From Verrucomicrobiia bacterium (GTDB taxonomy: Bacteria > Patescibacteriota > Saccharimonadia > Saccharimonadales > JAGQNK01): DNA of 64,000 bases. The DNA is taken from contig DATHJY010000004.1 of NCBI GenBank assembly GCA_035489575.1, forward strand, positions 91,483-155,482, written 5' to 3'. The notes beneath the pieces are model-generated. The model was not told where the DNA came from and ran no database searches. It was given only the letters and a program-made list of their open reading frames with translations. Both the position numbers and the translations under genes were made by a program. This document shows, piece after piece, positions 1-64,000 of this stretch (position 1 is the stretch's first letter; every line of letters begins with the position of its first letter).

Positions 1-45
1 CTTTTTTGGCAAGAAAGCGAGATTGTTAACCAGCCCGACGGCCGT

Positions 46-816
46 ATGACTATGACCATTATCCAAAGGCCTCTAGAGAAGGACAGCGAGCTAGCGGACG
101 ATGTTGAGCATGGCCAGCGTATCCAGAAAGACCAGGAAGACGAAGTCTATGAAAACTTTGGGGATTGTGTGGTGTTCGAACAGAGGAGCAAGGGACCACT
201 TGGGTCAGCTCTGCGATTGTTTGGTATGCACCTGGCGGCTCGGAGACAGGACGGCCTGCTGAGATACGATGTCACCGTGTCGGACGTAGACTCTCTGAAT
301 GATACCCTGGATGAGGTACGCGTAGTTACGGGTTTTGCGCCAACAGCCAAATGGTTCGAGGGCGATCAGTATACTCACGCTGACTTGGAACGAGCTATCG
401 AAGAAAAGACACCAATAGTTGCCATAGATCCCTCACTGCGCATGCATGATACTTTGACCCATCTACCTGCATGGCTGATGCTGTCTGAAATTACCATGGA
501 CGCAATGAGTGCACGAGTAGTAGAACTGCGTACTGCTGTGGAACGAGCACGAGCCTCGGGACATGAAGCATTGCTGGGGCGCACACAGGGCGACCTGACC
601 ACCTACCTCAACAGTGTAGATACACTACTCAGCACCACAACTCTTCTGGAGGAAATGGAAGGAACGCTTACATCGCAAGAAGGTGCTGCTGGCAAACTTG
701 CGGCAACAATGAAGAAACTCACAGGCAATCCAGACGACAGGGCTGCAAGGCGCCACGCCAAACTGGCTCTGCGCAGAGTGCATCAGCTAACAGAGATGAA
801 ACACTCCAGGAACTAA
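46..816 (+). CDS. hypothetical protein (256 aa)
   Basis: Long ATG-started ORF with an acidic, helical-looking product and no motif I recognise. The next ORF starts 22 nt downstream. Confidence 0.5.
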   Translation: MTMTIIQRPLEKDSELADDVEHGQRIQKDQEDEVYENFGDCVVFEQRSKGPLGSALRLFGMHLAARRQDGLLRYDVTVSDVDSLNDTLDEVRVVTGFAPTAKWFEGDQYTHADLERAIEEKTPIVAIDPSLRMHDTLTHLPAWLMLSEITMDAMSARVVELRTAVERARASGHEALLGRTQGDLTTYLNSVDTLLSTTTLLEEMEGTLTSQEGAAGKLAATMKKLTGNPDDRAARRHAKLALRRVHQLTEMKHSRN

Positions 817-838
817 AAGCCGGGCAGCAAAAACTAAA

Positions 839-2314
839 ATGTCAGAAACTTACTCCCCCATAAACCAAGAAATGCACTCCCTAGATGAGCTGCGCCAGCA
901 ATCGCCCCTGGACGGTATTGAGCAGCAACTACCTCAGGACGCAGCCATAGAGTTTGCCCTCCGGGATTTACGCCAGGCCGTAGAGACCGAGCGCAGCCTT
1001 GTCGATGCACATACCGTTCAAGACGCTCAACGTTTTATAAATCAGGTAGGTAACCAGCATGAAGCTGCCGCTACCATCGCTACAGCCCAGGCCCTTGAGG
1101 CTGCGGGGCACGTATCAGCAACTAAACTTTCCGAGATTGAGCAACGCAGGCTAGAAAAAGATACCCCGGACGATAGCACTGCTCGCTATCACCTGGCTCG
1201 TACGACTGGCCCCCATGACCGACGGGCTGTGTCTCCGATCGAGGACAGAAGTATCTCAAAGCAGATGATTACCAGAGAGCTCGCCGCCGAAGTAACCAGG
1301 GTTACCGCACCCCAGTCTAGTAGCGAGTATTTGCATAGCCAGGAAGGCCAAGCGGAGCTGACACGTGTAGGGCTGGAAGGGTTCGACAAGGCAGTCGCCG
1401 CTCGACTACAAGTCATTACGGGTGCGGCTTCTGATGAGGCTCCCACTCCCCAGCAGATAGCGGAGGGGCTGCGCACCTTGACACAAGAAATGCACAGTAG
1501 CCAGTCCACATTGTCGAATGAAGTTTTGGAAAAGCTCGAAGAGAAGGGCGTTTTGATGTCGGCTGAGGTGCAGCAACAAGTGCTCAGCCAAGTCCTTGCC
1601 GGGGCACCTGAAAGGTTTGCCTCTGTCGAGCATCGTGACCACCAGATTTTTGCCGCCGCAAAGGTGTTTATTGGATTTGCCAGCGGTGGCGGCGAGGTCT
1701 ACGAAGACGTGCTGGCTGGCCAGGCCCGGGCAACGGCGTTTCATTCAGCCTTCCGCAGCAAGGGGCAAGGGGAAGGATCCGGCCACACCAGGGGGCGACG
1801 AGAAGCTCCTGGGGCGTACGAAAATAATCCTCAAGACAACAACTCTTCTATTGCCACCGAAGGACCATTGGCTGGCCGTCGCCTGGCGGCGGATCAACTG
1901 GTGGCCTACAACCAAATCCTTACTGATAATCCCCACCTGGCTACAGGTGAAGGAACGGCGCAAGACTTTAAGGATCTAGCCAAAAAATACCACAATGACA
2001 GCGAGGGCAGTAAGGATGGTATAGCATTTGGCGTGGTCAGTATGATCAAAGAAGACGGTGGCTTCAAAAAGGCAAGAACGGCTACAGCCTCGCCGGCAAC
2101 CGCGGCCCAGCCCAAACCAACTACTGCACCGCCAGAGCCGTCTCGTCCTGAGGCTCCCGTTGGTCCTCTAGCGCTCGAGGCCGCACCGGCACCAGTTTCC
2201 GCAGAAGCAGACAAAGGGAAGATTATTAGCATGGATGAACGGCGGCGTAACGATCCAGAGCTTAGCAAGGACAAGAGCAACAAAGGCAGCGGCGATCTAG
2301 TCGAAGCAGCCTAA
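839..2314 (+). CDS. hypothetical protein with degenerate J-domain-like segment and Pro/Ala-rich tail (491 aa)
   Basis: Long ORF. The segment AYNQILTDNPH...DFKDLAKKYHNDSEG resembles J-domain helices II/III but has HND in place of HPD. A hairpin terminator follows. Confidence 0.5.
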   Translation: MSETYSPINQEMHSLDELRQQSPLDGIEQQLPQDAAIEFALRDLRQAVETERSLVDAHTVQDAQRFINQVGNQHEAAATIATAQALEAAGHVSATKLSEIEQRRLEKDTPDDSTARYHLARTTGPHDRRAVSPIEDRSISKQMITRELAAEVTRVTAPQSSSEYLHSQEGQAELTRVGLEGFDKAVAARLQVITGAASDEAPTPQQIAEGLRTLTQEMHSSQSTLSNEVLEKLEEKGVLMSAEVQQQVLSQVLAGAPERFASVEHRDHQIFAAAKVFIGFASGGGEVYEDVLAGQARATAFHSAFRSKGQGEGSGHTRGRREAPGAYENNPQDNNSSIATEGPLAGRRLAADQLVAYNQILTDNPHLATGEGTAQDFKDLAKKYHNDSEGSKDGIAFGVVSMIKEDGGFKKARTATASPATAAQPKPTTAPPEPSRPEAPVGPLALEAAPAPVSAEADKGKIISMDERRRNDPELSKDKSNKGSGDLVEAA

Positions 2315-2327
2315 CTTCTCCTAAAGT

Positions 2328-2356
2328 TAAAGCCACCTAGCAAAAGGTGGCTTTAA
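2328..2356. terminator. bidirectional hairpin terminator between convergent genes
   Basis: aaagccacc / ggtggcttt form a 9-bp perfect stem flanked by A-run and T-run. It lies between the stop at 2314 (+) and the rpsT stop at 2377 (-). Confidence 0.6.
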
Positions 2357-2376
2357 AACCCTAAGACGGTTTCGGA

Positions 2377-2757
2377 TTATTTCTTGGTCGACTTCTTGGC
2401 GGCTGGCTTCTTTGCAGGAGCCTTTTTAGCAGCTGTTTTCTTGGCAGGTGCGGCTTTCTTGGCTGCAGTCTTCTTGGGAGCGGCAGTCTTTTTTGCGCCA
2501 GCAGCAGCTTTGGCTTTAGCGGCTAGCTGTCTCTGTTTGCGGGCAACTTTGTTCTTGTGCATTACATTCTTTTTGGCGGCTTTGTCCAAAGCACTCTGTG
2601 CTTGGCTCTGGGCCTTCTTAACATCTTTTTTGCCACCAGTTACGGCTGTCTGAAAGGATTTCAGGGCAGTGCGCAGGGTGCGCTTGGTCTTGACGTTGCG
2701 CACAGTTGCTTTGCGAGCAACCTTAACGCGCTTCTTGGCTGATTTAATAATGGGCAT
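2377..2757 (-). CDS. rpsT: 30S ribosomal protein S20 with Lys/Ala/Pro-rich C-terminal extension
   Basis: The N-terminus MPIIKSAKKRVKVARKATVRNVKTKRTLRTALKSF is typical S20. The last ~45 aa are an AKKxA low-complexity tail. Confidence 0.9.
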   Translation of the reverse strand: MPIIKSAKKRVKVARKATVRNVKTKRTLRTALKSFQTAVTGGKKDVKKAQSQAQSALDKAAKKNVMHKNKVARKQRQLAAKAKAAAGAKKTAAPKKTAAKKAAPAKKTAAKKAPAKKPAAKKSTKK

Positions 2758-3119
2758 CGTGCTTCCTCTATTAATCGTTGTTTAAGAGCTCTTTCATGTC
2801 TATCTTTTGATAGCGAATCACAAGCAGCTGCCTGATTTGTTGTTTGTTTTCTCGGCTTCCAAGGCGTAGCTATAGCTACGACTGGAAGCGAAAAACAGAT
2901 AACAAGTGGCAGACCTTGGGATTATTAGCCAAAATGATAGATGTGAAAGAACTCGATTTATCGGATCTGACTATACAGGGGTGGACTCCTTTTGTAAAGG
3001 CGGGCAGATCCTTGGGCCGGAGCACCTTGGTGTAATGCGGAGGGTATAGTATTGCACGGACGCTTATGTTTATGGTACGCTGCCAGAGACTAGGTATAAC
3101 CAAAAAAATCAAAATCAAA

Positions 3120-5447
3120 ATGGAAAATCCTAAGAATCAAATAGCAGAGCGTATAAAAGAGGCAAGCAATGTCTTGGTGACTGTTAGTGCCAACCCTTCG
3201 GTTGACCAACTGTCGGCGGCCATTGGCTTGACCCTACTACTGAACAAGCTGGACAAGCACGCCTCGGCTGTTTTTAGTGGGCAGGTGCCATCTACTCTTG
3301 AGTTCCTCAAGCCAGACGAAACACTCGAGAAAAATACCGATTCTTTGCGTGACTTTATTATTGCTCTGGACAAGTCCAAGGCTGACAAACTGCGCTACAA
3401 GGTCGAAGACACTATGGTCAAGATCTTTATTACTCCGTACCGTACATCTATCGGCCAGCAGGATCTTGAGTTTAGCCAGGGCGATTTCAACGTCGACGTG
3501 GTTATTGCACTAGGTGTCCATAGCAGGGAAGAGCTAGATCAAGCCATTACCGCTCATGGCCGTATCTTGCATGATGCAACAGTGGCAAGCATCAACACCA
3601 ACAGCGAGGGTGCCGATGTAGGCAGCATGAACTGGGCTGACGCCAAGGCTAGCAGTTTATGCGAGATGGTGGTGTCACTGGCCGAACTGGTCAAGGCCAA
3701 TTCGCTAGACGCCCAAATGGCGACCGCACTATTAACAGGTATCGTTGCCGAAACCGACAGATTCAGTAACCAAAAAACTACCTCGGTCACCATGAGTGCC
3801 AGTGCCAAACTGATGACAGCCGGTGCCAACCAGCAGCTGGTGTCGTCCAAACTGGAACAGCCCGAAGAGCTACCGCCAGCAGAACCGCTCGCCAAAAAAG
3901 AACCCAAGAAGGGCGCCAAAGATAAGGACCAGAAACCACCAGAAGATGCAGCGAGCGGTGATGGATCGTTACGGATCGAGCACGACGAAGAACCAGAAGC
4001 GCCCGAGCCCCCTGCAGAAGAACCGGCAAAGCCAATCGAACAGATAAAGATTGACGACCAAGGGCAGATGCTCCCCATGGAGCCACCTCAACTACCGCCA
4101 CCACCTCCACCCGAACCCCCTCATGAAGAACCCCCGGCGCCTCCACCACCCCCGCCTTTGCCCCCAATGAACGAGCCAACTCTGCCACCTCCAGTGCCAA
4201 AATCAGAGGCACATATCAAGGTGGATAGTCGTGACTTCCTAGAGCAGCCACCACTGACCCAGCGCCTTGAAGATGCCATGCAAACTACCATGCCCCAGGT
4301 ACCCGGCGAACTCGGCCTTGCGCCACCACCCGACGAAGACACGGGCTACGATCCAACAGGGGGGTCGCTCAACCTGCCGGCGGTGAATACGCCGCTACTC
4401 AAGCACAATTCTGGCGCGGCCCACACCAATGATGAACCCTTGCCTCCACCTCCACCTCTACCCCCGCGCCCTAAAGCACCAGAACCAAAACCTGAGCCAC
4501 CTCAACTACCGCCACCACCTCCACCCGAACCCCCTCATGAAGAACCCCCGGCGCCTCCACCACCCCCGCCACCGGCGCCCGAACCACTGCCTCCGCCACC
4601 ACCACCTCCTGTACCACCAAAACCGCCAGAGCCACAGCTGCCCCAGGCGGTCATTGACGTTATGGACGATCGCACCCTGAAGGAGCTTGAGCGGGTTGTA
4701 GATAGTCCACACCGCACCGCATCTGCCAAAGTAGGGGAGGGCAAGACCCTCAAGGCCTTAGAGCAGACTTTTAATAGCCCTCATCTCACCGCACCGCCAC
4801 CGGCGCCCGAACCGCTATTTCCTCCACTCCCAGCCCCGGGCAGTGCTGCACCCAAAAAAGACGACGACATGGCCCTAGACTACGAGGCTATAGACTCTGA
4901 GCCACCTGAACATGCCGACAAGCCAGATCCTAAAAAAGATGCAGCCGACAATCCCAGCCCAGCTGATGACCTGGGGGCTCCTGAAGTAACAGACGTACCA
5001 GTTCTGACCATACCTGGCAGTGCGCCAGTGGCCCCGGCCGATGACGTCACGCTCCCAGCCGCCGTTACTGATGGTGCGGACACCAATCAGCCACTAGCGG
5101 ACGCCCCGACAGGCGGCACCAACCTGGACGAACTGCCAACAGAAACCAATGCCCGTGACCAGGTAGCAGCAGCCCTGGCAGCCGCTAGCGGTACAGAACC
5201 CTTAGAGCCGCCAGCCGCCATGGGAGCTTCGCCGCTTTCGGAGATAGAACACCAAAAACCCGGCGCTCACATAGATATTGATAAAGACGGTACCGTCAGC
5301 TTCCCGCAGACGTTGGTACCAGAGTCAGACAGCTTGCCGCCAGACGATACAGCGGCTCCGGCCAGCGACGCCACCGCACCACCGACTATGCCACCACCCA
5401 TCATGCCACCGGTACCTTCTGCCGATAGCAGCTCCCCGGCTTCCTAG
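3120..5447 (+). CDS. degenerate DHH/NrnA-like N-terminal domain fused to ~500-aa proline-rich region
   Basis: ATG at 3120 (MENPKNQ...) is preferred over the upstream track start. N-terminal blocks align to the DHH layout (VLVTVSANPSVDQLSAAIGL, DVVIALGV, LLTGIVAETDRFSN), but the DxD/DHH acidic and His residues are replaced. The rest is PPPPxP low complexity. Confidence 0.7.
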   Translation: MENPKNQIAERIKEASNVLVTVSANPSVDQLSAAIGLTLLLNKLDKHASAVFSGQVPSTLEFLKPDETLEKNTDSLRDFIIALDKSKADKLRYKVEDTMVKIFITPYRTSIGQQDLEFSQGDFNVDVVIALGVHSREELDQAITAHGRILHDATVASINTNSEGADVGSMNWADAKASSLCEMVVSLAELVKANSLDAQMATALLTGIVAETDRFSNQKTTSVTMSASAKLMTAGANQQLVSSKLEQPEELPPAEPLAKKEPKKGAKDKDQKPPEDAASGDGSLRIEHDEEPEAPEPPAEEPAKPIEQIKIDDQGQMLPMEPPQLPPPPPPEPPHEEPPAPPPPPPLPPMNEPTLPPPVPKSEAHIKVDSRDFLEQPPLTQRLEDAMQTTMPQVPGELGLAPPPDEDTGYDPTGGSLNLPAVNTPLLKHNSGAAHTNDEPLPPPPPLPPRPKAPEPKPEPPQLPPPPPPEPPHEEPPAPPPPPPPAPEPLPPPPPPPVPPKPPEPQLPQAVIDVMDDRTLKELERVVDSPHRTASAKVGEGKTLKALEQTFNSPHLTAPPPAPEPLFPPLPAPGSAAPKKDDDMALDYEAIDSEPPEHADKPDPKKDAADNPSPADDLGAPEVTDVPVLTIPGSAPVAPADDVTLPAAVTDGADTNQPLADAPTGGTNLDELPTETNARDQVAAALAAASGTEPLEPPAAMGASPLSEIEHQKPGAHIDIDKDGTVSFPQTLVPESDSLPPDDTAAPASDATAPPTMPPPIMPPVPSADSSSPAS
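4080..4156 (+). repeat. 77-bp perfect intragenic direct repeat, copy 1
   Basis: gagccacctcaactaccgccaccacctccacccgaaccccctcatgaagaacccccggcgcctccaccacccccgcc is identical to 4494-4570. It encodes EPPQLPPPPPPEPPHEEPPAPPPPPP. Confidence 0.9.
4494..4570 (+). repeat. 77-bp perfect intragenic direct repeat, copy 2
   Basis: Identical to 4080-4156 and offset by 414 bp, so in frame. Confidence 0.9.
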
Positions 5448-5459
5448 CAGGGGCTTGCT

Positions 5460-6701
5460 CTAAAAATCGTCGTCGATAAAGTCAGGCTCTTGTTCCGCGA
5501 CCTTTATTTCTATATGAAATCGCTTGCGTGCGGTGCGCTCTAGCTCCTCTACGATATGCTGGCCTGTTACTTCTTCGACAGTCGTGACAACTCCCTGCTT
5601 TAGCAGGGCTGCAACCACTTGGGTGTCGCCAAGTTTGCCTGTTCGTTTCAGGGCCGCTACCATGTCGTCGCAGACTCGTTCGGCAAAAGGTGCTTCTTCT
5701 CGCAACAGCTCCGGTGCCTTATCTAACTGTCTCCGTACCAAACTAGAAGTAAGGTTATCTGCAAGCCATGCTGCCTCCGAAAACTTTTTGTCGTCATCAT
5801 ATTCACCAGCGGCAACCTTTGGGTTCAGGCCAGAGAACGCCAAGGGTCCATCCTCTAGGGCCGCCGCCGCGTACTGTGCCATGAAGTCCATCAACGGTTC
5901 GCCATGCTCATACAAGGCTTGCTCGTGATCCGTGGCCGCATCGTGCAGGAAATAAAAGAAGTTAGTTGCACCAATAGGGAACTTGCCCTGTTTTAATATA
6001 CTCAGATAAATGTGGTCATCGATATGGCCCGTCTCCAATATCTCAACATCAGGATAGTAAATGGCCGATTTCTCGTCCTCTGGTTTGAGTGCATCTGCTT
6101 GCCGCAGTATATCTAACCGTCTCTTGAGCTCATGCGGGGTAGGGAACGAGATTTGGGCAGTGGCGTCACCGGCCATTGTTACCTCAAACCCTAAATCTGC
6201 ATAGAGCTGTTGTATCTCGGCGATAGATTGATAAGCGTAATAATGGGGATAGGTTGCGTCATTGAGCCGCTCACTCACATACCGTGGGTTATTGAACGAT
6301 CGCCTATCTAGTGTCACGTCTACCGAGCCCTCTGATGGGTCGCCAGTCACACCTACAACCTCGGTGGAGGTTCGGAGCGTCAAGATGTTAGCCTCATCCA
6401 TGCTTATGGTGGTGGCTGCTTCGAGCCCAGAGGTCACCTTTGATATCCCAATGGTAACAAGTTCTATAGCCTCTCCCGGGGTTCTCTCATCAAATGCAAG
6501 GGGTCCGTATTGCTGGAGGGCAATAAAAAGCTCGGCGTCATTTGTAAGGACTTGCGCTCCAGATTCATGGCCCACACGTACAAAAGTATCCTGCACTACA
6601 GTGTCGTCAACCAGGTGTATATCTAAGAGCATCGCCTGAGGACCGAGGTCTAGCTCTTGTCCCTGTGAGGGGCCTGGGGAAAGTTCTTGTGTTTGGCTCA
6701 T
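5460..6701 (-). CDS. hypothetical protein (413 aa)
   Basis: Long ORF with an acidic product and no motif I recognise. Confidence 0.55.
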   Translation of the reverse strand: MSQTQELSPGPSQGQELDLGPQAMLLDIHLVDDTVVQDTFVRVGHESGAQVLTNDAELFIALQQYGPLAFDERTPGEAIELVTIGISKVTSGLEAATTISMDEANILTLRTSTEVVGVTGDPSEGSVDVTLDRRSFNNPRYVSERLNDATYPHYYAYQSIAEIQQLYADLGFEVTMAGDATAQISFPTPHELKRRLDILRQADALKPEDEKSAIYYPDVEILETGHIDDHIYLSILKQGKFPIGATNFFYFLHDAATDHEQALYEHGEPLMDFMAQYAAAALEDGPLAFSGLNPKVAAGEYDDDKKFSEAAWLADNLTSSLVRRQLDKAPELLREEAPFAERVCDDMVAALKRTGKLGDTQVVAALLKQGVVTTVEEVTGQHIVEELERTARKRFHIEIKVAEQEPDFIDDDF

Positions 6702-6794
6702 TTTTGTCTTAAGTTTAAGAGTATGCTAATTATAGCATTATTTTGATTATAAATCAATATTATAATACGAACTACGTCTGTATAATAGCGGAGT

Positions 6795-7478
6795 ATGTTT
6801 GATGGCATTCTGCTTATTGATAAGCCCAAAGGTTGGACGTCTTTTGATGTGGTGGCCAAAGTTCGGGGCATGGTCCGTGCAGAAACGGGCCAGAAAAAGC
6901 CCAAAGTGGGACATACTGGCACACTCGATCCGCTTGCCACCGGGCTGTTGGTATTGGTGTTGGGCAAGTACACCAAGCGCGTCCCAGAACTGTCCAAAAC
7001 CGACAAAACCTACGAGGTGACCATGTGCTTGGGGCAGACCAGTACCACTGGCGACGAAGAAGGCGAAAAAGCAGCCGTTTCGGACAAAGTCCCCTCGGAA
7101 CAGGAGCTGTTGGGGGTTATCCGTCAATTCGTGGGTGAGATATCGCAAATCCCGCCAGCTTATTCGGCTATCAAGGTGAATGGTCAGCGTGCCTATAAAC
7201 TGGCTCGGGCGGGCAAAGAGGTGGTGCTGGAGTCCAGAAAAGCCACTATCTATTCTTTAGAACTTCGGCGCTATGCCTACCCCGAGGTAGATTTTGTGGT
7301 TAGGGTGTCCAGTGGCACCTATATCAGAACTTTAGTGGAGGATGTGGGTAAAAAATTAGGCACGGGAGCTTATACGTCTGCGCTCCGCCGTACCACGGTG
7401 GGGAGCTTTGACGAGGCTCAGGCCATGCCCATAGAAGGGCTTTCGGCAACCACCATTCTGGCTAGTCTTATAGCGTAG
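6795..7478 (+). CDS. truB: tRNA pseudouridine(55) synthase TruB
   Basis: GILLIDKPKGWTSFDVV and GHTGTLDPLATGLLVLVLG are TruB catalytic-Asp motifs. Confidence 0.9.
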   Translation: MFDGILLIDKPKGWTSFDVVAKVRGMVRAETGQKKPKVGHTGTLDPLATGLLVLVLGKYTKRVPELSKTDKTYEVTMCLGQTSTTGDEEGEKAAVSDKVPSEQELLGVIRQFVGEISQIPPAYSAIKVNGQRAYKLARAGKEVVLESRKATIYSLELRRYAYPEVDFVVRVSSGTYIRTLVEDVGKKLGTGAYTSALRRTTVGSFDEAQAMPIEGLSATTILASLIA

Positions 7479-8994
7479 CGTTGGCGTGAATATGTGTTTT
7501 CTGTAGCCAGGCAATCCCTTCTTCGGGGGTAGAGAAGGCTCCGTCCAGCTGGCCTCCTAAAAGAAGATCCAGTAGCGGGCCAAACTCTGGGCCAGGCTTC
7601 ATGCCCAGTAGCTCGATCAGGTGATGGCCTCCCACTATGGGCTTCGGTGGAGCCTCGGCCACAGCCATATCGAGCGATTGCAGGTAGATGGCATGTGAAC
7701 GAGTAGTGGGCTCAAAGTCGTGCCCCCGACCGTTAGAATCGCACCGACTCACCAGGTCCCATAGCCTGATACTGGCTGGGTGCAGACGTTGCGCAAAGCG
7801 TCCCAGCTGTTTAGGGGTGGGCTCAGGGACATGCACATGCCACAGGTGATCACGAACAATGGGCAGGACCTTTTGTACCACGCTACGCTTCATTTGTATC
7901 TGTTCCAGGAAACGCTTCGAGGGTTCAATACCGGCAGTTTCATGGCCGTGAGCGGTAATACGCATAACGCCATTCTTCTCTTTGCGTGCAGTGGTCGTAG
8001 CCTTGCCTAGGTCGTGACAGAGGGCGCCAAATAAGACAACCAGCGCATCATCACCTTGCAAACCCTCTCGTTGTACAACTTGCACGGCGGCATCAATAGC
8101 ATGCTTGGTGTGATTCCAAACATTTCCCTCGGGGTGCCATTCACTTTCTTGCGGAATAGTGTCCAGTACGGCTAGTTCTGGGTGTAATTGATCCAGCACG
8201 CCCAATTCGCGAGCTACCTCGAGTCCTACGCTGGGCCGCGGTGATTTAGTGATCAGTTTCAGCCATTCCTCGCCCACACGTTCGGCGGGCAGTTCGGTGA
8301 GGTCAAGCGATCGACAGAGGTCAGCAGTCGGGGGGTCTACATCAAACCCAAAACGGCCGGCAAACTGCATGACGCGCAGTACCCGCAAAGGGTCATCGGT
8401 AAATAATTCAGGATCGGTAGCACGCAGCACACCGGCTTTAATGTCTGCAGCGCCCCCATACTCGTCAATCAGTTCGCCGGTGAGAGGGTCCATGGCCAGG
8501 GCATTTATGGTCAGATCGCGCCGCTTTGCCGCTTCGGCTATGGTCATTGTAGGATCGCCGGTGACTATAAAGCCGCGGTGTCCCCGATCTACCTTAGAGT
8601 CACGCCGGGGGATAGAGAAGTCCAATACATCTCCACTCTCTGGGTTGGTGAGCTTGGCAATGCCAAAGCTGGCACCAACCAGGTTAACTTCGCCGTATGC
8701 TCGCAAGGCAGGGACAAGCTGCCCAAAAGGCACTCCGTATACCTCAATATCTATATCTTTAGACGCCAGCGCCTCGCCTGTATGGCGGGCAATCAGCGAA
8801 TCTCGTACGAACCCACCAACTACTAGGGCCCGTCCGCCCTGATCTAGCAAATTTTGGGCGAGATCAGCACAAAACCGTAGATCAGAGGCCCAGGCCGGAT
8901 CTGTTTCGTGGTGTGCTTGCTCATAAAAGCCGACGAGGTGTTCGATAGGCTGCACTTCACGCTCGGATTCCATTGTTCCGTCACGATGTAACAT
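7468..8994 (-). CDS. cca: CCA-adding tRNA nucleotidyltransferase with HD domain
   Basis: ALVVGGFVRDSL, DIDIEVYG and RRDLTINALAMD are class II nucleotidyltransferase motifs. An HD-type region (CHDLGK) lies C-terminal. The 3' end overlaps truB by 11 nt, convergently. Confidence 0.85.
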   Translation of the reverse strand: MLHRDGTMESEREVQPIEHLVGFYEQAHHETDPAWASDLRFCADLAQNLLDQGGRALVVGGFVRDSLIARHTGEALASKDIDIEVYGVPFGQLVPALRAYGEVNLVGASFGIAKLTNPESGDVLDFSIPRRDSKVDRGHRGFIVTGDPTMTIAEAAKRRDLTINALAMDPLTGELIDEYGGAADIKAGVLRATDPELFTDDPLRVLRVMQFAGRFGFDVDPPTADLCRSLDLTELPAERVGEEWLKLITKSPRPSVGLEVARELGVLDQLHPELAVLDTIPQESEWHPEGNVWNHTKHAIDAAVQVVQREGLQGDDALVVLFGALCHDLGKATTTARKEKNGVMRITAHGHETAGIEPSKRFLEQIQMKRSVVQKVLPIVRDHLWHVHVPEPTPKQLGRFAQRLHPASIRLWDLVSRCDSNGRGHDFEPTTRSHAIYLQSLDMAVAEAPPKPIVGGHHLIELLGMKPGPEFGPLLDLLLGGQLDGAFSTPEEGIAWLQKTHIHANATL

Positions 8995-9157
8995 ATTATA
9001 GTTATTTTACAATAAAAAACCATTTTTGTCTATCTTCATCTAAATTCTCGACATCAGACGACTACAGGCCAAGGGGTTTGTCCTTGAGAAACACCGTGCG
9101 CAAGTAGGGGATTTTGATATCAAAGATGCCCGGCTCCTGACAGAAAAAGCTGATATT

Positions 9158-9186
9158 TTGAACTATTTGATCAAATAGGGTATAAT
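9158..9186 (+). promoter_or_regulatory. sigma70-like promoter (TTGAAC-17-TATAAT)
   Basis: ttgaac at 9158-9163, a 17-nt spacer, then tataat at 9181-9186, about 27 nt upstream of the 9213 start. Confidence 0.45.
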
Positions 9187-9212
9187 ATTGTTCACTAAAT
9201 GAACGGAGTATC

Positions 9213-10142
9213 ATGAGCTTTTCCCCTGAACACATGCCCTCAGAACCAGAAACATTTCCTTGGGTAGTAGAAGTAGACGGCAGAGTCCATGATCTTTCAA
9301 TAACGCTTTACGAACATCCAGACGCATCGTCCCGTGACACCTTGGCCCAGTATTACGGTGGCCTCGGAGAAAGAGGATTAGCACTTCCCAAAGCCGTCCA
9401 CGAGCTGGGTGTGAATGATCTGCAAGCAACTGCGGTAGAGCTACCGTTTCGGGAACTTCCTGCAGAGGCAAAATACATCGAGTTCATGGCGACCGAAGCC
9501 CCACAAGCTGTTGCCGCACACCTGAACGAAAGGGCTGGCAAACCTGGTGACGCGCCCGCCCACCGCCTCGGAAACTCCCAGGGCAGTGGGGTAGCCCTCA
9601 TCTCGGCTGGTGCAGCCCCCGAAGGCGTCGACATTGTCGCTGTTATGGGAGTGCTCGGACTCAACAAAGAAGCCTTCCAGAATCATCCACTGGGCGCAAA
9701 GGCTGGCTTTCTCTACCGTTTTGCAGTCAAGAACGCTCTACTACGCATGGAGCAAAACTTGCTGGTAGATCCCAAGGGTAACTTCGATGCAATAAGAGAA
9801 GTAGGCGGCTACGTCCTTGCCGAAATGCTAAGTGGACGGCTCAACCCAACGCTTGACTATGCCCTGGATAAATCACTGGTGCCTCAACTAAGTACGCTCA
9901 TTGCCGAGGGTCACGACGTCGGCCTCTTCTTGGGCAAGCGGGATCCAAACTTCCGACCTAAAGAAGTAGGGGCTACCCTGGACACCATTGGCGCTCGTAG
10001 TCTGCTGCATGTTGTCCCTGGCAGTCACGGTACTACCAATAACTGGGGCGGTCGCCGCCAGCTGGGGCACGTGGGTCGGTGGGTACGACAGGTCGAGGAC
10101 GATCGTAACCTGCCAGAGCCAGACGAAGCCCAGGTGGCTTAG
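9213..10142 (+). CDS. putative alpha/beta-fold hydrolase
   Basis: GNSQG fits the GxSxG nucleophile elbow, and a C-terminal His (VVPGSHG) is in the usual position. No signal peptide. Confidence 0.55.
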   Translation: MSFSPEHMPSEPETFPWVVEVDGRVHDLSITLYEHPDASSRDTLAQYYGGLGERGLALPKAVHELGVNDLQATAVELPFRELPAEAKYIEFMATEAPQAVAAHLNERAGKPGDAPAHRLGNSQGSGVALISAGAAPEGVDIVAVMGVLGLNKEAFQNHPLGAKAGFLYRFAVKNALLRMEQNLLVDPKGNFDAIREVGGYVLAEMLSGRLNPTLDYALDKSLVPQLSTLIAEGHDVGLFLGKRDPNFRPKEVGATLDTIGARSLLHVVPGSHGTTNNWGGRRQLGHVGRWVRQVEDDRNLPEPDEAQVA

Positions 10143-10162
10143 TCTTGCCTAACAGATAGGAG

Positions 10163-10173
10163 TATGCTAATAT
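10163..10173 (+). promoter_or_regulatory. extended -10 element (TATGCTAATAT) upstream of rpsO leader
   Basis: Member of the recurrent TATGCTAnAnT motif seen upstream of several operons in this window. Confidence 0.4.
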
Positions 10174-10246
10174 GGTGCCTAACGCCATCAAAACTCTTCC
10201 GTAAACGTAAATAGATTGGGACTAGATGATTTTCATGCAAGCATTA

Positions 10247-10386
10247 CAGAACTCCTTTCCGCTGCAAAGCATTCTGGCGGCACCAGCTGCTAGTTTTGCT
10301 CGTCAGCGTACCGATGGGTATGCCTCCTCACAAGAACTAACAGCTGGCACTCACCAGAATGCCTTCCAGCTAGGAAAGGAGTTCTG
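10247..10386 (+). promoter_or_regulatory. rpsO 5' leader: long nested helix sequestering the Shine-Dalgarno
   Basis: cagaactcctttcc (10247-10260) is perfectly complementary to ggaaaggagttctg (10373-10386), which contains the SD aaggag. Nested helices are 10269-10277/10354-10362 (9 bp) and 10283-10289/10341-10347 (7 bp). Confidence 0.55.
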
Positions 10387-10387
10387 A

Positions 10388-10654
10388 ATGATTGCATCTG
10401 AAAAGAAGCAGACAATCGTTGCTGACCTGCAAAAGGAAAAGAACGACACCGGCAGCCCCGCTGTGCAGGTTGGTATCTTGACTGAGCGTATCAGGGAGCT
10501 CACCGAGCACCTCAAGGTAAACAAACACGACTTCATGGCTCGCCGTGGTCTGTTGCAAATGGTTGGCAAGCGCAAGCGTTTGCTGAAGTACATCGCACAA
10601 AAAGACAGCCAGGCTTACCTGGATCTGATCAAAAAACTAGGTATTCGTCGCTAG
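10388..10654 (+). CDS. rpsO: 30S ribosomal protein S15
   Basis: GSPAVQVGILTERIRELTEHLKVNKHDFMARRGLLQMVGKRKRLLKY is canonical S15. Confidence 0.95.
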   Translation: MIASEKKQTIVADLQKEKNDTGSPAVQVGILTERIRELTEHLKVNKHDFMARRGLLQMVGKRKRLLKYIAQKDSQAYLDLIKKLGIRR

Positions 10655-10829
10655 AAAAGTGCATAAACCACCGTTCTTGAATCTCGAGAGCGGCAACTTG
10701 TGCACATTACAAGAGGGAACAGGTCGCTGGCAGAGCACCAGATATACGCGTGCATTATTTAAGCACAAGGCTCGTAGTATATTTGCACCCTGGCAGTGAC
10801 AACTCCCAGAAAGGTCTTCAGAAAGATAG

Positions 10830-12968
10830 ATGAGCACCATCAATCCCTTTGGAAAAAAAGTAATAACCGTAGAGACTAACTTCTGCGGCAAGAAACTCTC
10901 GCTCGAAGTAGGGCGGGTTGGTTTTCGTACCAGTGCCTCAGTGCTTGCCCGTTACGGTGACACTGTTGTACTTGGCACAGCTATGGTCAGCGAGAAGTCC
11001 GTGGGTCACATGGACTATTTCCCATTGAGCATCGACTACGAAGAAAAAATGTACGCCGCCGGCAAGATTAGCGGTAGCCGATTTATCAAGCGCGAAGGTC
11101 GTCCCAGTGACGACTCTGTACTGATTGGCCGCCTGATCGACCGACCTATCCGACCCCTATGGCCAAAAGGCTTCCGTTACGAAGTACAGGGCGTCGCCTC
11201 TGTGCTCAGTCTGGACCCAGCCTTTCGCCCTGACATGATTGCCATGATTGCCATGAGCGCCGCCTTTATGCTTACTGGTGCACCGTTCGACGGCCCTGTT
11301 GCAGGTATACGTGTAGGCATGAAGGACGACAAGTATCAGGCCTTTATGACCGCCGAAGAGCTAGACACCGGCAAACTCGACCTGGTGGTGGCCGGTACCG
11401 AAAACGGCGTCATGATGGTAGAGGCCGGCGCTAACGAAGCGACCGAAGAACAAGTAGCCGACGCCATCACCTGGGCCCAAGAAGCTATGCAGCCTGCTAT
11501 CAAGCTGCAGAAAGACCTGGTCAAGAAAGTTGGCGTGGTCAAAAAAGAATACGAAGTCTTGCTACCTGACGACTCCATCCAGAAAGAGGTAGACAAGTGG
11601 CTGGCCGGCAAGCTAGGCGAAAAACTACGGGCACCGTACCCAGAACGCAACGTCTTGGTTGCCAGCTTGCGTGATGAGTTCCATAAAGCCTTTGCCGAAA
11701 AGCACGGTGAAGACTATGACGACAAGCGCGGCAGCTACGAAGATGCCATGACGCTGGCCATTCATAAGGATGTCCGCCAAGAGATCGTCAAGAAAAAGAT
11801 TCGTCCAGACGGCCGCAAACTAGAAGAAATCCGCACGCTCAGCAGCGAAATAGCCCTGTTACCACGGGCTCATGGTTCTAGCATCTTCACCAGAGGCATG
11901 ACCCAAGCCCTGAACATTGTGACCCTGGCACCGCTCAGCTACGCTCAGATGGTAGACACCATGGAAAAACAGGGCGAGCGACGCTATTTTCACCACTACA
12001 ACGCCCCTGGCTATACGGTTGGTGAAGTAAAGCGCCTCGGCAGTCCTGGCCGGCGCGAAATTGGCCATGGCTATTTGGCCGAACGAGCTCTGACAGCCGT
12101 GCTTCCTGAAGAGTCGGAATTCCCCTATACCATTCGGTCAGTGACTGAAATAATGAGCCAGAACGGCAGCACCAGCATGGCAGCGACATGTAGTAGTTGT
12201 TTAGCGCTGATGGATGCAGGTGTGCCGCTCAAACGGCCAGTCAGTGGTATTGCCATGGGACTGATGCTGGATGGCGACAAACCTTATATCATGAGTGATA
12301 TCGCAGATGCCGAAGATTTTGCCGGAGACATGGATTTCAAGGTAACCGGCACCACGGAAGGTATCACAGCGCTACAAATGGACATGAAGGTCCATGGACT
12401 AAGCCCCGATATCTTGCGCCAAGCACTCGCCCAAGCCAAAGCAGGCCGCGCTCATATTCTCGAGCACATGCTGACTACCATCAAAGAGCCTCGTGCCGAG
12501 ATGAGTCCCTACGCTCCACGGGTAGAAAGCATTCAGATCAACCCAGACAAGATTCGCGAAATTATTGGCAAGGGTGGCGAGACTATCAACAAGATTATTG
12601 CCGAGACCGGTGCCGAGATAGACATCAAAGACGACGGCACGGTATTCATCGCCAGCCCAGACAAGGCAAGCATCGACGGTGCTATCAAGTACATTAAGAA
12701 CCTGACCGAAGACCCCGAAATAGGCACTATCTACAAAGATGCGCCTGTGGTGAGTGTCATGGACTTTGGTGCCTTTGTACAGATTTTGCCTGGCAAAGAT
12801 GGCCTGGTGCACGTATCAGAAATGAAAGAAGAGCGTGTTAACAAGCCAAGTGACGTGGTCAAAGAAGGCGACCTGGTGACTGTCAAGCTAGTAGCTATAG
12901 ATGAGAGGGGCCGCCTCAACCTCAGCATGAAGCAAGCCGCCCGTGAACTAAACGACAAGAAGAAATAA
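10830..12968 (+). CDS. pnp: polyribonucleotide nucleotidyltransferase (PNPase)
   Basis: Two RNase PH-like halves followed by KH (IGKGGETINKI) and S1 (GAFVQILPGKDGLVHVSE) domains. Classic rpsO-pnp synteny. Confidence 0.95.
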   Translation: MSTINPFGKKVITVETNFCGKKLSLEVGRVGFRTSASVLARYGDTVVLGTAMVSEKSVGHMDYFPLSIDYEEKMYAAGKISGSRFIKREGRPSDDSVLIGRLIDRPIRPLWPKGFRYEVQGVASVLSLDPAFRPDMIAMIAMSAAFMLTGAPFDGPVAGIRVGMKDDKYQAFMTAEELDTGKLDLVVAGTENGVMMVEAGANEATEEQVADAITWAQEAMQPAIKLQKDLVKKVGVVKKEYEVLLPDDSIQKEVDKWLAGKLGEKLRAPYPERNVLVASLRDEFHKAFAEKHGEDYDDKRGSYEDAMTLAIHKDVRQEIVKKKIRPDGRKLEEIRTLSSEIALLPRAHGSSIFTRGMTQALNIVTLAPLSYAQMVDTMEKQGERRYFHHYNAPGYTVGEVKRLGSPGRREIGHGYLAERALTAVLPEESEFPYTIRSVTEIMSQNGSTSMAATCSSCLALMDAGVPLKRPVSGIAMGLMLDGDKPYIMSDIADAEDFAGDMDFKVTGTTEGITALQMDMKVHGLSPDILRQALAQAKAGRAHILEHMLTTIKEPRAEMSPYAPRVESIQINPDKIREIIGKGGETINKIIAETGAEIDIKDDGTVFIASPDKASIDGAIKYIKNLTEDPEIGTIYKDAPVVSVMDFGAFVQILPGKDGLVHVSEMKEERVNKPSDVVKEGDLVTVKLVAIDERGRLNLSMKQAARELNDKKK

Positions 12969-12977
12969 GCAATAAGC

Positions 12978-13178
12978 ATGAAGAAAACCCCAGAAGCATT
13001 TAGCAAACCAACCGCCTTGCACCTGCAGAGCATAGCCGCCTTTGCGCTGGCGTATATTCTCGGATCGCGTGCCATAGACACGGGCAGTTGGTGGCAGTAT
13101 CTGGGGTGCGTCATGCTTCTGGTAGTGGGTATTAAGTTGGGGATTCGCTCTTTCAGAACCTATGGCAAAAAAAGATGA
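12978..13178 (+). CDS. small hypothetical membrane protein (66 aa)
   Basis: Two hydrophobic stretches. Its 3' end overlaps the next gene by 17 nt. Coding status uncertain. Confidence 0.35.
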   Translation: MKKTPEAFSKPTALHLQSIAAFALAYILGSRAIDTGSWWQYLGCVMLLVVGIKLGIRSFRTYGKKR

Positions 13179-13728
13179 TTTAGAACAGTTAAAAGCCAAA
13201 ATCTTGGCAGACAATGTGTGCCAAGATTTGGCTGCCCAGGCCACGCAGATTGTGTTTGGTGATGGCAGTGCAGACGCCCAGATCGTCTTTATTGGTGAGG
13301 CTCCAGGCAAGCACGAGGATCTACAGGGTCTGCCATTTGTCGGAGCAGCCGGGAAGTTTCTGGACGAGATGCTAGAGATGATCGGCATGCAACGAAAGGA
13401 CATTTACATTACCAATATCGTAAAGTACCGCCCGCCTAATAACCGGGACCCACTGCCCGAAGAAAAAGCCGTCTTCTTGCCGTACTTGCAAGCCCAGTTG
13501 GACATAATTCAGCCCAAGCTGGTGGCCACCCTTGGTCGCCATAGCATGAATTGTTTCCTACCGGACTTACAAATTAGCAAAGTCCATGGCCAGCCCAAAC
13601 GACACAAGGGCAGGGTCTATTTGCCGCTGTTTCACCCAGCAGCAGCCTTATATAACGGAGGTATGCGCCAGACACTTATAGATGACTTTGCGCGCATCCC
13701 ACTCATTTTAGACAAGATAAAAGCCTAA
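13162..13728 (+). CDS. uracil-DNA glycosylase superfamily protein, family 4-like
   Basis: GEAPGKHEDLQGLPFVGAAGKFL and YITNIVKYRPPNNRDP match family-4 UDG motifs. The cysteines that normally bind the 4Fe-4S cluster are mostly absent (VKYRPP instead of VKCRPP). Confidence 0.8.
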   Translation: MAKKDDLEQLKAKILADNVCQDLAAQATQIVFGDGSADAQIVFIGEAPGKHEDLQGLPFVGAAGKFLDEMLEMIGMQRKDIYITNIVKYRPPNNRDPLPEEKAVFLPYLQAQLDIIQPKLVATLGRHSMNCFLPDLQISKVHGQPKRHKGRVYLPLFHPAAALYNGGMRQTLIDDFARIPLILDKIKA

Positions 13729-13928
13729 GAACCTGTCCATGATCTCCAATTTCACCCCAAAACCGCCCATTCCGGCGCCAATCCGCCCTAGCCTATCAGC
13801 CGTAACTACGGTTACGCCAGATAAACTAGAACGAATTGTCATCCAAAGTGGATCAGTTTTGGAGGCAAAAGCGAAATCATGAACAGATTCTAAGAACCCT
13901 TTAACCTACGAAAGGAATAAAAACAAGT

Positions 13929-16043
13929 ATGAACAAACCAACTAATCAGAATAAACGCGGCCAAGGCGGAGCCCCTGCACGGGGTCGCACCAGACCTTTG
14001 GTGGGTGGAGCACCCGTACGCAGCGCCAGCCGCGGTGCTGCTATCCGCGCCCAGAAACGTACCCATGACGATGCCCAACGGGTTATCAGCCAATACCTAG
14101 AAGTGCCTGAAAAATCAGAAGGCAAGCGCCCCCAGCGGGCCAACTTTATCGACGACAATCCCCGCCTCAAGATCATCGGACTCGGTGGCATGGACGGTGG
14201 TGGGTCAAAGAACATGGTCCTGGTCGAATACATGAACGACGCCGTAATTATCGACGCCGGAAACGACCTAGGGGTCGACCTGCCAGGTATCAACTACGGC
14301 ATTTGCGATGTTAGCTATGTCGAATCTATCAAGCACAAGTTGCGCGGCTACATTATTACGCATGGCCACCTGGACCACATTGGTGGACTGCCGCACATTG
14401 TACCCAAGCTACCAGCACCTATTTATGGCTCACGCTTCTCCATTGGACGCGTAGAAGAAATCTTCCAGAACTTTGGGCTGCCTATGCCCGAAGGCTTCAA
14501 CCTAGAGACCGTGATCATGAACGAAAACACGCACGAGCGACTCAAGGTCGGACCGTTCTTTGTGGAACTCGTACGCGTTACGCACTCCATACCTGGCAGC
14601 ACCGTGGTGGTGCTCGATACTCCAGTAGGTCGCATCGTCAACACTGGTGACTTCCGTCTGGACCCTAATCCACTAGACCACGAGCGTACGGATATCGAAC
14701 GGCTCAAGCAACTGGGCGACGAAGGTGTGCTGGCGCTGCTCAGCGAGAGCACCACTACCGACCGTCTGGGTCGCACGCCATCAGAGAGCACCATCGAACA
14801 GAGTTATGTAGACATCATGGACAAAGCCCCAGGACGTATCTTTGTGGCTATCTTTAGTACTAACGTCAACCGCGTGCAGATGATCGTGAATGCTGCCGTA
14901 CACCACAACAAAAAGATCGCCCTAGATGGCCGCAGTATGATCAGTACCCTAGAAATGGCAGTGCGCAACGGCTTTATCAAGATTCCCAAAGGGACATTTG
15001 TGCCCATTTCTACCGTGCCCAATCTAAAAGACCAAGACGTCGTAGTAGTATGTACCGGTGGACAGGGCGAGCCCAGCAGTGCCTTGCAGCGCATGGCCAG
15101 TGGCGACCACAAGCACGTCAAACTAAAAGAGCAAGACACCGTTATCCTCAGTAGTACGCCTATCCCAGAGAGTGGCAACGACGCGCTTATTTCTGCCATG
15201 GTAGACAACCTGATGCGCAAGAATGTGCATGTTTTCCAGCACATCACCCACGAACTAGACGGCAACGGACCGCTGCACGTGTCTGGTCACGCTAGTATCG
15301 ACGAATATGCTGACATGATTAATATGACCAAGCCCAAATATTTCATTCCGATTTATGGGTCTTACTATAAAAAACAGCGCCACATAGAAATCGCAATAGA
15401 GAACAACATCCCGCGCAAAGATTGCGTAAATGCCGAGAACGGCGACATAGTAGAACTGTCACCAGACGCCATCCAGATTACCGGTAAAGTACCAGTTGGT
15501 ACTGTGTTGGTAGACCAGTCTGGTGCCATCGTTAGCAGCGTGGTTATCAAGGACCGCCTGATGTTGGCAGAAGAAGGCTTGGTAGCCATTGTTCTAACCA
15601 TAGACAAAAAGACCGGCAACCTGCTTACTAGCCCAGATATCATCAGCCGTGGTTTCATATATATGCGCGATAACGAAGAGCTCATGAACGCTTTCCGTAT
15701 AGAGCTGAAGCGGGCAGTCAGCCAGCGCTTTAAGCGAGTAGATCTGGACCGATTCAAGCTAGAGCTCAAAGAGCATGTCACCCATTTCTTGTTCGAGTAC
15801 ACCCAGCGCAGTCCAATTGTCATACCTGTTGTGAATGTCATCGCAGGCAAGGGCGGTAATGGCGGTAATGGTAATGGCACTGCTCCTGCTGCTGCAGGAA
15901 CAGCTCCTGGTAAAAAACAGGCTCCCGGTACTCCTCCTCCGCCTCCAGCCGAACCAACCCCAGACGAGATTGCCGCCGAACAACAGCGCCGCTTCGAAGA
16001 AATGCGTGCCCGCCTCCTTGGCCAAGACGCCCGCACAGACTAG
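13929..16043 (+). CDS. rnj: ribonuclease J with basic N-terminal and Gly/Pro-rich C-terminal extensions
   Basis: Metallo-beta-lactamase motif ITHGHLDHIGG, a beta-CASP layout and HVSGHAS. About 70 aa of RG-rich leader and about 70 aa of low-complexity tail. Confidence 0.9.
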   Translation: MNKPTNQNKRGQGGAPARGRTRPLVGGAPVRSASRGAAIRAQKRTHDDAQRVISQYLEVPEKSEGKRPQRANFIDDNPRLKIIGLGGMDGGGSKNMVLVEYMNDAVIIDAGNDLGVDLPGINYGICDVSYVESIKHKLRGYIITHGHLDHIGGLPHIVPKLPAPIYGSRFSIGRVEEIFQNFGLPMPEGFNLETVIMNENTHERLKVGPFFVELVRVTHSIPGSTVVVLDTPVGRIVNTGDFRLDPNPLDHERTDIERLKQLGDEGVLALLSESTTTDRLGRTPSESTIEQSYVDIMDKAPGRIFVAIFSTNVNRVQMIVNAAVHHNKKIALDGRSMISTLEMAVRNGFIKIPKGTFVPISTVPNLKDQDVVVVCTGGQGEPSSALQRMASGDHKHVKLKEQDTVILSSTPIPESGNDALISAMVDNLMRKNVHVFQHITHELDGNGPLHVSGHASIDEYADMINMTKPKYFIPIYGSYYKKQRHIEIAIENNIPRKDCVNAENGDIVELSPDAIQITGKVPVGTVLVDQSGAIVSSVVIKDRLMLAEEGLVAIVLTIDKKTGNLLTSPDIISRGFIYMRDNEELMNAFRIELKRAVSQRFKRVDLDRFKLELKEHVTHFLFEYTQRSPIVIPVVNVIAGKGGNGGNGNGTAPAAAGTAPGKKQAPGTPPPPPAEPTPDEIAAEQQRRFEEMRARLLGQDARTD

Positions 16044-16095
16044 CTTAAGAGGAGATGACTCCACGTCGAGGCCAAGCCTGAGCTATAATTTGAGC

Positions 16096-16704
16096 ATGCA
16101 GACAAAGGGTGAACTCATAACCGGGCGACAGGCAAAGACTTACGATTATCGCGGTGCAGTATGGAATCGCATCAAGGCAAGACATCTGACCTTGGTCAAT
16201 CCTCAGCCTGGGCAGCGTGTCCTGGATGTGGGGTGCGGTACGGGCAGGACTCTGCAACTGCTGAGTCAAAAGTGTGACAAGGGCGTACAGCTCTACGGGC
16301 TTGAGCCGTCACCCGATATGCTTGAGCGAGCACGGGCAGGGCTCGGGAAACGGGCCCAGATTCGGCAGGGGTTTGCTCAAGAGTTGCCGTATCCCACTGC
16401 TCATTTTGATTTCGTTATAAGTACTCAGGTGCTACACCATATCCCTCTGGTAGGAAAAAAAGAAATGCTATCAGAAATGCACCGCATATTAAAACCGGGC
16501 GGCACGCTGGTATTGAGCGATTGGGGTAAGCCTACGACTACCTTGGGTAAAATCATAGGGCTCTTATGGCGTAACCATGCCTACGTACAAGCCAACAGAA
16601 ATATCCTCACTACAGGCTTTCTCCAGACTATAGACCTCAATACGCACGAGATTGTGCAGTTCGGAGTAGTACACCACCTAGTGGGCAAAAAGCAGAGAGA
16701 GTAG
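16096..16704 (+). CDS. class I SAM-dependent methyltransferase
   Basis: VLDVGCGTGRT is the SAM-binding motif I. I chose the in-frame ATG at 16096 (MQTKGEL) because the track ORF start at 15835 overlaps rnj. Confidence 0.75.
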   Translation: MQTKGELITGRQAKTYDYRGAVWNRIKARHLTLVNPQPGQRVLDVGCGTGRTLQLLSQKCDKGVQLYGLEPSPDMLERARAGLGKRAQIRQGFAQELPYPTAHFDFVISTQVLHHIPLVGKKEMLSEMHRILKPGGTLVLSDWGKPTTTLGKIIGLLWRNHAYVQANRNILTTGFLQTIDLNTHEIVQFGVVHHLVGKKQRE

Positions 16705-16720
16705 CTGACATGCATGTATA

Positions 16721-16839
16721 ACCTGAATCCCGAAACTCAATTTAACAGAGGTAGGTGAAAATGAAAGTCTACTCACCCCAACAGAGACGGCAACTTCACC
16801 CAAATCCTTATAACAGGGGTGTAGTTTCGGGATTCAGGT
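16721..16839. mobile_element. MITE-like element (119 bp), perfect 17-bp TIRs, 6-bp TSD TGTATA
   Basis: acctgaatcccgaaact (16721-16737) is the exact reverse complement of agtttcgggattcaggt (16823-16839). tgtata flanks both ends (16715-16720 and 16840-16845). Confidence 0.7.
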
Positions 16840-16866
16840 TGTATAAACTTGATAAAAGTACAGTTT

Positions 16867-16877
16867 TATGCTATATT
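16867..16877 (+). promoter_or_regulatory. extended -10 element (TATGCTATATT)
   Basis: Recurrent motif, 26 nt upstream of the ATG at 16903. Confidence 0.4.
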
Positions 16878-16902
16878 AAAATAGTTGAAACGAAAATAAA
16901 AA

Positions 16903-17889
16903 ATGGAAAATCTACTTCCCAATACAGCTCACGAAGTACCTCTTGTGCCCTCTGGGGCTGAGGTTCGGGAACCCTTGGATCGGCTAAGTGATGAAGAGTT
17001 TTTGCAAGCCTCACAGGAGTTCGGCAACACATACGCTGCACTGGTACGAGGAGAGGCGGTCGACGACTTTCCAGCTTCGGCAGAGGTGCAGGCAACCCTT
17101 GATGCTGCCGGTCAAAAACTAGAGGGTCTGGATGAGTCTCAGCGCGCGAAAGTAGTTATTGGTCAGTATCGAAGCGTGCTCAGAGAAGCCTACGAAGCTG
17201 CAGGACACGAGCCGCCTATCGATAGTGGCGAGCCGGATGAAGCAGCGCTTGCATCCGTAACTAGAGTAGAGCAGGGTCCTTACGGTACACAGATTGTATA
17301 CACTAATGGCAAGCAGAACGAGGCGTTGTTTGGTAGTGATAGCCTCGCGTTTGCTGCCTCAGAGGCCATGCTCCAGCACTATAACACCCCTATAGTGGTG
17401 GTGTACGAAGGATATGGTGACAACGAGAAGCAAGAGGTCATGACACATGAAACCAGCCATGCCGTATGGGGAGTGCTGCGTGCCAGTGGCGTGATACCTT
17501 CACCCCAGGGTGAGGACGATCGTGCGGGTGCCGGCCGTTCGGCATTCGAGCTTGCCCGAGACGAAGCGGCCGCCCTGATGGTGGCTGGTCAGAGGAAGAT
17601 AGTTCATTCCAATGTCGTGACCCGCATGGAACAGGAAGGGTATAGCGCCGAACAGGTTGAAAGGTATCGTGCTCTGGGCGAGGGTTTTAATGCAATGGCC
17701 GTCCAGGATAAGCCCATAGAACTTTCTAGTGCGTTGCTCGGTATAGTATCTGCCCGGACCTTTGATGAGCTAGAGGTAAACATGACCAGGTTGGCTCGAC
17801 TAACCCAGGCCCTTCCGGGAGTAGAGAAACCGGCAAATGACAGTGCAGAAGTCGAAACGCCCGATGAAGCACCTATGTGGACCCTCTAG
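16903..17889 (+). CDS. HExxH-motif protein, putative zinc metallopeptidase-like (328 aa), paralog group member 1
   Basis: MTHETSHAVWG contains HExxH, followed by FELARDEAAAL. No signal peptide. The gene is flanked by MITE-like elements. Confidence 0.6.
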   Translation: MENLLPNTAHEVPLVPSGAEVREPLDRLSDEEFLQASQEFGNTYAALVRGEAVDDFPASAEVQATLDAAGQKLEGLDESQRAKVVIGQYRSVLREAYEAAGHEPPIDSGEPDEAALASVTRVEQGPYGTQIVYTNGKQNEALFGSDSLAFAASEAMLQHYNTPIVVVYEGYGDNEKQEVMTHETSHAVWGVLRASGVIPSPQGEDDRAGAGRSAFELARDEAAALMVAGQRKIVHSNVVTRMEQEGYSAEQVERYRALGEGFNAMAVQDKPIELSSALLGIVSARTFDELEVNMTRLARLTQALPGVEKPANDSAEVETPDEAPMWTL

Positions 17890-17899
17890 GTAGAAGAGT

Positions 17900-18023
17900 A
17901 CCTGAATCACGAATTAGAACCCCTGTTAAATTACAGATAGGATGTATCCGAATCAGGCCCCCTTATCTGTCGGAAAAGCACAAGAGAATCAGACTAACAG
18001 ATAGGCTAATTCGTGATTGGGGT
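17900..18023. mobile_element. second MITE-like element (124 bp), 18-bp TIRs with 2 mismatches
   Basis: acctgaatcacgaattag (17900-17917) versus the reverse complement of ctaattcgtgattggggt (18006-18023) gives 16/18 matches. No clear TSD. Confidence 0.5.
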
Positions 18024-18032
18024 GCGTAAATA

Positions 18033-18061
18033 TTGAATTATCTTTGTAAAAATGGTATAGT
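18033..18061 (+). promoter_or_regulatory. sigma70-like promoter (TTGAAT-17-TATAGT)
   Basis: An AT-rich promoter immediately upstream of the high-GC lipoprotein gene. Confidence 0.4.
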
Positions 18062-18135
18062 TTGCACGACTCTATCAGAGTTTTGTTTGCCCAAGAAGTG
18101 CAAGTTCGTACCCGAAATTACAGAGAGGAGCGGCA

Positions 18136-18636
18136 GTGTCCGCTTTTCAATCTCCTGGCCGCCGAGTGCTGCTGGGTGTCCTGGTTCTCCTGGCCCTCGC
18201 GGTCTCCGCCTGTGGTGGCGACGCTGGTGCCAGTGGCAGCCGACCCAATGCCAACCGCAACGTCCAGACCTTCGACGACGTGCGGGATGACTACACCTTC
18301 ACCGCCGAGGACTACAGCGACGAGATCCTGGACTACGCCGAGGATTTTCCCGAGCTCGACTTCCTGAACAACCGGGACCTCCTGGACAACGTGGCTTGGC
18401 TGTGCGCCGAGGTGGACGTCACGGGTGTTCAGACGGTGACCGCGGTCGACCGACTGGCTGCCAAGATCGGCCACCGGTGGCCGGAGGACCTGGATCCGCT
18501 GGCTGAAGCTGCCGGTTCGTACGTCTGTCCCGGCGTGATTAGCGACTACTACGTCGTCGACCCCTACGGCTACCGCGACTACATCGTCGAGGAAGATCCT
18601 TTCTTCGGCGATGATGGCTACTACGACGACTTCTAG
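18136..18636 (+). CDS. putative secreted lipoprotein, Asp/Tyr-rich (166 aa), high-GC gene
   Basis: GTG start preceded by agaggag. The signal peptide ends in lipobox LAVSAC. GC3-rich codon usage is unlike the neighbouring genes. Confidence 0.6.
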   Translation: MSAFQSPGRRVLLGVLVLLALAVSACGGDAGASGSRPNANRNVQTFDDVRDDYTFTAEDYSDEILDYAEDFPELDFLNNRDLLDNVAWLCAEVDVTGVQTVTAVDRLAAKIGHRWPEDLDPLAEAAGSYVCPGVISDYYVVDPYGYRDYIVEEDPFFGDDGYYDDF

Positions 18637-18939
18637 AGCCGTCGGCGATAGAAACATCTGATAGGGAACCGCGCGTGGCGTTGGTGGCAATTGACTGGAG
18701 GACATCCTTCATCAAGACCCATCAATGCCCCGCGCGACCCACCCACGATTATTATTTTTGAAGATTCGCTGCCAATACAGCTCATCAGTACAGCTTGAGA
18801 TTACTATCTCTACTCTGCAGTCTTCGGGTGGATGGTCTCTTGTGGTTCAGGGGGCGCTAGTGGCGTCCAACGAATCATAAAGACCACCCACCCGGTGATT
18901 TGATATCTGGTCACCACTCCAGAGGCGCTGTACTGGCGG

Positions 18940-19344
18940 CTAACTGATGGGGCCTGACATCGGGGTCTGACAGTTTTGGCAGAAGTACCGGCCGGGCGCA
19001 TTGATCTTTCCGCATACTCGGCAGGTTGGGGAGGAGGTTTTCTTTTCTTCCAGAGAGGATGAGGTGGGCAGGGTGCCGAGTGGTTCTGGGGACGGCATGG
19101 GTGGGTAGATGACGTTCGTGCCTTCGGGATCTTTTTCTCGTGAAGCAGCATTCACAAGGGCTACCATGGCAGCAACAAAGCAGGCGACCATGATCAGCAC
19201 CAGGGGGATGGGGAGTTGACCGGCGTCCAGCCGTAATCCAATCCAGGCCACCAGTGTCACAAGCAGCACACCAACAAGACAACGTCCCGCCACGGCAGGT
19301 GTCATGTCTGTACCTCTTTCTAAGATGTGAGCTAACCAAGCCAA
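18940..19344 (-). CDS. membrane protein with C-terminal zinc-ribbon (CxxC...CxxC)
   Basis: Two hydrophobic helices followed by CRVCGKINAPGRYFCQNC. The start is uncertain; MTPAVAG at 19305 is also possible. It lies in the high-GC segment. Confidence 0.5.
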   Translation of the reverse strand: MAWLAHILERGTDMTPAVAGRCLVGVLLVTLVAWIGLRLDAGQLPIPLVLIMVACFVAAMVALVNAASREKDPEGTNVIYPPMPSPEPLGTLPTSSSLEEKKTSSPTCRVCGKINAPGRYFCQNCQTPMSGPIS

Positions 19345-19466
19345 CCTTGGTCAGTACAGCTACTGATGCGTTTTTCAGCGCAGGAGTACTATGATTATAC
19401 AATGTTACTGTCATAGCAGCGAGGTGGGTGCCAAGACTGCCGGCCAGCTGCGTTAAAAACATAACC

Positions 19467-20376
19467 CCGTGAATCACGAAACCCCCAACACATAAAGCAC
19501 CCGTTTTGCTACTCTTGAAGTGCTAGCTAAAAGAGGAAACAAACATGAGTGCTTTACAAAAACATCATATCGTCGATCTGTTTGTTTGGGTAGACGAATG
19601 TCTACCCAAACACGAGCCTTATCCGTTCGGTGGTCGTCCTTCGGCTCTCCGGGATAGTGAGCTGCTCACTATCCTCATCTGGGACGGCCTCAACGAACCG
19701 CACAAAACACTCAAGGCCATTCATTCCTGGATACGGCGGGATTATGGAGATTACTTTCCTCACCTGCCCAAGTACCAGAACTTTGTGGCTCACTGCCACC
19801 GGCTACTGCCAGCTATGATCTGGCTGTTGCAGTCCTTGCTGCGCTACGATGCGGCCCTGCGCTTTGCCGACAGCACCATGCTGGAAGTATCCAAGAACCA
19901 CCGAGCCGACCACCACAAGGTTGCCCGAAGTGTGGCCGCCTGGGGCAAGAACTGGCAGGGCTGGCACTACGGCTTCAAGCTGCACGCCAGCATTGACCAG
20001 AACAACAACCTAACTGGTATCTGTTTCACCCCGGCCAATGGCTATGACGCTCAACACATGGAGCAACTGGCGAAAGGCGCGACCAAAGTCCTCGTTGGCG
20101 ATAGCCACTACGGAGCCAGCCCGATGAGAAGGCGGCTCTGGAAGAAGCACGGCATTATTGTTATTGCACCGCCGCACTACAAACAGCGCAAGAAGCTCAT
20201 GAGCGGAATGCAATTCCTACTCCTGAATATGCGGTCCAAGATTGAAGCGACCTTCGACTACCTCAAGGAGCACATGCACCTGGTTAGCTCGTTCCCGAGG
20301 AGCGTGAACGGCTACGCCGTTCACTACCTACGGACGCTGCTCGGTTACCAGATGGGGAGGGTTTCGTGATTCACGG
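19467..20376 (+). mobile_element. insertion sequence (910 bp), IS982-like / IS5-superfamily DDE type
   Basis: Perfect 18-bp terminal inverted repeats: ccgtgaatcacgaaaccc (19467-19484) and gggtttcgtgattcacgg (20359-20376). The 6-bp direct repeat ataacc flanks both ends (19461-19466 and 20377-20382). Confidence 0.85.
19545..20369 (+). CDS. DDE transposase (274 aa)
   Basis: The blocks ADSTMLEV, WHYGFKLHASID, VLVGDSHYG and RSKIEATFDYLK resemble IS982/IS5-type DDE transposases. The ORF ends inside the right TIR. Confidence 0.85.
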   Translation: MSALQKHHIVDLFVWVDECLPKHEPYPFGGRPSALRDSELLTILIWDGLNEPHKTLKAIHSWIRRDYGDYFPHLPKYQNFVAHCHRLLPAMIWLLQSLLRYDAALRFADSTMLEVSKNHRADHHKVARSVAAWGKNWQGWHYGFKLHASIDQNNNLTGICFTPANGYDAQHMEQLAKGATKVLVGDSHYGASPMRRRLWKKHGIIVIAPPHYKQRKKLMSGMQFLLLNMRSKIEATFDYLKEHMHLVSSFPRSVNGYAVHYLRTLLGYQMGRVS

Positions 20377-20385
20377 ATAACCAGA

Positions 20386-20414
20386 TTGACAAACGTTGTA
20401 ATTTTTGTTATAAT
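20386..20414 (+). promoter_or_regulatory. consensus sigma70 promoter TTGACA-17-TATAAT upstream of ftsK
   Basis: ttgaca at 20386-20391, a 17-nt spacer, then tataat at 20409-20414. The 9-bp inverted repeat gttgtaatt/aattacaac (20395-20403 and 20412-20420) overlaps the -10. Confidence 0.55.
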
Positions 20415-20507
20415 TACAACATGAAAGTTAGTACAAAAACAAGGGTAACTAGCCGCCAACATACCCCTGGTATAACAGGGTAAAACGGTATACACTAGGT
20501 AGCGCAT

Positions 20508-22718
20508 ATGGCTAAAAAAAGACAGACCAGAAAGAAAAAAATCGAACCAGAGGTAGCAGAGAAGTCTCCCTTTTTGCCGTTGGCCGGGGCTATCTTGTTA
20601 TTCATCGCTGCTTTCTTCTTGCTGCTGGGTGGCTTTGGTAGTGGTGGTCCACTGCCTATTGGCATGTTCCACGGAGCCTACTGGGCACTGGGGTGGGGAG
20701 CCTACCTGACACCACTCGCACTTATATTCTTTGGACTTTGGAAGTTCACCAGCGAAGGCCACCGTATTCCAGTGCAGAAGCTTATCGGCATGGTGACGCT
20801 ACTGATCTTTCTGGCCGCTTGGTTGCACGTAGCCTTTGTTACTAAGCATGCCGCCGAGGCATTTGTTGGTGGCCACGGCGGGGCCGCCGGACTTGGGCTG
20901 GGTGGTCTGGTACTGAACGCACTAGACAAGGTGCCAGCCTCTATCCTGTTCTTGGTGTTGGCAACTCTTATGTTTTTCCTGACCTTTGGCATCTCGCCCA
21001 AGGTGCTGATGAACTTGCTCAACATCTTTAAGCGTCCAGAATCTGATGACACTGACCTGGCTGAGCTGAAGGCTCGGGCCGCCGACAATGGCTTTAAACT
21101 GAACGAAGGGGTGCCGGTAGAACACCACAACGCTCGCGACCGAGCGCGCATGAGTAGCCTTAAGAATACTGCCGCCAAACTGTCCCCGCCCGAAGACCAC
21201 GCTGCTCTGACGGCCGCCAGCGATCCAAACTGGCAGTTTCCACCTATGAGCTTGCTAAATCAAAAGCAGGACAAGGCCGACGCCGGCGACGTAGAAGGCA
21301 ACGCCGAGGCTATCAAAGAAACCTTTGCCAACTTCAATATAGATGTCGAGATGGAAGGTGCCAATATTGGCCCGCGGGTAACCCAGTTCACTCTCAAGCC
21401 GCCTAATGGCGTCAAGCTGACCAAGATGACCGCCCTAGAGAACAACCTAGCTCTGGACTTGGCAGCACATTCTATCCGCATGGAAGCACCTATCCCCGGC
21501 AAACGTGCTGTGGGTGTAGAAGTGCCCAATGTTAAATCTGCCACTGTACGAATCAGCAGCCTGTTGCAATCCAACGAATGGAGCTCGGTGGATAGCCCCT
21601 TGGGCTTTGTGATCGGTAAGGATATCGCCGGTCAGCCTGTAGTGGGCAATTTGGGTAAGATGCCCCACTTATTGGTTGCTGGTCAGACGGGTTCCGGTAA
21701 GTCGGTCATGATCAACGCCATTCTGACGAGCTTGCTGTACCGCAACAGTCCCTCGGACCTCAAACTGATTCTGGTGGACCCCAAACAGGTAGAACTGAAG
21801 CCTTATGATGACATCCCACACTTGCTGACACCGGTCATAACTGAACCAGAAAAGTGCATCAGCGCCCTCAAGTGGACGGTGGCCGAGATGGAACGCCGCT
21901 ACAAAGCCCTCAGCGATGTACACCGTCGCAATATCGTAGAATACAACGCACTCAAAAAAGAAGAGGGCATGCCTTACATTGTGGTGGTTATAGACGAATT
22001 AGCCGACCTTATGATGATGGCCGCCCGTGATGTCGAGGCTCTAGTAGTGCGTATTGCCCAGAAGGCTCGGGCCGTGGGCATCCACCTGGTGCTGGCCACG
22101 CAGCGTCCGTCTGTCGATGTTATCACCGGACTTATCAAGGCTAATGTACCAGCTCGTATCGCCTTTACCACAGCCAGCCAGGTAGATTCACGCACTATCA
22201 TAGACCAAATGGGTGCCGAGAAGCTGCTGGGCATGGGTGACATGCTACTGCTGACTGCCGACATGCCCAAACCCAAGCGCGTTCAGGGTGCTCTGATAGA
22301 CGACAACGAAACTCTGAAAGTTACTGACTTTATTCGCCAGCAGCGTCCACCACAGTACGACGAAGAGATCATCAGCCAACCCGTCCAGCTGAACGGCAAA
22401 GGTGGTATCGTGGCTGATCCGAGTGCTGGTGACGACACCAACGATCCCCTGTATAAAGACGCCGTCCAGGCTGTTATAGACGGTCGCAAAGCTAGTACCA
22501 GTCTGTTGCAGCGTCGCCTGCGCATAGGCTACGGCAAGGCTGCACGATTTATCGAAACCATGGAAGAGCAGGGTATTATCAGCTCCGCAGATGGCAATCG
22601 TCCCCGCGAAGTGCTGGTGACTTCACTAGACGAAGTCTTTGGCGGTGGTGCAGCGGCACCCATTCAGGCACTTGCTACAGATGCCGTCCTAGACGAAAAC
22701 TTCCCCGAAGAGGCGTAA
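20508..22718 (+). CDS. ftsK: DNA translocase FtsK/SpoIIIE
   Basis: N-terminal TM helices, Walker A GQTGSGKS, VVVIDELADLMM, and a C-terminal gamma winged-helix (LLQRRLRIGYGKAARFIE). Confidence 0.95.
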   Translation: MAKKRQTRKKKIEPEVAEKSPFLPLAGAILLFIAAFFLLLGGFGSGGPLPIGMFHGAYWALGWGAYLTPLALIFFGLWKFTSEGHRIPVQKLIGMVTLLIFLAAWLHVAFVTKHAAEAFVGGHGGAAGLGLGGLVLNALDKVPASILFLVLATLMFFLTFGISPKVLMNLLNIFKRPESDDTDLAELKARAADNGFKLNEGVPVEHHNARDRARMSSLKNTAAKLSPPEDHAALTAASDPNWQFPPMSLLNQKQDKADAGDVEGNAEAIKETFANFNIDVEMEGANIGPRVTQFTLKPPNGVKLTKMTALENNLALDLAAHSIRMEAPIPGKRAVGVEVPNVKSATVRISSLLQSNEWSSVDSPLGFVIGKDIAGQPVVGNLGKMPHLLVAGQTGSGKSVMINAILTSLLYRNSPSDLKLILVDPKQVELKPYDDIPHLLTPVITEPEKCISALKWTVAEMERRYKALSDVHRRNIVEYNALKKEEGMPYIVVVIDELADLMMMAARDVEALVVRIAQKARAVGIHLVLATQRPSVDVITGLIKANVPARIAFTTASQVDSRTIIDQMGAEKLLGMGDMLLLTADMPKPKRVQGALIDDNETLKVTDFIRQQRPPQYDEEIISQPVQLNGKGGIVADPSAGDDTNDPLYKDAVQAVIDGRKASTSLLQRRLRIGYGKAARFIETMEEQGIISSADGNRPREVLVTSLDEVFGGGAAAPIQALATDAVLDENFPEEA

Positions 22719-22779
22719 AGCCCTCCACCCCATCCCCAATCTGCGCGTGTTCGACCCTATCACACCGAATAGTTTATGG

Positions 22780-23517
22780 CTAGGCAGCGATAGTGGGAAT
22801 GAGGTTGAGGGCTCGGGGTCCTACAAACTTGCCCAGGGGTTGTGCTAGTTCTTCGGGTCGGCCCTCCAGGCCTGTTAATCTAAAGCCAGGTGGCAGTTTT
22901 TCGTGGCGGGCCAGCTGGCGCTCCCAGCCTTCAAAGTTCTTAGCAAACTCTTCCTGGATATATTCTTCGCCGATAACGTCTATACCCTCATGATCTTCGG
23001 GGATTTCTACAGCACATCCAGAAATATTCTGGCGGCGTTTGTGGGCTAGGCGTTCGTGCGCCGAAGCTTTGCGGGCTGCAACGAACAAGCCGTTGGCTAC
23101 GCGCCACGATTCTACTCGTAGTGCCATAATTTCTGGGCCAGGAAGTTCCGGCGGGCGACTGACCTTGTGCAGCCAGTTATGAAAAATCCGTGGTACCAGG
23201 GCTATATTAATAGGCAGATTACGAAAAGCTGCTGGGTCACCAATGCCCAAAGGGGATTCCCAGCGAGCATACTCGGCTCCGGGCCAGTACAGGTGATGGC
23301 GATCATGAGGGGTACCACTCCACTCGTAAGTAGGGTCGATGGTTTCCTTTACTGCTTGTATAAGTTCAGGAACAATCACAAACCCACGATCGTCTACCGG
23401 GGTATCTAGTTTGTACTTGAGGGGGTCTATCTGCCATGCGTCTCTGGGTGGCAGCCACAGCGAGTCCTGTATGCCATCCATAGCTTCAATCTCGTATTCA
23501 TTCCCGCGTGGCTTCAT
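22780..23517 (-). CDS. hypothetical protein (245 aa)
   Basis: Long ORF with His-rich patches (HDRHHLYWP, FHNWLHK). No family assigned. Confidence 0.5.
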   Translation of the reverse strand: MKPRGNEYEIEAMDGIQDSLWLPPRDAWQIDPLKYKLDTPVDDRGFVIVPELIQAVKETIDPTYEWSGTPHDRHHLYWPGAEYARWESPLGIGDPAAFRNLPINIALVPRIFHNWLHKVSRPPELPGPEIMALRVESWRVANGLFVAARKASAHERLAHKRRQNISGCAVEIPEDHEGIDVIGEEYIQEEFAKNFEGWERQLARHEKLPPGFRLTGLEGRPEELAQPLGKFVGPRALNLIPTIAA

Positions 23518-23594
23518 CTAGTAAGGTAATTTAACCATATGCACATAAAGTAAGAAACCCCGGCCACCGACCGGGCTCTTTACGATACCGGTGG

Positions 23595-23623
23595 TTGACC
23601 AACAGGGGTAATTAGGGTAGAAT
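23595..23623 (+). promoter_or_regulatory. sigma70-like promoter (TTGACC-17-TAGAAT) for the rpsF operon
   Basis: ttgacc at 23595-23600, a 17-nt spacer, then tagaat at 23618-23623, with a ~60-nt leader containing a hairpin. Confidence 0.5.
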
Positions 23624-23686
23624 ACACGTATTATTAGCTCAGCTTACATCCTTGAGAGTGTAGGCTTTAACCAAAGGAGACGTCTT

Positions 23687-24076
23687 ATGGCACAGTATGA
23701 AATTGCTGTACTGTATCACCCCGACCTCGAAGTAGACCTGAGTAAGGCCGAGGAAAAGGTGAACAAGATTATCGCCGACAACGGTGGCAAGGTGACTGCT
23801 ACTGATAACTGGGGCAAGCGCAAGCTGGCCTACGCTATCAATAAGCAGGAACACGCTATCTACGTGTTTTACACCGTAGAAATGCCGGGCGAAGGTGTCA
23901 AAAAGGTAGAAAGTATCCTCAACATTACTGATGAGGTTATCCGCTATCTGATCACCAAGCCTGATCTGAAGGCCATTGCCAAGGCAGAAGCCGCCAAGGC
24001 CGAAAAGGCCAAGAAGGCAGCCGAGCGCGGTGACCGCGGCGATGACGACGAGTCAGACAAAACGGAAGAAGAATAG
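23687..24076 (+). CDS. rpsF: 30S ribosomal protein S6 with acidic tail
   Basis: YEIAVLYHPDLE...WGKRKLAYAI is canonical S6. Confidence 0.9.
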   Translation: MAQYEIAVLYHPDLEVDLSKAEEKVNKIIADNGGKVTATDNWGKRKLAYAINKQEHAIYVFYTVEMPGEGVKKVESILNITDEVIRYLITKPDLKAIAKAEAAKAEKAKKAAERGDRGDDDESDKTEEE

Positions 24077-24301
24077 ACTTGACGACCACTTGTGGTCGGC
24101 ATAGGGTATGAGTAGTTAACAACACTTGCAGAATCTACGCACTTGAGCTGATGACTTTCGGTGCGGCCGCGAGGAACGCAAGCGAGGCGTACAAGATTGT
24201 ACGGTGAGCGCGTACCGGAGGGGCCAAGCCGAAAAGCAGCCAAGAAGCCCTTTAGGGCTGGTGCGTGATTCTGAAGACATAGTTCTTATAAGGAGGGAAA
24301 T

Positions 24302-24790
24302 ATGGCACGTTCATTCAACCAAGTTATCTTGATGGGAAACCTAACCCGTGACCCAGAACTTCGGCAAACGCCGAACGGTACTAGCGTTACCAGCTTTAGC
24401 CTGGCACTCAACCGTAGCTACAAAGGCTCGGACGGCAATTGGCAAGAAGCTACCGACTACATAGACGTAGTGGCCTGGGGACCTTTAGGCGAACGCGTTT
24501 CGCAGTACCTGACCAAAGGTCGCCCATGCCTGGTCAACGGACGCATGCAGTCGCGCAGCTGGGACGACAAAGAAACTGGTGCCAAGCGCAGCAAGGTAGA
24601 AGTCGTTGCTCAGGATGTAACCTTCCTAGGTGGTCCTGGTGGCGGAGATGGCGGTGGCGGTGGTAATCCCGGTGGTGCAGCAAGCAACGCATCTGGCCCA
24701 GCCCGACCCAGCCAGCCACCCAAAAAAGATGACGTTGTCATAGAGGACATTGGCGACGAGCCAATAAACCTCGACGACATCCCATTTTAA
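24302..24790 (+). CDS. ssb: single-stranded DNA-binding protein
   Basis: NQVILMGNLTRDPELRQTPNG OB-fold, a Gly-rich linker and an acidic tip ending DDIPF. Confidence 0.95.
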   Translation: MARSFNQVILMGNLTRDPELRQTPNGTSVTSFSLALNRSYKGSDGNWQEATDYIDVVAWGPLGERVSQYLTKGRPCLVNGRMQSRSWDDKETGAKRSKVEVVAQDVTFLGGPGGGDGGGGGNPGGAASNASGPARPSQPPKKDDVVIEDIGDEPINLDDIPF

Positions 24791-24800
24791 GGAAAAGCAT

Positions 24801-25088
24801 ATGTCTCATAACTCTCAGGTCCAACTAGTCTGGCACATCGTCTATGACTTGTTACGTGGCCCAGGCAGCGCAAAGACATACAGCTCATACCTCAGCCTAG
24901 AGCCCCGCTTTGAAGAGGATTTGCTGGGCGACATTGCAGCTCTGCAAGAAGTTACCCCAGAGGACCGGGCTCAAACGGTGGAAGCCGTCCGGGCAAAGGT
25001 TTTTGTGGCACATGCTACAGGACTCTTTGGGGATACGGATTTAGAAAGAATCAATACCGAGCTTGATAAGCTCATCGAAGGAGAATAA
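24801..25088 (+). CDS. hypothetical small protein (95 aa) embedded between ssb and rpsR
   Basis: Tightly packed: 10 nt after ssb and 2 nt before rpsR. Helical-looking, no known motif. Confidence 0.45.
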
Positions 25089-25090
25089 TT

Positions 25091-25294
25091 ATGGCTAAGA
25101 TTTTTAAGCACCGGACAGACGTAGCTTATTTTGACTACAAAGACTTCAAGACTTTGCAGCGCTACGTGAATCAGTTTGGTCAGATCGAGTCTCGCAAAAA
25201 GACTGGTCTGAAAGAGCACGAACAGCGTCGCCTAAGCGTCGCCATTAAGCGTGCCCGCCACATTGCTTTGCTGCCATTTGTAGCAAGCAGCTAA
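25091..25294 (+). CDS. rpsR: 30S ribosomal protein S18
   Basis: [28 protein letters not shown]...[19 protein letters not shown] is canonical S18. Confidence 0.9.
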
Positions 25295-25312
25295 ACGGGT
25301 ATAGTAAATACT

Positions 25313-25615
25313 ATGGATCAACGCTACAAAGAGCTACACAAAGAAGTGCAAAAGCTGCGCAGTAAAGTGCAGGGCCTGCTTGACGCGCCTGCCCACCGCC
25401 TGGCCCAAACACTCAAGACCGAAGTTCAGCGCCTCGAAGATGAAGTAGAAATGAGCAGGGCGCCCCGTGCACTCGAAGACCGCGTTAAGCTCATTCAGCG
25501 TCACCTGGCAGTGGCATCAGAAGGTGGCGACAATCTCATCATGAATGTTGAGCATGCCGATGACCTGCATAACATCTTTGAAGATCTGCGCGGGAAACTT
25601 CGCCGAATAGCATAA
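25313..25615 (+). CDS. hypothetical helical protein (100 aa), tandem paralog 1
   Basis: Same strand and tight spacing. The C-terminal block LIMNVEHADDLHNIFEDLRGKLRR resembles WVMNPAHLNDFDHRIEHLRVDIRS of the next ORF. Confidence 0.45.
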   Translation: MDQRYKELHKEVQKLRSKVQGLLDAPAHRLAQTLKTEVQRLEDEVEMSRAPRALEDRVKLIQRHLAVASEGGDNLIMNVEHADDLHNIFEDLRGKLRRIA

Positions 25616-25630
25616 AGATAAGGAGGGCTT

Positions 25631-25948
25631 ATGGAGGATATATATCGCCGTAACTTAAATGAGCAGCTTCGCCATATGCGCGAACATGCACATGACTCCT
25701 TTGAAAACCCCAATGATCCCAGGGCGCGTGCTATCTTTAACGAACTGCATAAAGCAGAAGAGCTGAACCAAGAAGGGCGTGGTCTGCGCGATGTACATAA
25801 CTCGCTGGAAGCCGCCCAGCGACTTATGCGTGAGACTCACAATTTGCCACAGAATCAGTGGGTGATGAACCCCGCGCATCTGAATGACTTCGATCACAGG
25901 ATTGAGCATCTGCGTGTTGATATACGCAGCCAAGACCATTACCAGTAG
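25631..25948 (+). CDS. hypothetical helical protein (105 aa), tandem paralog 2
   Basis: See 25313..25615. aggag lies upstream. Confidence 0.45.
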   Translation: MEDIYRRNLNEQLRHMREHAHDSFENPNDPRARAIFNELHKAEELNQEGRGLRDVHNSLEAAQRLMRETHNLPQNQWVMNPAHLNDFDHRIEHLRVDIRSQDHYQ

Positions 25949-25974
25949 AAACATACCGAAGGAGAACACCAGTT

Positions 25975-26541
25975 ATGGCTTTAGGAGTAACAGACCTCAA
26001 AAAAGGGCAAGTGTTTCAGCTGGACGGCACGCCGTACCGGGTGGTTGAGTATGCCCAAAAGGTGATGGGACGCGGCGGGTCTATTGTGAACGTAAAGATC
26101 AAAAGTCTTATCGATGGCAAAGTGCTGGACAAGACCTTCAAGGGCAACGAAGGCATAGAGGCGGCCGATATCACCAATAAGAATGTGCAGTATTTGTACA
26201 ACGACGGTAGCAACTTTTTCTTCATGGACGAAGCCACATACGAACAGTTTGAACTGCCGGCAGCCGATATGGAGGGCCAAGGCGGCTTTATGAAAGAAGG
26301 CGACAAGGTGCAGGCTCAGCTGTTCGACGGCCGGGTCATAAACATCGAGCTGCCCAAGAACGTACCACTCAAGGTGACGTATGCTGAGGACGTGGTCAAG
26401 GGCGACACTACCAGCAGTGTGCTCAAGGAGGCTACGGTAGAGACGGGTATTACCGTAAAAGTGCCGGCGTTTGTAAAAGTGGGCGATCTTATCAGTGTAG
26501 ACACTAGCACAGGAGCCTATCGTGAGAGAGTTAAAGACTAA
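25975..26541 (+). CDS. efp: elongation factor P
   Basis: LKKGQVFQLDGTPYRVVEYAQKVMGRGGSIVNVKIKSL plus the three-domain length. Confidence 0.95.
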   Translation: MALGVTDLKKGQVFQLDGTPYRVVEYAQKVMGRGGSIVNVKIKSLIDGKVLDKTFKGNEGIEAADITNKNVQYLYNDGSNFFFMDEATYEQFELPAADMEGQGGFMKEGDKVQAQLFDGRVINIELPKNVPLKVTYAEDVVKGDTTSSVLKEATVETGITVKVPAFVKVGDLISVDTSTGAYRERVKD

Positions 26542-26995
26542 TCCACAATCAATTGCCTACGGCATTCCGTCCTTCCAAAAAGGCCAGGTTTTCGACAGCG
26601 AATGGCCACTCCATATCACCTTGGTGCCTCGGTTTCATGATGCCCGGCCCCGAAGGTTGTTACGTGAGTTAGATGGTCTGGCTCAGCGTACTCGTTCTAT
26701 CGAAGTCAAAGTGGGCGAACATGCCTTGCTTGGGCCAGAGGGGAACGTTCCAGTCGAGCTGGTCGAGACGGGCAAGGATTTGCGCACTTTCCATACAAAT
26801 CTGATGGCTTGTGTGGTAAGAGCTAGTGGCGTGCTCGATGACGTCAGCTACGTGGGCTACAAATATAATGCCCATATTTCCAACCGCCAAGATCTGGAGG
26901 TGGACGATCTGTACATTATCGACGGCTTTGCACTCATGGCCGAAACCACTCCAGAACGCTACGAAGTGCAGGAAGTATTCAAGCTACATGACTAA
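26522..26995 (+). CDS. putative 2H phosphoesterase (LigT-like) superfamily protein
   Basis: Two H-x-T/S-x motifs (HITL, HISN) about 90 aa apart. The GTG start overlaps the efp end, and the 3' end overlaps the tlyA start by 8 nt. Confidence 0.45.
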   Translation: MRELKTNPQSIAYGIPSFQKGQVFDSEWPLHITLVPRFHDARPRRLLRELDGLAQRTRSIEVKVGEHALLGPEGNVPVELVETGKDLRTFHTNLMACVVRASGVLDDVSYVGYKYNAHISNRQDLEVDDLYIIDGFALMAETTPERYEVQEVFKLHD

Positions 26996-27713
26996 GTCTC
27001 GCCTTGACCATGCGCTGGTGGCCCGAGGTTTGGTACCAACGCGCAGTCAGGCAGAGAGCTACATACGTCTGGGCAAAGTGGTAGTAAATAAAAAGATTAT
27101 CACCAAGCCCGGCACCATGGTGTATGACGAAGATGTCATGAGGCTCACTACCAAAGAGCAGTATGTCAGCCGGGCGGGCCTAAAACTGTCCAGTGTTAGC
27201 AAGGCGTTGGGTCTGGATTTTCGGGACAAGGTCGTGCTGGACGTGGGCAGCAGTACTGGCGGCTTCACGGACTATGCATTGCAGCATGGCGCCCGGAAGG
27301 TGATTGCGATCGAGGTGGGCACCGACCAGCTGCACCACACCCTGCGCGGTGATGATCGGATTGAGCTGCATGAAAAGACCGATATCCGTGATGTGCGCGA
27401 ACTATCTGACGCGCCAGACGTAGTGGTTATAGATGTCTCGTTTATATCGTTGCGCGATATACTGCCCACGGTTGCAGCCCTGGGCACCAATAAAACAGAG
27501 GTGATTGCTATGGTAAAGCCGCAGTTTGAAGCCACCGAAAGCAGTCTGAAGCACAAGGGTGTGATCAAGAATGATGCAATGCGTCGCAAGATCCTGCAAG
27601 ACTTTGAGACATGGGCAAAAAGCGTGTTTGTTATTACCAACAAAGCCGATTCGGAAGTAGCTGGCGAGAAGGGGAACAAAGAGCGATTCTACCTGCTCAA
27701 GAAGTCCCGCTGA
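26988..27713 (+). CDS. tlyA: TlyA-family rRNA 2'-O-methyltransferase
   Basis: The in-frame ATG at 26988 gives MTKSRLDHALVARGLVPTRSQAESYIRLGKV (S4 domain), then VLDVGSSTGGFTD (FtsJ-like). Confidence 0.85.
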   Translation: MTKSRLDHALVARGLVPTRSQAESYIRLGKVVVNKKIITKPGTMVYDEDVMRLTTKEQYVSRAGLKLSSVSKALGLDFRDKVVLDVGSSTGGFTDYALQHGARKVIAIEVGTDQLHHTLRGDDRIELHEKTDIRDVRELSDAPDVVVIDVSFISLRDILPTVAALGTNKTEVIAMVKPQFEATESSLKHKGVIKNDAMRRKILQDFETWAKSVFVITNKADSEVAGEKGNKERFYLLKKSR

Positions 27714-27806
27714 TAGATAGTTGCCGATTGTGTGTCGGTCGCTTGACAGCGGCCGGCCCTTTTTATTACCGTAGAGTGACATCTAAAGAGAAGGGGTGAG
27801 ACGAGT

Positions 27807-28877
27807 ATGCACGAGCAAGAGGGGGTCTTGACGGCAATAGTAGGGAGTTATCCAAAACCGGAATACGTGTACGCCAACTCCGGCCGGGAGTTGCTGGACA
27901 GATTTGGGGGCGGCGCGTTCGCCGAGCGGAGGCAGGAAGTTGGTGATAAAGCGTTCGACGCGCTTTTGGACGAAGCGGCAGTCCAAGCGATTTCAGACCA
28001 AAACCAGGCAGGCATAGATATTATCACTGACGGTGAGGAACGGCGTGATCACTATGTGATGCACGTTGTCGATCGGATGGGGGGCGTTGACGCCGAAAAT
28101 CGCGCAAATACCTCGATACGCGGTGGCACGGCACATCGTCAGGCGCCGCGGGTGGTTGGGAGGCTGGCCCACCCGAGTGATCTGGTGGTGGACGAGTTCT
28201 TGTTCACTCAAGAAAGAGCCAAGGGCACGGCCAAGATTGGGCTACCCGGTCCCTCTACTGTTGCCGATTGTGTGGCAGACGAATTCTATGGCGACAAAGA
28301 GCAGCTAGCCTACGACTATGCTGCCGCTATCCGACACGAAGTCAAGGCTCTCATAGACGTTGGCTGCACTGCGATTCAGTTCGACGACCCAGTGCTACTA
28401 CGGTACCCAAACGAAGCCAAGGCGTGGGGGTTAGACGCCCTCGAGCAGTGTTTTGCTGGGTACGAACACATGGCGTCGTTCATTGTCCATATATGTTGCG
28501 GCTATCCGGACAGGCCGCTGGAAGCCCAAGGCGTTGCCTACAAGGCCGATTCTGGGTACTACCGCGACGTTTTGTCCTGGCTATCGGCCTCTACGCTGCA
28601 TGCCGTATCTATAGAGGGCGCCCAAAGTAATTTGGACGCATCAGTTCTTGACGCTATTGGCCAAAAAACGGTCATGCTTGGGGTGCTAGACGTCGGAGAC
28701 AATACCGTCGAGAGCGTAGACAATCTGGTGGCTCGCGGCCGCGAAGCGTTGGAATACTTGCCAAAAGAGCAACTTATCCTGGCGCCGGATTGCGGCATGG
28801 TACAAATCACTCAAGAGGCTGCCAAGGCCAAGTTGACCAACCTAGCTCTTGCGGCCAGGCAGTTGAACGAGGACTAA
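27807..28877 (+). CDS. cobalamin-independent methionine synthase-like (MetE C-terminal / Meth_synt_2 type)
   Basis: The Zn-ligand pattern VHICCGYP (His-x-Cys) and LAPDCGM (Cys) matches MetE catalytic-domain spacing. Confidence 0.8.
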   Translation: MHEQEGVLTAIVGSYPKPEYVYANSGRELLDRFGGGAFAERRQEVGDKAFDALLDEAAVQAISDQNQAGIDIITDGEERRDHYVMHVVDRMGGVDAENRANTSIRGGTAHRQAPRVVGRLAHPSDLVVDEFLFTQERAKGTAKIGLPGPSTVADCVADEFYGDKEQLAYDYAAAIRHEVKALIDVGCTAIQFDDPVLLRYPNEAKAWGLDALEQCFAGYEHMASFIVHICCGYPDRPLEAQGVAYKADSGYYRDVLSWLSASTLHAVSIEGAQSNLDASVLDAIGQKTVMLGVLDVGDNTVESVDNLVARGREALEYLPKEQLILAPDCGMVQITQEAAKAKLTNLALAARQLNED

Positions 28878-28902
28878 TTCCGATATATTTCATACTCTAA
28901 TA

Positions 28903-28931
28903 TTGACAAATAATAAAGCTTATGCTAAATT
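28903..28931 (+). promoter_or_regulatory. promoter (TTGACA-17-TAAATT with TATGCTAAATT extended -10)
   Basis: ttgaca at 28903-28908, then a 17-nt spacer. The -10 belongs to the recurrent TATGCTA motif. Confidence 0.4.
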
Positions 28932-29021
28932 ATCTATAGCAAGAGTAGATTGCTAAAACAAAAATAAAAAACATTTTATCAGGGATGGGGAACCTGTCCC
29001 TGATTTTAATGTACCCAAAAA

Positions 29022-30758
29022 ATGGCACACACAAACACCCTCCAGCAGCAACCTCTCCTAACCAGACAGCGTCTGGCTACTATCCGGCTCTGGACACTAC
29101 GCGCTCTGCGTACCATGGCGCTGGGTGTGATCCTGGCGACGGTCAGCAGCGTTGTGCTACAGCTGGCCTACCCCCGTTTTATGACTTTGCCCCAGACTCG
29201 TATTGGGGGCGAGGCAGTGGGTTTCAGGAATCGTCAGCAGCTATTTATAACGCTGGCCCACAAAGAGCAGGGAAACCTAAAAATTCAGAGCGGCGACCTA
29301 ACGCTTCAGCAAAAGCCCGCTGACGTAGGGCTTGGCTTTGATATCAACAAGGATATTCAGACTGCTACTCAGTACAGTTGGAAACAGCGGCTGGTACCGT
29401 TTTCTTTCTTTACCCAAGTACGCGATATTCCTCACTACAGTCTTAGGGTGGACGAGGCCAAGGCGCGTGCCTATGCACTCAGCCTAGCTGCCCATGACAG
29501 GGCACCCATAAATGCTGCCGTGAAGCTAGAGGGTACAAAGGTAACAATAGAGAAGGGGCAGGCCGGCTACAGCTTTGTCGAGAAAGACATGATGGCCGCC
29601 ATCCATGCCACAAAGCTGGATCGCGTCATGACGACGACTATTATTCCTCGGGTGGTCGAGCCGGAAATTCCAGAGTCTGTAGCAGTCGAGGCAGCCGGTA
29701 TTTTGCAGCAACGTTTGTCTAAGCCACTGACTGTCAAGGCTGCCGACAAGGAAGCTATCTTTGATGTGGCTACTATCGCCACCTGGACCAAGCTGACACC
29801 AGATCCTGCCAACAAGAAGTTGGTAGTCAGCTATGACCGCGAAAAAGTAAAAGCCGCACTGGCACCATTGGCTGCCAAAGTATATGTAGCCTCGGCCCCT
29901 CAGACGGCTACTTTGGTCGACGGAGCCATTGCTTCGCACAGTGGCGGTCAAGATGGTCGAGCCCTGAGCACAGATGCTACGGCCGATGCCATGGTAAAAG
30001 CCCTCAGCGAAAACAAGGAGAGCATTGAAGGTTCCGTACAGCCAGTGGTATTTGTGCAACGCGCTACCCGTACCTATACCCGCAGCAGCCGTGGTGTGCA
30101 GGCGCTTTTGGACTATTGGTCCCAGAGCAATGGCGGTCAGTGGGGCGTGGTGGTGCGCAATTTTGGGGGCGACATTTCGGCCAGCCACAATGGTAATAAA
30201 CAGTTTACAAGCGCCAGCGTATACAAAATTTATATCGCCTACGTGGTGTATACCAAGGTAAATGGCGGCCAGATGAGCATGGACAGTGCGACTGGCAACG
30301 GTCAGTCGGTGGCTAGTTGTATGGAGCTCATGATCGTTCGCTCGGACAATGGCTGCGCAACTGCACTGGGCGACATGATTGGGTGGGGTGCCAGCAACGG
30401 CATGTTGTATGCCAAAGGCTTTAATTCGACCACTATTGCCTACGGCGGGCAAGTTACCACGCCTAACGATGTCGCCAACTATTTGTTTGCGCTAGAATCT
30501 GGCGGTCTGCTCAGTGGTGCGCACCGAAGCGATATGTTGTCTAAGATGGGGCGGGGTATTTACCGCTACGCCATTCCGGCTGGCTCGCCTGGCATGCATG
30601 TTGCCAATAAGCTGGGAGCACTCGGCGCCTATAACCATGATGTTGCGATTGTGTACCATCCCAAAGGTGCCTATGTATTGTCGGTATTTACGACTGGGTC
30701 TAGCCATGCAAAGATCCGTGAACTCGCCGCCCAAATAAACGCTCTGCTCAATCAATAA
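29022..30758 (+). CDS. membrane-anchored protein with C-terminal class A beta-lactamase-like serine hydrolase domain
   Basis: N-terminal TM helix. The C-terminal domain has SxxK (SVYK), SDN (VRSDNG) and a KTG-like motif (NKLGA). Confidence 0.65.
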   Translation: MAHTNTLQQQPLLTRQRLATIRLWTLRALRTMALGVILATVSSVVLQLAYPRFMTLPQTRIGGEAVGFRNRQQLFITLAHKEQGNLKIQSGDLTLQQKPADVGLGFDINKDIQTATQYSWKQRLVPFSFFTQVRDIPHYSLRVDEAKARAYALSLAAHDRAPINAAVKLEGTKVTIEKGQAGYSFVEKDMMAAIHATKLDRVMTTTIIPRVVEPEIPESVAVEAAGILQQRLSKPLTVKAADKEAIFDVATIATWTKLTPDPANKKLVVSYDREKVKAALAPLAAKVYVASAPQTATLVDGAIASHSGGQDGRALSTDATADAMVKALSENKESIEGSVQPVVFVQRATRTYTRSSRGVQALLDYWSQSNGGQWGVVVRNFGGDISASHNGNKQFTSASVYKIYIAYVVYTKVNGGQMSMDSATGNGQSVASCMELMIVRSDNGCATALGDMIGWGASNGMLYAKGFNSTTIAYGGQVTTPNDVANYLFALESGGLLSGAHRSDMLSKMGRGIYRYAIPAGSPGMHVANKLGALGAYNHDVAIVYHPKGAYVLSVFTTGSSHAKIRELAAQINALLNQ

Positions 30759-30815
30759 TTTTGTGTAATAGACAACAGAGAATATTCCCCTCTCAAATAT
30801 GCTAAACTTCAAGAA

Positions 30816-31508
30816 ATGTACTTCAAGAGTAGAGCAGAGGCCGGGCGTATGCTGGCCGCCAAACTAACCGCGTATAGCAACTCCAATACGGTGGTGATCG
30901 CACTGACACCTGGTGCAGTTATCGTTGGCGCCCAGATAGCTATGGAGATACACGCCACGCTCATGATGCTCTTGACCGAGAACATCACCCTACCGGGCGA
31001 GAACGACCCGCTGGCGGCGATATCATCTGATAATACCTTTACCTACAACAACAAGTTTTCTACCGGCGAGATAGAGGAAATGCATGACGAGTACCTGGGC
31101 TTTATCGAGAGCCAGCGGCTGGAACATTTGCACCACCTGCATGCTTTGTTGGGCCATGGTGGTGAGATCCATCGTGAACTGCTACGGCATAAAGTAGTTA
31201 TCTTGGTGTCCGATGGTCTGAGCAGTGGCTTTTCGTTGGATATTGCATCTGATTACCTAAAGGCCATACACATCAAGAAATTGATCGTTGTAACCCCCAT
31301 AGCCAGCGTGGCTGCGGTGGACAAAATGCACCTGGTTGGTGACGAGTTGATCTGCCTAAGCGTTATAGAGAACTACATGGAGACCAACCACTACTATGAC
31401 GACAACACCATTCCCGACACCCAAGGGCTGGTGAAGATCCTCATGACCACCCCGGTCAACTGGGTACAGCGAACAGATCCGCCCAAACCGCCTACGAAGA
31501 CTTCTTGA
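30816..31508 (+). CDS. phosphoribosyltransferase-family protein
   Basis: VVILVSDGLSSGFS resembles the PRPP-binding loop of type I PRTases. Confidence 0.55.
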   Translation: MYFKSRAEAGRMLAAKLTAYSNSNTVVIALTPGAVIVGAQIAMEIHATLMMLLTENITLPGENDPLAAISSDNTFTYNNKFSTGEIEEMHDEYLGFIESQRLEHLHHLHALLGHGGEIHRELLRHKVVILVSDGLSSGFSLDIASDYLKAIHIKKLIVVTPIASVAAVDKMHLVGDELICLSVIENYMETNHYYDDNTIPDTQGLVKILMTTPVNWVQRTDPPKPPTKTS

Positions 31509-31896
31509 TTCCTATAGGACCTAGGTGAGTTACATGGAATCTCTCGTGCTTCAGGCCGAATCCCAGTGCTCGGTCCAGGCTAATATGAGCGTTCCAGGCT
31601 AGCATGGCGAGGGTAAGTTCTGTAAATCCACCGAACAATCCAATGATCAGTAGGACACGGGGAACGATATAGCTATGTCCCAGGTTATACGCCAGCCCGC
31701 CGATGTGATTGTTGACTAGGTAGCCCAGCATAAACAGGTCAATGCTCACAAATATAGCCGCAAAAAGCCACCAGTTGCCACCCAGCGTGCGAAAGGCATA
31801 TGTGGTGATAATGAGCACCAAAAAACATTCCGCGCGGAGCACCAGACTACTTCTCTTTGTCGCCCAAGGTTTTTTGGCTAGTGCTTGGTCCATCAT
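31492..31896 (-). CDS. DUF4260-like small membrane protein
   Basis: Hydrophobic, with the motifs LGHSYIVP and HISLDRALGFGLK. Start taken at the tandem Met (MMDQ) rather than the longer track ORF. Confidence 0.5.
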   Translation of the reverse strand: MMDQALAKKPWATKRSSLVLRAECFLVLIITTYAFRTLGGNWWLFAAIFVSIDLFMLGYLVNNHIGGLAYNLGHSYIVPRVLLIIGLFGGFTELTLAMLAWNAHISLDRALGFGLKHERFHVTHLGPIGIKKSS

Positions 31897-31986
31897 TACT
31901 ATCTTACACGTCATAGAGCAGATCTTGGGGTATATTGTTGGTTGCACTATATTGCAATTAATACAATATTATGTTATATTAATACA

Positions 31987-33048
31987 GTGCAAGATGAAAC
32001 AGAAACAACTGCAAAAACACCGCAGCATGAAATTTTTGCTTCTCCCGATAGAGACCTGACACTATATCTTACGGTTAGCGAAGAGCTAGGTTCGGTGGCC
32101 CTGAAGAATGAAGCCGCAGAGCACGCGCTAGACATTTGGCGGGCCAACACTAACGAAATCTTAGAATTTCCTTCTGTAGAAGAAGGTTTGGATATGGACG
32201 GCATTCGTGCTGCCCGTGAGCGCATGGGTGTTACCGAGAGACCACTGCGATTTCTTTCGCCAGAAGATTACCAGAGCGTTCTTACTCTCCTTGAGGATTC
32301 GGAGGATCATAGTAGTGGACGATATCTTTATAATCAAGACGTACTTCTTGTGAAGCGCGACCCATCGCTAGAGGCGCTTAACGGCCCTGGGTATACCGAG
32401 AGTCTGGCTGTTCATGAAATGGCCCATAGTGGGATGTCCATTAGTTTGACTGCGAATGTCGACATTAAGCGCGGCATCGTTGACGGCATCGAGCAGCAAT
32501 ACGTCACTGGTGGTATCGAGCAGCATCCGACTCGTGCCGGCTTTATCGTTAAGGGCCCTGAGACACAAGAGGGGAAAGAGAGAAAAATACATGGGAGTGC
32601 CCTGGAAGAAGGGTATGCAGAGTTAGAGCGAGGCATCTTTAACATAAGCATAGGCAGGCCCAACGGTTTCGGGGTTGCCGGACAAGAAGATGGTTATGAC
32701 CCTTACGCCAAATACTCAGTGCTATCCAAAACGGAAAAAGGGGAAGTGCAGTCTAGTGACACACCTGGCGCCTCCGTCGCGGTGATATTAGAGGTATTGA
32801 TAGAAAAAGATCCAGAAATACTGGATGCGCTTAGGCGTCGTAACTTAGGCGGTCGTGATTCGGTTGACGGCCATAGAGAGTTTATACAGAGGGTCAATCA
32901 TCTTGTGCCTGGACTATATAAAAAGCTGAGACAGCTTAACCATCATGATAAATATTTCAGCACACGAGCAAGGGAATTGTATGATGACACGTTGGTTGAT
33001 CTGGACCTCGACCTCGATCCAAAGTACAAAAATAGACCTATACGTTAA
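31987..33048 (+). CDS. HExxH-motif protein, gluzincin-like (about 353 aa), paralog group member 2
   Basis: LAVHEMAHSG is followed by SALEEGYAELE, resembling the MA-clan third-ligand helix. The start is uncertain (GTG 31987 or TTG 31942). The 3' end overlaps ychF by 11 nt, convergently. Confidence 0.55.
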   Translation: MQDETETTAKTPQHEIFASPDRDLTLYLTVSEELGSVALKNEAAEHALDIWRANTNEILEFPSVEEGLDMDGIRAARERMGVTERPLRFLSPEDYQSVLTLLEDSEDHSSGRYLYNQDVLLVKRDPSLEALNGPGYTESLAVHEMAHSGMSISLTANVDIKRGIVDGIEQQYVTGGIEQHPTRAGFIVKGPETQEGKERKIHGSALEEGYAELERGIFNISIGRPNGFGVAGQEDGYDPYAKYSVLSKTEKGEVQSSDTPGASVAVILEVLIEKDPEILDALRRRNLGGRDSVDGHREFIQRVNHLVPGLYKKLRQLNHHDKYFSTRARELYDDTLVDLDLDLDPKYKNRPIR

Positions 33049-34117
33049 ACCGAAACTCCACAACATCATCAGGTTGCATGATATAGGTTTTGCCCTCGGT
33101 ACGGACCTTGCCCGCGGCCTTGGCGGCAGCTTCCGAGCCAGCAGCTAGTAGGTCGTGATAGTCGACAATCTGGGCGGCGATAAACCCACGCTCGAAATCG
33201 CCGTGAATAACACCGGCGGCTTGCGGGGCGGTAGCGCCTTTGCGTACGGTCCAGGCCCGTACCTCTTGCTCGCCTGCGGTCAGGTAGCTTTGCAGACCCA
33301 GTGTGTCATAGGCGGTATGGGTCAGCTGTACCAGACCGGACTGGTGTACGCCGTAACTCTCTAGCAGTTCGCTGCGGTCTGTGTCGTCCAGGCCCTTTAG
33401 CTCAGATTCTAATTTGGCACATACAAAGACTGCCTGCGCGGGCTTTACCATATCAGACAGCTGCTGCTTCTTGGATTCATCTGCCAGCGCTTCTTCGTCG
33501 ACGTTGAACAAGTAAATAATCGGCTTGGCTGTCAGAAGCTGCAGGTCTGCAATGTGCTCCATGTCCAGGCCGTCTAGGGCAGACAGGGGCGTCCCTTCAT
33601 TAAGCGTGTCGTGAACCATCTGCAGCGTTTCGGCCAGGGGCCGTAGCTTGGGGTTGGCCCGGGCTTCTTTGTCTACGCGGGGCAGGCGCTTCTGGACGGT
33701 TTGCAGGTCTGCTAGCACCAGTTCGGTGTTGATGACGTCTATGTCTTTCTGGGGGTCATGCTGGTCGTCCACATGTTGCACGTTGGGGTCGCTAAAGGCC
33801 CGCACCACATGACAAATAGCATTGCAGCTCCGGATATTGGCCAGGAACTGGTTGCCCAGGCCCTCGCCCTGAGAGGCGCCAGCCACCAGACCGGCTATGT
33901 CAACAAAGGTAACCGTTGCGGGCACTATTTTTTTGCTGTTATACAGGTCGGCTAATTTCTGCAGCCTGTTGTCTGGCAAGGGGACAATGCCAGTGTTGGG
34001 TTCTATGGTGGCAAAAGGATAATTGGCTGCCAAAATGTCGTTGTCAGTCAGGGCGTTGAACAGCGTAGACTTGCCAACATTTGGCAGACCCACAATTCCA
34101 ATTTGAAGTGAACTCAT
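33038..34117 (-). CDS. ychF: ribosome-binding ATPase YchF
   Basis: IGIVGLPNVGKSTLFNALT P-loop, a TGS-like C-terminus and a length of 359 aa. Confidence 0.95.
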   Translation of the reverse strand: MSSLQIGIVGLPNVGKSTLFNALTDNDILAANYPFATIEPNTGIVPLPDNRLQKLADLYNSKKIVPATVTFVDIAGLVAGASQGEGLGNQFLANIRSCNAICHVVRAFSDPNVQHVDDQHDPQKDIDVINTELVLADLQTVQKRLPRVDKEARANPKLRPLAETLQMVHDTLNEGTPLSALDGLDMEHIADLQLLTAKPIIYLFNVDEEALADESKKQQLSDMVKPAQAVFVCAKLESELKGLDDTDRSELLESYGVHQSGLVQLTHTAYDTLGLQSYLTAGEQEVRAWTVRKGATAPQAAGVIHGDFERGFIAAQIVDYHDLLAAGSEAAAKAAGKVRTEGKTYIMQPDDVVEFRFNV

Positions 34118-34125
34118 ATGTAGCT

Positions 34126-34176
34126 ATTCTAACAGAGGTAGCGCTAGTTGACAAATAAGCATAAGTGTGATAATAT
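34126..34176. promoter_or_regulatory. back-to-back divergent promoters with overlapping -35 boxes
   Basis: Plus strand: ttgaca (34148-34153), 17 nt, taatat (34171-34176). Minus strand: ttgtca (complement of 34149-34154), 17 nt, TGtTAGAAT (complement of 34126-34134). The -10 ends 8 nt before the ychF ATG. Confidence 0.5.
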
Positions 34177-34200
34177 GAAATTGTTAATCCAAAACAAAAA

Positions 34201-35067
34201 ATGGCAGAACCTGTACCGCATTCATTAACTCCTCCCGAAGCCCTAACTCTTAGGGTAGATAGTCTTGATACTCAACAGGGTATTGGGGGTGGTGACTTGG
34301 ATAATGAAGCTAACCGCACAGCAGAATCTATCCTCGGTGCACATATGCCAGCGTATGACCACTATGTAGGTGCTGCTCGTGATTTTGTAGCAGATAAGCT
34401 AGGGATGACAGACGTGTCTTCCGTGGATCGTACGGCAGTGTTACCTGCCGAAACTGCCGAAGCCTGGGGTGTTGGAAGCAGTGGCGGGCACTATTTACCA
34501 GAACTTGAAGTGGCATATGTTTTTGAACAATCAAGCGGAAGGCCCAAAACTGACAAACTGATTTTAGCATCTAGTCTTGTGCACGAACTTGCTCACTCGG
34601 CTACGGTTACGCCAGAAAATGCTAGAAGCGAAAATCCTTTTTATCACGAAGCCCTTGCGGGAATGGCTGAATACTTTGCCCTGCAAAATCTGGCAGAAGC
34701 GGGAGAGTTTGATCCAGCACCTGATACAACCGTTACCAGGACAGTCGGCGGGGAAGACATTACAATAGTTGTTCCAGGAAGTTTCCGTAGAGTTGATGCT
34801 TCGGAAGTGAAGGATGGACAGGCAGATAGTACACAAGCACTCATCGCAGCAATGGTTGTGGGTATGGGATTAAAAATAAACGGACAGTCAGCCAAAGAAC
34901 TTCTAGGTTTAGCCAGAAGGGGTGATAACGCAGCGTACGATGCAATGCGGAATGCTATGGCAAGTATTGACCCAACACTCGTAGAAGACATATTACAGAC
35001 ATCAGGTTCAACGGATGAAATTATCAAGGTTGCTCATAAAGCCCAAAAAATTGTTGAAATGATTTAG
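34201..35067 (+). CDS. HExxH-motif protein, gluzincin-like (288 aa), paralog group member 3
   Basis: LVHELAHSA is followed by FYHEALAGMAEYFA (EGxAxY-like helix). No signal peptide. Confidence 0.6.
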   Translation: MAEPVPHSLTPPEALTLRVDSLDTQQGIGGGDLDNEANRTAESILGAHMPAYDHYVGAARDFVADKLGMTDVSSVDRTAVLPAETAEAWGVGSSGGHYLPELEVAYVFEQSSGRPKTDKLILASSLVHELAHSATVTPENARSENPFYHEALAGMAEYFALQNLAEAGEFDPAPDTTVTRTVGGEDITIVVPGSFRRVDASEVKDGQADSTQALIAAMVVGMGLKINGQSAKELLGLARRGDNAAYDAMRNAMASIDPTLVEDILQTSGSTDEIIKVAHKAQKIVEMI

Positions 35068-35103
35068 AATAGCCGCGCTTGTTTTGTAGTTTGGGCATAC
35101 GGA

Positions 35104-35190
35104 GTTTTAGCTCAAAAGGCAATTGGGTTAAAGCTTTAGTATGCCTATAGATAAACTCATACAATGTCTATTCTAACAGAGGTAGCGCTA
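35104..35190 (-). pseudogene. decayed copy of ychF promoter + first codons (copy B)
   Basis: Shares the exact 23-mer ctattctaacagaggtagcgcta with the real ychF upstream region (34124-34146). The minus strand reads ATGAGTTTATCTATAGGCATACTAAAGCTTTAA = MSLSIGILKL*, compared with YchF MSSLQIGIVGL. Confidence 0.55.
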
Positions 35191-35283
35191 AAGAACAAAA
35201 AAGACATTCCACTGCAAAATCCCATTCAGCGGGGTGAAACCTCTATACCTATACCCTAAACTTCACTTCAGTTATTGATATGT

Positions 35284-35311
35284 ATGTATACATAATATAC
35301 AATGTATACAT
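35284..35311 (+). promoter_or_regulatory. two copies of 10-bp palindrome ATGTATACAT (putative vapBC operator)
   Basis: atgtatacat occurs at 35284-35293 and 35302-35311, 18 bp centre to centre. The second copy overlaps the vapB ATG. Confidence 0.5.
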
Positions 35312-35561
35312 GTCTAAAATTCAGTATACTATTAGGAATATCCCGCCTGCAGTCGATACTGTTATCCGGAAACGATCCCAGCAAAGCGGAAAGTCGTTTA
35401 ACCAGACTGTGGTAGATTTATTGTCTTTGCAGACATTTGGGACTACAGAGATACCCCTCGACAACAATTTTGATTGGCTCTACAACAAAAATACTCTTGA
35501 TGAGTCATTCGATGAAGCAATTGAAGATCTATCTCAAGTAGATGAGAAGCTCTGGCAATGA
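35310..35561 (+). CDS. vapB: antitoxin, ribbon-helix-helix/FitA-like (VapB-type)
   Basis: MSKIQYTIRNIPPAVDTVIRKRSQQSGKSFNQTVVDLL is typical of an RHH antitoxin N-terminus. The stop overlaps the vapC start (ATGA). Confidence 0.7.
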   Translation: MSKIQYTIRNIPPAVDTVIRKRSQQSGKSFNQTVVDLLSLQTFGTTEIPLDNNFDWLYNKNTLDESFDEAIEDLSQVDEKLWQ

Positions 35562-35956
35562 CAGGTGCTCAGTTCGTGCTTGATACCAGTGCATATTCTG
35601 GCTTTAACCGTGGTGACAAGCGACTCAAGACTTGGCTCCATGCCGACAATCAAATAGTCGTGCCCTTAGTGGTGATAGGTGAGTTGCGTGCTGGGTTTTC
35701 TCTGGGGACTAAACGCAAGGAGAACGAAGAACTACTACAAAAACTCCTGGATAGTCCAAATGTCATTACAGCCACAATAACTGACAAAACAACTATATTA
35801 TTCGCGGAAATATATCGCCGGCTTCGACAAGCCGGGACGCCAATCGGCACTAACGATATGTGGATAGCGGCGCTCGCATTGGAGCATGACAGTCTGCTCT
35901 TGACGCTCGACTCGGATTTTTATCGAGTCCCAGATCTTTTGGTAGCAAAGCTTTAA
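35558..35956 (+). CDS. vapC: PIN-domain ribonuclease toxin VapC
   Basis: FVLDTSA, IGELRAG, GTNDMWIAA and TLDSDF give the conserved acidic quartet of PIN domains. Confidence 0.85.
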   Translation: MTGAQFVLDTSAYSGFNRGDKRLKTWLHADNQIVVPLVVIGELRAGFSLGTKRKENEELLQKLLDSPNVITATITDKTTILFAEIYRRLRQAGTPIGTNDMWIAALALEHDSLLLTLDSDFYRVPDLLVAKL

Positions 35957-35971
35957 CTTATTGTATACACT

Positions 35972-36054
35972 GTTTGAGCCCAGAAGGCAGTTGGGTTAAA
36001 ACTTTAGCATGCCTATAGATAAACTCATACGATGTCTATTCTAATAGAGATATA
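35972..36054 (-). pseudogene. decayed copy of ychF promoter + first codons (copy C)
   Basis: An ungapped hand alignment to 35104-35186 gives 72/83 identities. The minus strand reads MSLSIGMLKF*. Confidence 0.5.
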
Positions 36055-36289
36055 TACAGCAATGGGACGTAAGGGGCGACTTAGGCTTGTTTATCGTAAA
36101 TCACGATCCGAGTTCCGGATTGTCCGAATAGATCGTAGAAACGAGAAAACTTATAAAGACCTGTAACCCTCTACGAATTGCTTGGAGTAGCCGCGGCTGC
36201 TGCCTGGCTTGGGTAGTTTAATCAATTCGAAAAACTAAAGAGTAAATGCTCTACATAGTAAGGTAAAGTTTGGGTAGTTAAGGAAAAAC

Positions 36290-36691
36290 ATGCGTATAAA
36301 TGTCAGCGTGATCGTAACCCACAATAAACAAGTCCTGCTGATGCAGCGCAGCCTAACGGACGATTATTTTGCTGGCGCGTGGGGCATCCCTGGTGGCTAT
36401 ATGGAACCGGACGAGATGTACCTGGAAGAAACAGCTATCCGCGAGACCATGGAAGAAATGGGCGTAAGGATTAAGCCCACGGGTGTAATTGCAAATAACA
36501 GGAACAACGACACCGATACCTTCTACCTCGTTGTGTCCGCCGAGCTAGAAAATCCTGACGACTATCCCAAGAACATCAAGCTATCCGAAGAGGCCAATGA
36601 TTTCAAATGGGTTGGCAAGGATGAGATTGATAATCTGGAATTTACACCCTACACCATCGATCGTGTACGCAAGGCGTTAGCGGAGGCGTAG
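36290..36691 (+). CDS. NUDIX hydrolase
   Basis: Nudix box GGYMEPDEMYLEETAIRETMEEMGV (Gx5Ex7REUxEExGU). Confidence 0.85.
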   Translation: MRINVSVIVTHNKQVLLMQRSLTDDYFAGAWGIPGGYMEPDEMYLEETAIRETMEEMGVRIKPTGVIANNRNNDTDTFYLVVSAELENPDDYPKNIKLSEEANDFKWVGKDEIDNLEFTPYTIDRVRKALAEA

Positions 36692-36830
36692 CGGGACAAC
36701 GGGTTAATATCCTGACCCCGTCTAAAAAGCTTACAAGCCTCTCACTCCCGAAGATCGAGGTCCTTATTATATTGTTTGATGCCGGTAGCTTGGTCGGCTT
36801 TTGGCTGCGTGGTTACTCTCTGTCGGTGGT

Positions 36831-38822
36831 CTACTGTATGACGGCTTGCATAGCGGCCTGATGGCTTGCGTATTCATTGCCGGTTTTGGTCCACAGTTCT
36901 ATGAGCAGGGCAGGTATGCCGCGCTTGTCGTGTAGCCAGTCTTCAAGGGCACCGGTGGTGTCGTATTCAAACAGTTCGCCCGTGGCACTGCTGGCGGCGT
37001 ATCCGACATTGGACTTCTGGTCGTACAGATGTGCCAAAGAATCACTGTTGACCGAGCCATTGGGCATAACCACACCAGCTACGGCGTGATAGGTGAGCAC
37101 CAGGCTGGCACCAGTGACATAACTAGCTAGGGCAGCAGACTCTGGCTCTGACAGCGGAGCTGAGCCACCGCCAGACGGGTTGAAGGACTTGTCTGGCATG
37201 GCCACGCCGGACTTCCAGTTGTTGGCAGGGAAGTTGCGGTTGAGGTCTACGTTATGGGCATTGGTGCGACGGTTGACTGCATAGCCGTCGGGGTTGAGTG
37301 TAGGAACGATAACGATTGTTCGGCCACCGGGGATAGCGCCACTGGCCTCCAGGTAATCTACCCAGCGACTGAGGATGATACTAGAGCTTTTCTCGTCCCC
37401 ATGCGTACCGCCTACAAACACCACCTTGCTGGGGCCGCTGCCAAAACTGTAGGCAGTTATGCCACGGCCCTGGACCGAGGTGCCAATACTAAAGACCGAC
37501 TGGCAGATGGTGCGTGACTTGAACTGCCAGGCTGATCCGCCAGAGATACCGTAGGAGTTTTGCAGGCCATCTACTACTTTGATAGTTAGCGCAGCGCAGC
37601 GTGGCAGCGGCGTGTCGGGGGTGATGACTGCGGTGTTGCCACGTACTTGTACGCCTGCTGCAACCGCGGTGCCGCCGGCTTCCAGCCGAATAAAGTTGTT
37701 CGTTGCTTGGGTTGCGGATAGGGCAGAGTCAAAAGTGAGGGTTATGCTGCCACTGGTTGAAACTTTATAGCTTCCGATATTGGTGCCCAAAACCTTCGGG
37801 CCACCGGATGTCTTAAAGTCTTGGGTGAATGGTGCAGTGAGCGATCCGCCGTCTTCGGCCTTGATGGTGTCAATTGATACTGTGAACTGCGCGCTGCGAG
37901 CCAAAGGTTGCCCAAAGCGAACGGTTAGTGTGGTGCCGCTAACTGACGCTGTGGTAGGTATCTCTTGTCTTTGGCCAGCCACCTGATATAGATGGACACC
38001 TTGCACCGATACAGCAGGGCGATTCAGGGTCAGCACCAGCTCGATTGGTGCGTGATACACAATATATGTATGAGGAATGCTTGATCCAACGACAATGACA
38101 CTCTGCACCGTAGACAAGGTACGTGTGAACAGGGTGCCCGCTGCTTGACCCTTGTATTGTCGCTCCAGGGTGAAGTCGTATTTGGCTGACTGACTCAAGC
38201 CCATCTGAGTGACATCACACTTGAGTGAGGTGTCTTGCTTGTTGCAGGCTACCTTGCGGTCGCCGGCCTGCAATTGGTAATCAAAGATACGGTCATACTC
38301 TGTAAGCTGCAGATCCAGCGGTTCCTGCACAGGAATGGGTTTTTCCAGTGCCGCCTGATTCATGACAGCTGGAAAAGTGTTGGTGGTTACGCGTATTTGT
38401 TTTTTGAACGCCGCAGCATGCAGCGTGACGGTGTTGGTATGGTTTTCCTGGGGAGCAGCTAGGGGGCTAAAGCAAGTACTATGGGAATAGAGGGGATACC
38501 CAGCAACCGACAGACTAGGCTGGGCAGCTGCAGAATAATGCGCGTTCTTTGTCTGTGAAACGAGCCGAGGAAATAGTACGGGTTGTGCCAGGCAGGTGTC
38601 AGTGGCATACGAGAAGACGACACTGCGAGGCCACAGAAAGGCAGCGGCATAGAATAAGGTTGCCGCAGTTACGCACAACCCCGTCACCAGGGCTAGATTA
38701 TTGAAGGTGACCCACCTCTTTGCAACAGCCACTAGCTTGCCCATGCCCCGAGCGATACGGCTTTTTGTCGATCCCGTACGAGTCAGCAATAACAGGGGTG
38801 TTTTGGTAACGTTCGTGTGCAT
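36831..38822 (-). CDS. membrane-anchored M14-family zinc carboxypeptidase with long beta-rich N-terminal region
   Basis: The C-terminal GGTHGDEKSS, NAHNVDLNRNFP and LTYH fit M14 motifs. An N-terminal TM helix is present. The start is uncertain: ATG 38822, with the track TTG at 38876. Confidence 0.75.
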   Translation of the reverse strand: MHTNVTKTPLLLLTRTGSTKSRIARGMGKLVAVAKRWVTFNNLALVTGLCVTAATLFYAAAFLWPRSVVFSYATDTCLAQPVLFPRLVSQTKNAHYSAAAQPSLSVAGYPLYSHSTCFSPLAAPQENHTNTVTLHAAAFKKQIRVTTNTFPAVMNQAALEKPIPVQEPLDLQLTEYDRIFDYQLQAGDRKVACNKQDTSLKCDVTQMGLSQSAKYDFTLERQYKGQAAGTLFTRTLSTVQSVIVVGSSIPHTYIVYHAPIELVLTLNRPAVSVQGVHLYQVAGQRQEIPTTASVSGTTLTVRFGQPLARSAQFTVSIDTIKAEDGGSLTAPFTQDFKTSGGPKVLGTNIGSYKVSTSGSITLTFDSALSATQATNNFIRLEAGGTAVAAGVQVRGNTAVITPDTPLPRCAALTIKVVDGLQNSYGISGGSAWQFKSRTICQSVFSIGTSVQGRGITAYSFGSGPSKVVFVGGTHGDEKSSSIILSRWVDYLEASGAIPGGRTIVIVPTLNPDGYAVNRRTNAHNVDLNRNFPANNWKSGVAMPDKSFNPSGGGSAPLSEPESAALASYVTGASLVLTYHAVAGVVMPNGSVNSDSLAHLYDQKSNVGYAASSATGELFEYDTTGALEDWLHDKRGIPALLIELWTKTGNEYASHQAAMQAVIQ

Positions 38823-39023
38823 TTTTGTATTCTTTTTGTCTATATAAACATTAGCATAATTATGCACTGAAGTCAATATAATGATATTGCAAACACATCC
38901 TGCTAGGGCAGTATCGCCAAGTTACTCTCTTGGAGTGGGTTCTTTTATGTTTTGCCAGAGAGTTTGTTATACTTGCAGGTAAAGGATAAGCATTTGCGGG
39001 AAGGGTTTCGCTCGATATCAGCG

Positions 39024-39617
39024 ATGTGGGGACGCAAAAAGAATAAAACTAGTGATGTAACTGCAAGTACGTCGCCTACGCAGGCGACTGCTAAGCTGGA
39101 CCATACCATTGTGTCGTCTGGTAAATCAAAGCGCTCTTTTTCTTGGAGCAAGTTGTCTAAGAAGCGCAAGATTATTTTGCTGGCAGTGGTAGTACTGGCT
39201 GCGGCGTTGCTGGTAACGGCTGTGATTGTATTGGTGGAAATCCTACGCAAAGATCCGGTCGAGCCTCTGCCCACGACCGAGCAAGCTACAACTGAAATGC
39301 TAGCCGACTTTTATAAGCGACGAGACGAACAGGCGCAGCAAGCCTCACCCGAGGTTCAGATAGGCGGCCAGTTCAAAACCTACGAAGATAAAATTACCAA
39401 CAACCAAGCCGGCAACGATGACAATGAGCGGTTCACTACCTATAGCCAAGCAGCCTTCTTGGGCGCCCGCCTGAACAAGTCACAGGCTGCCGAGTATGCC
39501 AAGAAGGCCTTAGGGTACAGCAACACTATGGATAAGGCATCTAAAGAAGCCAGTGCCGGACTTATCAAAAGCTTAGAGGCGGTAGCCAAGGGAGATTACC
39601 ATGCCTTTACGCAGTAA
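39024..39617 (+). CDS. single-pass membrane-anchored hypothetical protein
   Basis: The ATG at 39024 gives MWGRKKNK, then the TM helix IILLAVVVLAAALLVTAVIVLV. Its 3' end overlaps the next ORF by 17 nt. Confidence 0.5.
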   Translation: MWGRKKNKTSDVTASTSPTQATAKLDHTIVSSGKSKRSFSWSKLSKKRKIILLAVVVLAAALLVTAVIVLVEILRKDPVEPLPTTEQATTEMLADFYKRRDEQAQQASPEVQIGGQFKTYEDKITNNQAGNDDNERFTTYSQAAFLGARLNKSQAAEYAKKALGYSNTMDKASKEASAGLIKSLEAVAKGDYHAFTQ

Positions 39618-41994
39618 AAAATCGTTAGCACTGATCTTTGTATTTGCGTTTGTAGTGAGCGCAGTGTGGGGCGTGGCAAAACCACCAAAAGCAGCTGCTC
39701 AACGGTCTAATACCTCCCATGTCTGTCGACGGTTTGCTGATGTCGTAAGCCAAGGAAGGCTGCCGAGTGGGTATACCTATGTCACCTTCGAATATGGTGT
39801 ATTGGGCAACGACTATGGTCGCCGCTTCATGAACAGCAGTGGTACAACGGTGGCAGATGCAAACGGTGCTTGGTTCAACGATAGTGGTTCTGGCTGCACG
39901 GCTTCGGGTCTATCGGCGCTGTATTGGGATGGCAATACGGTGTCTTATAACGGTGGGTTTTATCAGGCAGTTTTTGATGCGGCTCATACTCAGCCGTCTG
40001 CAGTGCACGATATATACCTGGGCTTTCCCGGCGGTGCCGCTGGCAATGCCACGGGCTATAATTATTGTGGAGTAGCCAATATTGGGTGGCAGGATGCACC
40101 TTATGGGTTTCGAAACACCTTTGGCATATCAAACTGTCCGCTTGCGCCGTTTGCGAGCCTCAATGATTCGCTGAGAGTCATACTTGGTAATCGCACTGCT
40201 ATCTGTATGGGCATGGCCTTTAATGTAGGGCGGAGTACGGGTGCCAACGATGCGGTGTGTGACCGCGGAACCAGTCCTCCGGACCCTCGCTATAATATGT
40301 TTGACGCGGCCAAGGTGTATGAGGGTGGGGGTGACTTTGCGGGCCACCTGAACGGTGGAAGCGCCGCGGCCCGTAACAATATCCACGCTTTTTATAGAGG
40401 TGCTGTTGCAGCACAAACACCTATATCGGCCCTGGATGCTGATTTGCGGGATGGCAGCTTCCAGCTGATCGTATTCTCTGGCAATACTCGTGATCCTATT
40501 CCTCCGTTTTTCCCCTGGAACACCGCGTGCCAGAGCCTCGCGCCTATAGCTGGTTTTTGCGCACCACCGGGCTTCCCAGATGACCCATACCTGAACCACA
40601 AAGCGTCGGTGTACGTCACCTATATCCTGGGGCCGCCAATAGTCAATCAGTTCAGCCTGACACCTATCGCAGACACCACCCTGAACCCAAATGACGAAGC
40701 GCCCACTTCTGTCACCTTTGCTTCAGGAATGACGGTAGCCAACAGCCCAGCGGGTTCACGTGTGAACGCTTCTATTAACCGCTCGTTCTTTATCCGTCGC
40801 GGCGCAACAACTATTCCGCTGCCACCCCCTCCGGGCGGCCCAGGATTTGTTACGACTAGCTTCGACTATCCTGCAGAGACACGGGCGTTGGTTGGCATGC
40901 AACTGGGTGACCAACTATGTGTGCGGATTGTGGTCAGCCCGGCGGAAGGTACGATGGCAGCAGATGGCACGGTTCAGACGGTAACGTTGGCTTCACGCGA
41001 GAGGGAAGAGTGCCAACAGATAGTCGCCAAGCCGTACTTTAGAGTCTATGGTGGTGATATCATCGCCGGTGCCGGCTATACTGGCGGGGCATCTTGTGGT
41101 AACCAAAATGCAGGTATTATCAGCTGGAACCGGCCAGGTGGTGCAGGACCATACATTGGTTCTGGCGGTCAACTTGGTGTCATGGCCATGGATATTATCT
41201 ACGAATTTGCGTCTGGTCAGGTACGCACCAACTCTAGTGCGGCAGCCTCGCCCAAGTCTTCTACCTTCGCCAATGTTAACCCGTCCTTTAGTAGTTACGG
41301 GGCAGGTACCTATGGTGGCGGTCTGTTTAGCGCCCCAGGCACCGCACCGTGTGCTCCGGATTGGTACGCAAATGCCACAGGGCCAGATCCTGGACCAACC
41401 CTGATTATTAACCCGGCGCCCAATGTTATTCAGACGCTCTATAGTAATCATGATCTCACTATACCTACGACCAACTTGGGGGCCGGCAGCAGGATTACCG
41501 TCTACGTGAATGGCAATGCCTTTATAGAAGGTACGGGTGTGAGGTATCAGGGAACAGGTGATTACGCCAATATCTATGACATTCCGTCGTTCAGGCTTAT
41601 CGTCCGTGGAAACATCTATATTCTCCCCAGTGTCTCGCAGCTAGATGGTGACTACATTGCACAACCAAGCAATGCCAACACGGGCCGTATCTATACATGC
41701 GGTGGTCGGCCATGGATTGCCCGAGCCGGTCTGTCGCAGTACGTACCTGATGATGCGGCCATAAACACCACCTGCCGTACTCGACTGACGGTGTACGGTA
41801 CGATGACCGCCGAAGTGCTGAAGCTACTGCGTACAGCTGGCACACAGGCAACGTCTGTACCGAATGAGAACTTCTCTGCAGGAGGCAATCCTGGCGAAGT
41901 CTTTATCAACAGCGCCGAAAGCTGGTTGAGTGGTGGGTTAGACACGGGTCAGGGTGCGGCCGACGGCTATGCGCCATTACCACCGGTCCTTTAG
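39601..41994 (+). CDS. large secreted hypothetical protein (797 aa) leading the pilus gene block
   Basis: N-terminal signal peptide (SLALIFVFAFVVSAVWGVAKPPKAAAQ). Gly/Asn/Thr/Ala-rich with scattered Cys. No recognisable domain. Confidence 0.6.
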   Translation: MPLRSKKSLALIFVFAFVVSAVWGVAKPPKAAAQRSNTSHVCRRFADVVSQGRLPSGYTYVTFEYGVLGNDYGRRFMNSSGTTVADANGAWFNDSGSGCTASGLSALYWDGNTVSYNGGFYQAVFDAAHTQPSAVHDIYLGFPGGAAGNATGYNYCGVANIGWQDAPYGFRNTFGISNCPLAPFASLNDSLRVILGNRTAICMGMAFNVGRSTGANDAVCDRGTSPPDPRYNMFDAAKVYEGGGDFAGHLNGGSAAARNNIHAFYRGAVAAQTPISALDADLRDGSFQLIVFSGNTRDPIPPFFPWNTACQSLAPIAGFCAPPGFPDDPYLNHKASVYVTYILGPPIVNQFSLTPIADTTLNPNDEAPTSVTFASGMTVANSPAGSRVNASINRSFFIRRGATTIPLPPPPGGPGFVTTSFDYPAETRALVGMQLGDQLCVRIVVSPAEGTMAADGTVQTVTLASREREECQQIVAKPYFRVYGGDIIAGAGYTGGASCGNQNAGIISWNRPGGAGPYIGSGGQLGVMAMDIIYEFASGQVRTNSSAAASPKSSTFANVNPSFSSYGAGTYGGGLFSAPGTAPCAPDWYANATGPDPGPTLIINPAPNVIQTLYSNHDLTIPTTNLGAGSRITVYVNGNAFIEGTGVRYQGTGDYANIYDIPSFRLIVRGNIYILPSVSQLDGDYIAQPSNANTGRIYTCGGRPWIARAGLSQYVPDDAAINTTCRTRLTVYGTMTAEVLKLLRTAGTQATSVPNENFSAGGNPGEVFINSAESWLSGGLDTGQGAADGYAPLPPVL

Positions 41995-42025
41995 CCAAAT
42001 AACAGTTTGTGTGCGCCAAAAAGCT

Positions 42026-42036
42026 TATGCTATACT
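42026..42036 (+). promoter_or_regulatory. extended -10 element (TATGCTATACT) 9 nt upstream of pilM ATG
   Basis: The recurrent motif. Its spacing implies a leaderless or near-leaderless pilM transcript. Confidence 0.4.
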
Positions 42037-42045
42037 GAGGTCAAT

Positions 42046-43086
42046 ATGAGCATACTGAGTGGGGTATCCGACTTCTTTGGACTAGACATCGGAACCACTG
42101 CTATCCGTCTGGTAGATCTACGGGGCAGTGGTCCGGTAAAGGCTCTTTCGCGTTACGCCTATGCACCGGTAGACGCCAAGATAGCCGTAAGTGATTCAAA
42201 GGCTGACCAACAAAAGCTAGCCGCAGCAATTGCAGACCTGGTGTCGCAGGCACATGTCCTCAGTCGCAACGTTGCGGTGGGTATTCCGTCTCAACGAGTC
42301 TTTACGACGGTGGTAGACATTGATCGCCTGGCTCCCGGAGAGCTCGCCAAGACCATCCAATATCAGGCTGACTCACTGGTCCCAACACCTCTGGCACAGT
42401 CCAAGCTAGACTGGGCAGTTATCGGTGATTCACCCAAGGACAACACCAAGGTAGAAGTACTGCTAACAAGTGTGAGCAACGACTTCGTAGAAGGTCGCCT
42501 GGACATGCTGGAATCTATCGGTCTGAATGTTATTGCGTTCGAGCCTGACAACCTGGCTCTTACCCGTGCCATGTTGGCACCAGATTCAACCTTGCCACAG
42601 ATGGTTCTAGATATCGGCAACAAGAGCACAGACTTGGTTATCGCCATGAACGGTGCACCGCGACTAACTCGATCAATTCCAACAGGCTCCGAATCTATTG
42701 TCCGGGCTGCCATGCAAAATCTGAACATTGACGAAAAGCAGGCAGAGCAGTTTGTGTTCAAGTTTGGCCTGAGCAAAGACAAACTGGAAGGCCAGATACA
42801 TCAGGCAATCAGCGGCACCGTCGACCTGCTTATCACAGAAATAGAGAAGTCTATCAAGTTCTTCCAGACTCGCTATGTAGATTCTCGTATTGATCGCATC
42901 ATTGTTACGGGCGGCGCCTCGGCTTTGCCGGAGTTTCCGCTGTATGTTGCCAATAAGTTTGGCATAAGTGTAGAGATAGGCAATGCATGGCGTAACGTCA
43001 GCTTTGCAGCTGATAAACAGAATGAACTCCTGGCAGTATCTAACCACTTTGGCGTAGCAGCTGGGCTTGCGGAGAGGACCGAATAA
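42046..43086 (+). CDS. pilM: type IV pilus assembly protein PilM (actin-like ATPase fold)
   Basis: FFGLDIGTTAIRLV, VLDIGNKSTDLVI and IIVTGGASALPE are PilM/FtsA-like phosphate motifs. Confidence 0.85.
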   Translation: MSILSGVSDFFGLDIGTTAIRLVDLRGSGPVKALSRYAYAPVDAKIAVSDSKADQQKLAAAIADLVSQAHVLSRNVAVGIPSQRVFTTVVDIDRLAPGELAKTIQYQADSLVPTPLAQSKLDWAVIGDSPKDNTKVEVLLTSVSNDFVEGRLDMLESIGLNVIAFEPDNLALTRAMLAPDSTLPQMVLDIGNKSTDLVIAMNGAPRLTRSIPTGSESIVRAAMQNLNIDEKQAEQFVFKFGLSKDKLEGQIHQAISGTVDLLITEIEKSIKFFQTRYVDSRIDRIIVTGGASALPEFPLYVANKFGISVEIGNAWRNVSFAADKQNELLAVSNHFGVAAGLAERTE

Positions 43087-43087
43087 T

Positions 43088-43777
43088 ATGATTCAGTTCA
43101 ATCTTCTCCCGGATGTCAAACTAGAGTACATCAAGGCTCGCCGGAGCAAGCGGTTGGTTATGTTGGGCTCTCTCGTGGTAAGTGGCATTGCCGTAGCCAT
43201 CATGGTGATACTGTTCTTTGGCGTTAACGTACTGCAAAGGCAGCATCTTTCACACCTGCAAGGCGACATTGATCGCGACAGCAAAAAGCTAGAAGACACC
43301 GAGAACCTCGACAAGATTCTGACGGTCCAAAACCAGCTCCATGTCTTGAACGAACTGCACACCAAGAAGCCCGTTGCAACGCGCATGTCTACCTATATCC
43401 CACAGCTGACTCCAAAAGATATCACCATCTCGTCACTAGACGTTGATTTTACGGCTAACACCATAGCCATAGACGGGAGCGGTACCAGCCTGAGTGAGAT
43501 CAATAAGTTCGTTGACACCCTCAAGTTCGCCAAATACACCGCGGGCGATCAGACCGGTAAGCCATTCTCGAGTGTTGTGTTGGCTGGCTTTGGGCTAAAC
43601 GCAGAGCAAGCGACTCCTGGCGGTGCCAGGGCAACCTACCAGATTACGCTGAGCTTTGACACGATTATTTTCGACAGTGCCAACGAAGTTACACTGCAAG
43701 TTCCTGCTGGGGTCAGTACACGATCGGTTACCGAAAAACCTGATTCTATTTTCCAGCAGCAAGGAGGAACCCAGTAA
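43088..43777 (+). CDS. pilN: PilN-like pilus assembly protein
   Basis: The MIQFNLLPDVK start and a single TM helix match PilN. It starts 2 nt after pilM. Confidence 0.65.
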   Translation: MIQFNLLPDVKLEYIKARRSKRLVMLGSLVVSGIAVAIMVILFFGVNVLQRQHLSHLQGDIDRDSKKLEDTENLDKILTVQNQLHVLNELHTKKPVATRMSTYIPQLTPKDITISSLDVDFTANTIAIDGSGTSLSEINKFVDTLKFAKYTAGDQTGKPFSSVVLAGFGLNAEQATPGGARATYQITLSFDTIIFDSANEVTLQVPAGVSTRSVTEKPDSIFQQQGGTQ

Positions 43778-44493
43778 TGGCCAGGTCGCAAGTTTCTGCA
43801 AAACGACTCATGATCAATAAGGCTAATTCTACTATTGTGATTGTGGTGGCCGTGGCGGCCTTTCTCACAGCCTTCTCACTGGTAGCCAGCCGGGCACTGC
43901 TAGGAAAGCGATCTTACCAGAACCGGGTAATCGCTGCCCAAGAAAAAGCGCGTGATCAGCTCCAGAAAAATATTAAAGAGGTAGAATCGCTCAATACGTC
44001 CTACATAGCATTTGTTGGTCAAGACCCCAACATCATCGGCGGTAGCCGTACGGGCACTGGTGACCGGGACGGTGACAACGCCAAGATTGTCCTAGACGCA
44101 CTGCCGAGCAAGTACGACTTCCCAGCGCTCACCTCAAGTATCGAGAAAATAATGAGCGGCAAAATACAGACCATCACTGGAGTTGATGACGAGGCTAACC
44201 AGAACACCGACGATGCCCAGCCGAGCACTTCCAGCGGTGTAAGTCAGACTCAGAAAAAAGACACCCCTGGCAGCGCGGCAGCCGTAGACATGCCATTCGA
44301 GATGAGCGTCAAGGGCTCATATGTCAGCATGCAAGACGTGCTCAATACCTTGCAGCAATCCATCCGGCCAATCAATATCAACACTCTCACGTACACCGCT
44401 GGTGACTCAGGGAACGTTCAGCTGACTATTACTGCCAAATCTTTCTACCAACCCGAAAAGGTTCTGAAGATAACGACGGAGGAAGTAAAGTGA
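43777..44493 (+). CDS. PilO-like pilus assembly protein
   Basis: TAATG overlap with the upstream gene, an N-terminal TM helix and a coiled-coil segment. The call rests on position. Confidence 0.55.
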   Translation: MARSQVSAKRLMINKANSTIVIVVAVAAFLTAFSLVASRALLGKRSYQNRVIAAQEKARDQLQKNIKEVESLNTSYIAFVGQDPNIIGGSRTGTGDRDGDNAKIVLDALPSKYDFPALTSSIEKIMSGKIQTITGVDDEANQNTDDAQPSTSSGVSQTQKKDTPGSAAAVDMPFEMSVKGSYVSMQDVLNTLQQSIRPININTLTYTAGDSGNVQLTITAKSFYQPEKVLKITTEEVK

Positions 44494-44735
44494 AACAAAA
44501 AGACATAGCCCTTATCATTGTCATTGTATTTGTCAGTGCAGTCTTGTCGTTCTTTTTGTCGAATGCGCTTATCGGTACGCCTCAGAACAAGAAACAAAAG
44601 GCAGCTGTTGTAGAGGTTATTACTTCTGACTTTCAGGAACCAGACAAAAAATTCTTCAACGAAAAATCAGTCAACCCAACACAGACAATCACCATTGGCG
44701 ATAGCTCCAACCAGCAACCCTTTAGGGGCAACTAG
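44490..44735 (+). CDS. small single-TM protein in pilus operon (81 aa)
   Basis: GTGA overlap with the upstream gene and the TM helix IALIIVIVFVSAVLSFFL. Confidence 0.45.
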   Translation: MKQKDIALIIVIVFVSAVLSFFLSNALIGTPQNKKQKAAVVEVITSDFQEPDKKFFNEKSVNPTQTITIGDSSNQQPFRGN

Positions 44736-44750
44736 AATCAGCGGTCCACT

Positions 44751-46559
44751 ATGAGTGTCTTGTCGGCAACCACCCAAAAGCAGGTTGAACAAAGGCTAGT
44801 TGATGACGGGCTCATGACTGACGCCCAAATGCACGACCTAAAAGCCAAGGCCAAGACAGAAGATAAGCCACTGTTTGGCATGCTGGTGGCCGATGGCCAT
44901 ATTAGCAACGAGCAATTAACCAAGACCATTGCTCAAGTTACCAAGGTTCCGTACGTCAACCTGACCAATGTACAGATAGACCCCGAGATATTGTCCTTAC
45001 TATCCCGAGAGATTGCCGACCGCTACATGGCGGTGCCATTGGGTGAGATGCAGCATCGTCTAGTTGTAGCTATGCTAGATGCCGACAACGTGCAGGCAGT
45101 TGACTTCTTGGCCAATAAAATTGGCCGACCGCTCAAAGTCTATGCCGCGTCAGAGGAGGGCGTCCGTAATGTTATCAAGCAGTACGAGGGTGCCAGCATC
45201 GGCAAAGAGATGGCCCAGGCGCTTGAGGAGGGTGGCCTGCAGCAGACTGCAGAAACTCAGACCCGGGTCACCGAGAAGCCCAAAGAAGACAAGAAGAAAA
45301 TTGCCACTATTGTACAGGATTCGCCTATTAGTAAGGCGCTGTCCACCATTCTGGACTATGCTGCCAAAAATCGGGCTAGCGATATCCACATAGAGCCACT
45401 CGAGAAAGAGTTACGCATCCGTTGCCGCATAGATGGCGTCTTACGCGAGATCATGAAACTACCCAAGAGCACCGAACCGCCCCTGGTGTCACGTATCAAG
45501 ATTTTGTCCAACCTCAAGATTGATGAGCACCGTATTCCACAAGACGGTCAATTCACCGTGCATACCAGCGGCAAGGACATTGACTTGCGTATCGCTATCT
45601 CGCCGGTGGTGTGGGGTGAACAGGTTGTGATTCGCTTGCTGGATAAATCAAGTACGAGCTTGCACTTGGAAGAGATGGGATATAAAGGTCGCGCTCTCAG
45701 ATTGATCCGTGAAGGTCTGAAGTCGACTAATGGCATGGTCCTGACCTCTGGACCTACCGGTTCAGGCAAGTCCACCTCTATGTATGCCTTGCTACAAGAG
45801 ATCAAGGACGACAGTATCAACATTGTCACTCTTGAAGATCCTGTAGAGTACAAAATGGCAGGGGTTAACCAGATACAGGTCAATGCCGATGTGGGGCTGA
45901 CGTTTGCCTCGGGCCTGCGGTCTATTCTGCGCCAGGATCCCAACGTGGTGTTGGTGGGGGAGATCCGTGACAAAGAGACCGCCCAGCTAGCCGTGCAGGC
46001 CGCCCTGACCGGACACTTGGTCTTTAGCACGCTTCACACCAATAGTGCTGCTGGCATTTTGCCACGCTTGCTAGACATGGGTATAGAACCGTTCCTCATC
46101 GCTTCTACAGTGCGTACAGTCATTGGCCAGCGACTCGTCCGGCGTATCCCCGATAAGGGCAAAGAGTCCTACCAAAGCGATGCCGCCGAAACAGATGCCA
46201 TCCATAAGACCATAGGCCACCTGTTGCCCGAGAAAGCGTCAGATGTAAAGGCTGTCAGCGACGATATTGGCTATGATAGCTTGCCACTGAAAGGCCAAAG
46301 CGCTTATACTTTGTACAAGGGCGTAGACGGTCCTTCCTCACCAGGGGGTTATAGCGGTAGGATGGGCCTGTATGAAGTATTCAACATAACTGAAGAAATT
46401 CAGGAACTGATACTCAAACAGGCACCCAGTTCAGAAATCCAAGCTATGGCAATCAAACAAGGCATGATCAACATGCGCGAGGATGGCTACTTAAAAGCTT
46501 TGGCCGGATATACAACGTTAACAGAGGTAAATCGTGTTGCTGCATCAGGTAATGCATAA
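44751..46559 (+). CDS. pilB: type IV pilus assembly ATPase PilB (GspE family)
   Basis: T2SSE N-terminal domain, Walker A GPTGSGKST, and Asp/His boxes. Confidence 0.9.
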   Translation: MSVLSATTQKQVEQRLVDDGLMTDAQMHDLKAKAKTEDKPLFGMLVADGHISNEQLTKTIAQVTKVPYVNLTNVQIDPEILSLLSREIADRYMAVPLGEMQHRLVVAMLDADNVQAVDFLANKIGRPLKVYAASEEGVRNVIKQYEGASIGKEMAQALEEGGLQQTAETQTRVTEKPKEDKKKIATIVQDSPISKALSTILDYAAKNRASDIHIEPLEKELRIRCRIDGVLREIMKLPKSTEPPLVSRIKILSNLKIDEHRIPQDGQFTVHTSGKDIDLRIAISPVVWGEQVVIRLLDKSSTSLHLEEMGYKGRALRLIREGLKSTNGMVLTSGPTGSGKSTSMYALLQEIKDDSINIVTLEDPVEYKMAGVNQIQVNADVGLTFASGLRSILRQDPNVVLVGEIRDKETAQLAVQAALTGHLVFSTLHTNSAAGILPRLLDMGIEPFLIASTVRTVIGQRLVRRIPDKGKESYQSDAAETDAIHKTIGHLLPEKASDVKAVSDDIGYDSLPLKGQSAYTLYKGVDGPSSPGGYSGRMGLYEVFNITEEIQELILKQAPSSEIQAMAIKQGMINMREDGYLKALAGYTTLTEVNRVAASGNA

Positions 46560-46582
46560 ACCAAAGAGGTGGGAAACTAGGT

Positions 46583-47647
46583 ATGGCACAGCCAAGAATT
46601 GAAGTACTTCTAGAGGAAGTTATAAAGAAGAAGGCGTCTGACCTTCACTTGCAGGTTGGTCTGCCACCAATGCTGCGTGTTGATGGCGCTCTACTTCCGG
46701 TAACTTCAGCGGATATACTGACCGAAGAATCAGTCGAAGCGCTTGTTTTTGCTATTCTGGACGAAGACCAAAAACAGATCTTGCTCAAGGACAAAGAGTT
46801 CGACTTTAGTTTCGCCTTTGGTGATCTAGGCCGTTTCCGTGTAAACGCTTTCCACGAGCGCGGCAACCTGGCTAGCGCCTTGCGTCTTATTCCAAACGAA
46901 ATCTTGACCACCGAACAACTGGGTCTGCCACCTATCGTTAATAAATTTGCGGATTACCCCCGGGGCTTGGTGCTAGTAACTGGCCCAACTGGCTCTGGTA
47001 AATCCACAACCCTGGCAGCTCTGATACATAAGATCAATATGGAACGTGCTGCACACATTGTGACCATCGAAGATCCTATCGAGTTTACTCATGCCTCTAA
47101 GAAGTCGGTCATTGTACAGCGCGAAGTCCACTATGACACCTACTCATTCTCGGCTGCTCTGCGCAGTAGTCTCCGCCAAGACCCAGATGTCGTGCTCATC
47201 GGTGAGATGCGTGACCTAGAGACCATTGCCGCCGCTATTACCATCGCCGAGACTGGCCACTTGGTGTTTGCAACTCTGCACACCAACAGTGCCAGCCAGA
47301 GTATCGACCGCATGATAGACGTTTTCCCGCCACACCAGCAGCCACAGATCCGTGCACAGCTATCTAATATCCTCATGGCCATTGTGGCGCAGCGGCTCAT
47401 GCCGGCCATTGGCGGGGGTCGCGTTGCAGCAGCCGAGATTTTGGTGGCGACTCCAGCCGTGCGCAATATTATCCGCGAAGGCAAGAGTCACCAGCTAGAG
47501 GCTGTCATCCAGACCGGTGCCGAGTTCGGTATGCAGTCCATGGACAAGACACTGGTTAGCATGATTCACAACGGTACGGTTACCTACGACGAAGCACGTA
47601 TGATCGCAGTAGATATAGACGAATTAGACAGGTTGATGAGGAGCTAA
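46583..47647 (+). CDS. pilT: twitching-motility retraction ATPase PilT
   Basis: ASDLHL, GPTGSGKSTTL, IGEMRDLETI and GHLVFATLHTN, at 354 aa. Confidence 0.9.
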   Translation: MAQPRIEVLLEEVIKKKASDLHLQVGLPPMLRVDGALLPVTSADILTEESVEALVFAILDEDQKQILLKDKEFDFSFAFGDLGRFRVNAFHERGNLASALRLIPNEILTTEQLGLPPIVNKFADYPRGLVLVTGPTGSGKSTTLAALIHKINMERAAHIVTIEDPIEFTHASKKSVIVQREVHYDTYSFSAALRSSLRQDPDVVLIGEMRDLETIAAAITIAETGHLVFATLHTNSASQSIDRMIDVFPPHQQPQIRAQLSNILMAIVAQRLMPAIGGGRVAAAEILVATPAVRNIIREGKSHQLEAVIQTGAEFGMQSMDKTLVSMIHNGTVTYDEARMIAVDIDELDRLMRS

Positions 47648-47662
47648 CAGGTATAACACACT

Positions 47663-48886
47663 ATGCTGTCATATAAATACACTGCCCGCGATGCCGCGAC
47701 AGGCAAAAAAGTCTCGGCCGAGGTACAGGCCAGCAGCGAGCAAGCTGCCGCCAAACTGCTACGCGACCAAGGACTATCTCCGATAGAGATCAAGCCGATG
47801 GTAGGGGGGCTTGGTAATCCGCTATCCAAGTTCAAGAATCGCATACGGGCCAAAGACAAAATTTTGTTCTCGCGCCAGATGTCGACACTCCTAAATGCCG
47901 GCTTGCCGCTCCTGCAATCACTACGCACTGTGGCAAATCAGACCCAGAACAAAGCCTTCAAGATTGTCATCATGGAGGTTATCAGCGATATCGAGGCCGG
48001 GTCAGCACTGTCCGTGGCACTGGGCAAATACCCCAACGTTTTTAACAAGATCTATATCAGCCTGGTAGCCGCAGGCGAGGTGTCTGGTACGCTCGACAAA
48101 TCCCTGGAGCGCTTGGCCACCCAGCAAGAAAAAGACGCCGAGCTCATCAGCAAGGTGCGTGGTGCCATGGTCTATCCGATCATCGTGTTGGTGGTTATGG
48201 GCGCGGTGGTAACCTTCATGCTGGTCACGGTGATGCCTCAGGTAAAAGAGCTCTACGCCGGCCTTGGCAGCGGGGCGCAGCTGCCATTGGTAACGCGTGC
48301 CATGCTGCTAATATCCGACATGATGACCAAGTATTGGTATATCCTCGTTATTGTCGCGATCATTGGCGGATTCTTCTTTAGCCGATGGGCTCGAACGCTT
48401 GGGGGCAAGCGAGTAGTAGACCGCGTTAAAATGCACGGGCCACTACTGGGGCCGCTCTTCATGAAGATGTATATGGCTCGTTTTGCGCGTACCGGCGCCA
48501 CCTTGGTCTCTAGCGGCGTACCGCTCATTCAGGTGCTCGAAATTACCTCTGACAGCATCAATAACTTCCATATAGAGGCCTCGCTTCATCGGGCCATAGA
48601 GAAAGTAAAAGGCGGCAAAGCCTTGTCAGAAACGTTGACCAACGACCCGAATTTCCTGACTCTGGTGCCAGACATGCTTCGTATTGGTGAGCAGTCCGGT
48701 GCTATAGAGCAAATGCTAGCCAAAACGGCCGACTACTATGAAAAAGAAGTAGACAACCAGGTAAAGACCATTTCTACTATTATCGAGCCCATCATGATGG
48801 TTCTGCTGGGCGTCATTGCCTTCATTATTGTTGCTGCCGTGCTGTTACCAATTTATAGCCTGGCAGGCAAAGGCATTAGTGTTTAG
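47663..48886 (+). CDS. pilC: type IV pilus platform protein PilC (GspF family)
   Basis: Duplicated T2SSF domains and three TM regions. Confidence 0.9.
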   Translation: MLSYKYTARDAATGKKVSAEVQASSEQAAAKLLRDQGLSPIEIKPMVGGLGNPLSKFKNRIRAKDKILFSRQMSTLLNAGLPLLQSLRTVANQTQNKAFKIVIMEVISDIEAGSALSVALGKYPNVFNKIYISLVAAGEVSGTLDKSLERLATQQEKDAELISKVRGAMVYPIIVLVVMGAVVTFMLVTVMPQVKELYAGLGSGAQLPLVTRAMLLISDMMTKYWYILVIVAIIGGFFFSRWARTLGGKRVVDRVKMHGPLLGPLFMKMYMARFARTGATLVSSGVPLIQVLEITSDSINNFHIEASLHRAIEKVKGGKALSETLTNDPNFLTLVPDMLRIGEQSGAIEQMLAKTADYYEKEVDNQVKTISTIIEPIMMVLLGVIAFIIVAAVLLPIYSLAGKGISV

Positions 48887-48898
48887 GGTCAATTTTAA

Positions 48899-48926
48899 CA
48901 GGGGTGGCAGTTTTCCACGGCCCCTG
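48899..48926 (+). terminator. hairpin between pilC and the pilin gene (possible attenuator/terminator)
   Basis: caggggtgg...ccacggcccctg forms an imperfect stem. No clear T-run follows. Confidence 0.3.
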
Positions 48927-49023
48927 CTAAATGGTCGACAAAATGCTTGTGTTTTTTTACCCAACAGTTTATTATCCGTTCATGAGCAACAATAAATAGT
49001 GTACCTAGGGGGGCAAATACGCT

Positions 49024-49467
49024 ATGTATCAAAAATTTAGTAAACAAAAAGAGGGTTTCACCATCATCGAAGTCTTGATCGTGCTGGCTATTGCTGGCTT
49101 GATCATGCTGATTGTCTTCCTCGCAGTTCCAGCTTTGCAGCGTAATTCACGCAACAATGCACGCAACAACGATGCTTCACGCCTCGCTTCGTCTATCACT
49201 GAGTGTCTGTCTAACCACAATGGTAACAAGGCTGTATGTAACAACTCAGTGACGGGCAACATTCAGCCCGGCACCCTGAGCCAATTGACCTATTCCGGTA
49301 CGTTTAGTGATGGTGTGGCACTTGGAGCTGGTACAACATCTACAGTGGCAATCGGTTTCCAGCGTACTTGTAATACGTCTGGCGATGACGACATAGCTGG
49401 CGGTGTACGCGAGTTTGCTGTTATGTTCCAGATTGAAAACGCGGTTAACCGTTGTATAGCCTCCTAG
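49024..49467 (+). CDS. type IV pilin (prepilin with class III signal)
   Basis: KQKEG|FTIIEVLIVLAIAGLIMLIVF gives a G-1/F+1/E+5 cleavage and methylation motif. C-terminal Cys pair. Confidence 0.85.
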   Translation: MYQKFSKQKEGFTIIEVLIVLAIAGLIMLIVFLAVPALQRNSRNNARNNDASRLASSITECLSNHNGNKAVCNNSVTGNIQPGTLSQLTYSGTFSDGVALGAGTTSTVAIGFQRTCNTSGDDDIAGGVREFAVMFQIENAVNRCIAS

Positions 49468-49544
49468 GATAGCAGTGAGTCTAGTCGAACAGTCCTACTA
49501 ACGTGGGACTGTTTTTGCTACAGGCTTCTTGTATAGTAATAACC

Positions 49545-50372
49545 ATGACTTTTTTGATCCTGCTGCTACTAGGATTGTGTTTTGGTAGTTTTGTAAACGC
49601 GCTAGTGTGGCGCTTGCATCAACAAGAAACGCGTACCTCTCTTAGTAAAAAACAAAGAAAAGATCTCTCCATACTACAGGGGAGGTCCATGTGCGTGCAT
49701 TGCCATCACACCTTGGCCTGGTACGATCTGTTGCCGGTGGTAAGCTGGCTCAGTCTGCGCGGTCGCTGTCGCTACTGCCAAAAGGCCGTCAGTTGGCAGT
49801 ACCCGGTCGTAGAGCTCCTGACGGCCGCGACATTCATCGGTTCTTATATGGCCTGGCCTTACGGTTGGGACGGTGCTGGTATCACGCCGTTTGGACTGTG
49901 GCTGGTATTTCTGGTGGGCTTTATGGCCCTGGCCGTCTATGACTTACGCTGGATGGAGCTACCCAACAGACTGGTGTACCCGCTTATCGTCCTGGCGGTG
50001 GTGCAGGTGCTGGTAAAGGCGGCGGCCTACCAAGACCTGCAGAGTGCTGTTGCCGGAGCCTTCTGGGGCTTCCTGGTCATTGGGGGGCTATTCTATGCCT
50101 TGTTCCAGATATCCGGGGGCAAGTGGATCGGTGGCGGTGATGTCAAACTAGCTTTCATGATAGGTCCGCTGGTGGGCGGCCCAGTAGCAAGCCTGCTGGT
50201 TATCTTCCTAGCCTCTTGCCTGGGCAGTCTGGTATCTTTGCCGCTCATTGCTCGCAAGTCGCTCAAGGCCACTAGCCGCATACCATTTGGTCCATTTTTG
50301 CTAGCGGCAACTGTCGTTGTCTATACCTACGGCGACAGAATAGCCGACTGGTACACGAGTATGTTCCTATAG
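49545..50372 (+). CDS. pilD: prepilin peptidase / N-methyltransferase PilD (A24 family)
   Basis: CVHCHHTL...RGRCRYCQ zinc motif, plus the catalytic Asp motifs AVYDLRWMELP and GGGDVKL. Confidence 0.85.
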   Translation: MTFLILLLLGLCFGSFVNALVWRLHQQETRTSLSKKQRKDLSILQGRSMCVHCHHTLAWYDLLPVVSWLSLRGRCRYCQKAVSWQYPVVELLTAATFIGSYMAWPYGWDGAGITPFGLWLVFLVGFMALAVYDLRWMELPNRLVYPLIVLAVVQVLVKAAAYQDLQSAVAGAFWGFLVIGGLFYALFQISGGKWIGGGDVKLAFMIGPLVGGPVASLLVIFLASCLGSLVSLPLIARKSLKATSRIPFGPFLLAATVVVYTYGDRIADWYTSMFL

Positions 50373-50390
50373 AAATGTAACCTTTAGGCT

Positions 50391-50768
50391 ATGTCTTTTG
50401 CTATAGTTTTAGGTATGGCTGCTAAGCAAAAGAATTCCACGCTTACCAAAGAAGTATATATGGCTTATTTGACCGGGGTTGTGGTTGTTATTTTCGCGTT
50501 GCAGATGCTTTGTATACCCTTAATTTATTTTTTCTGGAGATCGGACGGCGGAGTGCCAATGAGTGGTCTCATTACTGTGCCGGCTACTGTCATTCTCTAT
50601 ATCGTCTTAGGGGCTGTTAACGTACCGCTACTTATCTGGCATGGTATTAAGAATGATAAGAATGCAGATGAGTTTACGAGAAGGATTGGGTGGGCTTTGC
50701 TTATTCTGAGCCCAGCAATTACTTTTATCGCTGCTCTGGTTGCGTATTTGATTTGGGGGACTGACTAG
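50391..50768 (+). CDS. hypothetical polytopic membrane protein (125 aa)
   Basis: Three to four hydrophobic helices. It follows pilD. Confidence 0.45.
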   Translation: MSFAIVLGMAAKQKNSTLTKEVYMAYLTGVVVVIFALQMLCIPLIYFFWRSDGGVPMSGLITVPATVILYIVLGAVNVPLLIWHGIKNDKNADEFTRRIGWALLILSPAITFIAALVAYLIWGTD

Positions 50769-50967
50769 AAAGGGTAGGCTCACACATTTCTTATCCAAAG
50801 AAGTGGAGTGAGCACTTGTCAGTTTTTACAGCGTTGCCTTACCGCAATCCACCCCTCAGGGTGGGATGAACTCCGGTAAAGCAGATGAGTGGGGCTGTTC
50901 GGGCGATTAAATCGACCAAACCTCTCATCTGACGCCGGGATTTCCGACGGTTACTAACTAGCTATCC

Positions 50968-52764
50968 CTATCTGATGCACCTTGCATCTTCGTAGCCGTC
51001 ATATCGCAACAACCCTAACTGACGAGCTCCTTCGATCCTTTCATCGGAATAGTGACCAGGGGCAATTCTCCAGCCTACATAGTCGAGGCCAGGAGGCGGG
51101 TTCTGCCAGCAGTCCAACATCCATGGATCTGTTATGAGGGTCAGGGTATAGGCGTAGGTTGCGCCGTCTGATGCAGAGTATTGCGGTGCGCCCCTGGTCC
51201 GGTGGAGCCACAGATTGCCGTGGTCGTCATAGGCCGCGCCAATTGTCCAGGAGCAGTCATCGTCGTACACTACACCCCCTGTGTCCTGGTACTCCTCCAG
51301 CGCTTGCGCTGGAACCGTAAAGACCTTCGCACCTCGACCCGCAAAACAGTTTGCGCTTGGTACGTGGTTGGGGTCTCCGTCGTGCCACCAGATCCGTGTT
51401 CGATACTTCTCGCCATTCGGCCCGTAGCTTATGACCCACGAATTTTCGTAGTCATAGGGTGACCACCCTGATCCTAATGATCCGTCCAGGATGTCACCGG
51501 CTCGCGGAACGCTCAGGTTGCATCCGGGTTGGCCTGGCAGGTCAGGGTAGGGCGCTGCGTTGGTTGCGGCGTCGAAGACCTGGCTGGGGTTCTTCCACGA
51601 GATCAGCTTGTACTGCCCGTTGGGCTGCTGACACCTGGCAAAGTCGGCCGTCACCTTCCACAGCTTGCCGGTGCTGTCCAGCGCGTACCACTGGTCGTCG
51701 ACCTTGGTCAACGACATCTTGGGGTAGTCCGCCCTGATACGATCGTTCAGTAGCTGCTGAACGACGGGCAACTGGTACAGCTCTTGGGCAGTAGCGGCGT
51801 GGCCTGCAGCACTTGGGTGGAACCACTCGTGGCGATACACCGAAGAACCCGGCGAACGGATCCAAGGCTCAGCGCTACCGCTGATGCCGTGACCGTCGTA
51901 GATCCCATCGTTGTTCTGGGTGTGCAACGGCAAGAAGCCAAAGCGGCCAGAGCTGGAAATGTTGAGATTGTCGATCAGCTCCTGCTGTTCGGCATTGAGC
52001 AGATTCAGACCAGCCTCCAGACGTTGACCAGGATAGATGGCTCCGCCGCATCCCGGACAGGGAATAGACGCTTCGTCTTCCTCTGAGAACAACGGATAGC
52101 CCACCAGCACGATCTTGGTGCCGGGGAACTCGTTCTTGAGCTTGTTCAGTGCCGCCAGCATGCGAGCCTGGATGACGCTGTACTGTCCGGGCGAGTCCAT
52201 CATGGCCTCGGCAGCGTCAAAATCCGCGTCACAACTTGGTCCGAAGGGAACCAAGTAGCAGTGCACGAGCATGGAGGCAAACCCCAGGTCATTGCCCCCA
52301 ATGCTGAGGGTGATCAGATCCACCTCGGCCCGCTGTTCGGGTGTAAAACCATCTATCTGAGGCGGGTTCCCATTGGTACCGGTGATGTTCTCGGTGATGT
52401 CACCGGTGCACGCTGCGTTAACATACGCACCACTGCTCCCAAGCAACCGGTACAGCACCTCGCTGTAATTGTTGTGGTTGCGGTAGCAGCCCCGGTCCGG
52501 GTCGGGATCACTGGGGCTGGTGGTCGGTCGCTGACGGACCAGTGAGATGTTGCGGGGGTCGTCCGGGCTTTTGTCACTGTTGTAGTAACCATCAGAGCCA
52601 TCGCTCGTCGCGTTGTTCCCGGCTGTGTAGCTGTCACCAACTGCCAGAATGTCGATATAGGCACTGGGGCCGTTCTCGTCGTGGCTCGGGAGTTCTCGAC
52701 AGCTGACGGTTGCAAATAGCACGGTTGCCGCAAGAGCAACCAATCTTACCCGTGTGCGGGTCAA
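50968..52764 (-). CDS. secreted SGNH/GDSL-family hydrolase with ~250-aa C-terminal extension, high-GC gene
   Basis: Signal peptide. SGNH blocks are ILAVGDSYTAGNN (block I), SIGGNDLGF (block III) and WFHPSAAGH (block V-like). Opposite strand and higher GC than the flanking pilus genes. Confidence 0.7.
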   Translation of the reverse strand: MTRTRVRLVALAATVLFATVSCRELPSHDENGPSAYIDILAVGDSYTAGNNATSDGSDGYYNSDKSPDDPRNISLVRQRPTTSPSDPDPDRGCYRNHNNYSEVLYRLLGSSGAYVNAACTGDITENITGTNGNPPQIDGFTPEQRAEVDLITLSIGGNDLGFASMLVHCYLVPFGPSCDADFDAAEAMMDSPGQYSVIQARMLAALNKLKNEFPGTKIVLVGYPLFSEEDEASIPCPGCGGAIYPGQRLEAGLNLLNAEQQELIDNLNISSSGRFGFLPLHTQNNDGIYDGHGISGSAEPWIRSPGSSVYRHEWFHPSAAGHAATAQELYQLPVVQQLLNDRIRADYPKMSLTKVDDQWYALDSTGKLWKVTADFARCQQPNGQYKLISWKNPSQVFDAATNAAPYPDLPGQPGCNLSVPRAGDILDGSLGSGWSPYDYENSWVISYGPNGEKYRTRIWWHDGDPNHVPSANCFAGRGAKVFTVPAQALEEYQDTGGVVYDDDCSWTIGAAYDDHGNLWLHRTRGAPQYSASDGATYAYTLTLITDPWMLDCWQNPPPGLDYVGWRIAPGHYSDERIEGARQLGLLRYDGYEDARCIR

Positions 52765-52965
52765 CGTTCCTCCTAAAGGAAGTTGTAGGAAAGAGAACTA
52801 GCAAATTGTTAACGTGCAATGCGAGAATTGTGGACTATGGCCATTTCCTCTGGTACTTGATACTACTCAAACATTGTCGATAGGCAACTATATCATCTTT
52901 ACGCTCTTTTTACTAACGGTATTATGCAAAAAAAGTGACTCCAAACACCTGTCAGTTTTAGTGCT

Positions 52966-52978
52966 TATGCTATATACT
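52966..52978 (+). promoter_or_regulatory. extended -10 element (TATGCTATATACT) just upstream of minor-pilin operon ATG
   Basis: The recurrent motif ends 7-9 nt before the ATG at 52986. Confidence 0.4.
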
Positions 52979-52985
52979 TGGTGAC

Positions 52986-53876
52986 ATGAAGATGGGTGGC
53001 AGGGGACACCATGCACTAAGTTTTGGCCATGGCTATACCGTTGTAGAAGTCATGATATTTTTAGCCATTACATCGGCCTTGTTCGTCATGGTTGTCATTA
53101 GCTTCCAGGGCCAACAGGGCAAGACACAGTTTACTACCTCGGCCCGGGACATGGAGTCACGCGTTCAGGATATTATCAACGATGTTGCTACTGGTTTTCC
53201 GGGTAGCGATGGCAGTTTCCGTTGCACGCTTGGGGGTGGCAAGCCGCAGATCACGGCGATTGCCCCTAATATTGATACCATCGGTACCAATACTGCCTGT
53301 ATATATATTGGTAAGGTATTGCAGCCCTCGATAGCCGGTGATCCTGATAACTACGCAGTCTATCCTATAGTTGGCTTGCGGCAGATAGCGGGTAGTAGCA
53401 AACTAGCTACTAGCTTTGCAGAATCGCAGCCTATCGCTATCGCTCCTCCGAGTAGTCCAGATGTGGATCTGACAGATAAAGATCGTTTACCGGTTGGGGT
53501 TACGATTGCTCGCATGACTTATGATCGTGGTGGAACTAAGCAGGATATTGATGGCATCGGATTTTTCAGCACACTTGGGTCGTACACTGGGGGTGCTATC
53601 GATACCATAAGACCAGGCGCATTAAGCGTATACATGGTGCCGCTAAATGGCGACAGCGCACCTTCCAATATTTCTGAAAATGATCTGGTTCAGCACATAG
53701 ACGATACGCTCAACTATAGCGATAATGATCTAATTAAATTTTTCATTGAAGCACTAAAGGGCAGCGTTGTAATTTGTATGAATAGCGACAGCAGTAACCA
53801 GCATGCAGTGTTAAAGATTGGTGGCGATGGCCAACAGCTGACAACAGATTTGGAGATATTTAATGATAAGTGTTAA
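52986..53876 (+). CDS. minor pilin / pseudopilin (296 aa)
   Basis: FGHG|YTVVEVMIFLAITSALFVMVVISF is a class III signal with E+5. Confidence 0.6.
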   Translation: MKMGGRGHHALSFGHGYTVVEVMIFLAITSALFVMVVISFQGQQGKTQFTTSARDMESRVQDIINDVATGFPGSDGSFRCTLGGGKPQITAIAPNIDTIGTNTACIYIGKVLQPSIAGDPDNYAVYPIVGLRQIAGSSKLATSFAESQPIAIAPPSSPDVDLTDKDRLPVGVTIARMTYDRGGTKQDIDGIGFFSTLGSYTGGAIDTIRPGALSVYMVPLNGDSAPSNISENDLVQHIDDTLNYSDNDLIKFFIEALKGSVVICMNSDSSNQHAVLKIGGDGQQLTTDLEIFNDKC

Positions 53877-54312
53877 ACGGCTTGGATCACGCGGCGATAC
53901 AATCGTAGAGGTGTTATTGGCAATTGCGGTTGCCACTGCGGTACTGGGCGGTGCCTATGCTTCTTCTAAGAACTCTCTGGCTGGTACGCGCCGCAGCCAA
54001 GAGCGCGGTGAGGCTCTGAAATTGCTAGGTGGGCAGCTGGAAAGACTCAAGGAAGGGGCCAAAGACACCTCTGGTATCAATATTTTTACCGGCACTAATC
54101 CTTTCTGTATTGTGACCGTGGCTACCCCAACTGTCAGGCAAGACTTAGTGGCCAGCACTAATCCCGCCTGTCGGCAGGGTGTTGGTGGGCGCTATGCCTT
54201 ATCACTAAATCGCACGGCGCCTAATACCTTTATGGCCACAGCTGTGTGGGACCGGGTTGGTGGCGGCGGTTCAGATCAAATACAAATGGTGTATAGGGTA
54301 TACGATGAGTAA
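53863..54312 (+). CDS. minor pilin / pseudopilin (149 aa)
   Basis: GSRG|DTIVEVLLAIAVATAVLGG is a class III signal with E+5. It overlaps the upstream gene by 14 nt. Confidence 0.6.
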   Translation: MISVKRLGSRGDTIVEVLLAIAVATAVLGGAYASSKNSLAGTRRSQERGEALKLLGGQLERLKEGAKDTSGINIFTGTNPFCIVTVATPTVRQDLVASTNPACRQGVGGRYALSLNRTAPNTFMATAVWDRVGGGGSDQIQMVYRVYDE

Positions 54313-54943
54313 ACAGTTACGCCAAAAAGGCTTTACCATTGTAGAGCTCATGATAGCCACTAGTGTGTTCTCGGTTATTTTGCTGATCATGACCTATGGC
54401 ATTCTTCAGATCAGCCGGACGTATTACAAAGGTATTGGCTTGGCTCGTACTCAGGAAGTAGCCCGGACCATTAGTGACGAGATTGGGCAGTCTATCCAGT
54501 TTGGCGGGGACAGCGTGGTTATGGCTCAAGCCCTGGACACAACTCAGGGACGTTGCATAGGTGGCCGAGAGTTTAGCTACTTGCCGTATCGCCAGGTGGC
54601 TCAGTCGCCCATTGCGCCGCAGGCCCGACATGCTATGGTCGTTCGCGATAACGTTGCTTGTGGTGCCACCGCACAGCCGCTAGCTAACGCCGATGCCACG
54701 GGACGCGAGCTAGTGCCAGACCGCATGCGGCTGACAGCCCTGTCGATAACTCGCGTGGGCACCTCGGACCTCTATGATGTCCAGGTTGGCGTGGGGTATG
54801 GTGATACCTCGGTATTTACGGACCGAAATGGTGATGGCCAAATAAACGGGTCAGATGCACCCATTGAATGTCGAAACGATAGAGGTTCTCAGTTTTGCGC
54901 CACATCAGAACTTAACACAGTCGTACAAAAGAGGGTAAAATAA
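54305..54943 (+). CDS. minor pilin / pseudopilin (212 aa)
   Basis: The ATG at 54305 gives MSKQLRQKG|FTIVELMIATSVFSVILL. Confidence 0.65.
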   Translation: MSKQLRQKGFTIVELMIATSVFSVILLIMTYGILQISRTYYKGIGLARTQEVARTISDEIGQSIQFGGDSVVMAQALDTTQGRCIGGREFSYLPYRQVAQSPIAPQARHAMVVRDNVACGATAQPLANADATGRELVPDRMRLTALSITRVGTSDLYDVQVGVGYGDTSVFTDRNGDGQINGSDAPIECRNDRGSQFCATSELNTVVQKRVK

Positions 54944-54945
54944 CC

Positions 54946-56058
54946 ATGAGTATGATTCGCCCCAAAAGCCTGCACCATAACCAATCTGGTCTCGTTGCCT
55001 TTATGGTAGTAATGATCATTATGATCTTGCTCAGTCTTATTGTTCTAGCCTTCGCCAAAATGGTCCGCAGGGAGCAGCAGCAAGCAGCCGATCGTCAGTT
55101 GAGTACCCAGGCTTTCTATGCAGCCGAAAGTGGTGTCAACGATGCTCGCGAGGCGCTCGGAAATGCGGCTGCCACCAATCCGGCGCTACTTACCAACGAC
55201 TATTCTACAAATTGTGACGCATTCATTACGGATGCCGGGCTGACAAATACCATTGATCCCGGTATTTCTTACAGCTGTGTGCTGGTGGATACCACGCTGC
55301 CTGTCTTGAACTATCCGGGTGTTCCTCTTGATAGGTCAGTTACGCTGCCCATACAGCCCTCTGCCGGTAACTCAATCGAGACTCTCGACATCACCTTCGA
55401 GGACCAGACTATTGGCAAGGCCGCGGCCCAGCTCACGGGTTGCAATTCTACGGCCCCAGTTTCTCAGCTGCCCGGGCGGCTAGACCCTAACTGTCAGATA
55501 GGTATGCTGCGCTTAGAGTATGTACAGTTTGCGGGCCCATCGGTTCCTGCGGTGGTTGGACGTGCTCAGTTGACCAACACTAATCGTGCAGTAGCATTTG
55601 TGCGACCGGTTCAGAGCGGCGGTGCTCTTGCGCTGCCGTTTGCCAGTGCAACAGCGAACAACCAGGGTATTGTCCATACAGCAGACTGTTCGATTGTTGC
55701 CACTCGTGACTTCAGGTGTACGGTCCGTCTCACAGGATTGGATTCTACCCAGGGCTATTTGCGCCTTCGATCAATCTACAAGTCTACCAAGGTAAGGGTC
55801 CGAGCCTTCTCTGCCAGTGGCACCGCGCTTGACCTGGTTGGGGCGCAGGCCGAGGTTGATGTGACTGGGCGTTCTGTTGACGTGCTGCGGCGGGTCAAGG
55901 TTTCTGTCCCCATAAGCCCAGCAGGCGACCGTGATCCAGAGTTTGCCGTGCAGTCAGCACGAACCGTGTGCAAGCGCATCACGCTCTCTCCGCCGACAGT
56001 TGGAGTGGTGTGGTTCCCTGGGTTCAACGGCTATGCCGAGTGCGATCCTCAGCAGTAA
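54946..56058 (+). CDS. PilX/GspK-like large minor pilin (370 aa)
   Basis: N-terminal hydrophobic segment NQSG|LVAFMVVMIIMILLSLIVLAF without E+5. Last gene of the pilin block. Confidence 0.5.
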   Translation: MSMIRPKSLHHNQSGLVAFMVVMIIMILLSLIVLAFAKMVRREQQQAADRQLSTQAFYAAESGVNDAREALGNAAATNPALLTNDYSTNCDAFITDAGLTNTIDPGISYSCVLVDTTLPVLNYPGVPLDRSVTLPIQPSAGNSIETLDITFEDQTIGKAAAQLTGCNSTAPVSQLPGRLDPNCQIGMLRLEYVQFAGPSVPAVVGRAQLTNTNRAVAFVRPVQSGGALALPFASATANNQGIVHTADCSIVATRDFRCTVRLTGLDSTQGYLRLRSIYKSTKVRVRAFSASGTALDLVGAQAEVDVTGRSVDVLRRVKVSVPISPAGDRDPEFAVQSARTVCKRITLSPPTVGVVWFPGFNGYAECDPQQ

Positions 56059-56062
56059 CTAT

Positions 56063-56998
56063 TTAGTCCGATTTCTTATGGTGAAATTTTTCGTGTACGG
56101 CACGCAGGTGTGGGTCGGTCACGTGGGTATAAATCTGAGTGGTGGCAATATTGCTGTGGCCCAGCATAGCCTGAACAGAGCGTAAGTCCGCTCCATTCAT
56201 GAGCAGATCCGTAGCAAACGAATGACGAAGCGTGTGGGGACTGACGTGCTTGGTGATGCCAGCCAGCAGGGCATACCGGGCCACCATGCGTTGAATGCTT
56301 CGTGCGGTCAGCCTATGAAAATTGCCCGTCAGGTCAACTTTTTTACTCCCGCTATATCGAACAAAAAGTGGCCTCGTGTTGTCATCACGCTTATCGATAT
56401 ATTTTTGTATCCAATCGGCTGCCTCTGGGCTAATAAAGATGGGACGGTCTTTCTGACCCTTACCACGTACCATAAATTCGCGTCGCTTCAGATTAATATG
56501 ATCTCTGTCCAATCCCACTAGTTCAGATACGCGCAAGCCGGATGAAAAAAGTAGCTCAAGGATGGCTCGATCGCGGAGGCCTGGGGGGGTAGCAGTGTCT
56601 GGTTGAGCAAAAAGACGCTCAACTTCCTCGGGCGTTAAAAAGGTCACTTGCTTGCGCTGGGTACGGGACAGCTCGATTTTGTCTGCTGGAAGAGCCGGGA
56701 TATTGCGCTTGGCACAAAACTTCAAGAAACTGCGCAGTGCAATCAGGTGATAGTTTTGTGTGGACTTTTGTAGCTCGTCGCTCGTATTGGTTCCCAGCCG
56801 ATTCAGCCACAGGCGCCATTTGCGAATCAGCTCTTGGTCGATATCTTTGATAGTCAGGTCGCCTGCGTAATCAACCAACCGGGTGAGGTAGTGGTCGTAA
56901 TTGGCGATGGTTTTTTGCGAACGATTTTGTTCGATCTCTAGGTATTCCAAAAAATCAGTTTTAGCTTTAGCAAATTGCATGACTGTATTGTACGACAT
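56063..56998 (-). CDS. tyrosine recombinase, XerC/XerD-like
   Basis: N-terminal SAM-like core-binding domain, SSGLRVSELVGL, HTLRHSFATDLL and LGHSNIATTQIYTHV (R-H-R-Y catalytic pattern). Confidence 0.85.
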   Translation of the reverse strand: MSYNTVMQFAKAKTDFLEYLEIEQNRSQKTIANYDHYLTRLVDYAGDLTIKDIDQELIRKWRLWLNRLGTNTSDELQKSTQNYHLIALRSFLKFCAKRNIPALPADKIELSRTQRKQVTFLTPEEVERLFAQPDTATPPGLRDRAILELLFSSGLRVSELVGLDRDHINLKRREFMVRGKGQKDRPIFISPEAADWIQKYIDKRDDNTRPLFVRYSGSKKVDLTGNFHRLTARSIQRMVARYALLAGITKHVSPHTLRHSFATDLLMNGADLRSVQAMLGHSNIATTQIYTHVTDPHLRAVHEKFHHKKSD

Positions 56999-57055
56999 TA
57001 CAGAGAAGAGTTCTTTTGTTATACTTGTACAAATTAATAAGAAGGAAATACATAC

Positions 57056-57565
57056 GTGGAAAAAACGCTGGTTATCTTTAAACCCGACGCAGTAATGCGC
57101 GGCCTAGTCGGTGAGATTCTGTCGCGGTTTGAAAAGGTAGGGCTCAAGATAGTCGGGGCCAAAATGTTGCAGCCAGATTACGAACACTACTTTAGGCATT
57201 ACGAGGGAATCGGAACACTCAAAACTCGCAAGGGAGAAACCATATTTGAGAGCACGCTTGCCTCAATGTTGGAAGGGCCAGTGGTAGCCATGGTTCTCGA
57301 GGGTGTAGATGCCGTGGAGCTTGTTCGCAAAATGGTTGGGGGCACCGAGCCCAAGAGTGCGCAGCCAGGAACAATCCGGGGCGACTATGCACACGTTTCT
57401 TACGGCCAAGCATCCACAGTTGGTAAGGGGGTCGCTAACATCATTCACGCTTCGGCCGATACCAAAGAAGCCACTGCCGAGATCAATCACTGGTTTGCAG
57501 ACATCGAACTCTACGATTACGAAAGCGTGCACCAGCGGTTTACACAGCCAGCTCCTAAGAAGTAG
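57056..57565 (+). CDS. ndk: nucleoside-diphosphate kinase
   Basis: The GTG start gives EKTLVIFKPDAV, then GTIRGDY and NIIHASAD (active-site His). Confidence 0.9.
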   Translation: MEKTLVIFKPDAVMRGLVGEILSRFEKVGLKIVGAKMLQPDYEHYFRHYEGIGTLKTRKGETIFESTLASMLEGPVVAMVLEGVDAVELVRKMVGGTEPKSAQPGTIRGDYAHVSYGQASTVGKGVANIIHASADTKEATAEINHWFADIELYDYESVHQRFTQPAPKK

Positions 57566-57583
57566 GATGTTCTGTCGGTTTCG

Positions 57584-57850
57584 GGAGGGTTGCTAGCAGA
57601 ACTAGCCCTCTTCGGAGGGATTCGCCTCGGGCCGAGCGCAAAATGCGCTGGCCTATTCGACCCCAAACATGCCATCAGGCGTCTTTGGGGCTACGGGTCC
57701 GGGGTGAGAAATGCCCGATGGCATTTCGCAAGGCCGGAAGCCCGGATGGCGAAGCCACCGAGCTGAGGCGGGCCCGCGAAATTCGCCAAAGGCGAATATT
57801 TGTGGGAGCCGTCAAGGGCTGTCCCGTTCGAATCCCTCGCCGCGGTCCCA
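57584..57850 (+). ncRNA. unassigned GC-rich structured RNA candidate (or structured ndk 3' UTR) ending in a tRNA 3'-end mimic
   Basis: No credible ORF. Contains a C(UUCG)G hairpin ccctcttcggaggg (57606-57619), local hairpins (agcgc/gcgct, ccccaaa/tttgggg, attcgcc/ggcgaat), and atgccatc...gatggcat pairing. It ends ...gttcgaatccctcgccgcggtccca and a terminator follows. Strand and identity are uncertain. Confidence 0.3.
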
Positions 57851-57854
57851 ATTT

Positions 57855-57881
57855 AAAAACCCAACTAAAAGTTGGGTTTTT
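57855..57881. terminator. bidirectional rho-independent terminator
   Basis: aaaaacccaac / gttgggttttt form an 11-bp perfect stem with loop taaaa. It serves the + strand region and the - strand tRNA. Confidence 0.7.
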
Positions 57882-57885
57882 AAAT

Positions 57886-57962
57886 TGGTGACCCGGGAGG
57901 GATTCGAACCCCCGACGCCCGCCTTAGGACGGCGGCGCTCTATCCAGCTGAGCTACCGGGCC
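57886..57962 (-). tRNA. tRNA-Arg (anticodon CCT), CCA encoded
   Basis: Hand-folded cloverleaf: acceptor GGCCCGG/CCGGGUC (one G-U), D arm GCUC/GAGC, anticodon stem CCGCC/GGCGG with loop GUCCUAA, T arm GGGGG-UUCGAAU-CCCUC, discriminator A plus CCA. Total 77 nt. Confidence 0.9.
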
Positions 57963-58062
57963 ACATGCTGTCTGTATCTTATCAGATGTCTCGAACGGTA
58001 CAAGCTAAGCAATTGGTAGTTTTCTAACAGTCGCTTCACGCAAAGAAGTATAGAAATATACC

Positions 58063-59037
58063 ATGGCCGAACTTACTATTGCTACCGCCAACCTCGCTAT
58101 GCCACCGGATATTGTTGTATTTGGCGGTGTGGCCGAACACCAGGATTTTTTAAAGGCCACCGGTTATAAGTATGGGGACGAACTGGCTGACTCGGTTGAT
58201 TATCAGGGGGGCGGCTTCGAGTGGCTGGACGTGCGGAGTTCTCGTAGCCTTATAGAAAACGTTGGTGCAGCTCTGGCCGCCGACCAGGATATTGGCTCGC
58301 TACACCAATCTTGGCGCTCAACCAGTGTAGGCGAGATAGTAGGTCGGTTACGCACCCCATGGGAAGGCTGGGGTAACATGCCAACTCGGGCACAAGAGGT
58401 TGCTCAGGCCCTTGGGAGGGCGCTTATCGTTCCTCATATAGACGGCTCTCTTCAGAGGCTTGAATCTGTGCAGAAGGGCGCCGGGAGGCTCTTACCACTT
58501 GTGGCTTACCCCAATCAGCAGCAGCCCCCCGAAAAGCGACGGTTCGATATCCCGTATCAGGAGTGGACGTCTCGATTTGCAGAGCTAAGACACCAGCCTA
58601 CGGTCGAGACTCTAACTGCTTGGGGGGTCGTGTCGCGTAACGCAGACATGATGATCGATGATATGTTGGTGCGCCAGCAAGAGTTTGGGTTCGGAGGCGC
58701 CGTGTGGGATACAAAGCATGGGTTCGAAGCCCGACATGGTATGCGATTTAACGATCCCGAGGGGATGATTCAGGTGCTTGGCAGTCGTGCGGTCTTGAAC
58801 GAGGTGCATCTCAATCTTACCAACGACCCAAGATCTCTCCAGGCCGCCCTAGAGGGAGGGCTGCACAAAACTCATCACGGACATGCCCTAGAGGCGGCAT
58901 TCGAATCCATGCCATCCGACCAAGAGCTTCTGATTGTCACCGAGCTAACCCCCGGGGACTTCGAAGCTATCGGCAGCCCAGATGTTATAGAGGGTCACAG
59001 GCAGGTTATTCGATCAATACTCGCACTCGCTGCGTAG
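58063..59037 (+). CDS. hypothetical protein (324 aa)
   Basis: Long ORF with no recognisable motif. Confidence 0.5.
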   Translation: MAELTIATANLAMPPDIVVFGGVAEHQDFLKATGYKYGDELADSVDYQGGGFEWLDVRSSRSLIENVGAALAADQDIGSLHQSWRSTSVGEIVGRLRTPWEGWGNMPTRAQEVAQALGRALIVPHIDGSLQRLESVQKGAGRLLPLVAYPNQQQPPEKRRFDIPYQEWTSRFAELRHQPTVETLTAWGVVSRNADMMIDDMLVRQQEFGFGGAVWDTKHGFEARHGMRFNDPEGMIQVLGSRAVLNEVHLNLTNDPRSLQAALEGGLHKTHHGHALEAAFESMPSDQELLIVTELTPGDFEAIGSPDVIEGHRQVIRSILALAA

Positions 59038-59066
59038 CCGGACGTGCATTCTGTTAAAATGGACTT

Positions 59067-59639
59067 ATGTCCGATGAAAATACAGAGCCAAAAGAAAAAC
59101 ACTTCGAGGACCAGTTAGACGACGAAGAAGTACAGCTCGTTTTTCGCAAGCACCCCATTGTTATGCGCAAGGGACTGGTGTTTGGCATGCTTGGCCCTCT
59201 CTTGGGGGTTATACCTGCTGCAGCTTTTCCGGCGCTTGGATTTGGCTGGTTCTTTGGTGGGCTCGTAGGCGGCTTTGTCCTAGGGGGACTCATATTTCTG
59301 CCTGCATGGATCAACTGGCATTACAGTGTGTTTATCGTGACAGATCAACGCCTCATCCAGATCACTCAGCGGGGTTTGTTCCATCGCAGTATTGTCGATT
59401 TAGGGCTCAGTAAAATACAGAGCCTTAACTATGAGGTAGCAGGGCTCCAGGCGACGCTACTTGGTTATGGTACAATACTCGTGCAAACGTATATGGGTGA
59501 CTTGGTGGTGCATGATATTCATCACCCCGCAAAGATATACAAACAACTGCTGACCATCCTGAAAGATCACGGCGTTACGCCGGACCAGATGGCACAGCAA
59601 GAAGAGGAAGCACCAGACATTGAAGCGGAAGAAGCTTAA
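59067..59639 (+). CDS. bacterial PH-domain (YdbS/YdbT-like) membrane protein
   Basis: FRKHPIVMRKG, two TM helices, then VTDQRLIQITQRGLFHRSIVDLGLSKIQSL, typical of the bPH_2 fold. Confidence 0.65.
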   Translation: MSDENTEPKEKHFEDQLDDEEVQLVFRKHPIVMRKGLVFGMLGPLLGVIPAAAFPALGFGWFFGGLVGGFVLGGLIFLPAWINWHYSVFIVTDQRLIQITQRGLFHRSIVDLGLSKIQSLNYEVAGLQATLLGYGTILVQTYMGDLVVHDIHHPAKIYKQLLTILKDHGVTPDQMAQQEEEAPDIEAEEA

Positions 59640-60702
59640 GAAACTACTTTCAAAGCGCCCGCGGCGCACATCAGAGCCAGAGGTACGTGAGAGCGTTCCG
59701 CGTATTACCAATGAGACAGTTGCTGCGCACCGCGAAGAGGTACTGGGCAGCGCCCGTAAGTATATCTATCCACTGCAACATTCCAAGCACCGTATAGTGC
59801 TTATCTCTACAGTGCTCTTTATCGTTACCATCGTATTTTTCTTTACCTATTGCACATTGGCACTCTACAAATTTCAGACTAGCTCTACCTTCTTATACCG
59901 AGTGTCACAGGTTATGCCATTTCCTATCGCCCGCACGGGTGGTCGGTTTGTAGCATACGAAAATTATTTGTTTGAGCTGCGGCACTACACTCACTACTAC
60001 GAGAATCAGCTAGATACCGACTTCTCTGACCCCAAGAATACGCCACAGCTGAATGACTTCAAGCGACGGGCATTAGATAAAGTCATCAGCGATGCCTATG
60101 TTAAACAGCTCGCCAAGCAGCACAACGTAAGTGTCAGTAGTCAAGAAGTGAACGATCAGATTACCCTAGTGCGCAATCAGAATCGTCTGGGTGGTAACGA
60201 CAAAGTGTTCGAAGATGTACTGCGTGATTACTGGGGGTGGTCTGTCGACGACTTCAAGCGAAGTCTGCGCCAAGAGCTCCTTGCCCAAAAGGTTGCCTCA
60301 ACACTCGATACAGACACACATACCCGAGCAGAGATGGCTCTGGCAGAGGTCAAGGCAGGTGGCGATTTTGCCGCACTAGCAAAGAAGTACTCAGACGACC
60401 CCAAGACCAAGGACACCGGTGGGGAATTTGGCTATCCTGTCGATCGCACCGATCGCAACCTGAGCGCCCAGACAACAGACGCGCTTTTCAAGCTTGCGCC
60501 TGGCCAGGCCTCAGAGCTTATCAATACCGGATACAGTCTAGAGATTCTTAAGAATATCGAAGCTCAGGGTGACAAAATCCGCGGTGCGCATATGTTATTC
60601 AACTTTAAAGATATCAACACCTACGTGAACGACCTCAAAGAGAAGAAGCCTTCCACTCAGTACATCAGTCTGCCAGCAGCACCCAGCCCAACGGGGCCAT
60701 AG
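59620..60702 (+). CDS. membrane-anchored parvulin-type peptidyl-prolyl isomerase (PrsA/SurA-like)
   Basis: TTG start, a TM helix, a SurA-N-like region, and a PpiC block FAALAKKYSDDPKTKDTGGEFGY. Confidence 0.7.
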   Translation: MKRKKLKKLLSKRPRRTSEPEVRESVPRITNETVAAHREEVLGSARKYIYPLQHSKHRIVLISTVLFIVTIVFFFTYCTLALYKFQTSSTFLYRVSQVMPFPIARTGGRFVAYENYLFELRHYTHYYENQLDTDFSDPKNTPQLNDFKRRALDKVISDAYVKQLAKQHNVSVSSQEVNDQITLVRNQNRLGGNDKVFEDVLRDYWGWSVDDFKRSLRQELLAQKVASTLDTDTHTRAEMALAEVKAGGDFAALAKKYSDDPKTKDTGGEFGYPVDRTDRNLSAQTTDALFKLAPGQASELINTGYSLEILKNIEAQGDKIRGAHMLFNFKDINTYVNDLKEKKPSTQYISLPAAPSPTGP

Positions 60703-60706
60703 GTGT

Positions 60707-61246
60707 ATGTCCGAATACGACAAGCTCCGTCGCAGCTATCTCCCGTCTCGGGTGAAGGTACTGCTTATTGCCGAATCTCCACCGCCGGCTGCGCATACAG
60801 CAAGTAGCCGGCACTTTTATAGAACAGATCAGGTACGGCGTGATGATAGGGTTTTTGTGAACACTATCAAAGCCCTGTACCCAGAAACGGCAGACATGAC
60901 CGAATCCCAGATAGAACCGGCAAAAGAGCAGTGGCTCCGCCGTTTCCAGGACAACGGGTGGTACATGATAGAAGCTTTGGAAGAGTCACAGCCTCACGAG
61001 GTGACCAAGCAACAGCGACAGGACAAGATTGCCCAAGCACTGCCTGAGCTCATAAAACGTGTGCAGCAATTAGCCGACAAGAACACCAAGATCATCCTCA
61101 TAAAATCCAATGTATTCGACGTTGCCGCCGAACCCTTGCGCCAAGCAGGGTTCAATGTGCTGAACACAGAGCTATTGGATTATCCGGGGCGCTTCAATCA
61201 ACGGGCATACCGCGAAAAACTTGCTCGGCTTGCCAAGCAAGCATAA
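60707..61246 (+). CDS. hypothetical protein (179 aa)
   Basis: ORF with no recognisable motif. Confidence 0.45.
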   Translation: MSEYDKLRRSYLPSRVKVLLIAESPPPAAHTASSRHFYRTDQVRRDDRVFVNTIKALYPETADMTESQIEPAKEQWLRRFQDNGWYMIEALEESQPHEVTKQQRQDKIAQALPELIKRVQQLADKNTKIILIKSNVFDVAAEPLRQAGFNVLNTELLDYPGRFNQRAYREKLARLAKQA

Positions 61247-61250
61247 CTCT

Positions 61251-61877
61251 TTATTGGTCAGCAGCGTTGCCGCCCAGAACAACCTTACTCAAGACCTTGC
61301 CGGTGTCATCAATCTCATACATGTGAACTTCGCCCGTCTTGATCTCTACTTCGTGGGACTTATCGTCGCTCACTTCTTCAAGATGCTTCATCAGTGCTCG
61401 CAAAGAGTTGCCGTGCGCAGCTACGATAACGTTCTTGCCGTTCTTGAGGTCGTTCAGGGCGTGCTGTTCATAGAAGGGCAGTACGCGGTCAGACACATCT
61501 TTCAGGGTCTCGCCTCCGGGCACCGGGTGGTCCCAGCTGCGGCGCCACTTCATGAACTGCTCTTCGCCGTGCTCTTCTTTGACTTGCCACTTGTTTTTGC
61601 CCGTCAGGTCACCATAGTCACGCTCGTTGATCTCGGTATGCTCACTGCGTTCGATATGTGATAGGCCTAGGCCGTCCAGTACTTCATCTAGGGTATGTTT
61701 GGCGCGTTGCAACGGAGAGGAGTAGGCACGGTGGATATCTATGCTCTCTAGCAGTTTGCCAGCTTCTCGTGCTTCTTCGCGCCCTTTATCGGTCAGGGCC
61801 ACGTCAGTGAGTCCGGTCCATTGACCCAAAAGATTCCACTCTGATTGTCCGTGACGGACAAGTACCAAGTATGCCAT
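61251..61877 (-). CDS. gpmA: 2,3-bisphosphoglycerate-dependent phosphoglycerate mutase
   Basis: LVLVRHGQSEWN catalytic His motif plus the histidine-phosphatase layout. Confidence 0.9.
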   Translation of the reverse strand: MAYLVLVRHGQSEWNLLGQWTGLTDVALTDKGREEAREAGKLLESIDIHRAYSSPLQRAKHTLDEVLDGLGLSHIERSEHTEINERDYGDLTGKNKWQVKEEHGEEQFMKWRRSWDHPVPGGETLKDVSDRVLPFYEQHALNDLKNGKNVIVAAHGNSLRALMKHLEEVSDDKSHEVEIKTGEVHMYEIDDTGKVLSKVVLGGNAADQ

Positions 61878-61879
61878 GA

Positions 61880-63178
<1,299 letters not shown>

Positions 63179-63311
63179 TTACACTGACTATCATCCACCA
63201 TAGTAGCGCATTTACAGATAGACACAACGGTTATTGTTACCGCACGGTGCTATCGGAAGCAGAAAGGCGCTTTCAGTAGGCGACTAGCTTAATCAGGCTG
63301 CCTAGCGACCA

Positions 63312-63986
63312 TTAGGCGGGTACAAAATCGCCGTCGACATCTTTTTGGGCAATGCCGTAGCGCTCGGTCTTTCCGGCGTTGGGGCCACTTCTGATGGTGC
63401 GCTCCATCAAGTAGCCGCCCTTTCTTATGGCTTGCTTTTCGCCCCAGGCGGCCATGAATATCACATCTCGGTCGAGCTTCACCAGTTTGCGCGGGTCATG
63501 CCTGGGCTTAAAGGTGTTGTCTGTGCCTTCTTCATGCTCCCAAATGTCGCCAAACTGATCAGCACGCACCACGTACTCTTCTTTTGTGCCAACGCTGGTG
63601 CATACCCAGTCTCCACCATTGGCCGTATCCCGGGTTGCTCCGGACTTAACAATAACTAATTCGGTGGTCCCGGCTGGGACCTGGCGGGCGGTGATGGGCT
63701 TGGTTCTCACAAAATGACCAGCACTACCAAATAGCTCATTGACTTCGTCAGATTCCAAGTCGATCTTTGCGCAGTTAACGATATCGACTTGTTCTGGGCC
63801 ATCCCATAAGACGACCAACTCGTGCGTATCTGCCTCATGCTTCATGGCCTCTAGGATAGAGATATTGAACTCGCCATTATTATTCCACTGCGAGCCGAAT
63901 AGTGATCGTCTCTGTTCTTGCATAGCGGCGAATTTTGCTCGCTGGGCATCGGTTGTGGCCTGGGCTAGTTTTTCACCTATTTCCAC
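63312..63986 (-). CDS. hypothetical protein (224 aa; start near window edge)
   Basis: Long ORF with no motif recognised. The upstream region is truncated by the window end. Confidence 0.45.
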   Translation of the reverse strand: MEIGEKLAQATTDAQRAKFAAMQEQRRSLFGSQWNNNGEFNISILEAMKHEADTHELVVLWDGPEQVDIVNCAKIDLESDEVNELFGSAGHFVRTKPITARQVPAGTTELVIVKSGATRDTANGGDWVCTSVGTKEEYVVRADQFGDIWEHEEGTDNTFKPRHDPRKLVKLDRDVIFMAAWGEKQAIRKGGYLMERTIRSGPNAGKTERYGIAQKDVDGDFVPA

Positions 63987-64000
63987 ATCAAGGGCTTGGT

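Follow-up and report, generated by a model that had tools for sequence, protein, structure and literature searches.

We argue that three separate insertions of IS982-family elements, each brought about by promoter-proximal targeting, account for the arrangement described here (with a probability of about 0.8), and that the apparent bracketing of a gene for an HExxH protein by two of them is a by-product. The window, i.e. the whole stretch of DNA analysed, 64 kb in length, belongs to a genome of the Saccharimonadales (Saccharibacteria). The three elements, two short ones (e1 and e2) and a full insertion sequence (IS), lie in the interval between the genes for RNase J and FtsK, where the gene order is methyltransferase gene, e1, HExxH gene, e2, lipoprotein gene, zinc-ribbon-like gene, IS. 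The features are the following:

16044-20507, no strand: variable interval from RNase J to ftsK, 4.46 kb
16715-16720, no strand: left copy (TGTATA) of the e1 target-site duplication, read from the sequence and identical to 16840-16845
16721-16839, no strand: e1, IS982-family MITE, 119 bp, with 17-nt perfect terminal inverted repeats
16840-16845, no strand: right copy (TGTATA) of the e1 target-site duplication, likewise read from the sequence
16849-16877, plus strand: predicted HExxH promoter, TTGATA, 17 nt, TATATT, with an upstream TG; 10/12 consensus matches
16903-17889, plus strand: HExxH gene, 328 aa, putative gluzincin-like zinc peptidase of a rare, unannotated family
17900-18023, no strand: e2, relic of an IS982-type MITE, 124 bp, ...CACGAATTAG subfamily; single copy, no target duplication
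18033-18061, plus strand: predicted lipoprotein promoter, TTGAAT, 17 nt, TATAGT, with TG
18136-18636, plus strand: putative lipoprotein gene, 166 aa, signal peptide ending in ...LAVSAC
between the lipoprotein gene and the IS, minus strand: zinc-ribbon-like gene, 121 aa
19461-19466, no strand: left copy (ATAACC) of the IS target-site duplication, identical to 20377-20382
19467-20376, plus strand: IS982-family IS, 910 bp, with 18-nt perfect inverted repeats CCGTGAATCACGAAACCC
19545-20369, plus strand: DDE transposase, 274 aa (NCBIfam IS982 and Pfam DDE_Tnp_1_3)
20377-20382, no strand: right copy (ATAACC) of the IS target-site duplication, 6 bp
20386-20414, plus strand: predicted ftsK promoter, TTGACA, 17 nt, TATAAT; 12/12 consensus matches

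The initial annotation was right in placing two inverted-repeat elements of 119 and 124 bp around the HExxH gene; its spacings of 64 and 11 nt, however, are to be corrected to 63 nt between e1 and the ATG (16903) and 10 nt between the stop codon (17889) and e2. Element e1 is a true MITE, mobile and probably young. Its terminal repeat is perfect over 17 nt (ACCTGAATCCCGAAACT / AGTTTCGGGATTCAGGT), and the presence of TGTATA on both sides indicates that it was inserted at its present site. A second copy, 98% identical, is found in the opposite orientation at positions 4501-4620 of an unrelated locus, L007, with other flanks and another duplication (TGCCGG); it is this copy, together with the 6-bp duplication in the window, that shows e1 to be mobile. 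The tetranucleotide profiles of L007 and the window correlate with r = 0.83, as compared to 0.88 between the two halves of the window. These are the two known e1 loci, with unitigs broken at both ends of the element: Logan unitigs stop at 16749 and restart at 16810, i.e. 29-30 nt inside the tips, as is to be expected at a repeat with k = 31. The tips and subterminal sequence of e1 resemble both ends of the IS at another locus, L070, and, folded as RNA, the element reaches -42.7 kcal/mol (z = -5.1).

Element e2 is probably an old MITE of a different subfamily. Its tips, ACCTGAATCACGAATTAG and (reverse-complemented) ACCCCAATCACGAATTAG, match at 16 of 18 positions, and its fold has z = -4.2, with no T-run following the hairpin. 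The flanks, AAGAGT on the left and GCGTAA on the right, form no duplication, the 1.56 Mb of fetched loci contain neither a second copy nor a relative, and unitig L003 passes through the element unbroken. Another unitig break falls inside e2, at 17992, and could reflect either a second copy or a strain SNP. The right tip, ACCCCAATCACGAATTAGCCT, is similar both to the left ends of P0125-type IS (ACCCGAATCACGAATTAGCCTC) and to the tips of P0103/P0094-type IS (ACCCCAATCACGAA). The possibility that this tip (GATTGGGGT) has merely decayed was rejected, since two IS species naturally carry tips of the ACCCCAATCACGAA type. The two tips of e2 are of different types, and the element would have lost its left duplication; the left flank, on the side of the HExxH gene, was probably replaced through a later deletion or a recombination between elements. 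The mobility originally attributed to both elements is borne out for e1; e2 is a relic. A restriction of the elements to this locus, named at the outset as an argument against mobile DNA, does not apply to e1; for e2, the loci covered gave this one copy.

The full IS displays hallmarks of the IS982 family, namely, a length of about 1 kb, inverted repeats, a short duplication and a transposase that scores 140 bits against the NCBIfam IS982 equivalog NF033520 (cut-off 130) and 3.5e-28 against Pfam DDE_Tnp_1_3. A copy with 100% identity is present at locus L091 and an IS-only contig, L093, was found as well; contigs break exactly at the ends of the window IS. The IS is located 1.44 kb from the e1/e2 pair, so that the compatible IS reported at 1.4 kb is real. 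The relatedness of the termini also holds: with at most 2 mismatches allowed, the shared tip motif ACCTGAATCNCGAA has 7 occurrences in the window, as against 1.1 expected and a count that none of 100 shuffles reached, and 6 of the 7 occurrences are ends of e1, e2 or the IS. Both short elements possess IS-like terminal inverted repeats that match the tips of transposase-bearing IS, and neither contains an ORF with a family match, so that they are non-autonomous, as first proposed, and related to IS of the IS982 family; a duplication of the same length as that of the IS (6 bp) is found in e1 but not in e2. The tips start with AC in the MITEs and in six related IS species, and with CC in the window IS, the tip type of which differs from those of both e1 and e2. 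At L070, the IS and its MITE have identical 17-nt tips. Scanning the contigs of GTDB representative genomes for ACCTGAATCNCGAANNNNNNCCCCTGTTA gave 0 matches, which shows that the source genome is not one of these representatives, and scanning metagenome contigs gave 5; the metagenome matches in L006 and L009, which lie inside genes, were discarded as chance, and scans of viral contigs with the e1 and e2 tips yielded only chance matches in coding DNA.

The position of the elements relative to the downstream promoters, all three of which are scanner predictions, is constant: the distance from the element tip to the -35 hexamer is exactly 9 nt for e1 (HExxH gene), for the right tip of e2 (lipoprotein gene) and for the IS (ftsK). 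The ftsK promoter (TTGACA..GTTGTAA..TGCTATAAT) is conserved in L044, L034 and L080, where no element occupies it. All three elements fall within 3.7 kb of a 64-kb window that contains about 18 strong promoter-like sites, and this clustering is more than targeting alone explains. TAACAG motifs, considered as a possible regulator site, are more likely the reverse strand of an extended -10 (TGnTAnAAT), as for instance upstream of the gene that starts at 34117.

The same register is observed well beyond the window. When seven related IS species are taken together with their MITEs, all 22 insertions for which the duplication could be matched carry a one-sided TTGACA-like hexamer, in the order duplication, about 3 nt, hexamer; upon reading by hand, 18 of 18 duplication-matched insertions were positive on exactly one side, in either orientation of the IS, and the hold-out species P0129, picked after the hypothesis had been formed, was positive in 4 cases out of 4. 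The discovery set was drawn from the window, L005, L007, L008, L070 and another five IS species and contained 54 unique outward flanks, the tips being located by a regular expression derived from the family consensus. A match of at least 5/6 to TTGACA was found at offset 10 in 16 of these flanks, at offset 11 in 2 and at offset 12 in 1, and at almost all other offsets (1-26) in 0-2 of the 54. In an earlier set of 53 flanks, 15 had the hexamer at offset 10 (background rate 0.0049, binomial P = 1e-22); positive flanks numbered 27, about one per insertion, and a -10 match of at least 4/6 at a spacing of 16-18 nt accompanied 21 of the 27 positive flanks versus 4 of the 26 negative ones. The flanks all come from metagenome contigs, several of which are chimeric across IS copies (e.g. 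L109, L115, L133), and some left-right pairings were rebuilt by matching duplications across contigs.

The hexamer belongs to the target rather than to the element because the flanks differ between copies of one and the same IS. The converse, TTGACA as part of the element, was considered and rejected: the hexamer lies outside the duplications, and both the 9 nt that precede it and the sequence that follows vary between copies. A few positives (L094 with TTGCAG, L091 with TTTACA, and L005) show no good -10 or suitably oriented gene after the hexamer, and hence recognition may depend on a TTG-type sequence and not on a functional promoter. Negative orphan flanks, the other side of which was not seen, are those of L132, L138 and L112 and the left flank of the L070 MITE; three copies of the Lactococcus IS982 lack the hexamer pattern. 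The rule, i.e. duplication, 3 nt, TTGACA, does not appear in the review of the IS982 family (PMC7335449) or in the other papers searched.

The interval that received the three insertions is variable and lineage-specific. The genes for UDG and RNase J are adjacent in 80 of 80 Saccharimonadales relatives, and FtsK comes next wherever the locus is long enough, with a gap between RNase J and FtsK of about 0.13-5 kb. At that interval, none of the 80 relatives has homologues of the window's gap genes, including the HExxH gene (tblastn, 1e-5), and e1 and e2 are absent from all of them. In L070, an IS982-type IS and its cognate MITE are located directly 3' of RNase J. Look-ups with the methyltransferase and the lipoprotein retrieved no empty-site allele of the locus, the lipoprotein has no match in Pfam, and the region 16400-20600 has none in Rfam at the gathering score.

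Could the two elements, as the initial annotation suggested, be the ends of a 1.3-kb composite transposon that carries the HExxH gene and is mobilized by a transposase acting in trans? Inverted-repeat elements flank cargo in Tn5, in Tn10 and in Acinetobacter integrons located between two identical MITEs, and such composite units consist of two copies of one element, have a single duplication around the whole unit and recur at several sites. The window resembles these systems in having two inverted-repeat elements, both of the IS982 type, on either side of one gene, with an IS of the same family nearby and in an interval that is absent from the relatives; moreover, the lack of a duplication at e2 implies that something was rearranged on its left side. 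Nevertheless, a composite origin seems very improbable. The intact duplication on both sides of e1 is that of an in-situ insertion, whereas transposition of the whole unit would have left a fresh duplication at its outer borders, where the sequences are TGTATA and GCGTAA. Unlike the ends of the known composites, e1 and e2 differ: the outer tips, ACCTGAATCCCGAAACTC and ACCCCAATCACGAATTAG, agree at only 11 of 18 positions, being the least alike pair, and fall into separate subfamilies (...CGAAACT versus ...CGAATTAG), the window IS shows a third tip type, and e2 has neither a duplication nor a second copy. The unit is unique: when the gene was sought elsewhere, as had been proposed, the exact protein was found on 6 contigs, every one of which is the same locus, and L144, which encodes a 40% homologue, has no e1/e2-like elements nearby. 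Finally, e1 and e2 both lie where elements of this family regularly come to rest when they insert independently, 9 nt before a -35 hexamer, and three successive genes, each with its own promoter, provide a simpler cause. Even less credible is the notion that e1 and e2 are conserved hairpins of the host, such as attenuators, terminators or operator sites. The long hairpins, their regulatory positions just 5' of promoters and the TGnTAnAAT-like motifs inside them, which are also seen in other intergenic regions, would fit this notion; it is contradicted by the absence of both elements from the 80 syntenic relatives, by the duplication of e1 and its inverted copy at an unrelated locus, by tips that match transposase-bearing IS elements, and by the lack of an Rfam match and, for e2, of a T-run. 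The conserved hairpins that the initial annotation envisaged in relatives were thus not found.

A more serious contender, although still an unlikely one, is random insertion followed by purifying selection, which would leave elements only upstream of -35 hexamers without any target specificity. The compact genomes of Saccharibacteria offer few places where an insertion is harmless, among them the stretch just 5' of a promoter, and a few flanks indeed lack the motif. However, selection predicts a spread of distances, whereas the observed register is fixed at the duplication plus 3 nt (tip + 10, rarely + 11 or + 12), and other offsets show no enrichment. In addition, the pattern persists in L094 and L091, where a good -10 or a suitably oriented gene is missing, and the Lactococcus IS982 copies do not display it.

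Under the preferred reading, i.e. three independent, targeted insertions, the order at each site would be element tip, 6-bp target duplication, 3 nt and the -35 hexamer of an intact sigma-70-type promoter. It is probable that this Saccharibacteria clade of IS982 transposases, together with its MITEs, selects the target via the -35 hexamer and cuts 3 bp upstream of TTGACA. The transposase complex would make a staggered cut of 6 bp (occasionally 7-8 bp) at this distance from the TTGACA-like hexamer, a geometry that would put the element at about -45 and leave the gene and its promoter intact; conceivably, elements can land safely at this position where genes are densely packed. The hexamer may be read by the transposase directly or by way of sigma factor or RNA polymerase bound to the promoter. 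On this view, the HExxH gene would owe its bracketed appearance to two circumstances: it and its downstream neighbour have promoters of their own, and the IS clade has a preference for sites immediately 5' of promoters.

Promoter-directed integration is well known among the retroelements of yeasts, namely Ty3 and Ty1 at Pol III genes and Tf1 at Pol II promoters, the integrases of which are tethered by transcription factors. The window elements resemble these in the fixed short distance upstream of a promoter element, the sparing of coding sequence and the compact genome, and differ in that the enzyme is a bacterial DDE transposase, not a retroelement integrase. If the rule is true, it would represent a bacterial DDE-transposon counterpart of promoter-tethered retroelement integration in yeast, and would let mobile DNA survive in genomes that are very small and densely packed with genes; it would help explain the survival of IS in CPR genomes of roughly 1 Mb that have almost no spare DNA. 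The ends of the elements would then come to lie in the region normally taken up by promoter UP elements and activator sites, and an insertion could for this reason retune the promoter. The rule is sharp and testable, concerns a little-studied IS family, suggests a compact promoter-directed insertion activity that is amenable to in vitro work, and could be of use in annotation for locating promoters and the ends of IS and MITEs in Patescibacteria.

The IS982 family, as reviewed in PMC7335449, consists of elements of about 1 kb with inverted repeats of 18-35 bp and 5'-AC ends, which produce short duplications and are often located in promoter regions. The window IS, with its model-passing DDE transposase and short duplication, and its relatives, of about 0.9-1 kb with 17-18-nt inverted repeats, mostly 5'-AC, conform to this description, but the window transposase shares no more than 32% identity with the IS982-family transposases of plasmids, i.e. 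below the 35% that separates clusters in the review (PMC7335449). The review also describes variable duplications and hybrid promoters (ISAba825, IS1187), with no fixed-register target (PMC7335449); unlike in these hybrid promoters, the element here does not enter the promoter and keeps the same distance to the -35 throughout. According to the accessible part of the report on the Cardinium endosymbiont cOegib, an IS982-derived MITE of ~240 bp is very abundant there and has repeats like those of the resident ISCca4, and no target register is reported in that part (PMC9769881). Judged by the same part, e1 and e2 are similar to this MITE in being short, devoid of a transposase and equipped with IS982-like inverted repeats, and dissimilar in their size (119 and 124 bp), low copy number and occurrence in a free Saccharibacteria lineage (PMC9769881).

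As to the HExxH gene itself, the result removes a false lead, namely that of packaged mobile cargo: it is an ordinary, though rare, accessory gene of a variable interval and is not packaged for transposition. A word-index protein search, with the protein alone or as a profile, returned practically only the self-match, and no close paralogue was found. The protein has no sequence match in Pfam, NCBIfam or the PDB, and no significant Foldseek match in the PDB. A full HMMER scan of 1.84 billion representatives detected 16 other clusters of the family, the members of which are at most 47% identical. H182, E183, H186, E221 and R296 are invariant (H182, E183, H186 and E221 in 15 members), and the combination of the HExxH motif with a downstream Glu (E221), a candidate third ligand, suggests from sequence a putative gluzincin-like zinc peptidase. 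The AlphaFold2 model of the protein has a pLDDT of 84 and a pTM of 0.83.

The gene of the HExxH protein (16903-17889) is indeed located between two inverted-repeat elements with related tips, e1 and e2, which the initial annotation proposed as the ends of a composite-transposon-like unit. The tip motif is found seven times in the window, against 1.1 matches expected, and two of these matches delimit an insertion sequence (IS) of 910 bp downstream of e2. Each of the three elements is followed by a good sigma-70-type promoter, and the distance from the tip to the -35 hexamer is exactly 9 nt every time:

16721-16839: element e1, 119 bp, with perfect 17-nt terminal inverted repeats ACCTGAATCCCGAAACT; its tip at 16839 faces a promoter (TTGATA at 16849, 17 nt, TATATT) that serves the HExxH gene
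17900-18023: element e2, 124 bp, with tips ACCTGAATCACGAATTAG and ACCCCAATCACGAATTAG, alike at 16 of 18 positions; its tip at 18023 faces a promoter (TTGAAT at 18033, 17 nt, TATAGT) that serves the lipoprotein gene
19467-20376: window IS, 910 bp, with perfect 18-nt inverted repeats and the 6-bp duplication ATAACC; its tip at 20376 faces a promoter (TTGACA at 20386, 17 nt, TATAAT) that serves ftsK

The identification of e1 as a MITE and of its larger neighbor as an IS is supported by duplications, further copies and the IS982 model. Specifically, a perfect 6-bp direct repeat, TGTATA, flanks e1 (16715-16720 and 16840-16845) and equals in length the duplication of the window IS. A metagenome scan yielded a second e1 copy (locus L007, 4501-4620, 98% identity, opposite orientation) that is embedded in unrelated DNA and has its own 6-bp duplication, TGCCGG. 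The tetranucleotide signature of L007 correlates with that of the window at r = 0.83 (0.88 between the two halves of the window), and this locus probably comes from the same genome or a sister genome. In addition, independently made assemblies are interrupted at e1: one Logan unitig stops at 16749 and the next begins at 16810, positions 29-30 nt inside the e1 tips, as expected at a repeat with k = 31. Thus, e1 is a mobile element. The window IS encodes a 274-aa DDE transposase that scores 140 bits with the NCBIfam IS982 model (cut-off 130) and is multi-copy: an identical copy is found in a different context (L091), one contig (L093) consists of the IS only, and some contigs stop exactly at its ends.

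Element e2 differs from e1 in that it shows no target duplication (flanks AAGAGT and GCGTAA) and no relatives in 1.56 Mb of fetched DNA. Unitig L003 crosses e2 unbroken; in the same sample, e1 and the window IS are branch points. Nevertheless, both tips of e2 are natural types: ...AATCACGAATTAGCCT matches a related IS of the P0125 type at its left end, and ACCCCAATCACGAA is found as the tip of two other IS. In our reading, e2 is an old MITE from a subfamily other than that of e1, and its left flank was probably replaced later, through an adjacent deletion or recombination between elements. It starts 10 nt past the stop codon of the HExxH gene, which it does not truncate. The RNAs of e1 and e2 form long hairpins (z = -5.1 and -4.2, respectively), and neither element matches an Rfam family.

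The composite transposon failed every test that was run. The exact HExxH protein is present on six contigs, all of which represent this one locus, and the sole homologue with readable context (L144, 40% identity) has no such elements nearby, the closest family members being at most 47% identical. The outer flanks of the supposed unit differ (TGTATA at e1, GCGTAA at e2), its outer tips, which come from different subfamilies, are the least alike pair with 11/18 positions shared, and the TGTATA duplication of e1 itself indicates that this element inserted in situ. Hence, the composite reading is not supported. Future mobilisation of the gene with its flanking elements is conceivable, but nothing points to it. 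The bracketing of the gene arises as a side effect of a target rule that places these elements close to promoters.

The same 9-nt register is seen at the L007 copy of e1 (TGCCGG ACG TTGACT), at an IS next to RNase J in locus L070 (AACATA TGC TTGACA), at the end in L005 and at the MITE in L008. The discovery set was drawn from the window, these loci and five more IS species of the clade, with transposases 67-69% identical to that of the window IS. Among 54 unique outward flanks, hexamers matching TTGACA in at least 5 of 6 positions start 10 nt past the tip in 16 cases, at offset 11 in two and at offset 12 in one, with 0-2 matches at each remaining offset from 1 to 26; in an earlier set of 53 flanks, offset 10 accounted for 15 matches, where the background rate was 0.0049 (binomial P = 1e-22). 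In that set, 27 of the 53 flanks were positive, about one per insertion, and a -10 match of at least 4/6 at a spacing of 16-18 nt was found in 21/27 positive versus 4/26 negative flanks. With left and right flanks paired via their duplications and read by hand, the hexamer lies on one side and one side only in 18 of 18 resolved insertions, and it may be faced by either end of the IS. A hold-out IS species (P0129), picked after the hypothesis had been formed, was positive in 4/4 cases. Since copies of one IS differ on both sides of the hexamer, in the 9 nt that precede it as well as in the sequence beyond, the hexamer belongs to the target DNA and not to the element.

Flank reading must allow for short metagenome contigs (L109, L115, L133, L134 and others) that fuse the left and right flanks of different IS copies, with duplications that pair up across contigs; such contigs are either chimeras of the assembly or genuine rearrangements mediated by the IS. 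The P0125-type IS has three copies (L106, L110, L113) that share a right flank (AATAACAATTACGTCTATAT...) and differ in their left flanks, that of L113 also holding a degenerate IS tip, a pattern that suggests nested insertion into another repeat.

The flanks thus show a fixed register, in which a duplication of 6 bp (7-8 bp in some cases) is followed by about 3 nt and then by an outward-reading TTGACA-like hexamer. The transposition complex would cut 3 bp upstream of the hexamer, and the element would thereby land at about -45. Selection alone could be invoked to explain the fixed position of the insertions, but it is incapable of yielding a single offset. A few positive sites, in L094, L091 and L005, come without a convincing -10 element or a gene in suitable orientation. 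This speaks more for a TTG-type sequence being read directly than for the need for an active promoter, but tethering to a sigma factor or RNA polymerase is possible. The Lactococcus IS982 (termini ACCCGAATTGCTAGTT) shows neither such a motif nor duplications in three copies, so the rule looks clade-specific, as far as this small sample (n = 3) goes. Elements of the IS982 family land in promoter regions and make hybrid promoters, as with ISAba825 and IS1187 (PMC7335449), and an IS982-derived MITE is mentioned for Cardinium in PMC9769881. In the literature that we searched, no target rule with a fixed register that spares the promoter is described for the IS982 family, for which the rule appears to be new. 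Compared with family members on plasmids, the window transposase reaches no more than 32% identity, which falls under the 35% identity used as the threshold between IS982 clusters (PMC7335449).

All three insertions in the 64-kb window occupy neighbouring promoters in a stretch of 3.7 kb, although strong promoter-like sites number about 18 in the window; the clustering could be due to local hopping, to tolerance of an accessory island or to acquisition of the elements together. With RNase J (13929-16043) as query, 80 loci were retrieved (L010-L089, 69-81% identity), nearly all labelled Saccharibacteria or Saccharimonadales. UDG adjoins RNase J in 80/80 loci, and FtsK comes next where the locus is long enough, the gap between RNase J and FtsK measuring between about 130 bp and 5 kb, with differing contents. 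Homologues of the window methyltransferase, the HExxH protein, the lipoprotein and a 121-aa protein are absent from all 80 loci, and L070 has an IS982-type IS directly downstream of RNase J, as well as a 136-bp MITE with 17-nt tips identical to those of this IS, 2.4 kb beyond it. Therefore, the RNase J-ftsK interval (16044-20507 in the window) is a hotspot that varies across the order, with the HExxH gene as lineage-specific cargo. The ftsK promoter (TTGACA..GTTGTAA..TGCTATAAT) is conserved and unoccupied in three of the loci (L044, L034, L080). The NCBI record of the HExxH protein (P0001) is labelled Verrucomicrobiae bacterium; synteny and the RNase J identities place the contig in Saccharimonadales, so this label probably stems from a binning error, and the MAG is probably mislabelled or mis-binned.

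The HExxH protein (328 aa) represents a rare family, with 16 other clusters among 1.84 billion representatives, in which H182, E183, H186, E221 and R296 are invariant and a Trp close to the C-terminus is conserved. It has no sequence matches in Pfam, NCBIfam or PDB, and a Foldseek search of PDB with its confident AlphaFold2 model (pLDDT 84) gave no significant match; our best guess is a putative gluzincin-like zinc hydrolase.

The motif TAACAG(R)G(G) (reverse strand CCYCTGTTAnAAT) is located within e1 and e2, 35-45 nt inside IS left ends, and in intergenic regions at 10150, 20473, 34130, 35174, 38790, 46519 and 48896; in the MITEs, it could confer promoter-like activity. At 34117-34145, the motif reads as an extended -10 (TGTTAGAAT) with a start codon only 8 nt further on, which suggests short-leader or leaderless transcripts. 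An 88-nt repeat (35097-35184 and 35965-36052, 86% identical) and a related 36-nt piece (34124-34159) precede small neighbouring genes, which look like a small set of paralogues with a promoter or leader in common. Beside tRNA-Arg(CCT) (57886-57962, - strand), about 290 nt of GC-rich non-coding DNA (57565-57850, + strand) close with a T-arm and an acceptor 3' end that resemble those of a tRNA (GTTCGAATCCCTCGCCGCGGTCCCA, 57826-57850), followed by a hairpin with a T-run; neither ARAGORN nor Rfam finds a tRNA or tmRNA there, and a divergent tmRNA or some other tRNA-like RNA may be encoded. Finally, C-rich direct-repeat families at 4080-4837 (GC skew -0.30), in which a 77-nt sequence at 4080 recurs exactly at 4494 and has many 44-nt relatives, presumably encode a proline-rich repeat protein.

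Follow-up and report, generated by a model that had tools for sequence, protein, structure and literature searches.

Small lipoproteins with strongly biased codons, such as Lpp of E. coli, are very abundant proteins, and Lpp is conserved. The Vlp and Vsp proteins of Mycoplasma exemplify the variable lipoprotein families found on the surface of bacteria that are host-dependent, wall-less or reduced. Comparative genomics also offers the general concept of chromosomal integration hot spots, or "islets", that lie between conserved core genes. Here we compare with these systems a locus in soil Saccharibacterium DNA, a stretch of 64,000 nucleotides analyzed as a whole and referred to below as the window. 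A sequence-only reading had singled out positions 18024-19466 of the window as a 1.4-kb high-GC insert, recently acquired from a high-GC donor that could have been an actinobacterial host. We consider it probable that this interval holds two unrelated resident genes in a lineage-specific islet, and that the codon bias of one of them, a lipoprotein gene, is old and maintained rather than the scar of a transfer. The features of the islet are as follows, with L001 and L085 denoting other lineages of the same clade.

16096-16704, plus strand: SAM-dependent methyltransferase (Pfam Methyltransf_11/25), the first islet gene downstream of RNase J
16721-16839: MITE1, 119 bp, with terminal inverted repeats ACCTGAATCCCGAAAC and GTTTCGGGATTCAGGT (16-nt perfect)
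16903-17889, plus strand: 328-aa orphan protein with a HETSH (HExxH) motif, between the two MITEs
17900-18023: MITE2, the MITE of the earlier reading, 124 bp, with a degenerate right end, as aligned to MITE1 and the IS ends
18033-18061, plus strand: lipoprotein promoter, TTGAAT-17-TATAGT with an extended -10 TG, kept in L001 and L085
18062-18135, plus strand: AT-rich 5'UTR with the conserved motif CTCTATCAGAG and the RBS GAGAGGAG at 18123-18130, from the alignment of the window, L001 and L085
18136-18636, plus strand: lipoprotein CDS, 166 aa, with signal peptide and lipobox VSAC26; the sole compositional outlier
18843-18915: segment between the convergent genes with terminator-like hairpins, single-copy in the window and duplicated in L001
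18940-19305, minus strand: 121-aa membrane protein of ordinary composition with two hydrophobic segments, a Pro-rich linker and a putative zinc ribbon
19467-20376, plus strand: IS982-family IS, 910 bp, with perfect 18-bp terminal inverted repeats CCGTGAATCACGAAACCC
20386-20414, plus strand: ftsK promoter, consensus TTGACA-17-TATAAT, directly right of the IS at the islet end
20508-22718: ftsK

As a block, the interval is not a compositional unit. Its GC content is 55.9% compared with 52.0% for the window, which is the 96th percentile of 1443-nt windows, and its oligonucleotide signatures are ordinary, with 13% of windows at least as deviant in tetranucleotides and 26% in dinucleotides. The atypical composition that an island would show along its whole length is found only in the 501-nt lipoprotein CDS, where GC reaches 62.9% (top 0.35% of windows), tetranucleotide distance falls in the top 0.08%, and GC3 is 0.79 against a mean of 0.563 (sd 0.065) for the genes of the window, a z of about +3.5. 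Third positions in this CDS are A.04, C.54, G.25 and T.17. The Zn-ribbon CDS has a GC3 of 0.59-0.62 and lies at the 48th percentile for tetranucleotides, and the 303-nt spacer has a GC content of 53%. The switch in composition falls exactly on the boundaries of the lipoprotein CDS, with high GC ending at the start codon. The three hand counts of GC in the sequence-only reading (43/60, 37/60 and 26/60) proved right to the digit; its high-GC insert and strong GC3 bias stand for the lipoprotein gene and fall for the block and the Zn-ribbon gene, the latter being of normal composition. It had also noted long antisense ORFs, and one of 195 aa does exist (18118-18705), because A is nearly missing (4%) at the sense third codon position, which is the antisense first position, so that stops are rare. 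We dropped this ORF as a true gene, the sense frame being backed by a conserved lipobox, conserved cysteines and a high-confidence fold.

The lipoprotein gene begins with GTG, and its product has the expected sequence features of a bacterial lipoprotein. The positive charges R9 and R10 are followed by Kyte-Doolittle windows >1.6 across residues 7-33, and V-S-A-C26 closes this hydrophobic stretch, in agreement with the lipobox proposed earlier; (A/T/G)-A-C occupies the aligned lipobox position in seven of eight family members, the exception being P0012, which has an uncleaved TM anchor. The mature protein, rightly described as Asp/Tyr-rich, is acidic (24 D, 11 Y, pI 4.05). Its core, residues ~38-135, has five helices and the invariant cysteines C90 and C131, and is followed by a disordered tail (136-166) rich in Asp and Tyr. 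An AF2 model of the core, built from 8 sequences only, has a pLDDT of 93.6 and a pTM of 0.85. The core has no significant match in Pfam, NCBIfam, PADLOC, PDB sequences or PDB folds, and the lipoprotein represents a family not described before. Judging from its sequence, we expect it to be lipid-anchored via Cys26 at the outer face of the membrane, with C90 and C131 probably joined in a predicted disulfide, and it is probably a fast-evolving surface protein that touches host, phage or envelope. Its gene ranks 4th of 60 on an axis that sets the ribosomal, EF-P and enolase genes apart from all others. The promoter recognized in the earlier reading is present at 18033-18061, is AT-rich and of native type, and has counterparts in L001 (TTGCAT-17-TATAGT) and L085 (TTGTTA-17-TATAAT). 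The 5'UTR has no Rfam match and no significant fold in the window or L001; a regulatory RNA was considered here and set aside, with only the fold in L085 reaching z = -2.7.

The distribution of the two genes is narrow. Searched by word index across 5.8 billion clusters and by full HMMER profile against 1.84 billion representatives, the lipoprotein and the Zn-ribbon protein gave homologs only inside a narrow Saccharibacteria clade; within that scope neither gene has a high-GC donor homolog or a close homolog in a plausible donor lineage outside the clade, and the lipoprotein has no actinobacterial homolog. Best homologs in the lineage itself were among the grounds that the earlier reading had named against a recent acquisition; the other, a composition in the usual range, applies to the Zn-ribbon gene alone. 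Family members were seen in no viral contig or plasmid and in none of 160 other Saccharibacteria rnj loci, and two metagenome scans, one by family alignment and the other by RNase J, yielded no further clade members. The giant TPR proteins P0007 and P0011, which surfaced in the profile search, were rejected as spurious, multi-stretch matches to helical repeats; P0007 lies on a 66%-GC contig beside integrase and Thoeris-like genes.

Within the clade, at least five lineages carry the lipoprotein family between RNase J and FtsK, the family is found nowhere but in that gap, and the Zn-ribbon gene is common to the window lineage and its closest sister lineage only. L002 has the same arrangement as the window, to which it is 99.975% identical over 12.2 kb. 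The gene order in L001 is RNase J, methyltransferase, lipoprotein, protease, Zn-peptidase, Zn-ribbon, FtsK, while a metagenome contig (JGI 3300078620) reads UDG, RNase J, methyltransferase, and then three tandem lipoprotein paralogs. L085 has only the lipoprotein gene between RNase J and FtsK, and in L084 RNase J is followed by a 248-aa lipoprotein and then by a member of the lipoprotein family. The methyltransferase, which has 66% amino acid identity to its L001 counterpart, follows RNase J in L001 and JGI 3300078620 and is missing in L084 and L085. The junction is also variable beyond the clade. In 64 other loci rnj and ftsK are neighbors, 130-4874 bp apart (median 780) with unrelated genes in between, and the islet described here is lineage-specific when set against the 160 other Saccharibacteria loci. 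The rnj-ftsK junction is thus a hot spot of gene content across Saccharibacteria, at which we found no integrase, tRNA or attachment site in the islet.

The interval does lie between a MITE (17900-18023) and an IS (19467-20376), as had been reported. The 274-aa transposase of the IS (19545-20369) scores 140 bits against NF033520, the NCBIfam IS982 model, with a cut-off of 130, and just one further relative of it was seen (68% identity, L063). The IS is bordered by the target duplication ATAACC (19461-19466 and 20377-20382), and in L001 the site is intact, with ACAACC present once. MITE1, likewise, has a 6-bp duplication TGTATA (16715-16720 and 16840-16845), and the motif TGAATC[A/C]CGAAAC is common to its termini and the IS ends; short and non-coding, it bears all the marks of a MITE related to this IS. 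MITE2, the other of the two copies seen, has an inverted repeat, I1, of 29 nt with 76% complementarity and no intact target duplication. The 328-aa gene between them has no Pfam, NCBIfam or PADLOC match and is absent from L001, which lacks all sequence from the methyltransferase stop to the lipoprotein promoter. The individual target duplications and the empty sites in the sister genome L001 show that the IS and MITE1 arrived after the lipoprotein gene. The same observations led us to reject a composite transposon in which MITE and IS together moved 1.4 kb, and no duplication common to the outer ends of the segment was found.

The convergent gene is of a different kind. Its start is ATG 19305 (121 aa) rather than TTG 19344, since the ATG is common to the L001 homolog, and its product is a two-TM protein with a predicted cytoplasmic zinc ribbon; the two membrane segments and the CxxC...CxxC ribbon seen earlier correspond to two N-terminal hydrophobic segments and C95xxC98-x10-C109xxC112 at the C-terminus. 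The protein resembles the C-terminal TM and Zn-ribbon tail of the L001 protease (pairwise BLASTP E 3e-6), and the same arrangement of TM, Pro-rich linker and Zn-ribbon ends the S1 proteases of L001, L083 and several Actinobacteria. In L001, two copies of a ~73-bp repeat (10705-10777 and 13677-13749), identified by blastn and alignment, enclose a 2.97-kb module of S1 protease and Zn-metallopeptidase (PF04228) genes that is contiguous with the lipoprotein gene, and the one copy in the window is a hybrid of these left and right copies. Repeat-mediated deletion of the module from the window lineage is the most likely origin of this single copy; an insertion of the 3-kb segment into the sister lineage is a possible alternative. 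The module is also found in L083, in another genomic context. A survey of 1138 ORFs from about 80 Saccharibacteria loci found just two, the protease and the Zn-peptidase of L001, that lie at least 0.17 above the median GC3 of their locus. All of the named relatives of the protease outside the group are from Actinobacteria (Spongisporangium, Geodermatophilus twice and Pseudonocardia), at 32-37% identity, and another relative comes from a contig of 72.4% GC and GC3 0.92. Because the L001 lipoprotein gene adjoins GC3-rich genes and the protease has actinobacterial kin, there is room for an old foreign high-GC origin.

The age of the codon bias can be judged from the four lineages for which DNA of the family was available (the window, L001, L085 and L084). 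Family GC3 is 0.79 compared with 0.58-0.61 for the flanks in the window, 0.87 compared with 0.57-0.61 in L001, 0.93 compared with 0.62-0.64 in L085, and 0.84 compared with 0.72 in L084, with codons ending in A nearly absent from the family. Between lineages the lipoprotein has an amino acid identity of only 28-75% and a dN/dS of about 0.4-1. In the comparison of the window with L001, nucleotide identity is 83% for the lipoprotein segment and 83-87% for the flanks, and dS is 0.35 for the lipoprotein gene and 0.5-1.1 for the flanks, a difference that could also mean a younger coalescence. In comparisons with more distant lineages, flank dS is 1.4 for FtsK (window and L085) and 3.5, which is saturated, for RNase J (window and L084). 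Composition-normalized identity at four-fold sites between the window and L085 is about 0.29 for the lipoprotein gene and about 0.28 for FtsK, and a rough two-state relaxation estimate gives an expected GC3 of about 0.73 or less after such divergence, even from a start of 1.0. That GC3 is 0.79-0.93 in four lineages despite low identity and saturated flanks, behind a conserved AT-rich promoter and 5'UTR, indicates a bias that is old and maintained. Ordinary translational selection was considered as its full cause and is backed in part only. Window genes presumed to be highly expressed have 19.5% A-ending codons and a GC3 of 0.54-0.63, so that such selection alone would not suffice for 0.8-0.9, and the preferences of the lipoprotein gene for TAC, TTC, GTC and GAG are absent from them. 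A GC3 of about 0.8 also occurs in the protease, the Zn-peptidase and two small membrane proteins (L001, L083). This looks less like an effect of expression on single genes than like the mark of a compositional class whose members have a common and possibly foreign origin.

Several explanations compete with two resident genes and a maintained bias. Recent import of a two-gene block, with its GC as an un-ameliorated scar, draws on the strong deviation of the lipoprotein CDS in GC, GC3 and tetranucleotides, on third positions that favor C over G and far over T with A near zero, as in high-GC organisms, and on the mobile elements at both sides. We now regard it as very improbable. Such an import should be absent from this site in sister genomes, yet both genes stand there in L001, where flank dS is 0.5-1.1, and another three lineages at greater distance (L085, L084 and that of JGI 3300078620) have the lipoprotein family in that gap. 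The position is shared among lineages whose flanks have a dS of 0.7-1.4 or are saturated, with promoter and 5'UTR also kept, and every homolog recovered from the 5.8 billion clusters or 1.84 billion representatives is clade-internal. Furthermore, the Zn-ribbon gene and spacer are normal in composition, high GC does not extend upstream of the start codon, and the IS and MITE1 have their own duplications and empty sites. A chimeric join of a foreign high-GC fragment to a Saccharibacteria contig during assembly or binning might be suspected of metagenome-derived sequence, particularly as one homolog carries the NCBI label "Verrucomicrobiae bacterium". The chance of this is negligible, given the same adjacency in five independent assemblies (JGI and Logan samples), the near identity of L002, and a composition switch placed exactly at CDS boundaries behind a conserved native promoter.

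Older or repeated exchange is harder to dismiss. An ancient transfer of lipoprotein, S1 protease and Zn-metallopeptidase genes from an actinobacterium-like donor into the clade ancestor, followed by passive decay of the bias and loss of two of the genes in the window lineage, would explain why the three are contiguous and the sole GC3 outliers in L001, and it fits the kinship of the protease. The spread of GC3 among lineages is as expected of drift from a high start, and the hybrid repeat copy suits a deletion. We nevertheless judge this unlikely, as L085 retains 0.93 where about 0.73 or less is predicted at flank dS of 1.4 and 3.5. The protease is too distant from Actinobacteria for an actual donor to be identified, the lipoprotein lacks kin there, and the flanking non-coding DNA is not of donor-type composition. 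The junction could instead be reloaded, by homologous recombination through its conserved flanks, with lipoprotein alleles from a high-GC reservoir that sampling has missed, be it the host, a mobile element or other Saccharibacteria, and GC3 would be refreshed each time. The variability of the junction is in keeping with such recurrent replacement, as are islet genes that are 65-75% identical where flanks are 95-96%, the different context of the module in L083, and a lipoprotein dS against L001 that is below that of the flanks. Type IV pili are often tied to competence, and the window contains a type IV pilus operon. Recurrent replacement appears quite unlikely, however. No reservoir sequence occurs in any collection searched, the AT-rich promoter and 5'UTR are conserved in the window, L001 and L085, the nucleotide identity of the lipoprotein segment equals that of the flanks, and tandem paralogs account for the low identity through differential paralog retention.

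We therefore return to two resident genes and a maintained bias. An islet at the rnj-ftsK junction contains the lipoprotein gene and a Zn-ribbon gene of ordinary composition, with the lipoprotein CDS alone kept at high GC3 and its AT-rich promoter and 5'UTR inherited alongside. Selection on synonymous sites, for example through very high expression or an mRNA-level requirement, would be the most likely source of the bias. The IS982-family element and a related MITE inserted later, each with its own 6-bp duplication. More speculatively, an accessory envelope gene set, comprising the lipoprotein family and, in sisters, the S1 protease and Zn-metallopeptidase, might be actively held at GC3 0.8-0.93 in genomes of about 0.6; we put this forward as a possibility that is more doubtful than not. 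If true, one class of genes would follow a codon regime of its own in a tiny epibiont genome poor in tRNAs, outlasting the saturation of neutral sites while the proteins evolve quickly. Instead of horizontal transfer, this could reflect expression at the host interface that is massive or conditional, or a mechanism of regulation or mRNA stability common to these genes.

Our findings offer a counter-example to the reading of a GC3 spike beside mobile elements as recent transfer, because synteny with sister lineages shows the spike to be long-standing, limited to the CDS and, it appears, maintained. The evidence against recent gene flow from an actinobacterial host agrees with a published remark on the epibiont TM7x, said to bear no strong sign of gene transfer from the Actinomyces that hosts it (PMC7427843). 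New here are the rnj-ftsK hot spot and an orphan lipoprotein family with a confidently modeled fold, fast evolution and, at times, tandem duplication. This family may be a reasonable candidate surface factor in epibiont-host or phage interactions, although its practical importance is modest for now.

Set beside known systems, the locus shares pieces with each. Its IS matches the IS982 family by family score, 18-bp repeats and 6-bp duplication, and the MITEs share its terminal motif; these elements are neighbors of the lipoprotein gene and did not bring it there. The 121-aa protein shares CxxC-x10-CxxC with Pfam zinc-ribbon domains on membrane anchors, with sub-threshold scores of 15-17 bits against gathering thresholds of 25-27 (zinc_ribbon_2 PF13240, DZR PF12773 and PF18912), and differs from them in its stand-alone form, for which just two homologs were found. 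Like E. coli Lpp, which we invoke only by analogy, the lipoprotein is small, has a strong promoter and RBS of its own and codons far more biased than the genome average, and it scores alongside ribosomal-protein genes on the expression axis; a high abundance would be a prediction. In contrast to Lpp, it evolves fast, no sequence or fold similarity was found, and it exceeds the ribosomal, EF-P and enolase genes of the window in bias. Lineage restriction, tandem paralogs, high dN/dS, a low-complexity tail and a presumed dependence on a host recall Mycoplasma Vlp and Vsp; neither repeat tracts nor an invertible promoter nor machinery for phase variation was seen at the lipoprotein locus, and unlike Vlp and Vsp its core is a well-folded helical domain. 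Finally, as in integration hot spots and islets, two highly conserved genes that are neighbors in most Saccharibacteria (rnj and ftsK) bracket 0.1-5 kb of lineage-specific genes among which IS and MITE copies gather, yet unlike the recent arrivals of such hot spots, the lipoprotein gene has been inherited stably within its clade.

The compositional anomaly in the flagged interval is genuine but narrower than the sequence-only reading had claimed, being restricted to the 501-nt coding sequence (CDS) of the lipoprotein gene. Interval 18024-19466 has a GC content of 55.9% against 52.0% for the window, a value reached or exceeded by 4.3% of windows of the same length, and by tetranucleotide and dinucleotide signature it is unexceptional, with 13% and 26% of windows, respectively, at least equally deviant. 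At 62.9% GC, the lipoprotein CDS ranks in the top 0.35% of windows of its length, and in the top 0.08% by tetranucleotide distance. GC3 (the G/C share at codon third positions) is 0.79 in this CDS, whereas window genes of 150 aa or more average 0.563 ± 0.065. The third-position shares are A.04, C.54, G.25 and T.17, compared with about.19,.36,.23 and.22 in rnj and ftsK. The Zn-ribbon gene (GC3 0.59-0.62; 48th tetranucleotide percentile) and the 303-nt spacer (53% GC) are normal. The three 60-nt hand counts of GC were exact and the lipoprotein gene is GC3-extreme, but the proposed 1.4-kb high-GC block does not exist.

Elsewhere in the window, the highest-GC stretch (3951-5447, about 61%) falls within the gene of a 793-aa protein that has long repeats rich in Pro, Glu and Ala (PPPPPPEPP…), and it owes its GC to these amino-acid repeats (GC1 and GC2), not to third positions (GC3 0.53). 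The lowest-GC stretch (31885-35956; 41.7-48% GC, gene GC3 0.33-0.47) holds orphan ORFs and a small two-gene pair (35280-35956), toxin-antitoxin-like by eye. Its genes depart furthest from the codon usage of the window, at z -6.5 and -5.6, and a foreign origin is more plausible for this stretch than for the flagged region.

The flagged genes lie between rnj, the RNase J gene, and ftsK. Searching with RNase J returned 80 GTDB species representatives at identities of up to 81%, nearly all labelled Candidatus Saccharibacteria or Saccharimonadales. In 64 of these 80 loci, ftsK follows rnj on the same strand across a gap of 130-4874 bp (median 780; below 300 bp in nine). Across these comparison loci (L003-L082), the gap contains unrelated lineage-specific ORFs, among them ORFs for transposase-like proteins, small acidic proteins and large membrane proteins. 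The sizes and contents of the gap therefore mark this junction as a hot spot of variable gene content. The window gap measures 4.46 kb and holds, in order, a methyltransferase, MITE1, an orphan gene, MITE2, the lipoprotein gene, the Zn-ribbon gene and an IS.

Features of the rnj-ftsK stretch in the window
13929-22718, whole rnj-ftsK stretch
13929-16043, RNase J
16096-16704, methyltransferase
16721-16839, MITE1; terminal motif TGAATC[A/C]CGAAAC in common with the IS; TGTATA duplicated
16903-17889, + strand, gene for a 328-aa orphan protein with a HETSH (HExxH-type) motif, between the two IS982-related MITEs
17900-18023, MITE2; degenerate, without duplication
18033-18061, promoter TTGAAT-17-TATAGT of the lipoprotein gene
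18136-18636, lipoprotein CDS
18940-19305, convergent Zn-ribbon gene
19467-20376, IS of the IS982 family (NF033520, 140 bits against a cut-off of 130); perfect 18-bp inverted repeats

None of the gap genes is carried by 160 other Saccharibacteria rnj loci (GTDB and JGI), and the 328-aa protein has no family match. For the methyltransferase, the PADLOC model 'mad2' gives a match in its methyltransferase part (E 1e-23); dozens of generic SAM-methyltransferase models match as well, so the 'mad2' match probably reflects no more than a common fold.

Both gene models and the promoter withstood checking. The lipoprotein gene has a GTG start with GAGAGGAG ahead and encodes a signal peptide, lipobox VSAC26 and an Asp/Tyr-rich mature protein (24 Asp, 11 Tyr, pI 4.05); the convergent gene encodes a 121-aa protein with two hydrophobic segments and CxxC-x10-CxxC, starting at an ATG (19305) common to its homologs. 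Members of the lipoprotein family share the lipobox, WLC and YVC motifs and two invariant cysteines (C90 and C131). AlphaFold2, run with eight sequences, predicts a confident five-helix core (residues 38-137; pLDDT 93.6, pTM 0.85) and a disordered Asp/Tyr-rich tail. The best Foldseek match to this fold in the PDB had an E of only about 1 (TM 0.41), and curated families gave no above-threshold match. We infer a lipid-anchored, probably disulfide-stapled, fast-evolving predicted surface protein. A 598-aa GDSL/SGNH-lipase-like protein at 50968-52764 (- strand), with a lipoprotein-type N-terminus (…FATVSC), has a GC3 of 0.69. This is practically level with the IS transposase (0.695), the two sharing second place in the window after the lipoprotein, and the lipase-like protein may be another member of the GC3-rich envelope class. 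At 57711-58019, an ORF translation includes …REGFEPPTP…, the usual mark of read-through across a tRNA gene, and a putative tRNA is probably present.

Homologs are few and local. Among 5.8 billion protein clusters the lipoprotein and Zn-ribbon genes have two homologs each, and a full HMMER profile search of 1.84 billion representatives added six credible small lipoprotein homologs. Every homolog with readable context lies in the same rnj-ftsK gap of a close relative.

Related loci, with gene content and GC3
Window; lipoprotein GC3 0.79, flanks 0.58-0.61
L002 (JGI Ga0193753_10001111); 99.975% identity to the window over 12.2 kb
L001 (Logan), sister lineage; RNase J, methyltransferase, lipoprotein (75% aa), S1 protease, PF04228 Zn-peptidase, Zn-ribbon protein (65% aa), FtsK; lipoprotein GC3 0.87, flanks 0.57-0.61
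JGI 3300078620 contig; UDG, RNase J, methyltransferase, three tandem paralogs
L085; RNase J, lipoprotein, FtsK and no other gene; lipoprotein GC3 0.93, flanks 0.62-0.64
L084; RNase J, a 248-aa lipoprotein, then a family member; family GC3 0.84, flanks 0.72

L002 differs from the window only at 11663 and 18867-18868, and its contig breaks off precisely where the IS ends on the right (window 20376). Such a break is typical of assembly at a repeated element and suggests further IS copies in the genome. One Zn-ribbon homolog, VK694_02135 (NCBI; 99% identical), is labelled 'Verrucomicrobiae bacterium' on a 156-kb contig; because of its Saccharibacteria context, this MAG contig is probably mis-binned or mislabelled.

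A recent acquisition from a high-GC donor, perhaps the host, as had been proposed, is contradicted in its recency, its extent as a unit and its donor; what stands is one GC3-extreme gene. The searches turned up no homolog in any high-GC taxon, and none in viral contigs or plasmids. For TM7x, too, published work describes no strong sign that genes came from its Actinomyces host (PMC7427843). The family occupies the same site in relatives whose flanks are well diverged: dS is 0.5-1.1 for flanking genes against L001 (86-96% protein and 83-87% nucleotide identity), 1.4 for FtsK against L085 and about 3.5, which is saturated, for RNase J against L084. Together with its promoter and about 280 bp on the downstream side, the lipoprotein segment has 83% nucleotide identity to L001, a value near that of its flanks, and thus has co-diverged with them. 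The promoter and 5'UTR, including the CTCTATCAGAG motif and the RBS, can be aligned across the window, L001 and L085. Nor were the mobile elements the vehicle. L001 lacks the whole stretch from the methyltransferase stop to the lipoprotein promoter (MITE1, the 328-aa gene and MITE2), and the IS target, duplicated as ATAACC in the window, is uninterrupted there, directly upstream of a conserved consensus ftsK promoter. The mobile elements therefore arrived later and flank a resident block older than themselves, and the lineage-specific insertion at this site is the 328-aa gene, not the flagged interval.

Beside the lipoprotein gene, L001 (10809-13531) carries a GC3-rich (0.78-0.83) module of an S1/Trypsin_2 protease and a PF04228 Zn-metallopeptidase. 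The comparison locus L083 (308-3035) has this pair at 80% nucleotide identity in a different gene context, adjoining two small membrane-protein genes also of GC3 0.80. The protease ends in a TM segment and Zn ribbon, and the Zn-ribbon protein resembles this C-terminal tail (TM segment, Pro-rich linker, Zn ribbon; pairwise E 3e-6). In L001, two direct copies of a repeat of about 73 bp (10705-10777 and 13677-13749) bracket the 2.97-kb module; the single window copy (18843-18915) is left-like in its left half and right-like in its right half, a hybrid of the kind expected from repeat-mediated deletion. Insertion in L001, instead of deletion from the window, is a possible but less likely account of this 3-kb indel. 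Protease relatives outside the group are 32-37% identical; those with names are all from Actinobacteria, and one without a name comes from a contig of 72.4% GC. The lipoprotein, protease and peptidase block may have an ancient foreign origin.

In the window, L001, L085 and L084, family GC3 stays well above flank GC3 despite large synonymous divergence. By our own calculation, four-fold-site identity normalised for skewed composition is about 0.29 for the lipoprotein and 0.28 for FtsK between the window and L085, indicating equal divergence. Our rough two-state relaxation model (equilibrium GC3 about 0.6, about 0.7 synonymous changes per lineage) predicts that GC3 would have fallen to about 0.73 or below, even had it begun at 1.0. 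By its behaviour, the high GC3 is therefore a property of the CDS that is stationary and maintained; it ends at the start codon. The protein itself evolves quickly (dN/dS 0.44 against L001, about 1 against L085 and L084). Presumed highly expressed window genes (S6, S15, EF-P, enolase, SSB and Ndk) show a weak shift in the same direction (GAC, AAC, CAC, CTG, CCC, CGC), with A-ending codons still at 19.5%. The lipoprotein ranks 4th of 60 on this codon axis and exceeds it in its preferences for TAC, TTC, GTC and GAG and its scarcity of A-ending codons. Among 1138 ORFs of Saccharibacteria loci, only two others have GC3 at least 0.17 above the locus median, the L001 protease (0.82) and Zn-peptidase (0.78), both adjoining the lipoprotein gene. 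There is thus a small class of GC3-rich accessory genes that may have an old high-GC origin, and whose persistence needs selection or recurrent input. Of these we favour selection, acting at synonymous sites, as a candidate rather than an established cause.

Our finding is of an ordinary kind, a lipoprotein gene specific to one lineage, within an islet of variable content. Its curious feature is a codon composition that has long been maintained, in the CDS alone, although the orphan protein evolves fast.

Follow-up and report, generated by a model that had tools for sequence, protein, structure and literature searches.

A lineage-specific insertion in a type IV pilus locus of a Saccharimonadales bacterium carries a predicted SGNH-hydrolase lipoprotein gene

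The pilus locus and its inserted segment

The window, that is, the whole stretch of 64,000 nucleotides analysed here, belongs to a soil Saccharimonadales (Saccharibacteria) bacterium. Saccharibacteria are tiny bacteria that live attached to other bacteria. Their building blocks come from the host bacteria, usually Actinomycetota, and the way in which the host envelope is breached or harvested is poorly understood. The locus is a conserved T4P-1-type pilus cluster with the order large surface protein, pilMNO, pilB, pilT, pilC, pilin, pilD, four minor pilins, xerC and ndk. The prepilin peptidase gene pilD (49503-50372, plus strand; Pfam A24_N_bact, 1e-29, and Peptidase_A24, 4e-14), which is syntenic across all relatives, forms the native left flank of the region of interest. 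The native right flank is the first minor pilin gene (52986-53876, plus strand), whose 296-aa product has a prepilin-type N-terminus and a weak GspH match. Prepilin-type N-termini were found for all four genes from 52986 onwards (N_methyl, PilX_N, and weak GspH/GspK matches). A preliminary description of this DNA had placed a plus-strand pilM-to-pilD block on one side and four minor pilins from 52986 on the other, and both flanks are as it stated; the 125-aa membrane ORF that it had counted into the pilus block, however, occurs in none of the relatives and is without homologues.

Between the two flanks, on the minus strand, lies the gene of a 598-aa SGNH lipoprotein (50968-52764, with a TTG start and the stop codon at 50968-50970). 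The Shine-Dalgarno sequence AGGAGG was located 4 nt upstream of the TTG (52769-52774, minus strand, read in the reverse complement of 52751-52800). Judged from its sequence, the gene is intact, with a full-length reading frame, no loss of catalytic residues and AGGAGG ahead of the start.

In 68 of 68 related Saccharibacteria species a minor pilin gene directly follows pilD, with a median gap of 79 bp and a maximum of 757 bp. The same gap measures 2613 bp in the window. Comparison with the relatives' loci delimited a lineage-specific 2.57-kb segment from pilD to the first minor pilin (50373-52942). Neither the SGNH protein nor the 125-aa ORF had a match in the 80 related loci searched. On the right, blastn homology to the relatives' spacer starts again at ~52943, and on the left, positions 50373-50967 matched no relative by blastn. 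Gene remnants or a repeat-bounded scar were not seen in the relatives' spacers by blastn or tblastn. The SGNH-bearing segment is a lineage-specific insertion, as had been proposed; the opposite pattern, relatives uniformly carrying the gene at this position, was looked for and fails decisively, since none of the 68 has anything other than a short spacer there. That the gene is ancestral at the site and was lost elsewhere strikes us as the least credible of all explanations. It has its presence here in its favour and nothing beyond, and it needs a loss in all 68 species, the four closest ones (76-78% identity in PilC) among them, each loss leaving one and the same short conserved spacer, as well as an explanation of the atypical composition given below.

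A 14-bp direct repeat (family D5 of the repeat search) brackets the SGNH gene. The left copy, CACTTGTCAGTTTT, lies at 50813-50826 and the right copy, CACCTGTCAGTTTT, at 52946-52959, both on the plus strand. The right copy is native sequence, aligning with the conserved pilD-pilin spacer of four relatives (L004-L007), and it overlaps the -35 hexamer of a promoter-like site of the minor pilins found by consensus scan (CTGTCA, 18 nt, TATACT; 52949-52978, plus strand). This native element is intact to the right of the insert, and its GCTTATGCTATATACTTGG is kept in the four closest relatives. Shuffling produced a 13/14 match between the flanks of the gene 2 times in 300 (empirical p ~0.007), and the window has no close copies of the repeat apart from the left and the right one. 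At the core of the insert, between the repeat copies, lies a cassette of ~2.1 kb with a single gene; the 14-bp repeat is a duplication of the target sequence. Because the 125-aa ORF is placed outside the repeats, on the pilD side of the left copy, one clean target-site-duplication event cannot account for all 2.6 kb.

The search for features of an insertion sequence or transposon found no transposase in the segment and no terminal inverted repeats at its ends, and a duplication of 14 bp exceeds the typical length of IS target-site duplications. The window does contain an IS element (19467-20376). Its ends are unrelated and its inverted-repeat sequence was not found near the insert, so a link between the two was rejected. 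In another species (L078), the same spacer is occupied by an unrelated MazE-PIN toxin-antitoxin pair, which suggests that the spacer is a permissive landing site.

The 125-aa ORF (50391-50768, plus strand), with three predicted membrane helices read by eye, belongs to the lineage-specific segment and lies outside the direct repeats. Among 5.8 billion proteins its sole match was itself, and tblastn gave no match in any locus compared. Its GC is 42.6% and its GC3 43.7%, and in codon usage it is the most distant ORF of the window. A gene of the same length, 125 aa, adjoins one homologue of the SGNH gene (P0006). The ORF and the SGNH gene converge on a structured 199-nt spacer (50769-50967), which corresponds to the 3' region of the SGNH transcript. 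On the minus strand this spacer folds with a minimum free energy of -77.4 kcal/mol (z = -5.6; 0 of 200 shuffles fold as well), and on the plus strand with z = -3.3. Rfam covariance models gave no match in 50769-50967 at the gathering threshold or at E <= 5, and the defence-system libraries (PADLOC) gave none for either inserted ORF.

The GC content of the SGNH gene is 58.4% against a window mean of 52.0% (+6.4 points; z = 2.7), and 1.3% of equal-sized windows are as high. GC3 reaches 69.1% (z = +2.0), and no other gene of at least 400 aa has as large a codon-usage distance. The compositional deviation is real but moderate. The line counts from which atypical composition had been proposed (39/60 GC against 21/60 and 22/60) are exact; both comparison lines, however, fall in locally AT-rich spots. 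Absence at a conserved syntenic site in relatives together with atypical composition characterises a horizontally acquired genomic islet, and we conclude that about 2.6 kb of foreign DNA is inserted in the pilD-to-minor-pilin spacer.

We also considered whether the arrangement could be an assembly or binning artefact, a chimeric contig joining Saccharibacteria DNA with a fragment from a higher-GC organism. The GC steps at both edges would fit such a chimera, as would the NCBI record, which labels the genome Verrucomicrobiae and so reveals imperfect binning or taxonomy. However, the identical gene, flanked left and right by pilus genes in exactly this arrangement, is present on a 15-kb Logan contig that was assembled independently (L001), and a JGI contig of 44.5 kb is on record with the same protein. 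To the left and to the right of the insert, one and the same contig carries on with pilus synteny, which would not result from a simple chimera, and we regard an artefact as very improbable.

Architecture of the SGNH protein

The catalytic domain spans aa ~37-335 (51760-52656, minus strand). The GDSY (aa 43-46), GGND (aa 156-159) and FHPSAAGH (aa 315-322) blocks noticed earlier in the 598-aa antisense ORF are all present. Pfam Lipase_GDSL_2 (PF13472) scored 47.0 bits over aa 41-324 (cut-off 32.9), and PF00657 scored 26.7 bits (cut-off 23.6). Ser45, Gly121 (in ACTG), Asn158 and His316 are invariant in 12 of 12 family members, and so are Cys93, Cys119, Cys169 and Cys178, which align with cysteines of SaPLA1 and SrL. 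Three positions before His316 this protein has Glu, P0009-P0011 have Gly and P0005 has Ser; the block-V Asp was therefore counted as not conserved. The block-V Asp is also missing from the Streptomyces SGNH enzymes, which are stabilised by disulfides (PMC10779480).

The AF2 model had pLDDT values mostly between 80 and 94 over aa 100-340. A Foldseek search of the PDB returned 28 matches at E <= 1e-3, nearly all of them SGNH hydrolases. The top three PDB entries were the same by phmmer, family profile and Foldseek: 4hyq (TMt 0.83; profile E 2e-14), 5mal (0.80; 1e-12) and 1esc (0.56; 1.5e-10). Blocks I, II, III and V, the curated profile score and the three-layer alpha/beta/alpha fold of the AF2 model place the protein in the SGNH/GDSL superfamily. 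From these profile and model comparisons, the catalytic domain is of the Streptomyces secreted lipase/phospholipase A1/esterase type, with a predicted activity of that kind. Substrate specificity of SGNH enzymes is not readable from sequence, and at 18-20% identity to the Streptomyces enzymes specificity cannot be transferred.

The N-terminus (aa 1-22; 52699-52764, minus strand) was read by eye as a lipoprotein signal peptide, with MTRTRVRLVALAATVLFATVS before the cysteine. A positively charged n-region is followed by a hydrophobic core and a lipobox-like A-T-V-S-C ending in Cys22, and the stretch MTRTRVRLVALAATVLFATVS-C22 fits, in the same by-eye reading, a relaxed PROSITE PS51257-type pattern. 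The lipobox Cys is kept in P0002-P0006 and P0012, i.e., in all relatives with the C-terminal domain, where it is preceded by A[AS][SG] or V-A. The SGNH protein is predicted to be a cell-tethered lipoprotein, with Cys22 as the predicted lipidation site. The proposal of a secreted SGNH hydrolase with a signal peptide and an unassigned C-terminal domain holds as far as the export signal and the domain layout are concerned; free secretion does not agree with an N-terminus that reads as a lipoprotein signal.

The C-terminal domain (aa 341-598; 50971-51744, minus strand) comprises 258 aa with six conserved cysteines, and its composition (26 Asp, 18 Tyr, 12 Trp, 6 Cys) agrees with the Trp/Tyr/Asp-rich, unassigned part of ~250 aa described before; it has no Pfam match. 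An exhaustive HMM search of 1.84 billion representatives gave 10 matches, of which ~7 are credible, and all of the credible ones are fused to the same SGNH core. As far as sequence searches reach, the domain occurs only in a small SGNH family. Its relatives were not found on viral contigs, and hhalign self-comparison detected no internal repeats. NHL-repeat proteins appeared in the exhaustive search, but an NHL beta-propeller was rejected as the hhalign probability was just 18%. The AF2 pLDDT of the domain was 62, and the model had no significant PDB or BFVD fold match. The suggested carbohydrate-binding or lectin fold was searched for, and no known CBM or lectin was matched in Pfam or by fold. 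With a pLDDT of 62, a binding role of the domain is an analogy only.

These results bear on a different reading of the enzyme, in which it would be a carbohydrate esterase, for example an O-acetyl esterase or a deacetylase, whose substrate is host peptidoglycan, teichoic-acid-like polymers or cell-wall polysaccharide, with the C-terminal domain as a glycan-binding module. Five sister proteins (P0007-P0011) carry malectin carbohydrate-binding domains, and these malectin-fused sisters would point towards carbohydrate targets, which counts against a lipolytic reading. Furthermore, CE2/CE3 acetyl-xylan esterases, sialate O-acetylesterases and the peptidoglycan O-acetylesterase Ape1 are among the Foldseek matches, and TM7x pili have been proposed to recognise host cell-wall glycans (PMC11623550). 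However, the best matches are lipolytic (PLA1, lipase, esterase; E 1e-14 to 1e-10, TMt 0.80-0.83), whereas the carbohydrate esterases (CE2, CE3, Ape1) appear at Foldseek E 1e-6 or weaker only (1e-6 to 3e-3, TMt 0.3-0.63), and the C-terminal domain resembles no known CBM or lectin. We consider a carbohydrate esterase possible, though on the unlikely side. Among the activities listed in the preliminary description, the evidence favours lipase, phospholipase or esterase over peptidoglycan or glycan deacetylase, as the top three relatives of solved structure are all lipolytic.

Origin of the gene and its place in the pilus locus

Homologues of the SGNH protein are few: 16 were found among 5.8 billion sequence clusters (~15 billion proteins), and about a dozen of them are close. 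A scan of JGI metagenomes for DNA of close homologues gave distant SGNH genes only, at <=29% identity. The contig of P0004 has 66% GC and looks Actinomycetota-like by sequence, given that the best named matches of a flanking K+ channel gene are Actinobacteria/Acidimicrobiales at 62-64% identity; the P0004 gene, at 58.5% GC, is itself compositionally atypical there. P0002 and P0005 adjoin an ISL3 transposase, a T4SS coupling protein, a VirB4-like ATPase and a Toprim gene. No pilus genes were found in the genomic contexts of P0002-P0009. P0007-P0011 are 46-50% identical in the SGNH core and have one or two N-terminal malectin domains. Their contigs share no genes with the window, and we infer from T4SS_pilin arrays and GC that they are CPR-like.

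In the domain tree, the protein of the window groups (68% bootstrap) with a clade of P0005 and the CPR-like malectin forms and not with the actinobacterial member. Deep nodes have a bootstrap of 5-35%; a transfer direction taken from this tree was rejected, and the tree leaves direction and donor without support.

The preliminary description attached functional meaning to the place of the gene inside an attachment-organelle locus. Cultivated Saccharibacteria require type IV pili for host association (PMC9894109, PMC11623550), and the gene could have been recruited as an accessory surface enzyme, co-regulated with the minor pilins and preparing the host surface for attachment. Recruitment would fit with the physical location of the gene between pilD and the minor pilins and with the preserved pilin promoter; moreover, the two promoter regions stand back to back within ~220 bp (52765-52985), such that shared regulation would be possible. 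Against recruitment, none of the 68 related pilus loci holds the gene, and no other family member lies near pilus genes. The gene is read from the opposite strand and has a strong ribosome-binding site of its own, and the protein lacks a prepilin signal, with no G/[FY]TxxE motif, whereas the flanking minor pilins have one. The absence of homologues from pilus loci and the MazE-PIN pair at the same spacer in L078 leave a functional link to the pilus unsupported, and recruitment seems to us improbable. The position of the SGNH gene is most likely an accident of landing in a permissive spacer between transcription units.

Just as improbable, in our view, is that the insert is neutral or decaying passenger DNA that landed recently and has no role in the organism. 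Its confinement to one lineage, the missing mobility gene and the neighbouring homologue-free ORF, which may not be a real gene, are compatible with a passenger. Nevertheless, the 598-codon ORF is intact, the catalytic residues and the six C-terminal cysteines are all kept, a canonical AGGAGG site is present, and at least two datasets contain the identical sequence. In summary, the locus probably represents a foreign one-gene insert that encodes a tethered, Streptomyces-type lipolytic enzyme with a rare C-terminal domain and came to lie in the pilus locus by accident.

Possible function and relation to known systems

Based on the predicted features, Sec export and lipidation would place the SGNH enzyme on the outer face of the epibiont's membrane. 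By analogy with the malectin-bearing sisters, the C-terminal domain may bind a component of the partner cell's envelope. The SGNH domain would then cleave acyl esters of phospholipids, glycolipids or lipoglycans or, less likely, O-acetyl groups, and fatty acids or lysolipids might be released or the host envelope loosened. Such action on the host envelope is plausible and inferred. A bolder version, which we find doubtful, sees a tiny mobile family of envelope-targeting lipases exchanged between Actinomycetota and their Saccharibacteria epibionts on conjugative or IS-associated DNA. The C-terminal domain would be a new type of module for recognising the host envelope, interchangeable with malectin, and the tethered enzyme of this lineage would harvest acyl chains or lysolipids from that envelope. 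If true, this would give an organism unable to make its own lipids a concrete way of acquiring them.

The locus is a clean and datable case in which a strongly reduced genome has gained a gene, in a spacer that takes up other cargo as well. The product of the gained gene is a hydrolase, predicted to be tethered, and among characterised proteins it is closest to actinobacterial lipases. Were the enzyme to act on host lipids, it would be a candidate nutrient-harvesting or host-damaging factor and the C-terminal domain a new targeting module. As the family is extremely rare, any biology it reveals would be lineage-specific and no general solution for the phylum. The locus also corrects a tempting inference, in that a gene inside a pilus locus need not serve the pilus.

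The Tle families of type VI secretion are lipase/phospholipase effectors in interbacterial antagonism, mostly GxSxG or HxKxxxxD enzymes. By analogy, the idea of a lipolytic enzyme aimed at another bacterium's envelope would be common to both, and Tle effectors are sometimes encoded beside a small membrane or periplasmic partner protein. Unlike them, the SGNH protein has no secretion-system linkage and no recognisable immunity gene, belongs to another family and is predicted to be tethered to its producer.

As in direct-repeat-bounded genomic islets and single-gene cassettes, the segment is absent in relatives, atypical in composition and associated with a 14-bp duplication of native sequence, and its landing site is an intergenic spacer that also received other cargo (the toxin-antitoxin pair in L078). 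Unlike such islets, it lacks an integrase, a transposase, a tRNA target and terminal inverted repeats; moreover, its duplication is longer than usual and an extra 440 bp with a homologue-free ORF lies outside the repeat-bounded part.

S. albidoflavus PLA1 (4HYQ), S. rimosus lipase SrL (5MAL) and S. scabies esterase (1ESC) share the SGNH fold with the protein described here, and their GDS, ACxG, GGND, GH and HP blocks can be aligned with it, as can the cysteines at the disulfide positions of SrL and SaPLA1. A conserved Asp three residues ahead of the catalytic His is lacking throughout, and all are exported. The identity is, however, 18-20% (Foldseek), with ~60 extra residues between blocks I and II in our protein; the Streptomyces enzymes are freely secreted and lack the 258-aa C-terminal domain, whereas the protein here is predicted to be lipid-anchored.

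The malectin-SGNH proteins of CPR-like genomes (P0007-P0011, e.g., in GCA_040383985.1) differ in that the presumed targeting domain is an N-terminal malectin and the C-terminal cysteine-rich domain is missing. Their N-termini lack the lipobox Cys, and they reside in housekeeping neighbourhoods with no pilus locus. Nevertheless, they have the same SGNH core with all catalytic residues, their clade is nested among forms with the C-terminal domain, and they follow the same two-part logic of a catalytic domain joined to a presumed targeting domain.

An intact SGNH gene inserted between pilD and the minor pilins

The SGNH gene was found on the minus strand at 50968..52764 as an ORF of 598 aa, with a TTG start and AGGAGG 4 nt upstream of it. 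The GDSY, GGND and FHPSAAGH motifs were all present, and residues 39-329 matched Pfam Lipase_GDSL_2 (47 bits, cut-off 32.9) and Lipase_GDSL, so that the ORF and the three sequence blocks named in the preliminary description were borne out. The gene had also been called GC-rich from three 60-nt counts. The counts were exact, but the lines chosen for comparison sit in AT-rich spots. The gene has 58.4% GC vs 52.0% in the window (z = 2.7; reached by 1.3% of equal-length windows) and a GC3 of 69.1% vs a mean of 55.8% (z = +2.0). In codon usage, it stands at a distance of 1.10 from the remainder of the window, the farthest of the 14 genes of ≥400 aa. The compositional analysis thus showed an atypical gene, with a deviation that is real but moderate.

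In all 68 related loci with both genes, pilD was followed by the first minor pilin, with a median gap of 79 bp and a maximum of 757. In the window the two genes are 2613 bp apart, and the insertion proposed from the sequence was thereby confirmed. In tblastn against 80 related loci, there was no match for the SGNH protein or for the 125-aa ORF at 50391-50768; a search of 5.8 billion proteins with the latter found nothing but the ORF itself. From about 52943 onwards the sequence is again homologous to the spacer of the relatives, and a 14-bp direct repeat has its right copy there (52946-52959, CACCTGTCAGTTTT). The left copy (50813-50826, CACTTGTCAGTTTT) lies 141 nt past the SGNH-gene stop codon. 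The 13/14 match between the two flanks was reached in 2 of 300 shuffles, and there was no further close copy within the 64-kb window. The repeat sequence, CACYTGTCAGTTTT, is a candidate duplicated target sequence. A further 440 bp with the 125-aa ORF (42% GC) separates pilD from the left repeat, which would mean two insertion events unless the repeat is other than a simple target duplication. Pfam and repeat searches of the insert found no transposase, integrase or terminal inverted repeat.

The right repeat copy overlaps the -35 hexamer of a promoter-like element (CTGTCA, 18 nt, TATACT), and the sequence around this element, GCTTATGCTATATACTTGG, is kept in the four closest relatives. In consequence, the minor-pilin promoter survived. 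A chimeric assembly of the SGNH locus is unlikely, because the arrangement is identical in the Logan assembly of SRR7026570 (L001) and the identical protein is also recorded on a 44.5-kb JGI contig. The pilD-to-minor-pilin spacer is also occupied in L078, a locus from a different species of Saccharimonadales, where 3540-4287 encodes an 80-aa antitoxin of the MazE type and a 136-aa toxin with a PIN domain; the spacer has therefore gained accessory DNA in at least two lineages. The intact SGNH gene is a lineage-specific, compositionally atypical and repeat-bracketed insertion.

We also observed that the 125-aa ORF and the SGNH gene, which converge, are separated by a 199-nt spacer (50769-50967) that folds unusually well on the minus strand, with an MFE of -77.4 kcal/mol (z = -5.6, 0/200 shuffles; plus strand z = -3.3). 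The spacer had no Rfam match and no homologue in any compared locus. It could represent a structured 3' UTR or an array of terminators, or else an unknown RNA that came with the insert.

The pilus locus and its host genome

When one genome per GTDB species was scanned with PilC, 80 loci were retrieved at a PilC identity of 62-78%, nearly all labelled Saccharibacteria/Saccharimonadales. The "Verrucomicrobiae" label at NCBI is therefore a mis-assignment; the window belongs to a Saccharimonadales genome, as shown by its synteny and by PilC, which is 62-78% identical in about 80 Saccharibacteria genomes. The NCBI record of the identical protein is HTE57551.1 (locus tag series VK694_), from a MAG labelled Verrucomicrobiae. 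Other relatives in the scan bore similarly implausible labels (Limnocylindria, Nevskiaceae, Dormiibacterota and Pristimantibacillus).

All relatives share the gene order of a large Pfam-less protein, pilM, pilN, pilO, a small ORF and pilB, followed by pilT, pilC, pilin, pilD, four minor pilins, xerC (opposite strand) and ndk. This order matches "T4P locus one" of Nanosynbacter lyticus TM7x (PMC11623550). The window protein directly upstream of pilM (39601-41994) has 797 aa, a signal-peptide-like N-terminus and no Pfam match. It is syntenic in most relatives at an identity of only 25-39%, and this fast-evolving surface protein may be part of the pilus or attachment system. In about ten relatives (L014, L030, L056, L063, L071, L072, L076, L077, L079 and L081), the second and third minor-pilin genes, homologous to those of the 149-aa and 228-aa proteins, are separated by an additional 0.7-1.5 kb. 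A second site of variation thus exists in the minor-pilin operon, and it may hold one more pilin.

Two other regions of the window were noted. An IS of 910 bp (19467-20376) has perfect 18-bp terminal inverted repeats, CCGTGAATCACGAAACCC, and a DDE transposase (PF13612), with a GC3 of 69.5%, as raised as that of the SGNH gene. Close to it, at 16723-16837 and 17900-18023, are two short pairs of inverted repeats whose ends are related and which resemble MITE-like derivatives; around the SGNH insert, no end sequence of the IS or of these pairs is present. The second region, 31885-36800, is a low-GC stretch with a minimum of 42.7% near 34.5 kb. It includes Pfam-less genes of very low GC3 at 31885-33048 (42.5%) and 34201-35067 (32.9%, z = -3.4), the latter followed by several small ORFs, and may be a second foreign island with a compositional sign opposite to that of the SGNH gene.

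A very small family in varied genomic contexts

Only 16 homologues of the SGNH protein were found among 5.8 billion clusters, five of them full length at 39-50% identity. In another five, P0007-P0011, the core is preceded by one or two malectin domains at the N-terminus, and the C-terminal domain is missing. P0002 and P0005 are tandem paralogues adjoining an ISL3 transposase, a T4SS coupling protein and a VirB4-like ATPase, with a Toprim protein and an M23/glucosaminidase in the same neighbourhood; the same tandem pair occurs in a second sample. The contigs of P0002, P0003, P0005 and P0006 come from JGI samples 3300056388 and 3300041967. P0004, from JGI sample 3300079162, lies on an actinobacterial-like contig of 66% GC, where the best named matches of the adjoining K+ channel gene are Actinobacteria/Acidimicrobiales. 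The malectin forms lie on contigs of 48-51% GC, one with arrays of T4SS_pilin genes. There were no pilus genes in the examined contexts of the homologues. The family has no conserved association with pili, and the suggestion that the location of the SGNH gene reflects its function was not supported.

The P0004 gene (L164 1423-3213) has 58.5% GC, nearly equal to the 58.4% of the SGNH gene in its 52% genome, so both deviate from their surroundings towards the same value. This would be in line with a recent transfer from a mobile element or from a third source with about 58% GC. In a neighbour-joining tree of the core, the malectin forms were a 93%-supported clade among the forms with the C-terminal domain; the SGNH protein of the window joined their group at 68%, and deeper nodes were unsupported. 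Compared with P0002, the core is 44% and the C-terminal domain 66% identical, a mosaic that suggests domain shuffling in the family.

Two further neighbours were noted. The P0009 gene lies 546 bp from a GDPD (glycerophosphodiester phosphodiesterase) gene on the opposite strand (L166 2504-3391), a weak hint at phospholipid breakdown. Just upstream of P0006, and divergent from it, is a Pfam-less 125-aa gene (JGI sample 3300041967), which equals the 125-aa ORF of the window in length, the one property compared.

A predicted lipoprotein related to Streptomyces lipolytic enzymes

The N-terminus, MTRTRVRLVALAATVLFATVS-C, reads as a lipoprotein signal, and the signal Cys with its lipobox-like context is kept in every homologue with the C-terminal domain. 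The protein would thus be lipid-anchored on the cell surface. The last 258 residues, aa 341-598, include six Cys along with 26 Asp, 18 Tyr and 12 Trp, and Pfam gave no match to them at thresholds up to E = 10. When all 1.84 billion cluster representatives were searched with a six-member profile of the domain, 10 proteins passed E ≤ 1e-3. The credible matches (P0002, P0003, P0004, P0006, the fragment P0018, and P0019) were all fused to the same SGNH core; the remaining ones were repeat proteins (NHL, Rib) and do not hold up. AF2 models of the C-terminal domain were of low confidence, Foldseek gave no significant match in PDB or BFVD, and no internal repeat was detected. This accessory domain, rich in cysteine and presumably extracellular, is unclassified, rare and confined to this small family. 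Its analogy to the malectin of the sister proteins points to a possible targeting role.

The catalytic domain was modelled by AF2 as a confident SGNH fold (pLDDT mostly 80-94). Across 12 homologues there is no variation at Ser45, Gly121, Asn158 or His316, or at four cysteines. The protein is a member of the SGNH superfamily, with Streptomyces lipolytic enzymes as its nearest characterised relatives. Three methods gave the same nearest solved structures, 4HYQ, 5MAL and 1ESC, which are S. albidoflavus phospholipase A1, S. rimosus lipase and S. scabies esterase, respectively. The phmmer E-values were 1.6e-6, 2.9e-4 and 1.1e-3, those of the family profile 2.2e-14, 9.6e-13 and 1.5e-10, and the Foldseek TMt 0.83, 0.80 and 0.56, in the same order. 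Carbohydrate esterases did appear among the Foldseek matches, but only as weaker ones, and it is rather doubtful that the protein is a carbohydrate esterase and not a lipolytic enzyme. As a lipolytic enzyme, it would act on acyl-ester substrates in the envelope of a partner cell and could be relevant to epibiotic nutrition.

The locus offers a tidy, testable gene gain in an epibiont, limited to a very small family. The literature searched contained no paper tying Saccharibacteria to an SGNH or lipase gene, and Pfam, NCBIfam and PDB contain no description of either the domain architecture or the C-terminal domain. The enzyme class and the phenomenon of acquired islets are already known. Streptomyces SGNH lipolytic enzymes have no conserved Asp at the position three before the catalytic His, and they have disulfide cysteines (PMC10779480). 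The family described here resembles 4HYQ, 5MAL and 1ESC in both respects, with no conserved Asp three residues before the catalytic His and with the disulfide cysteines conserved.
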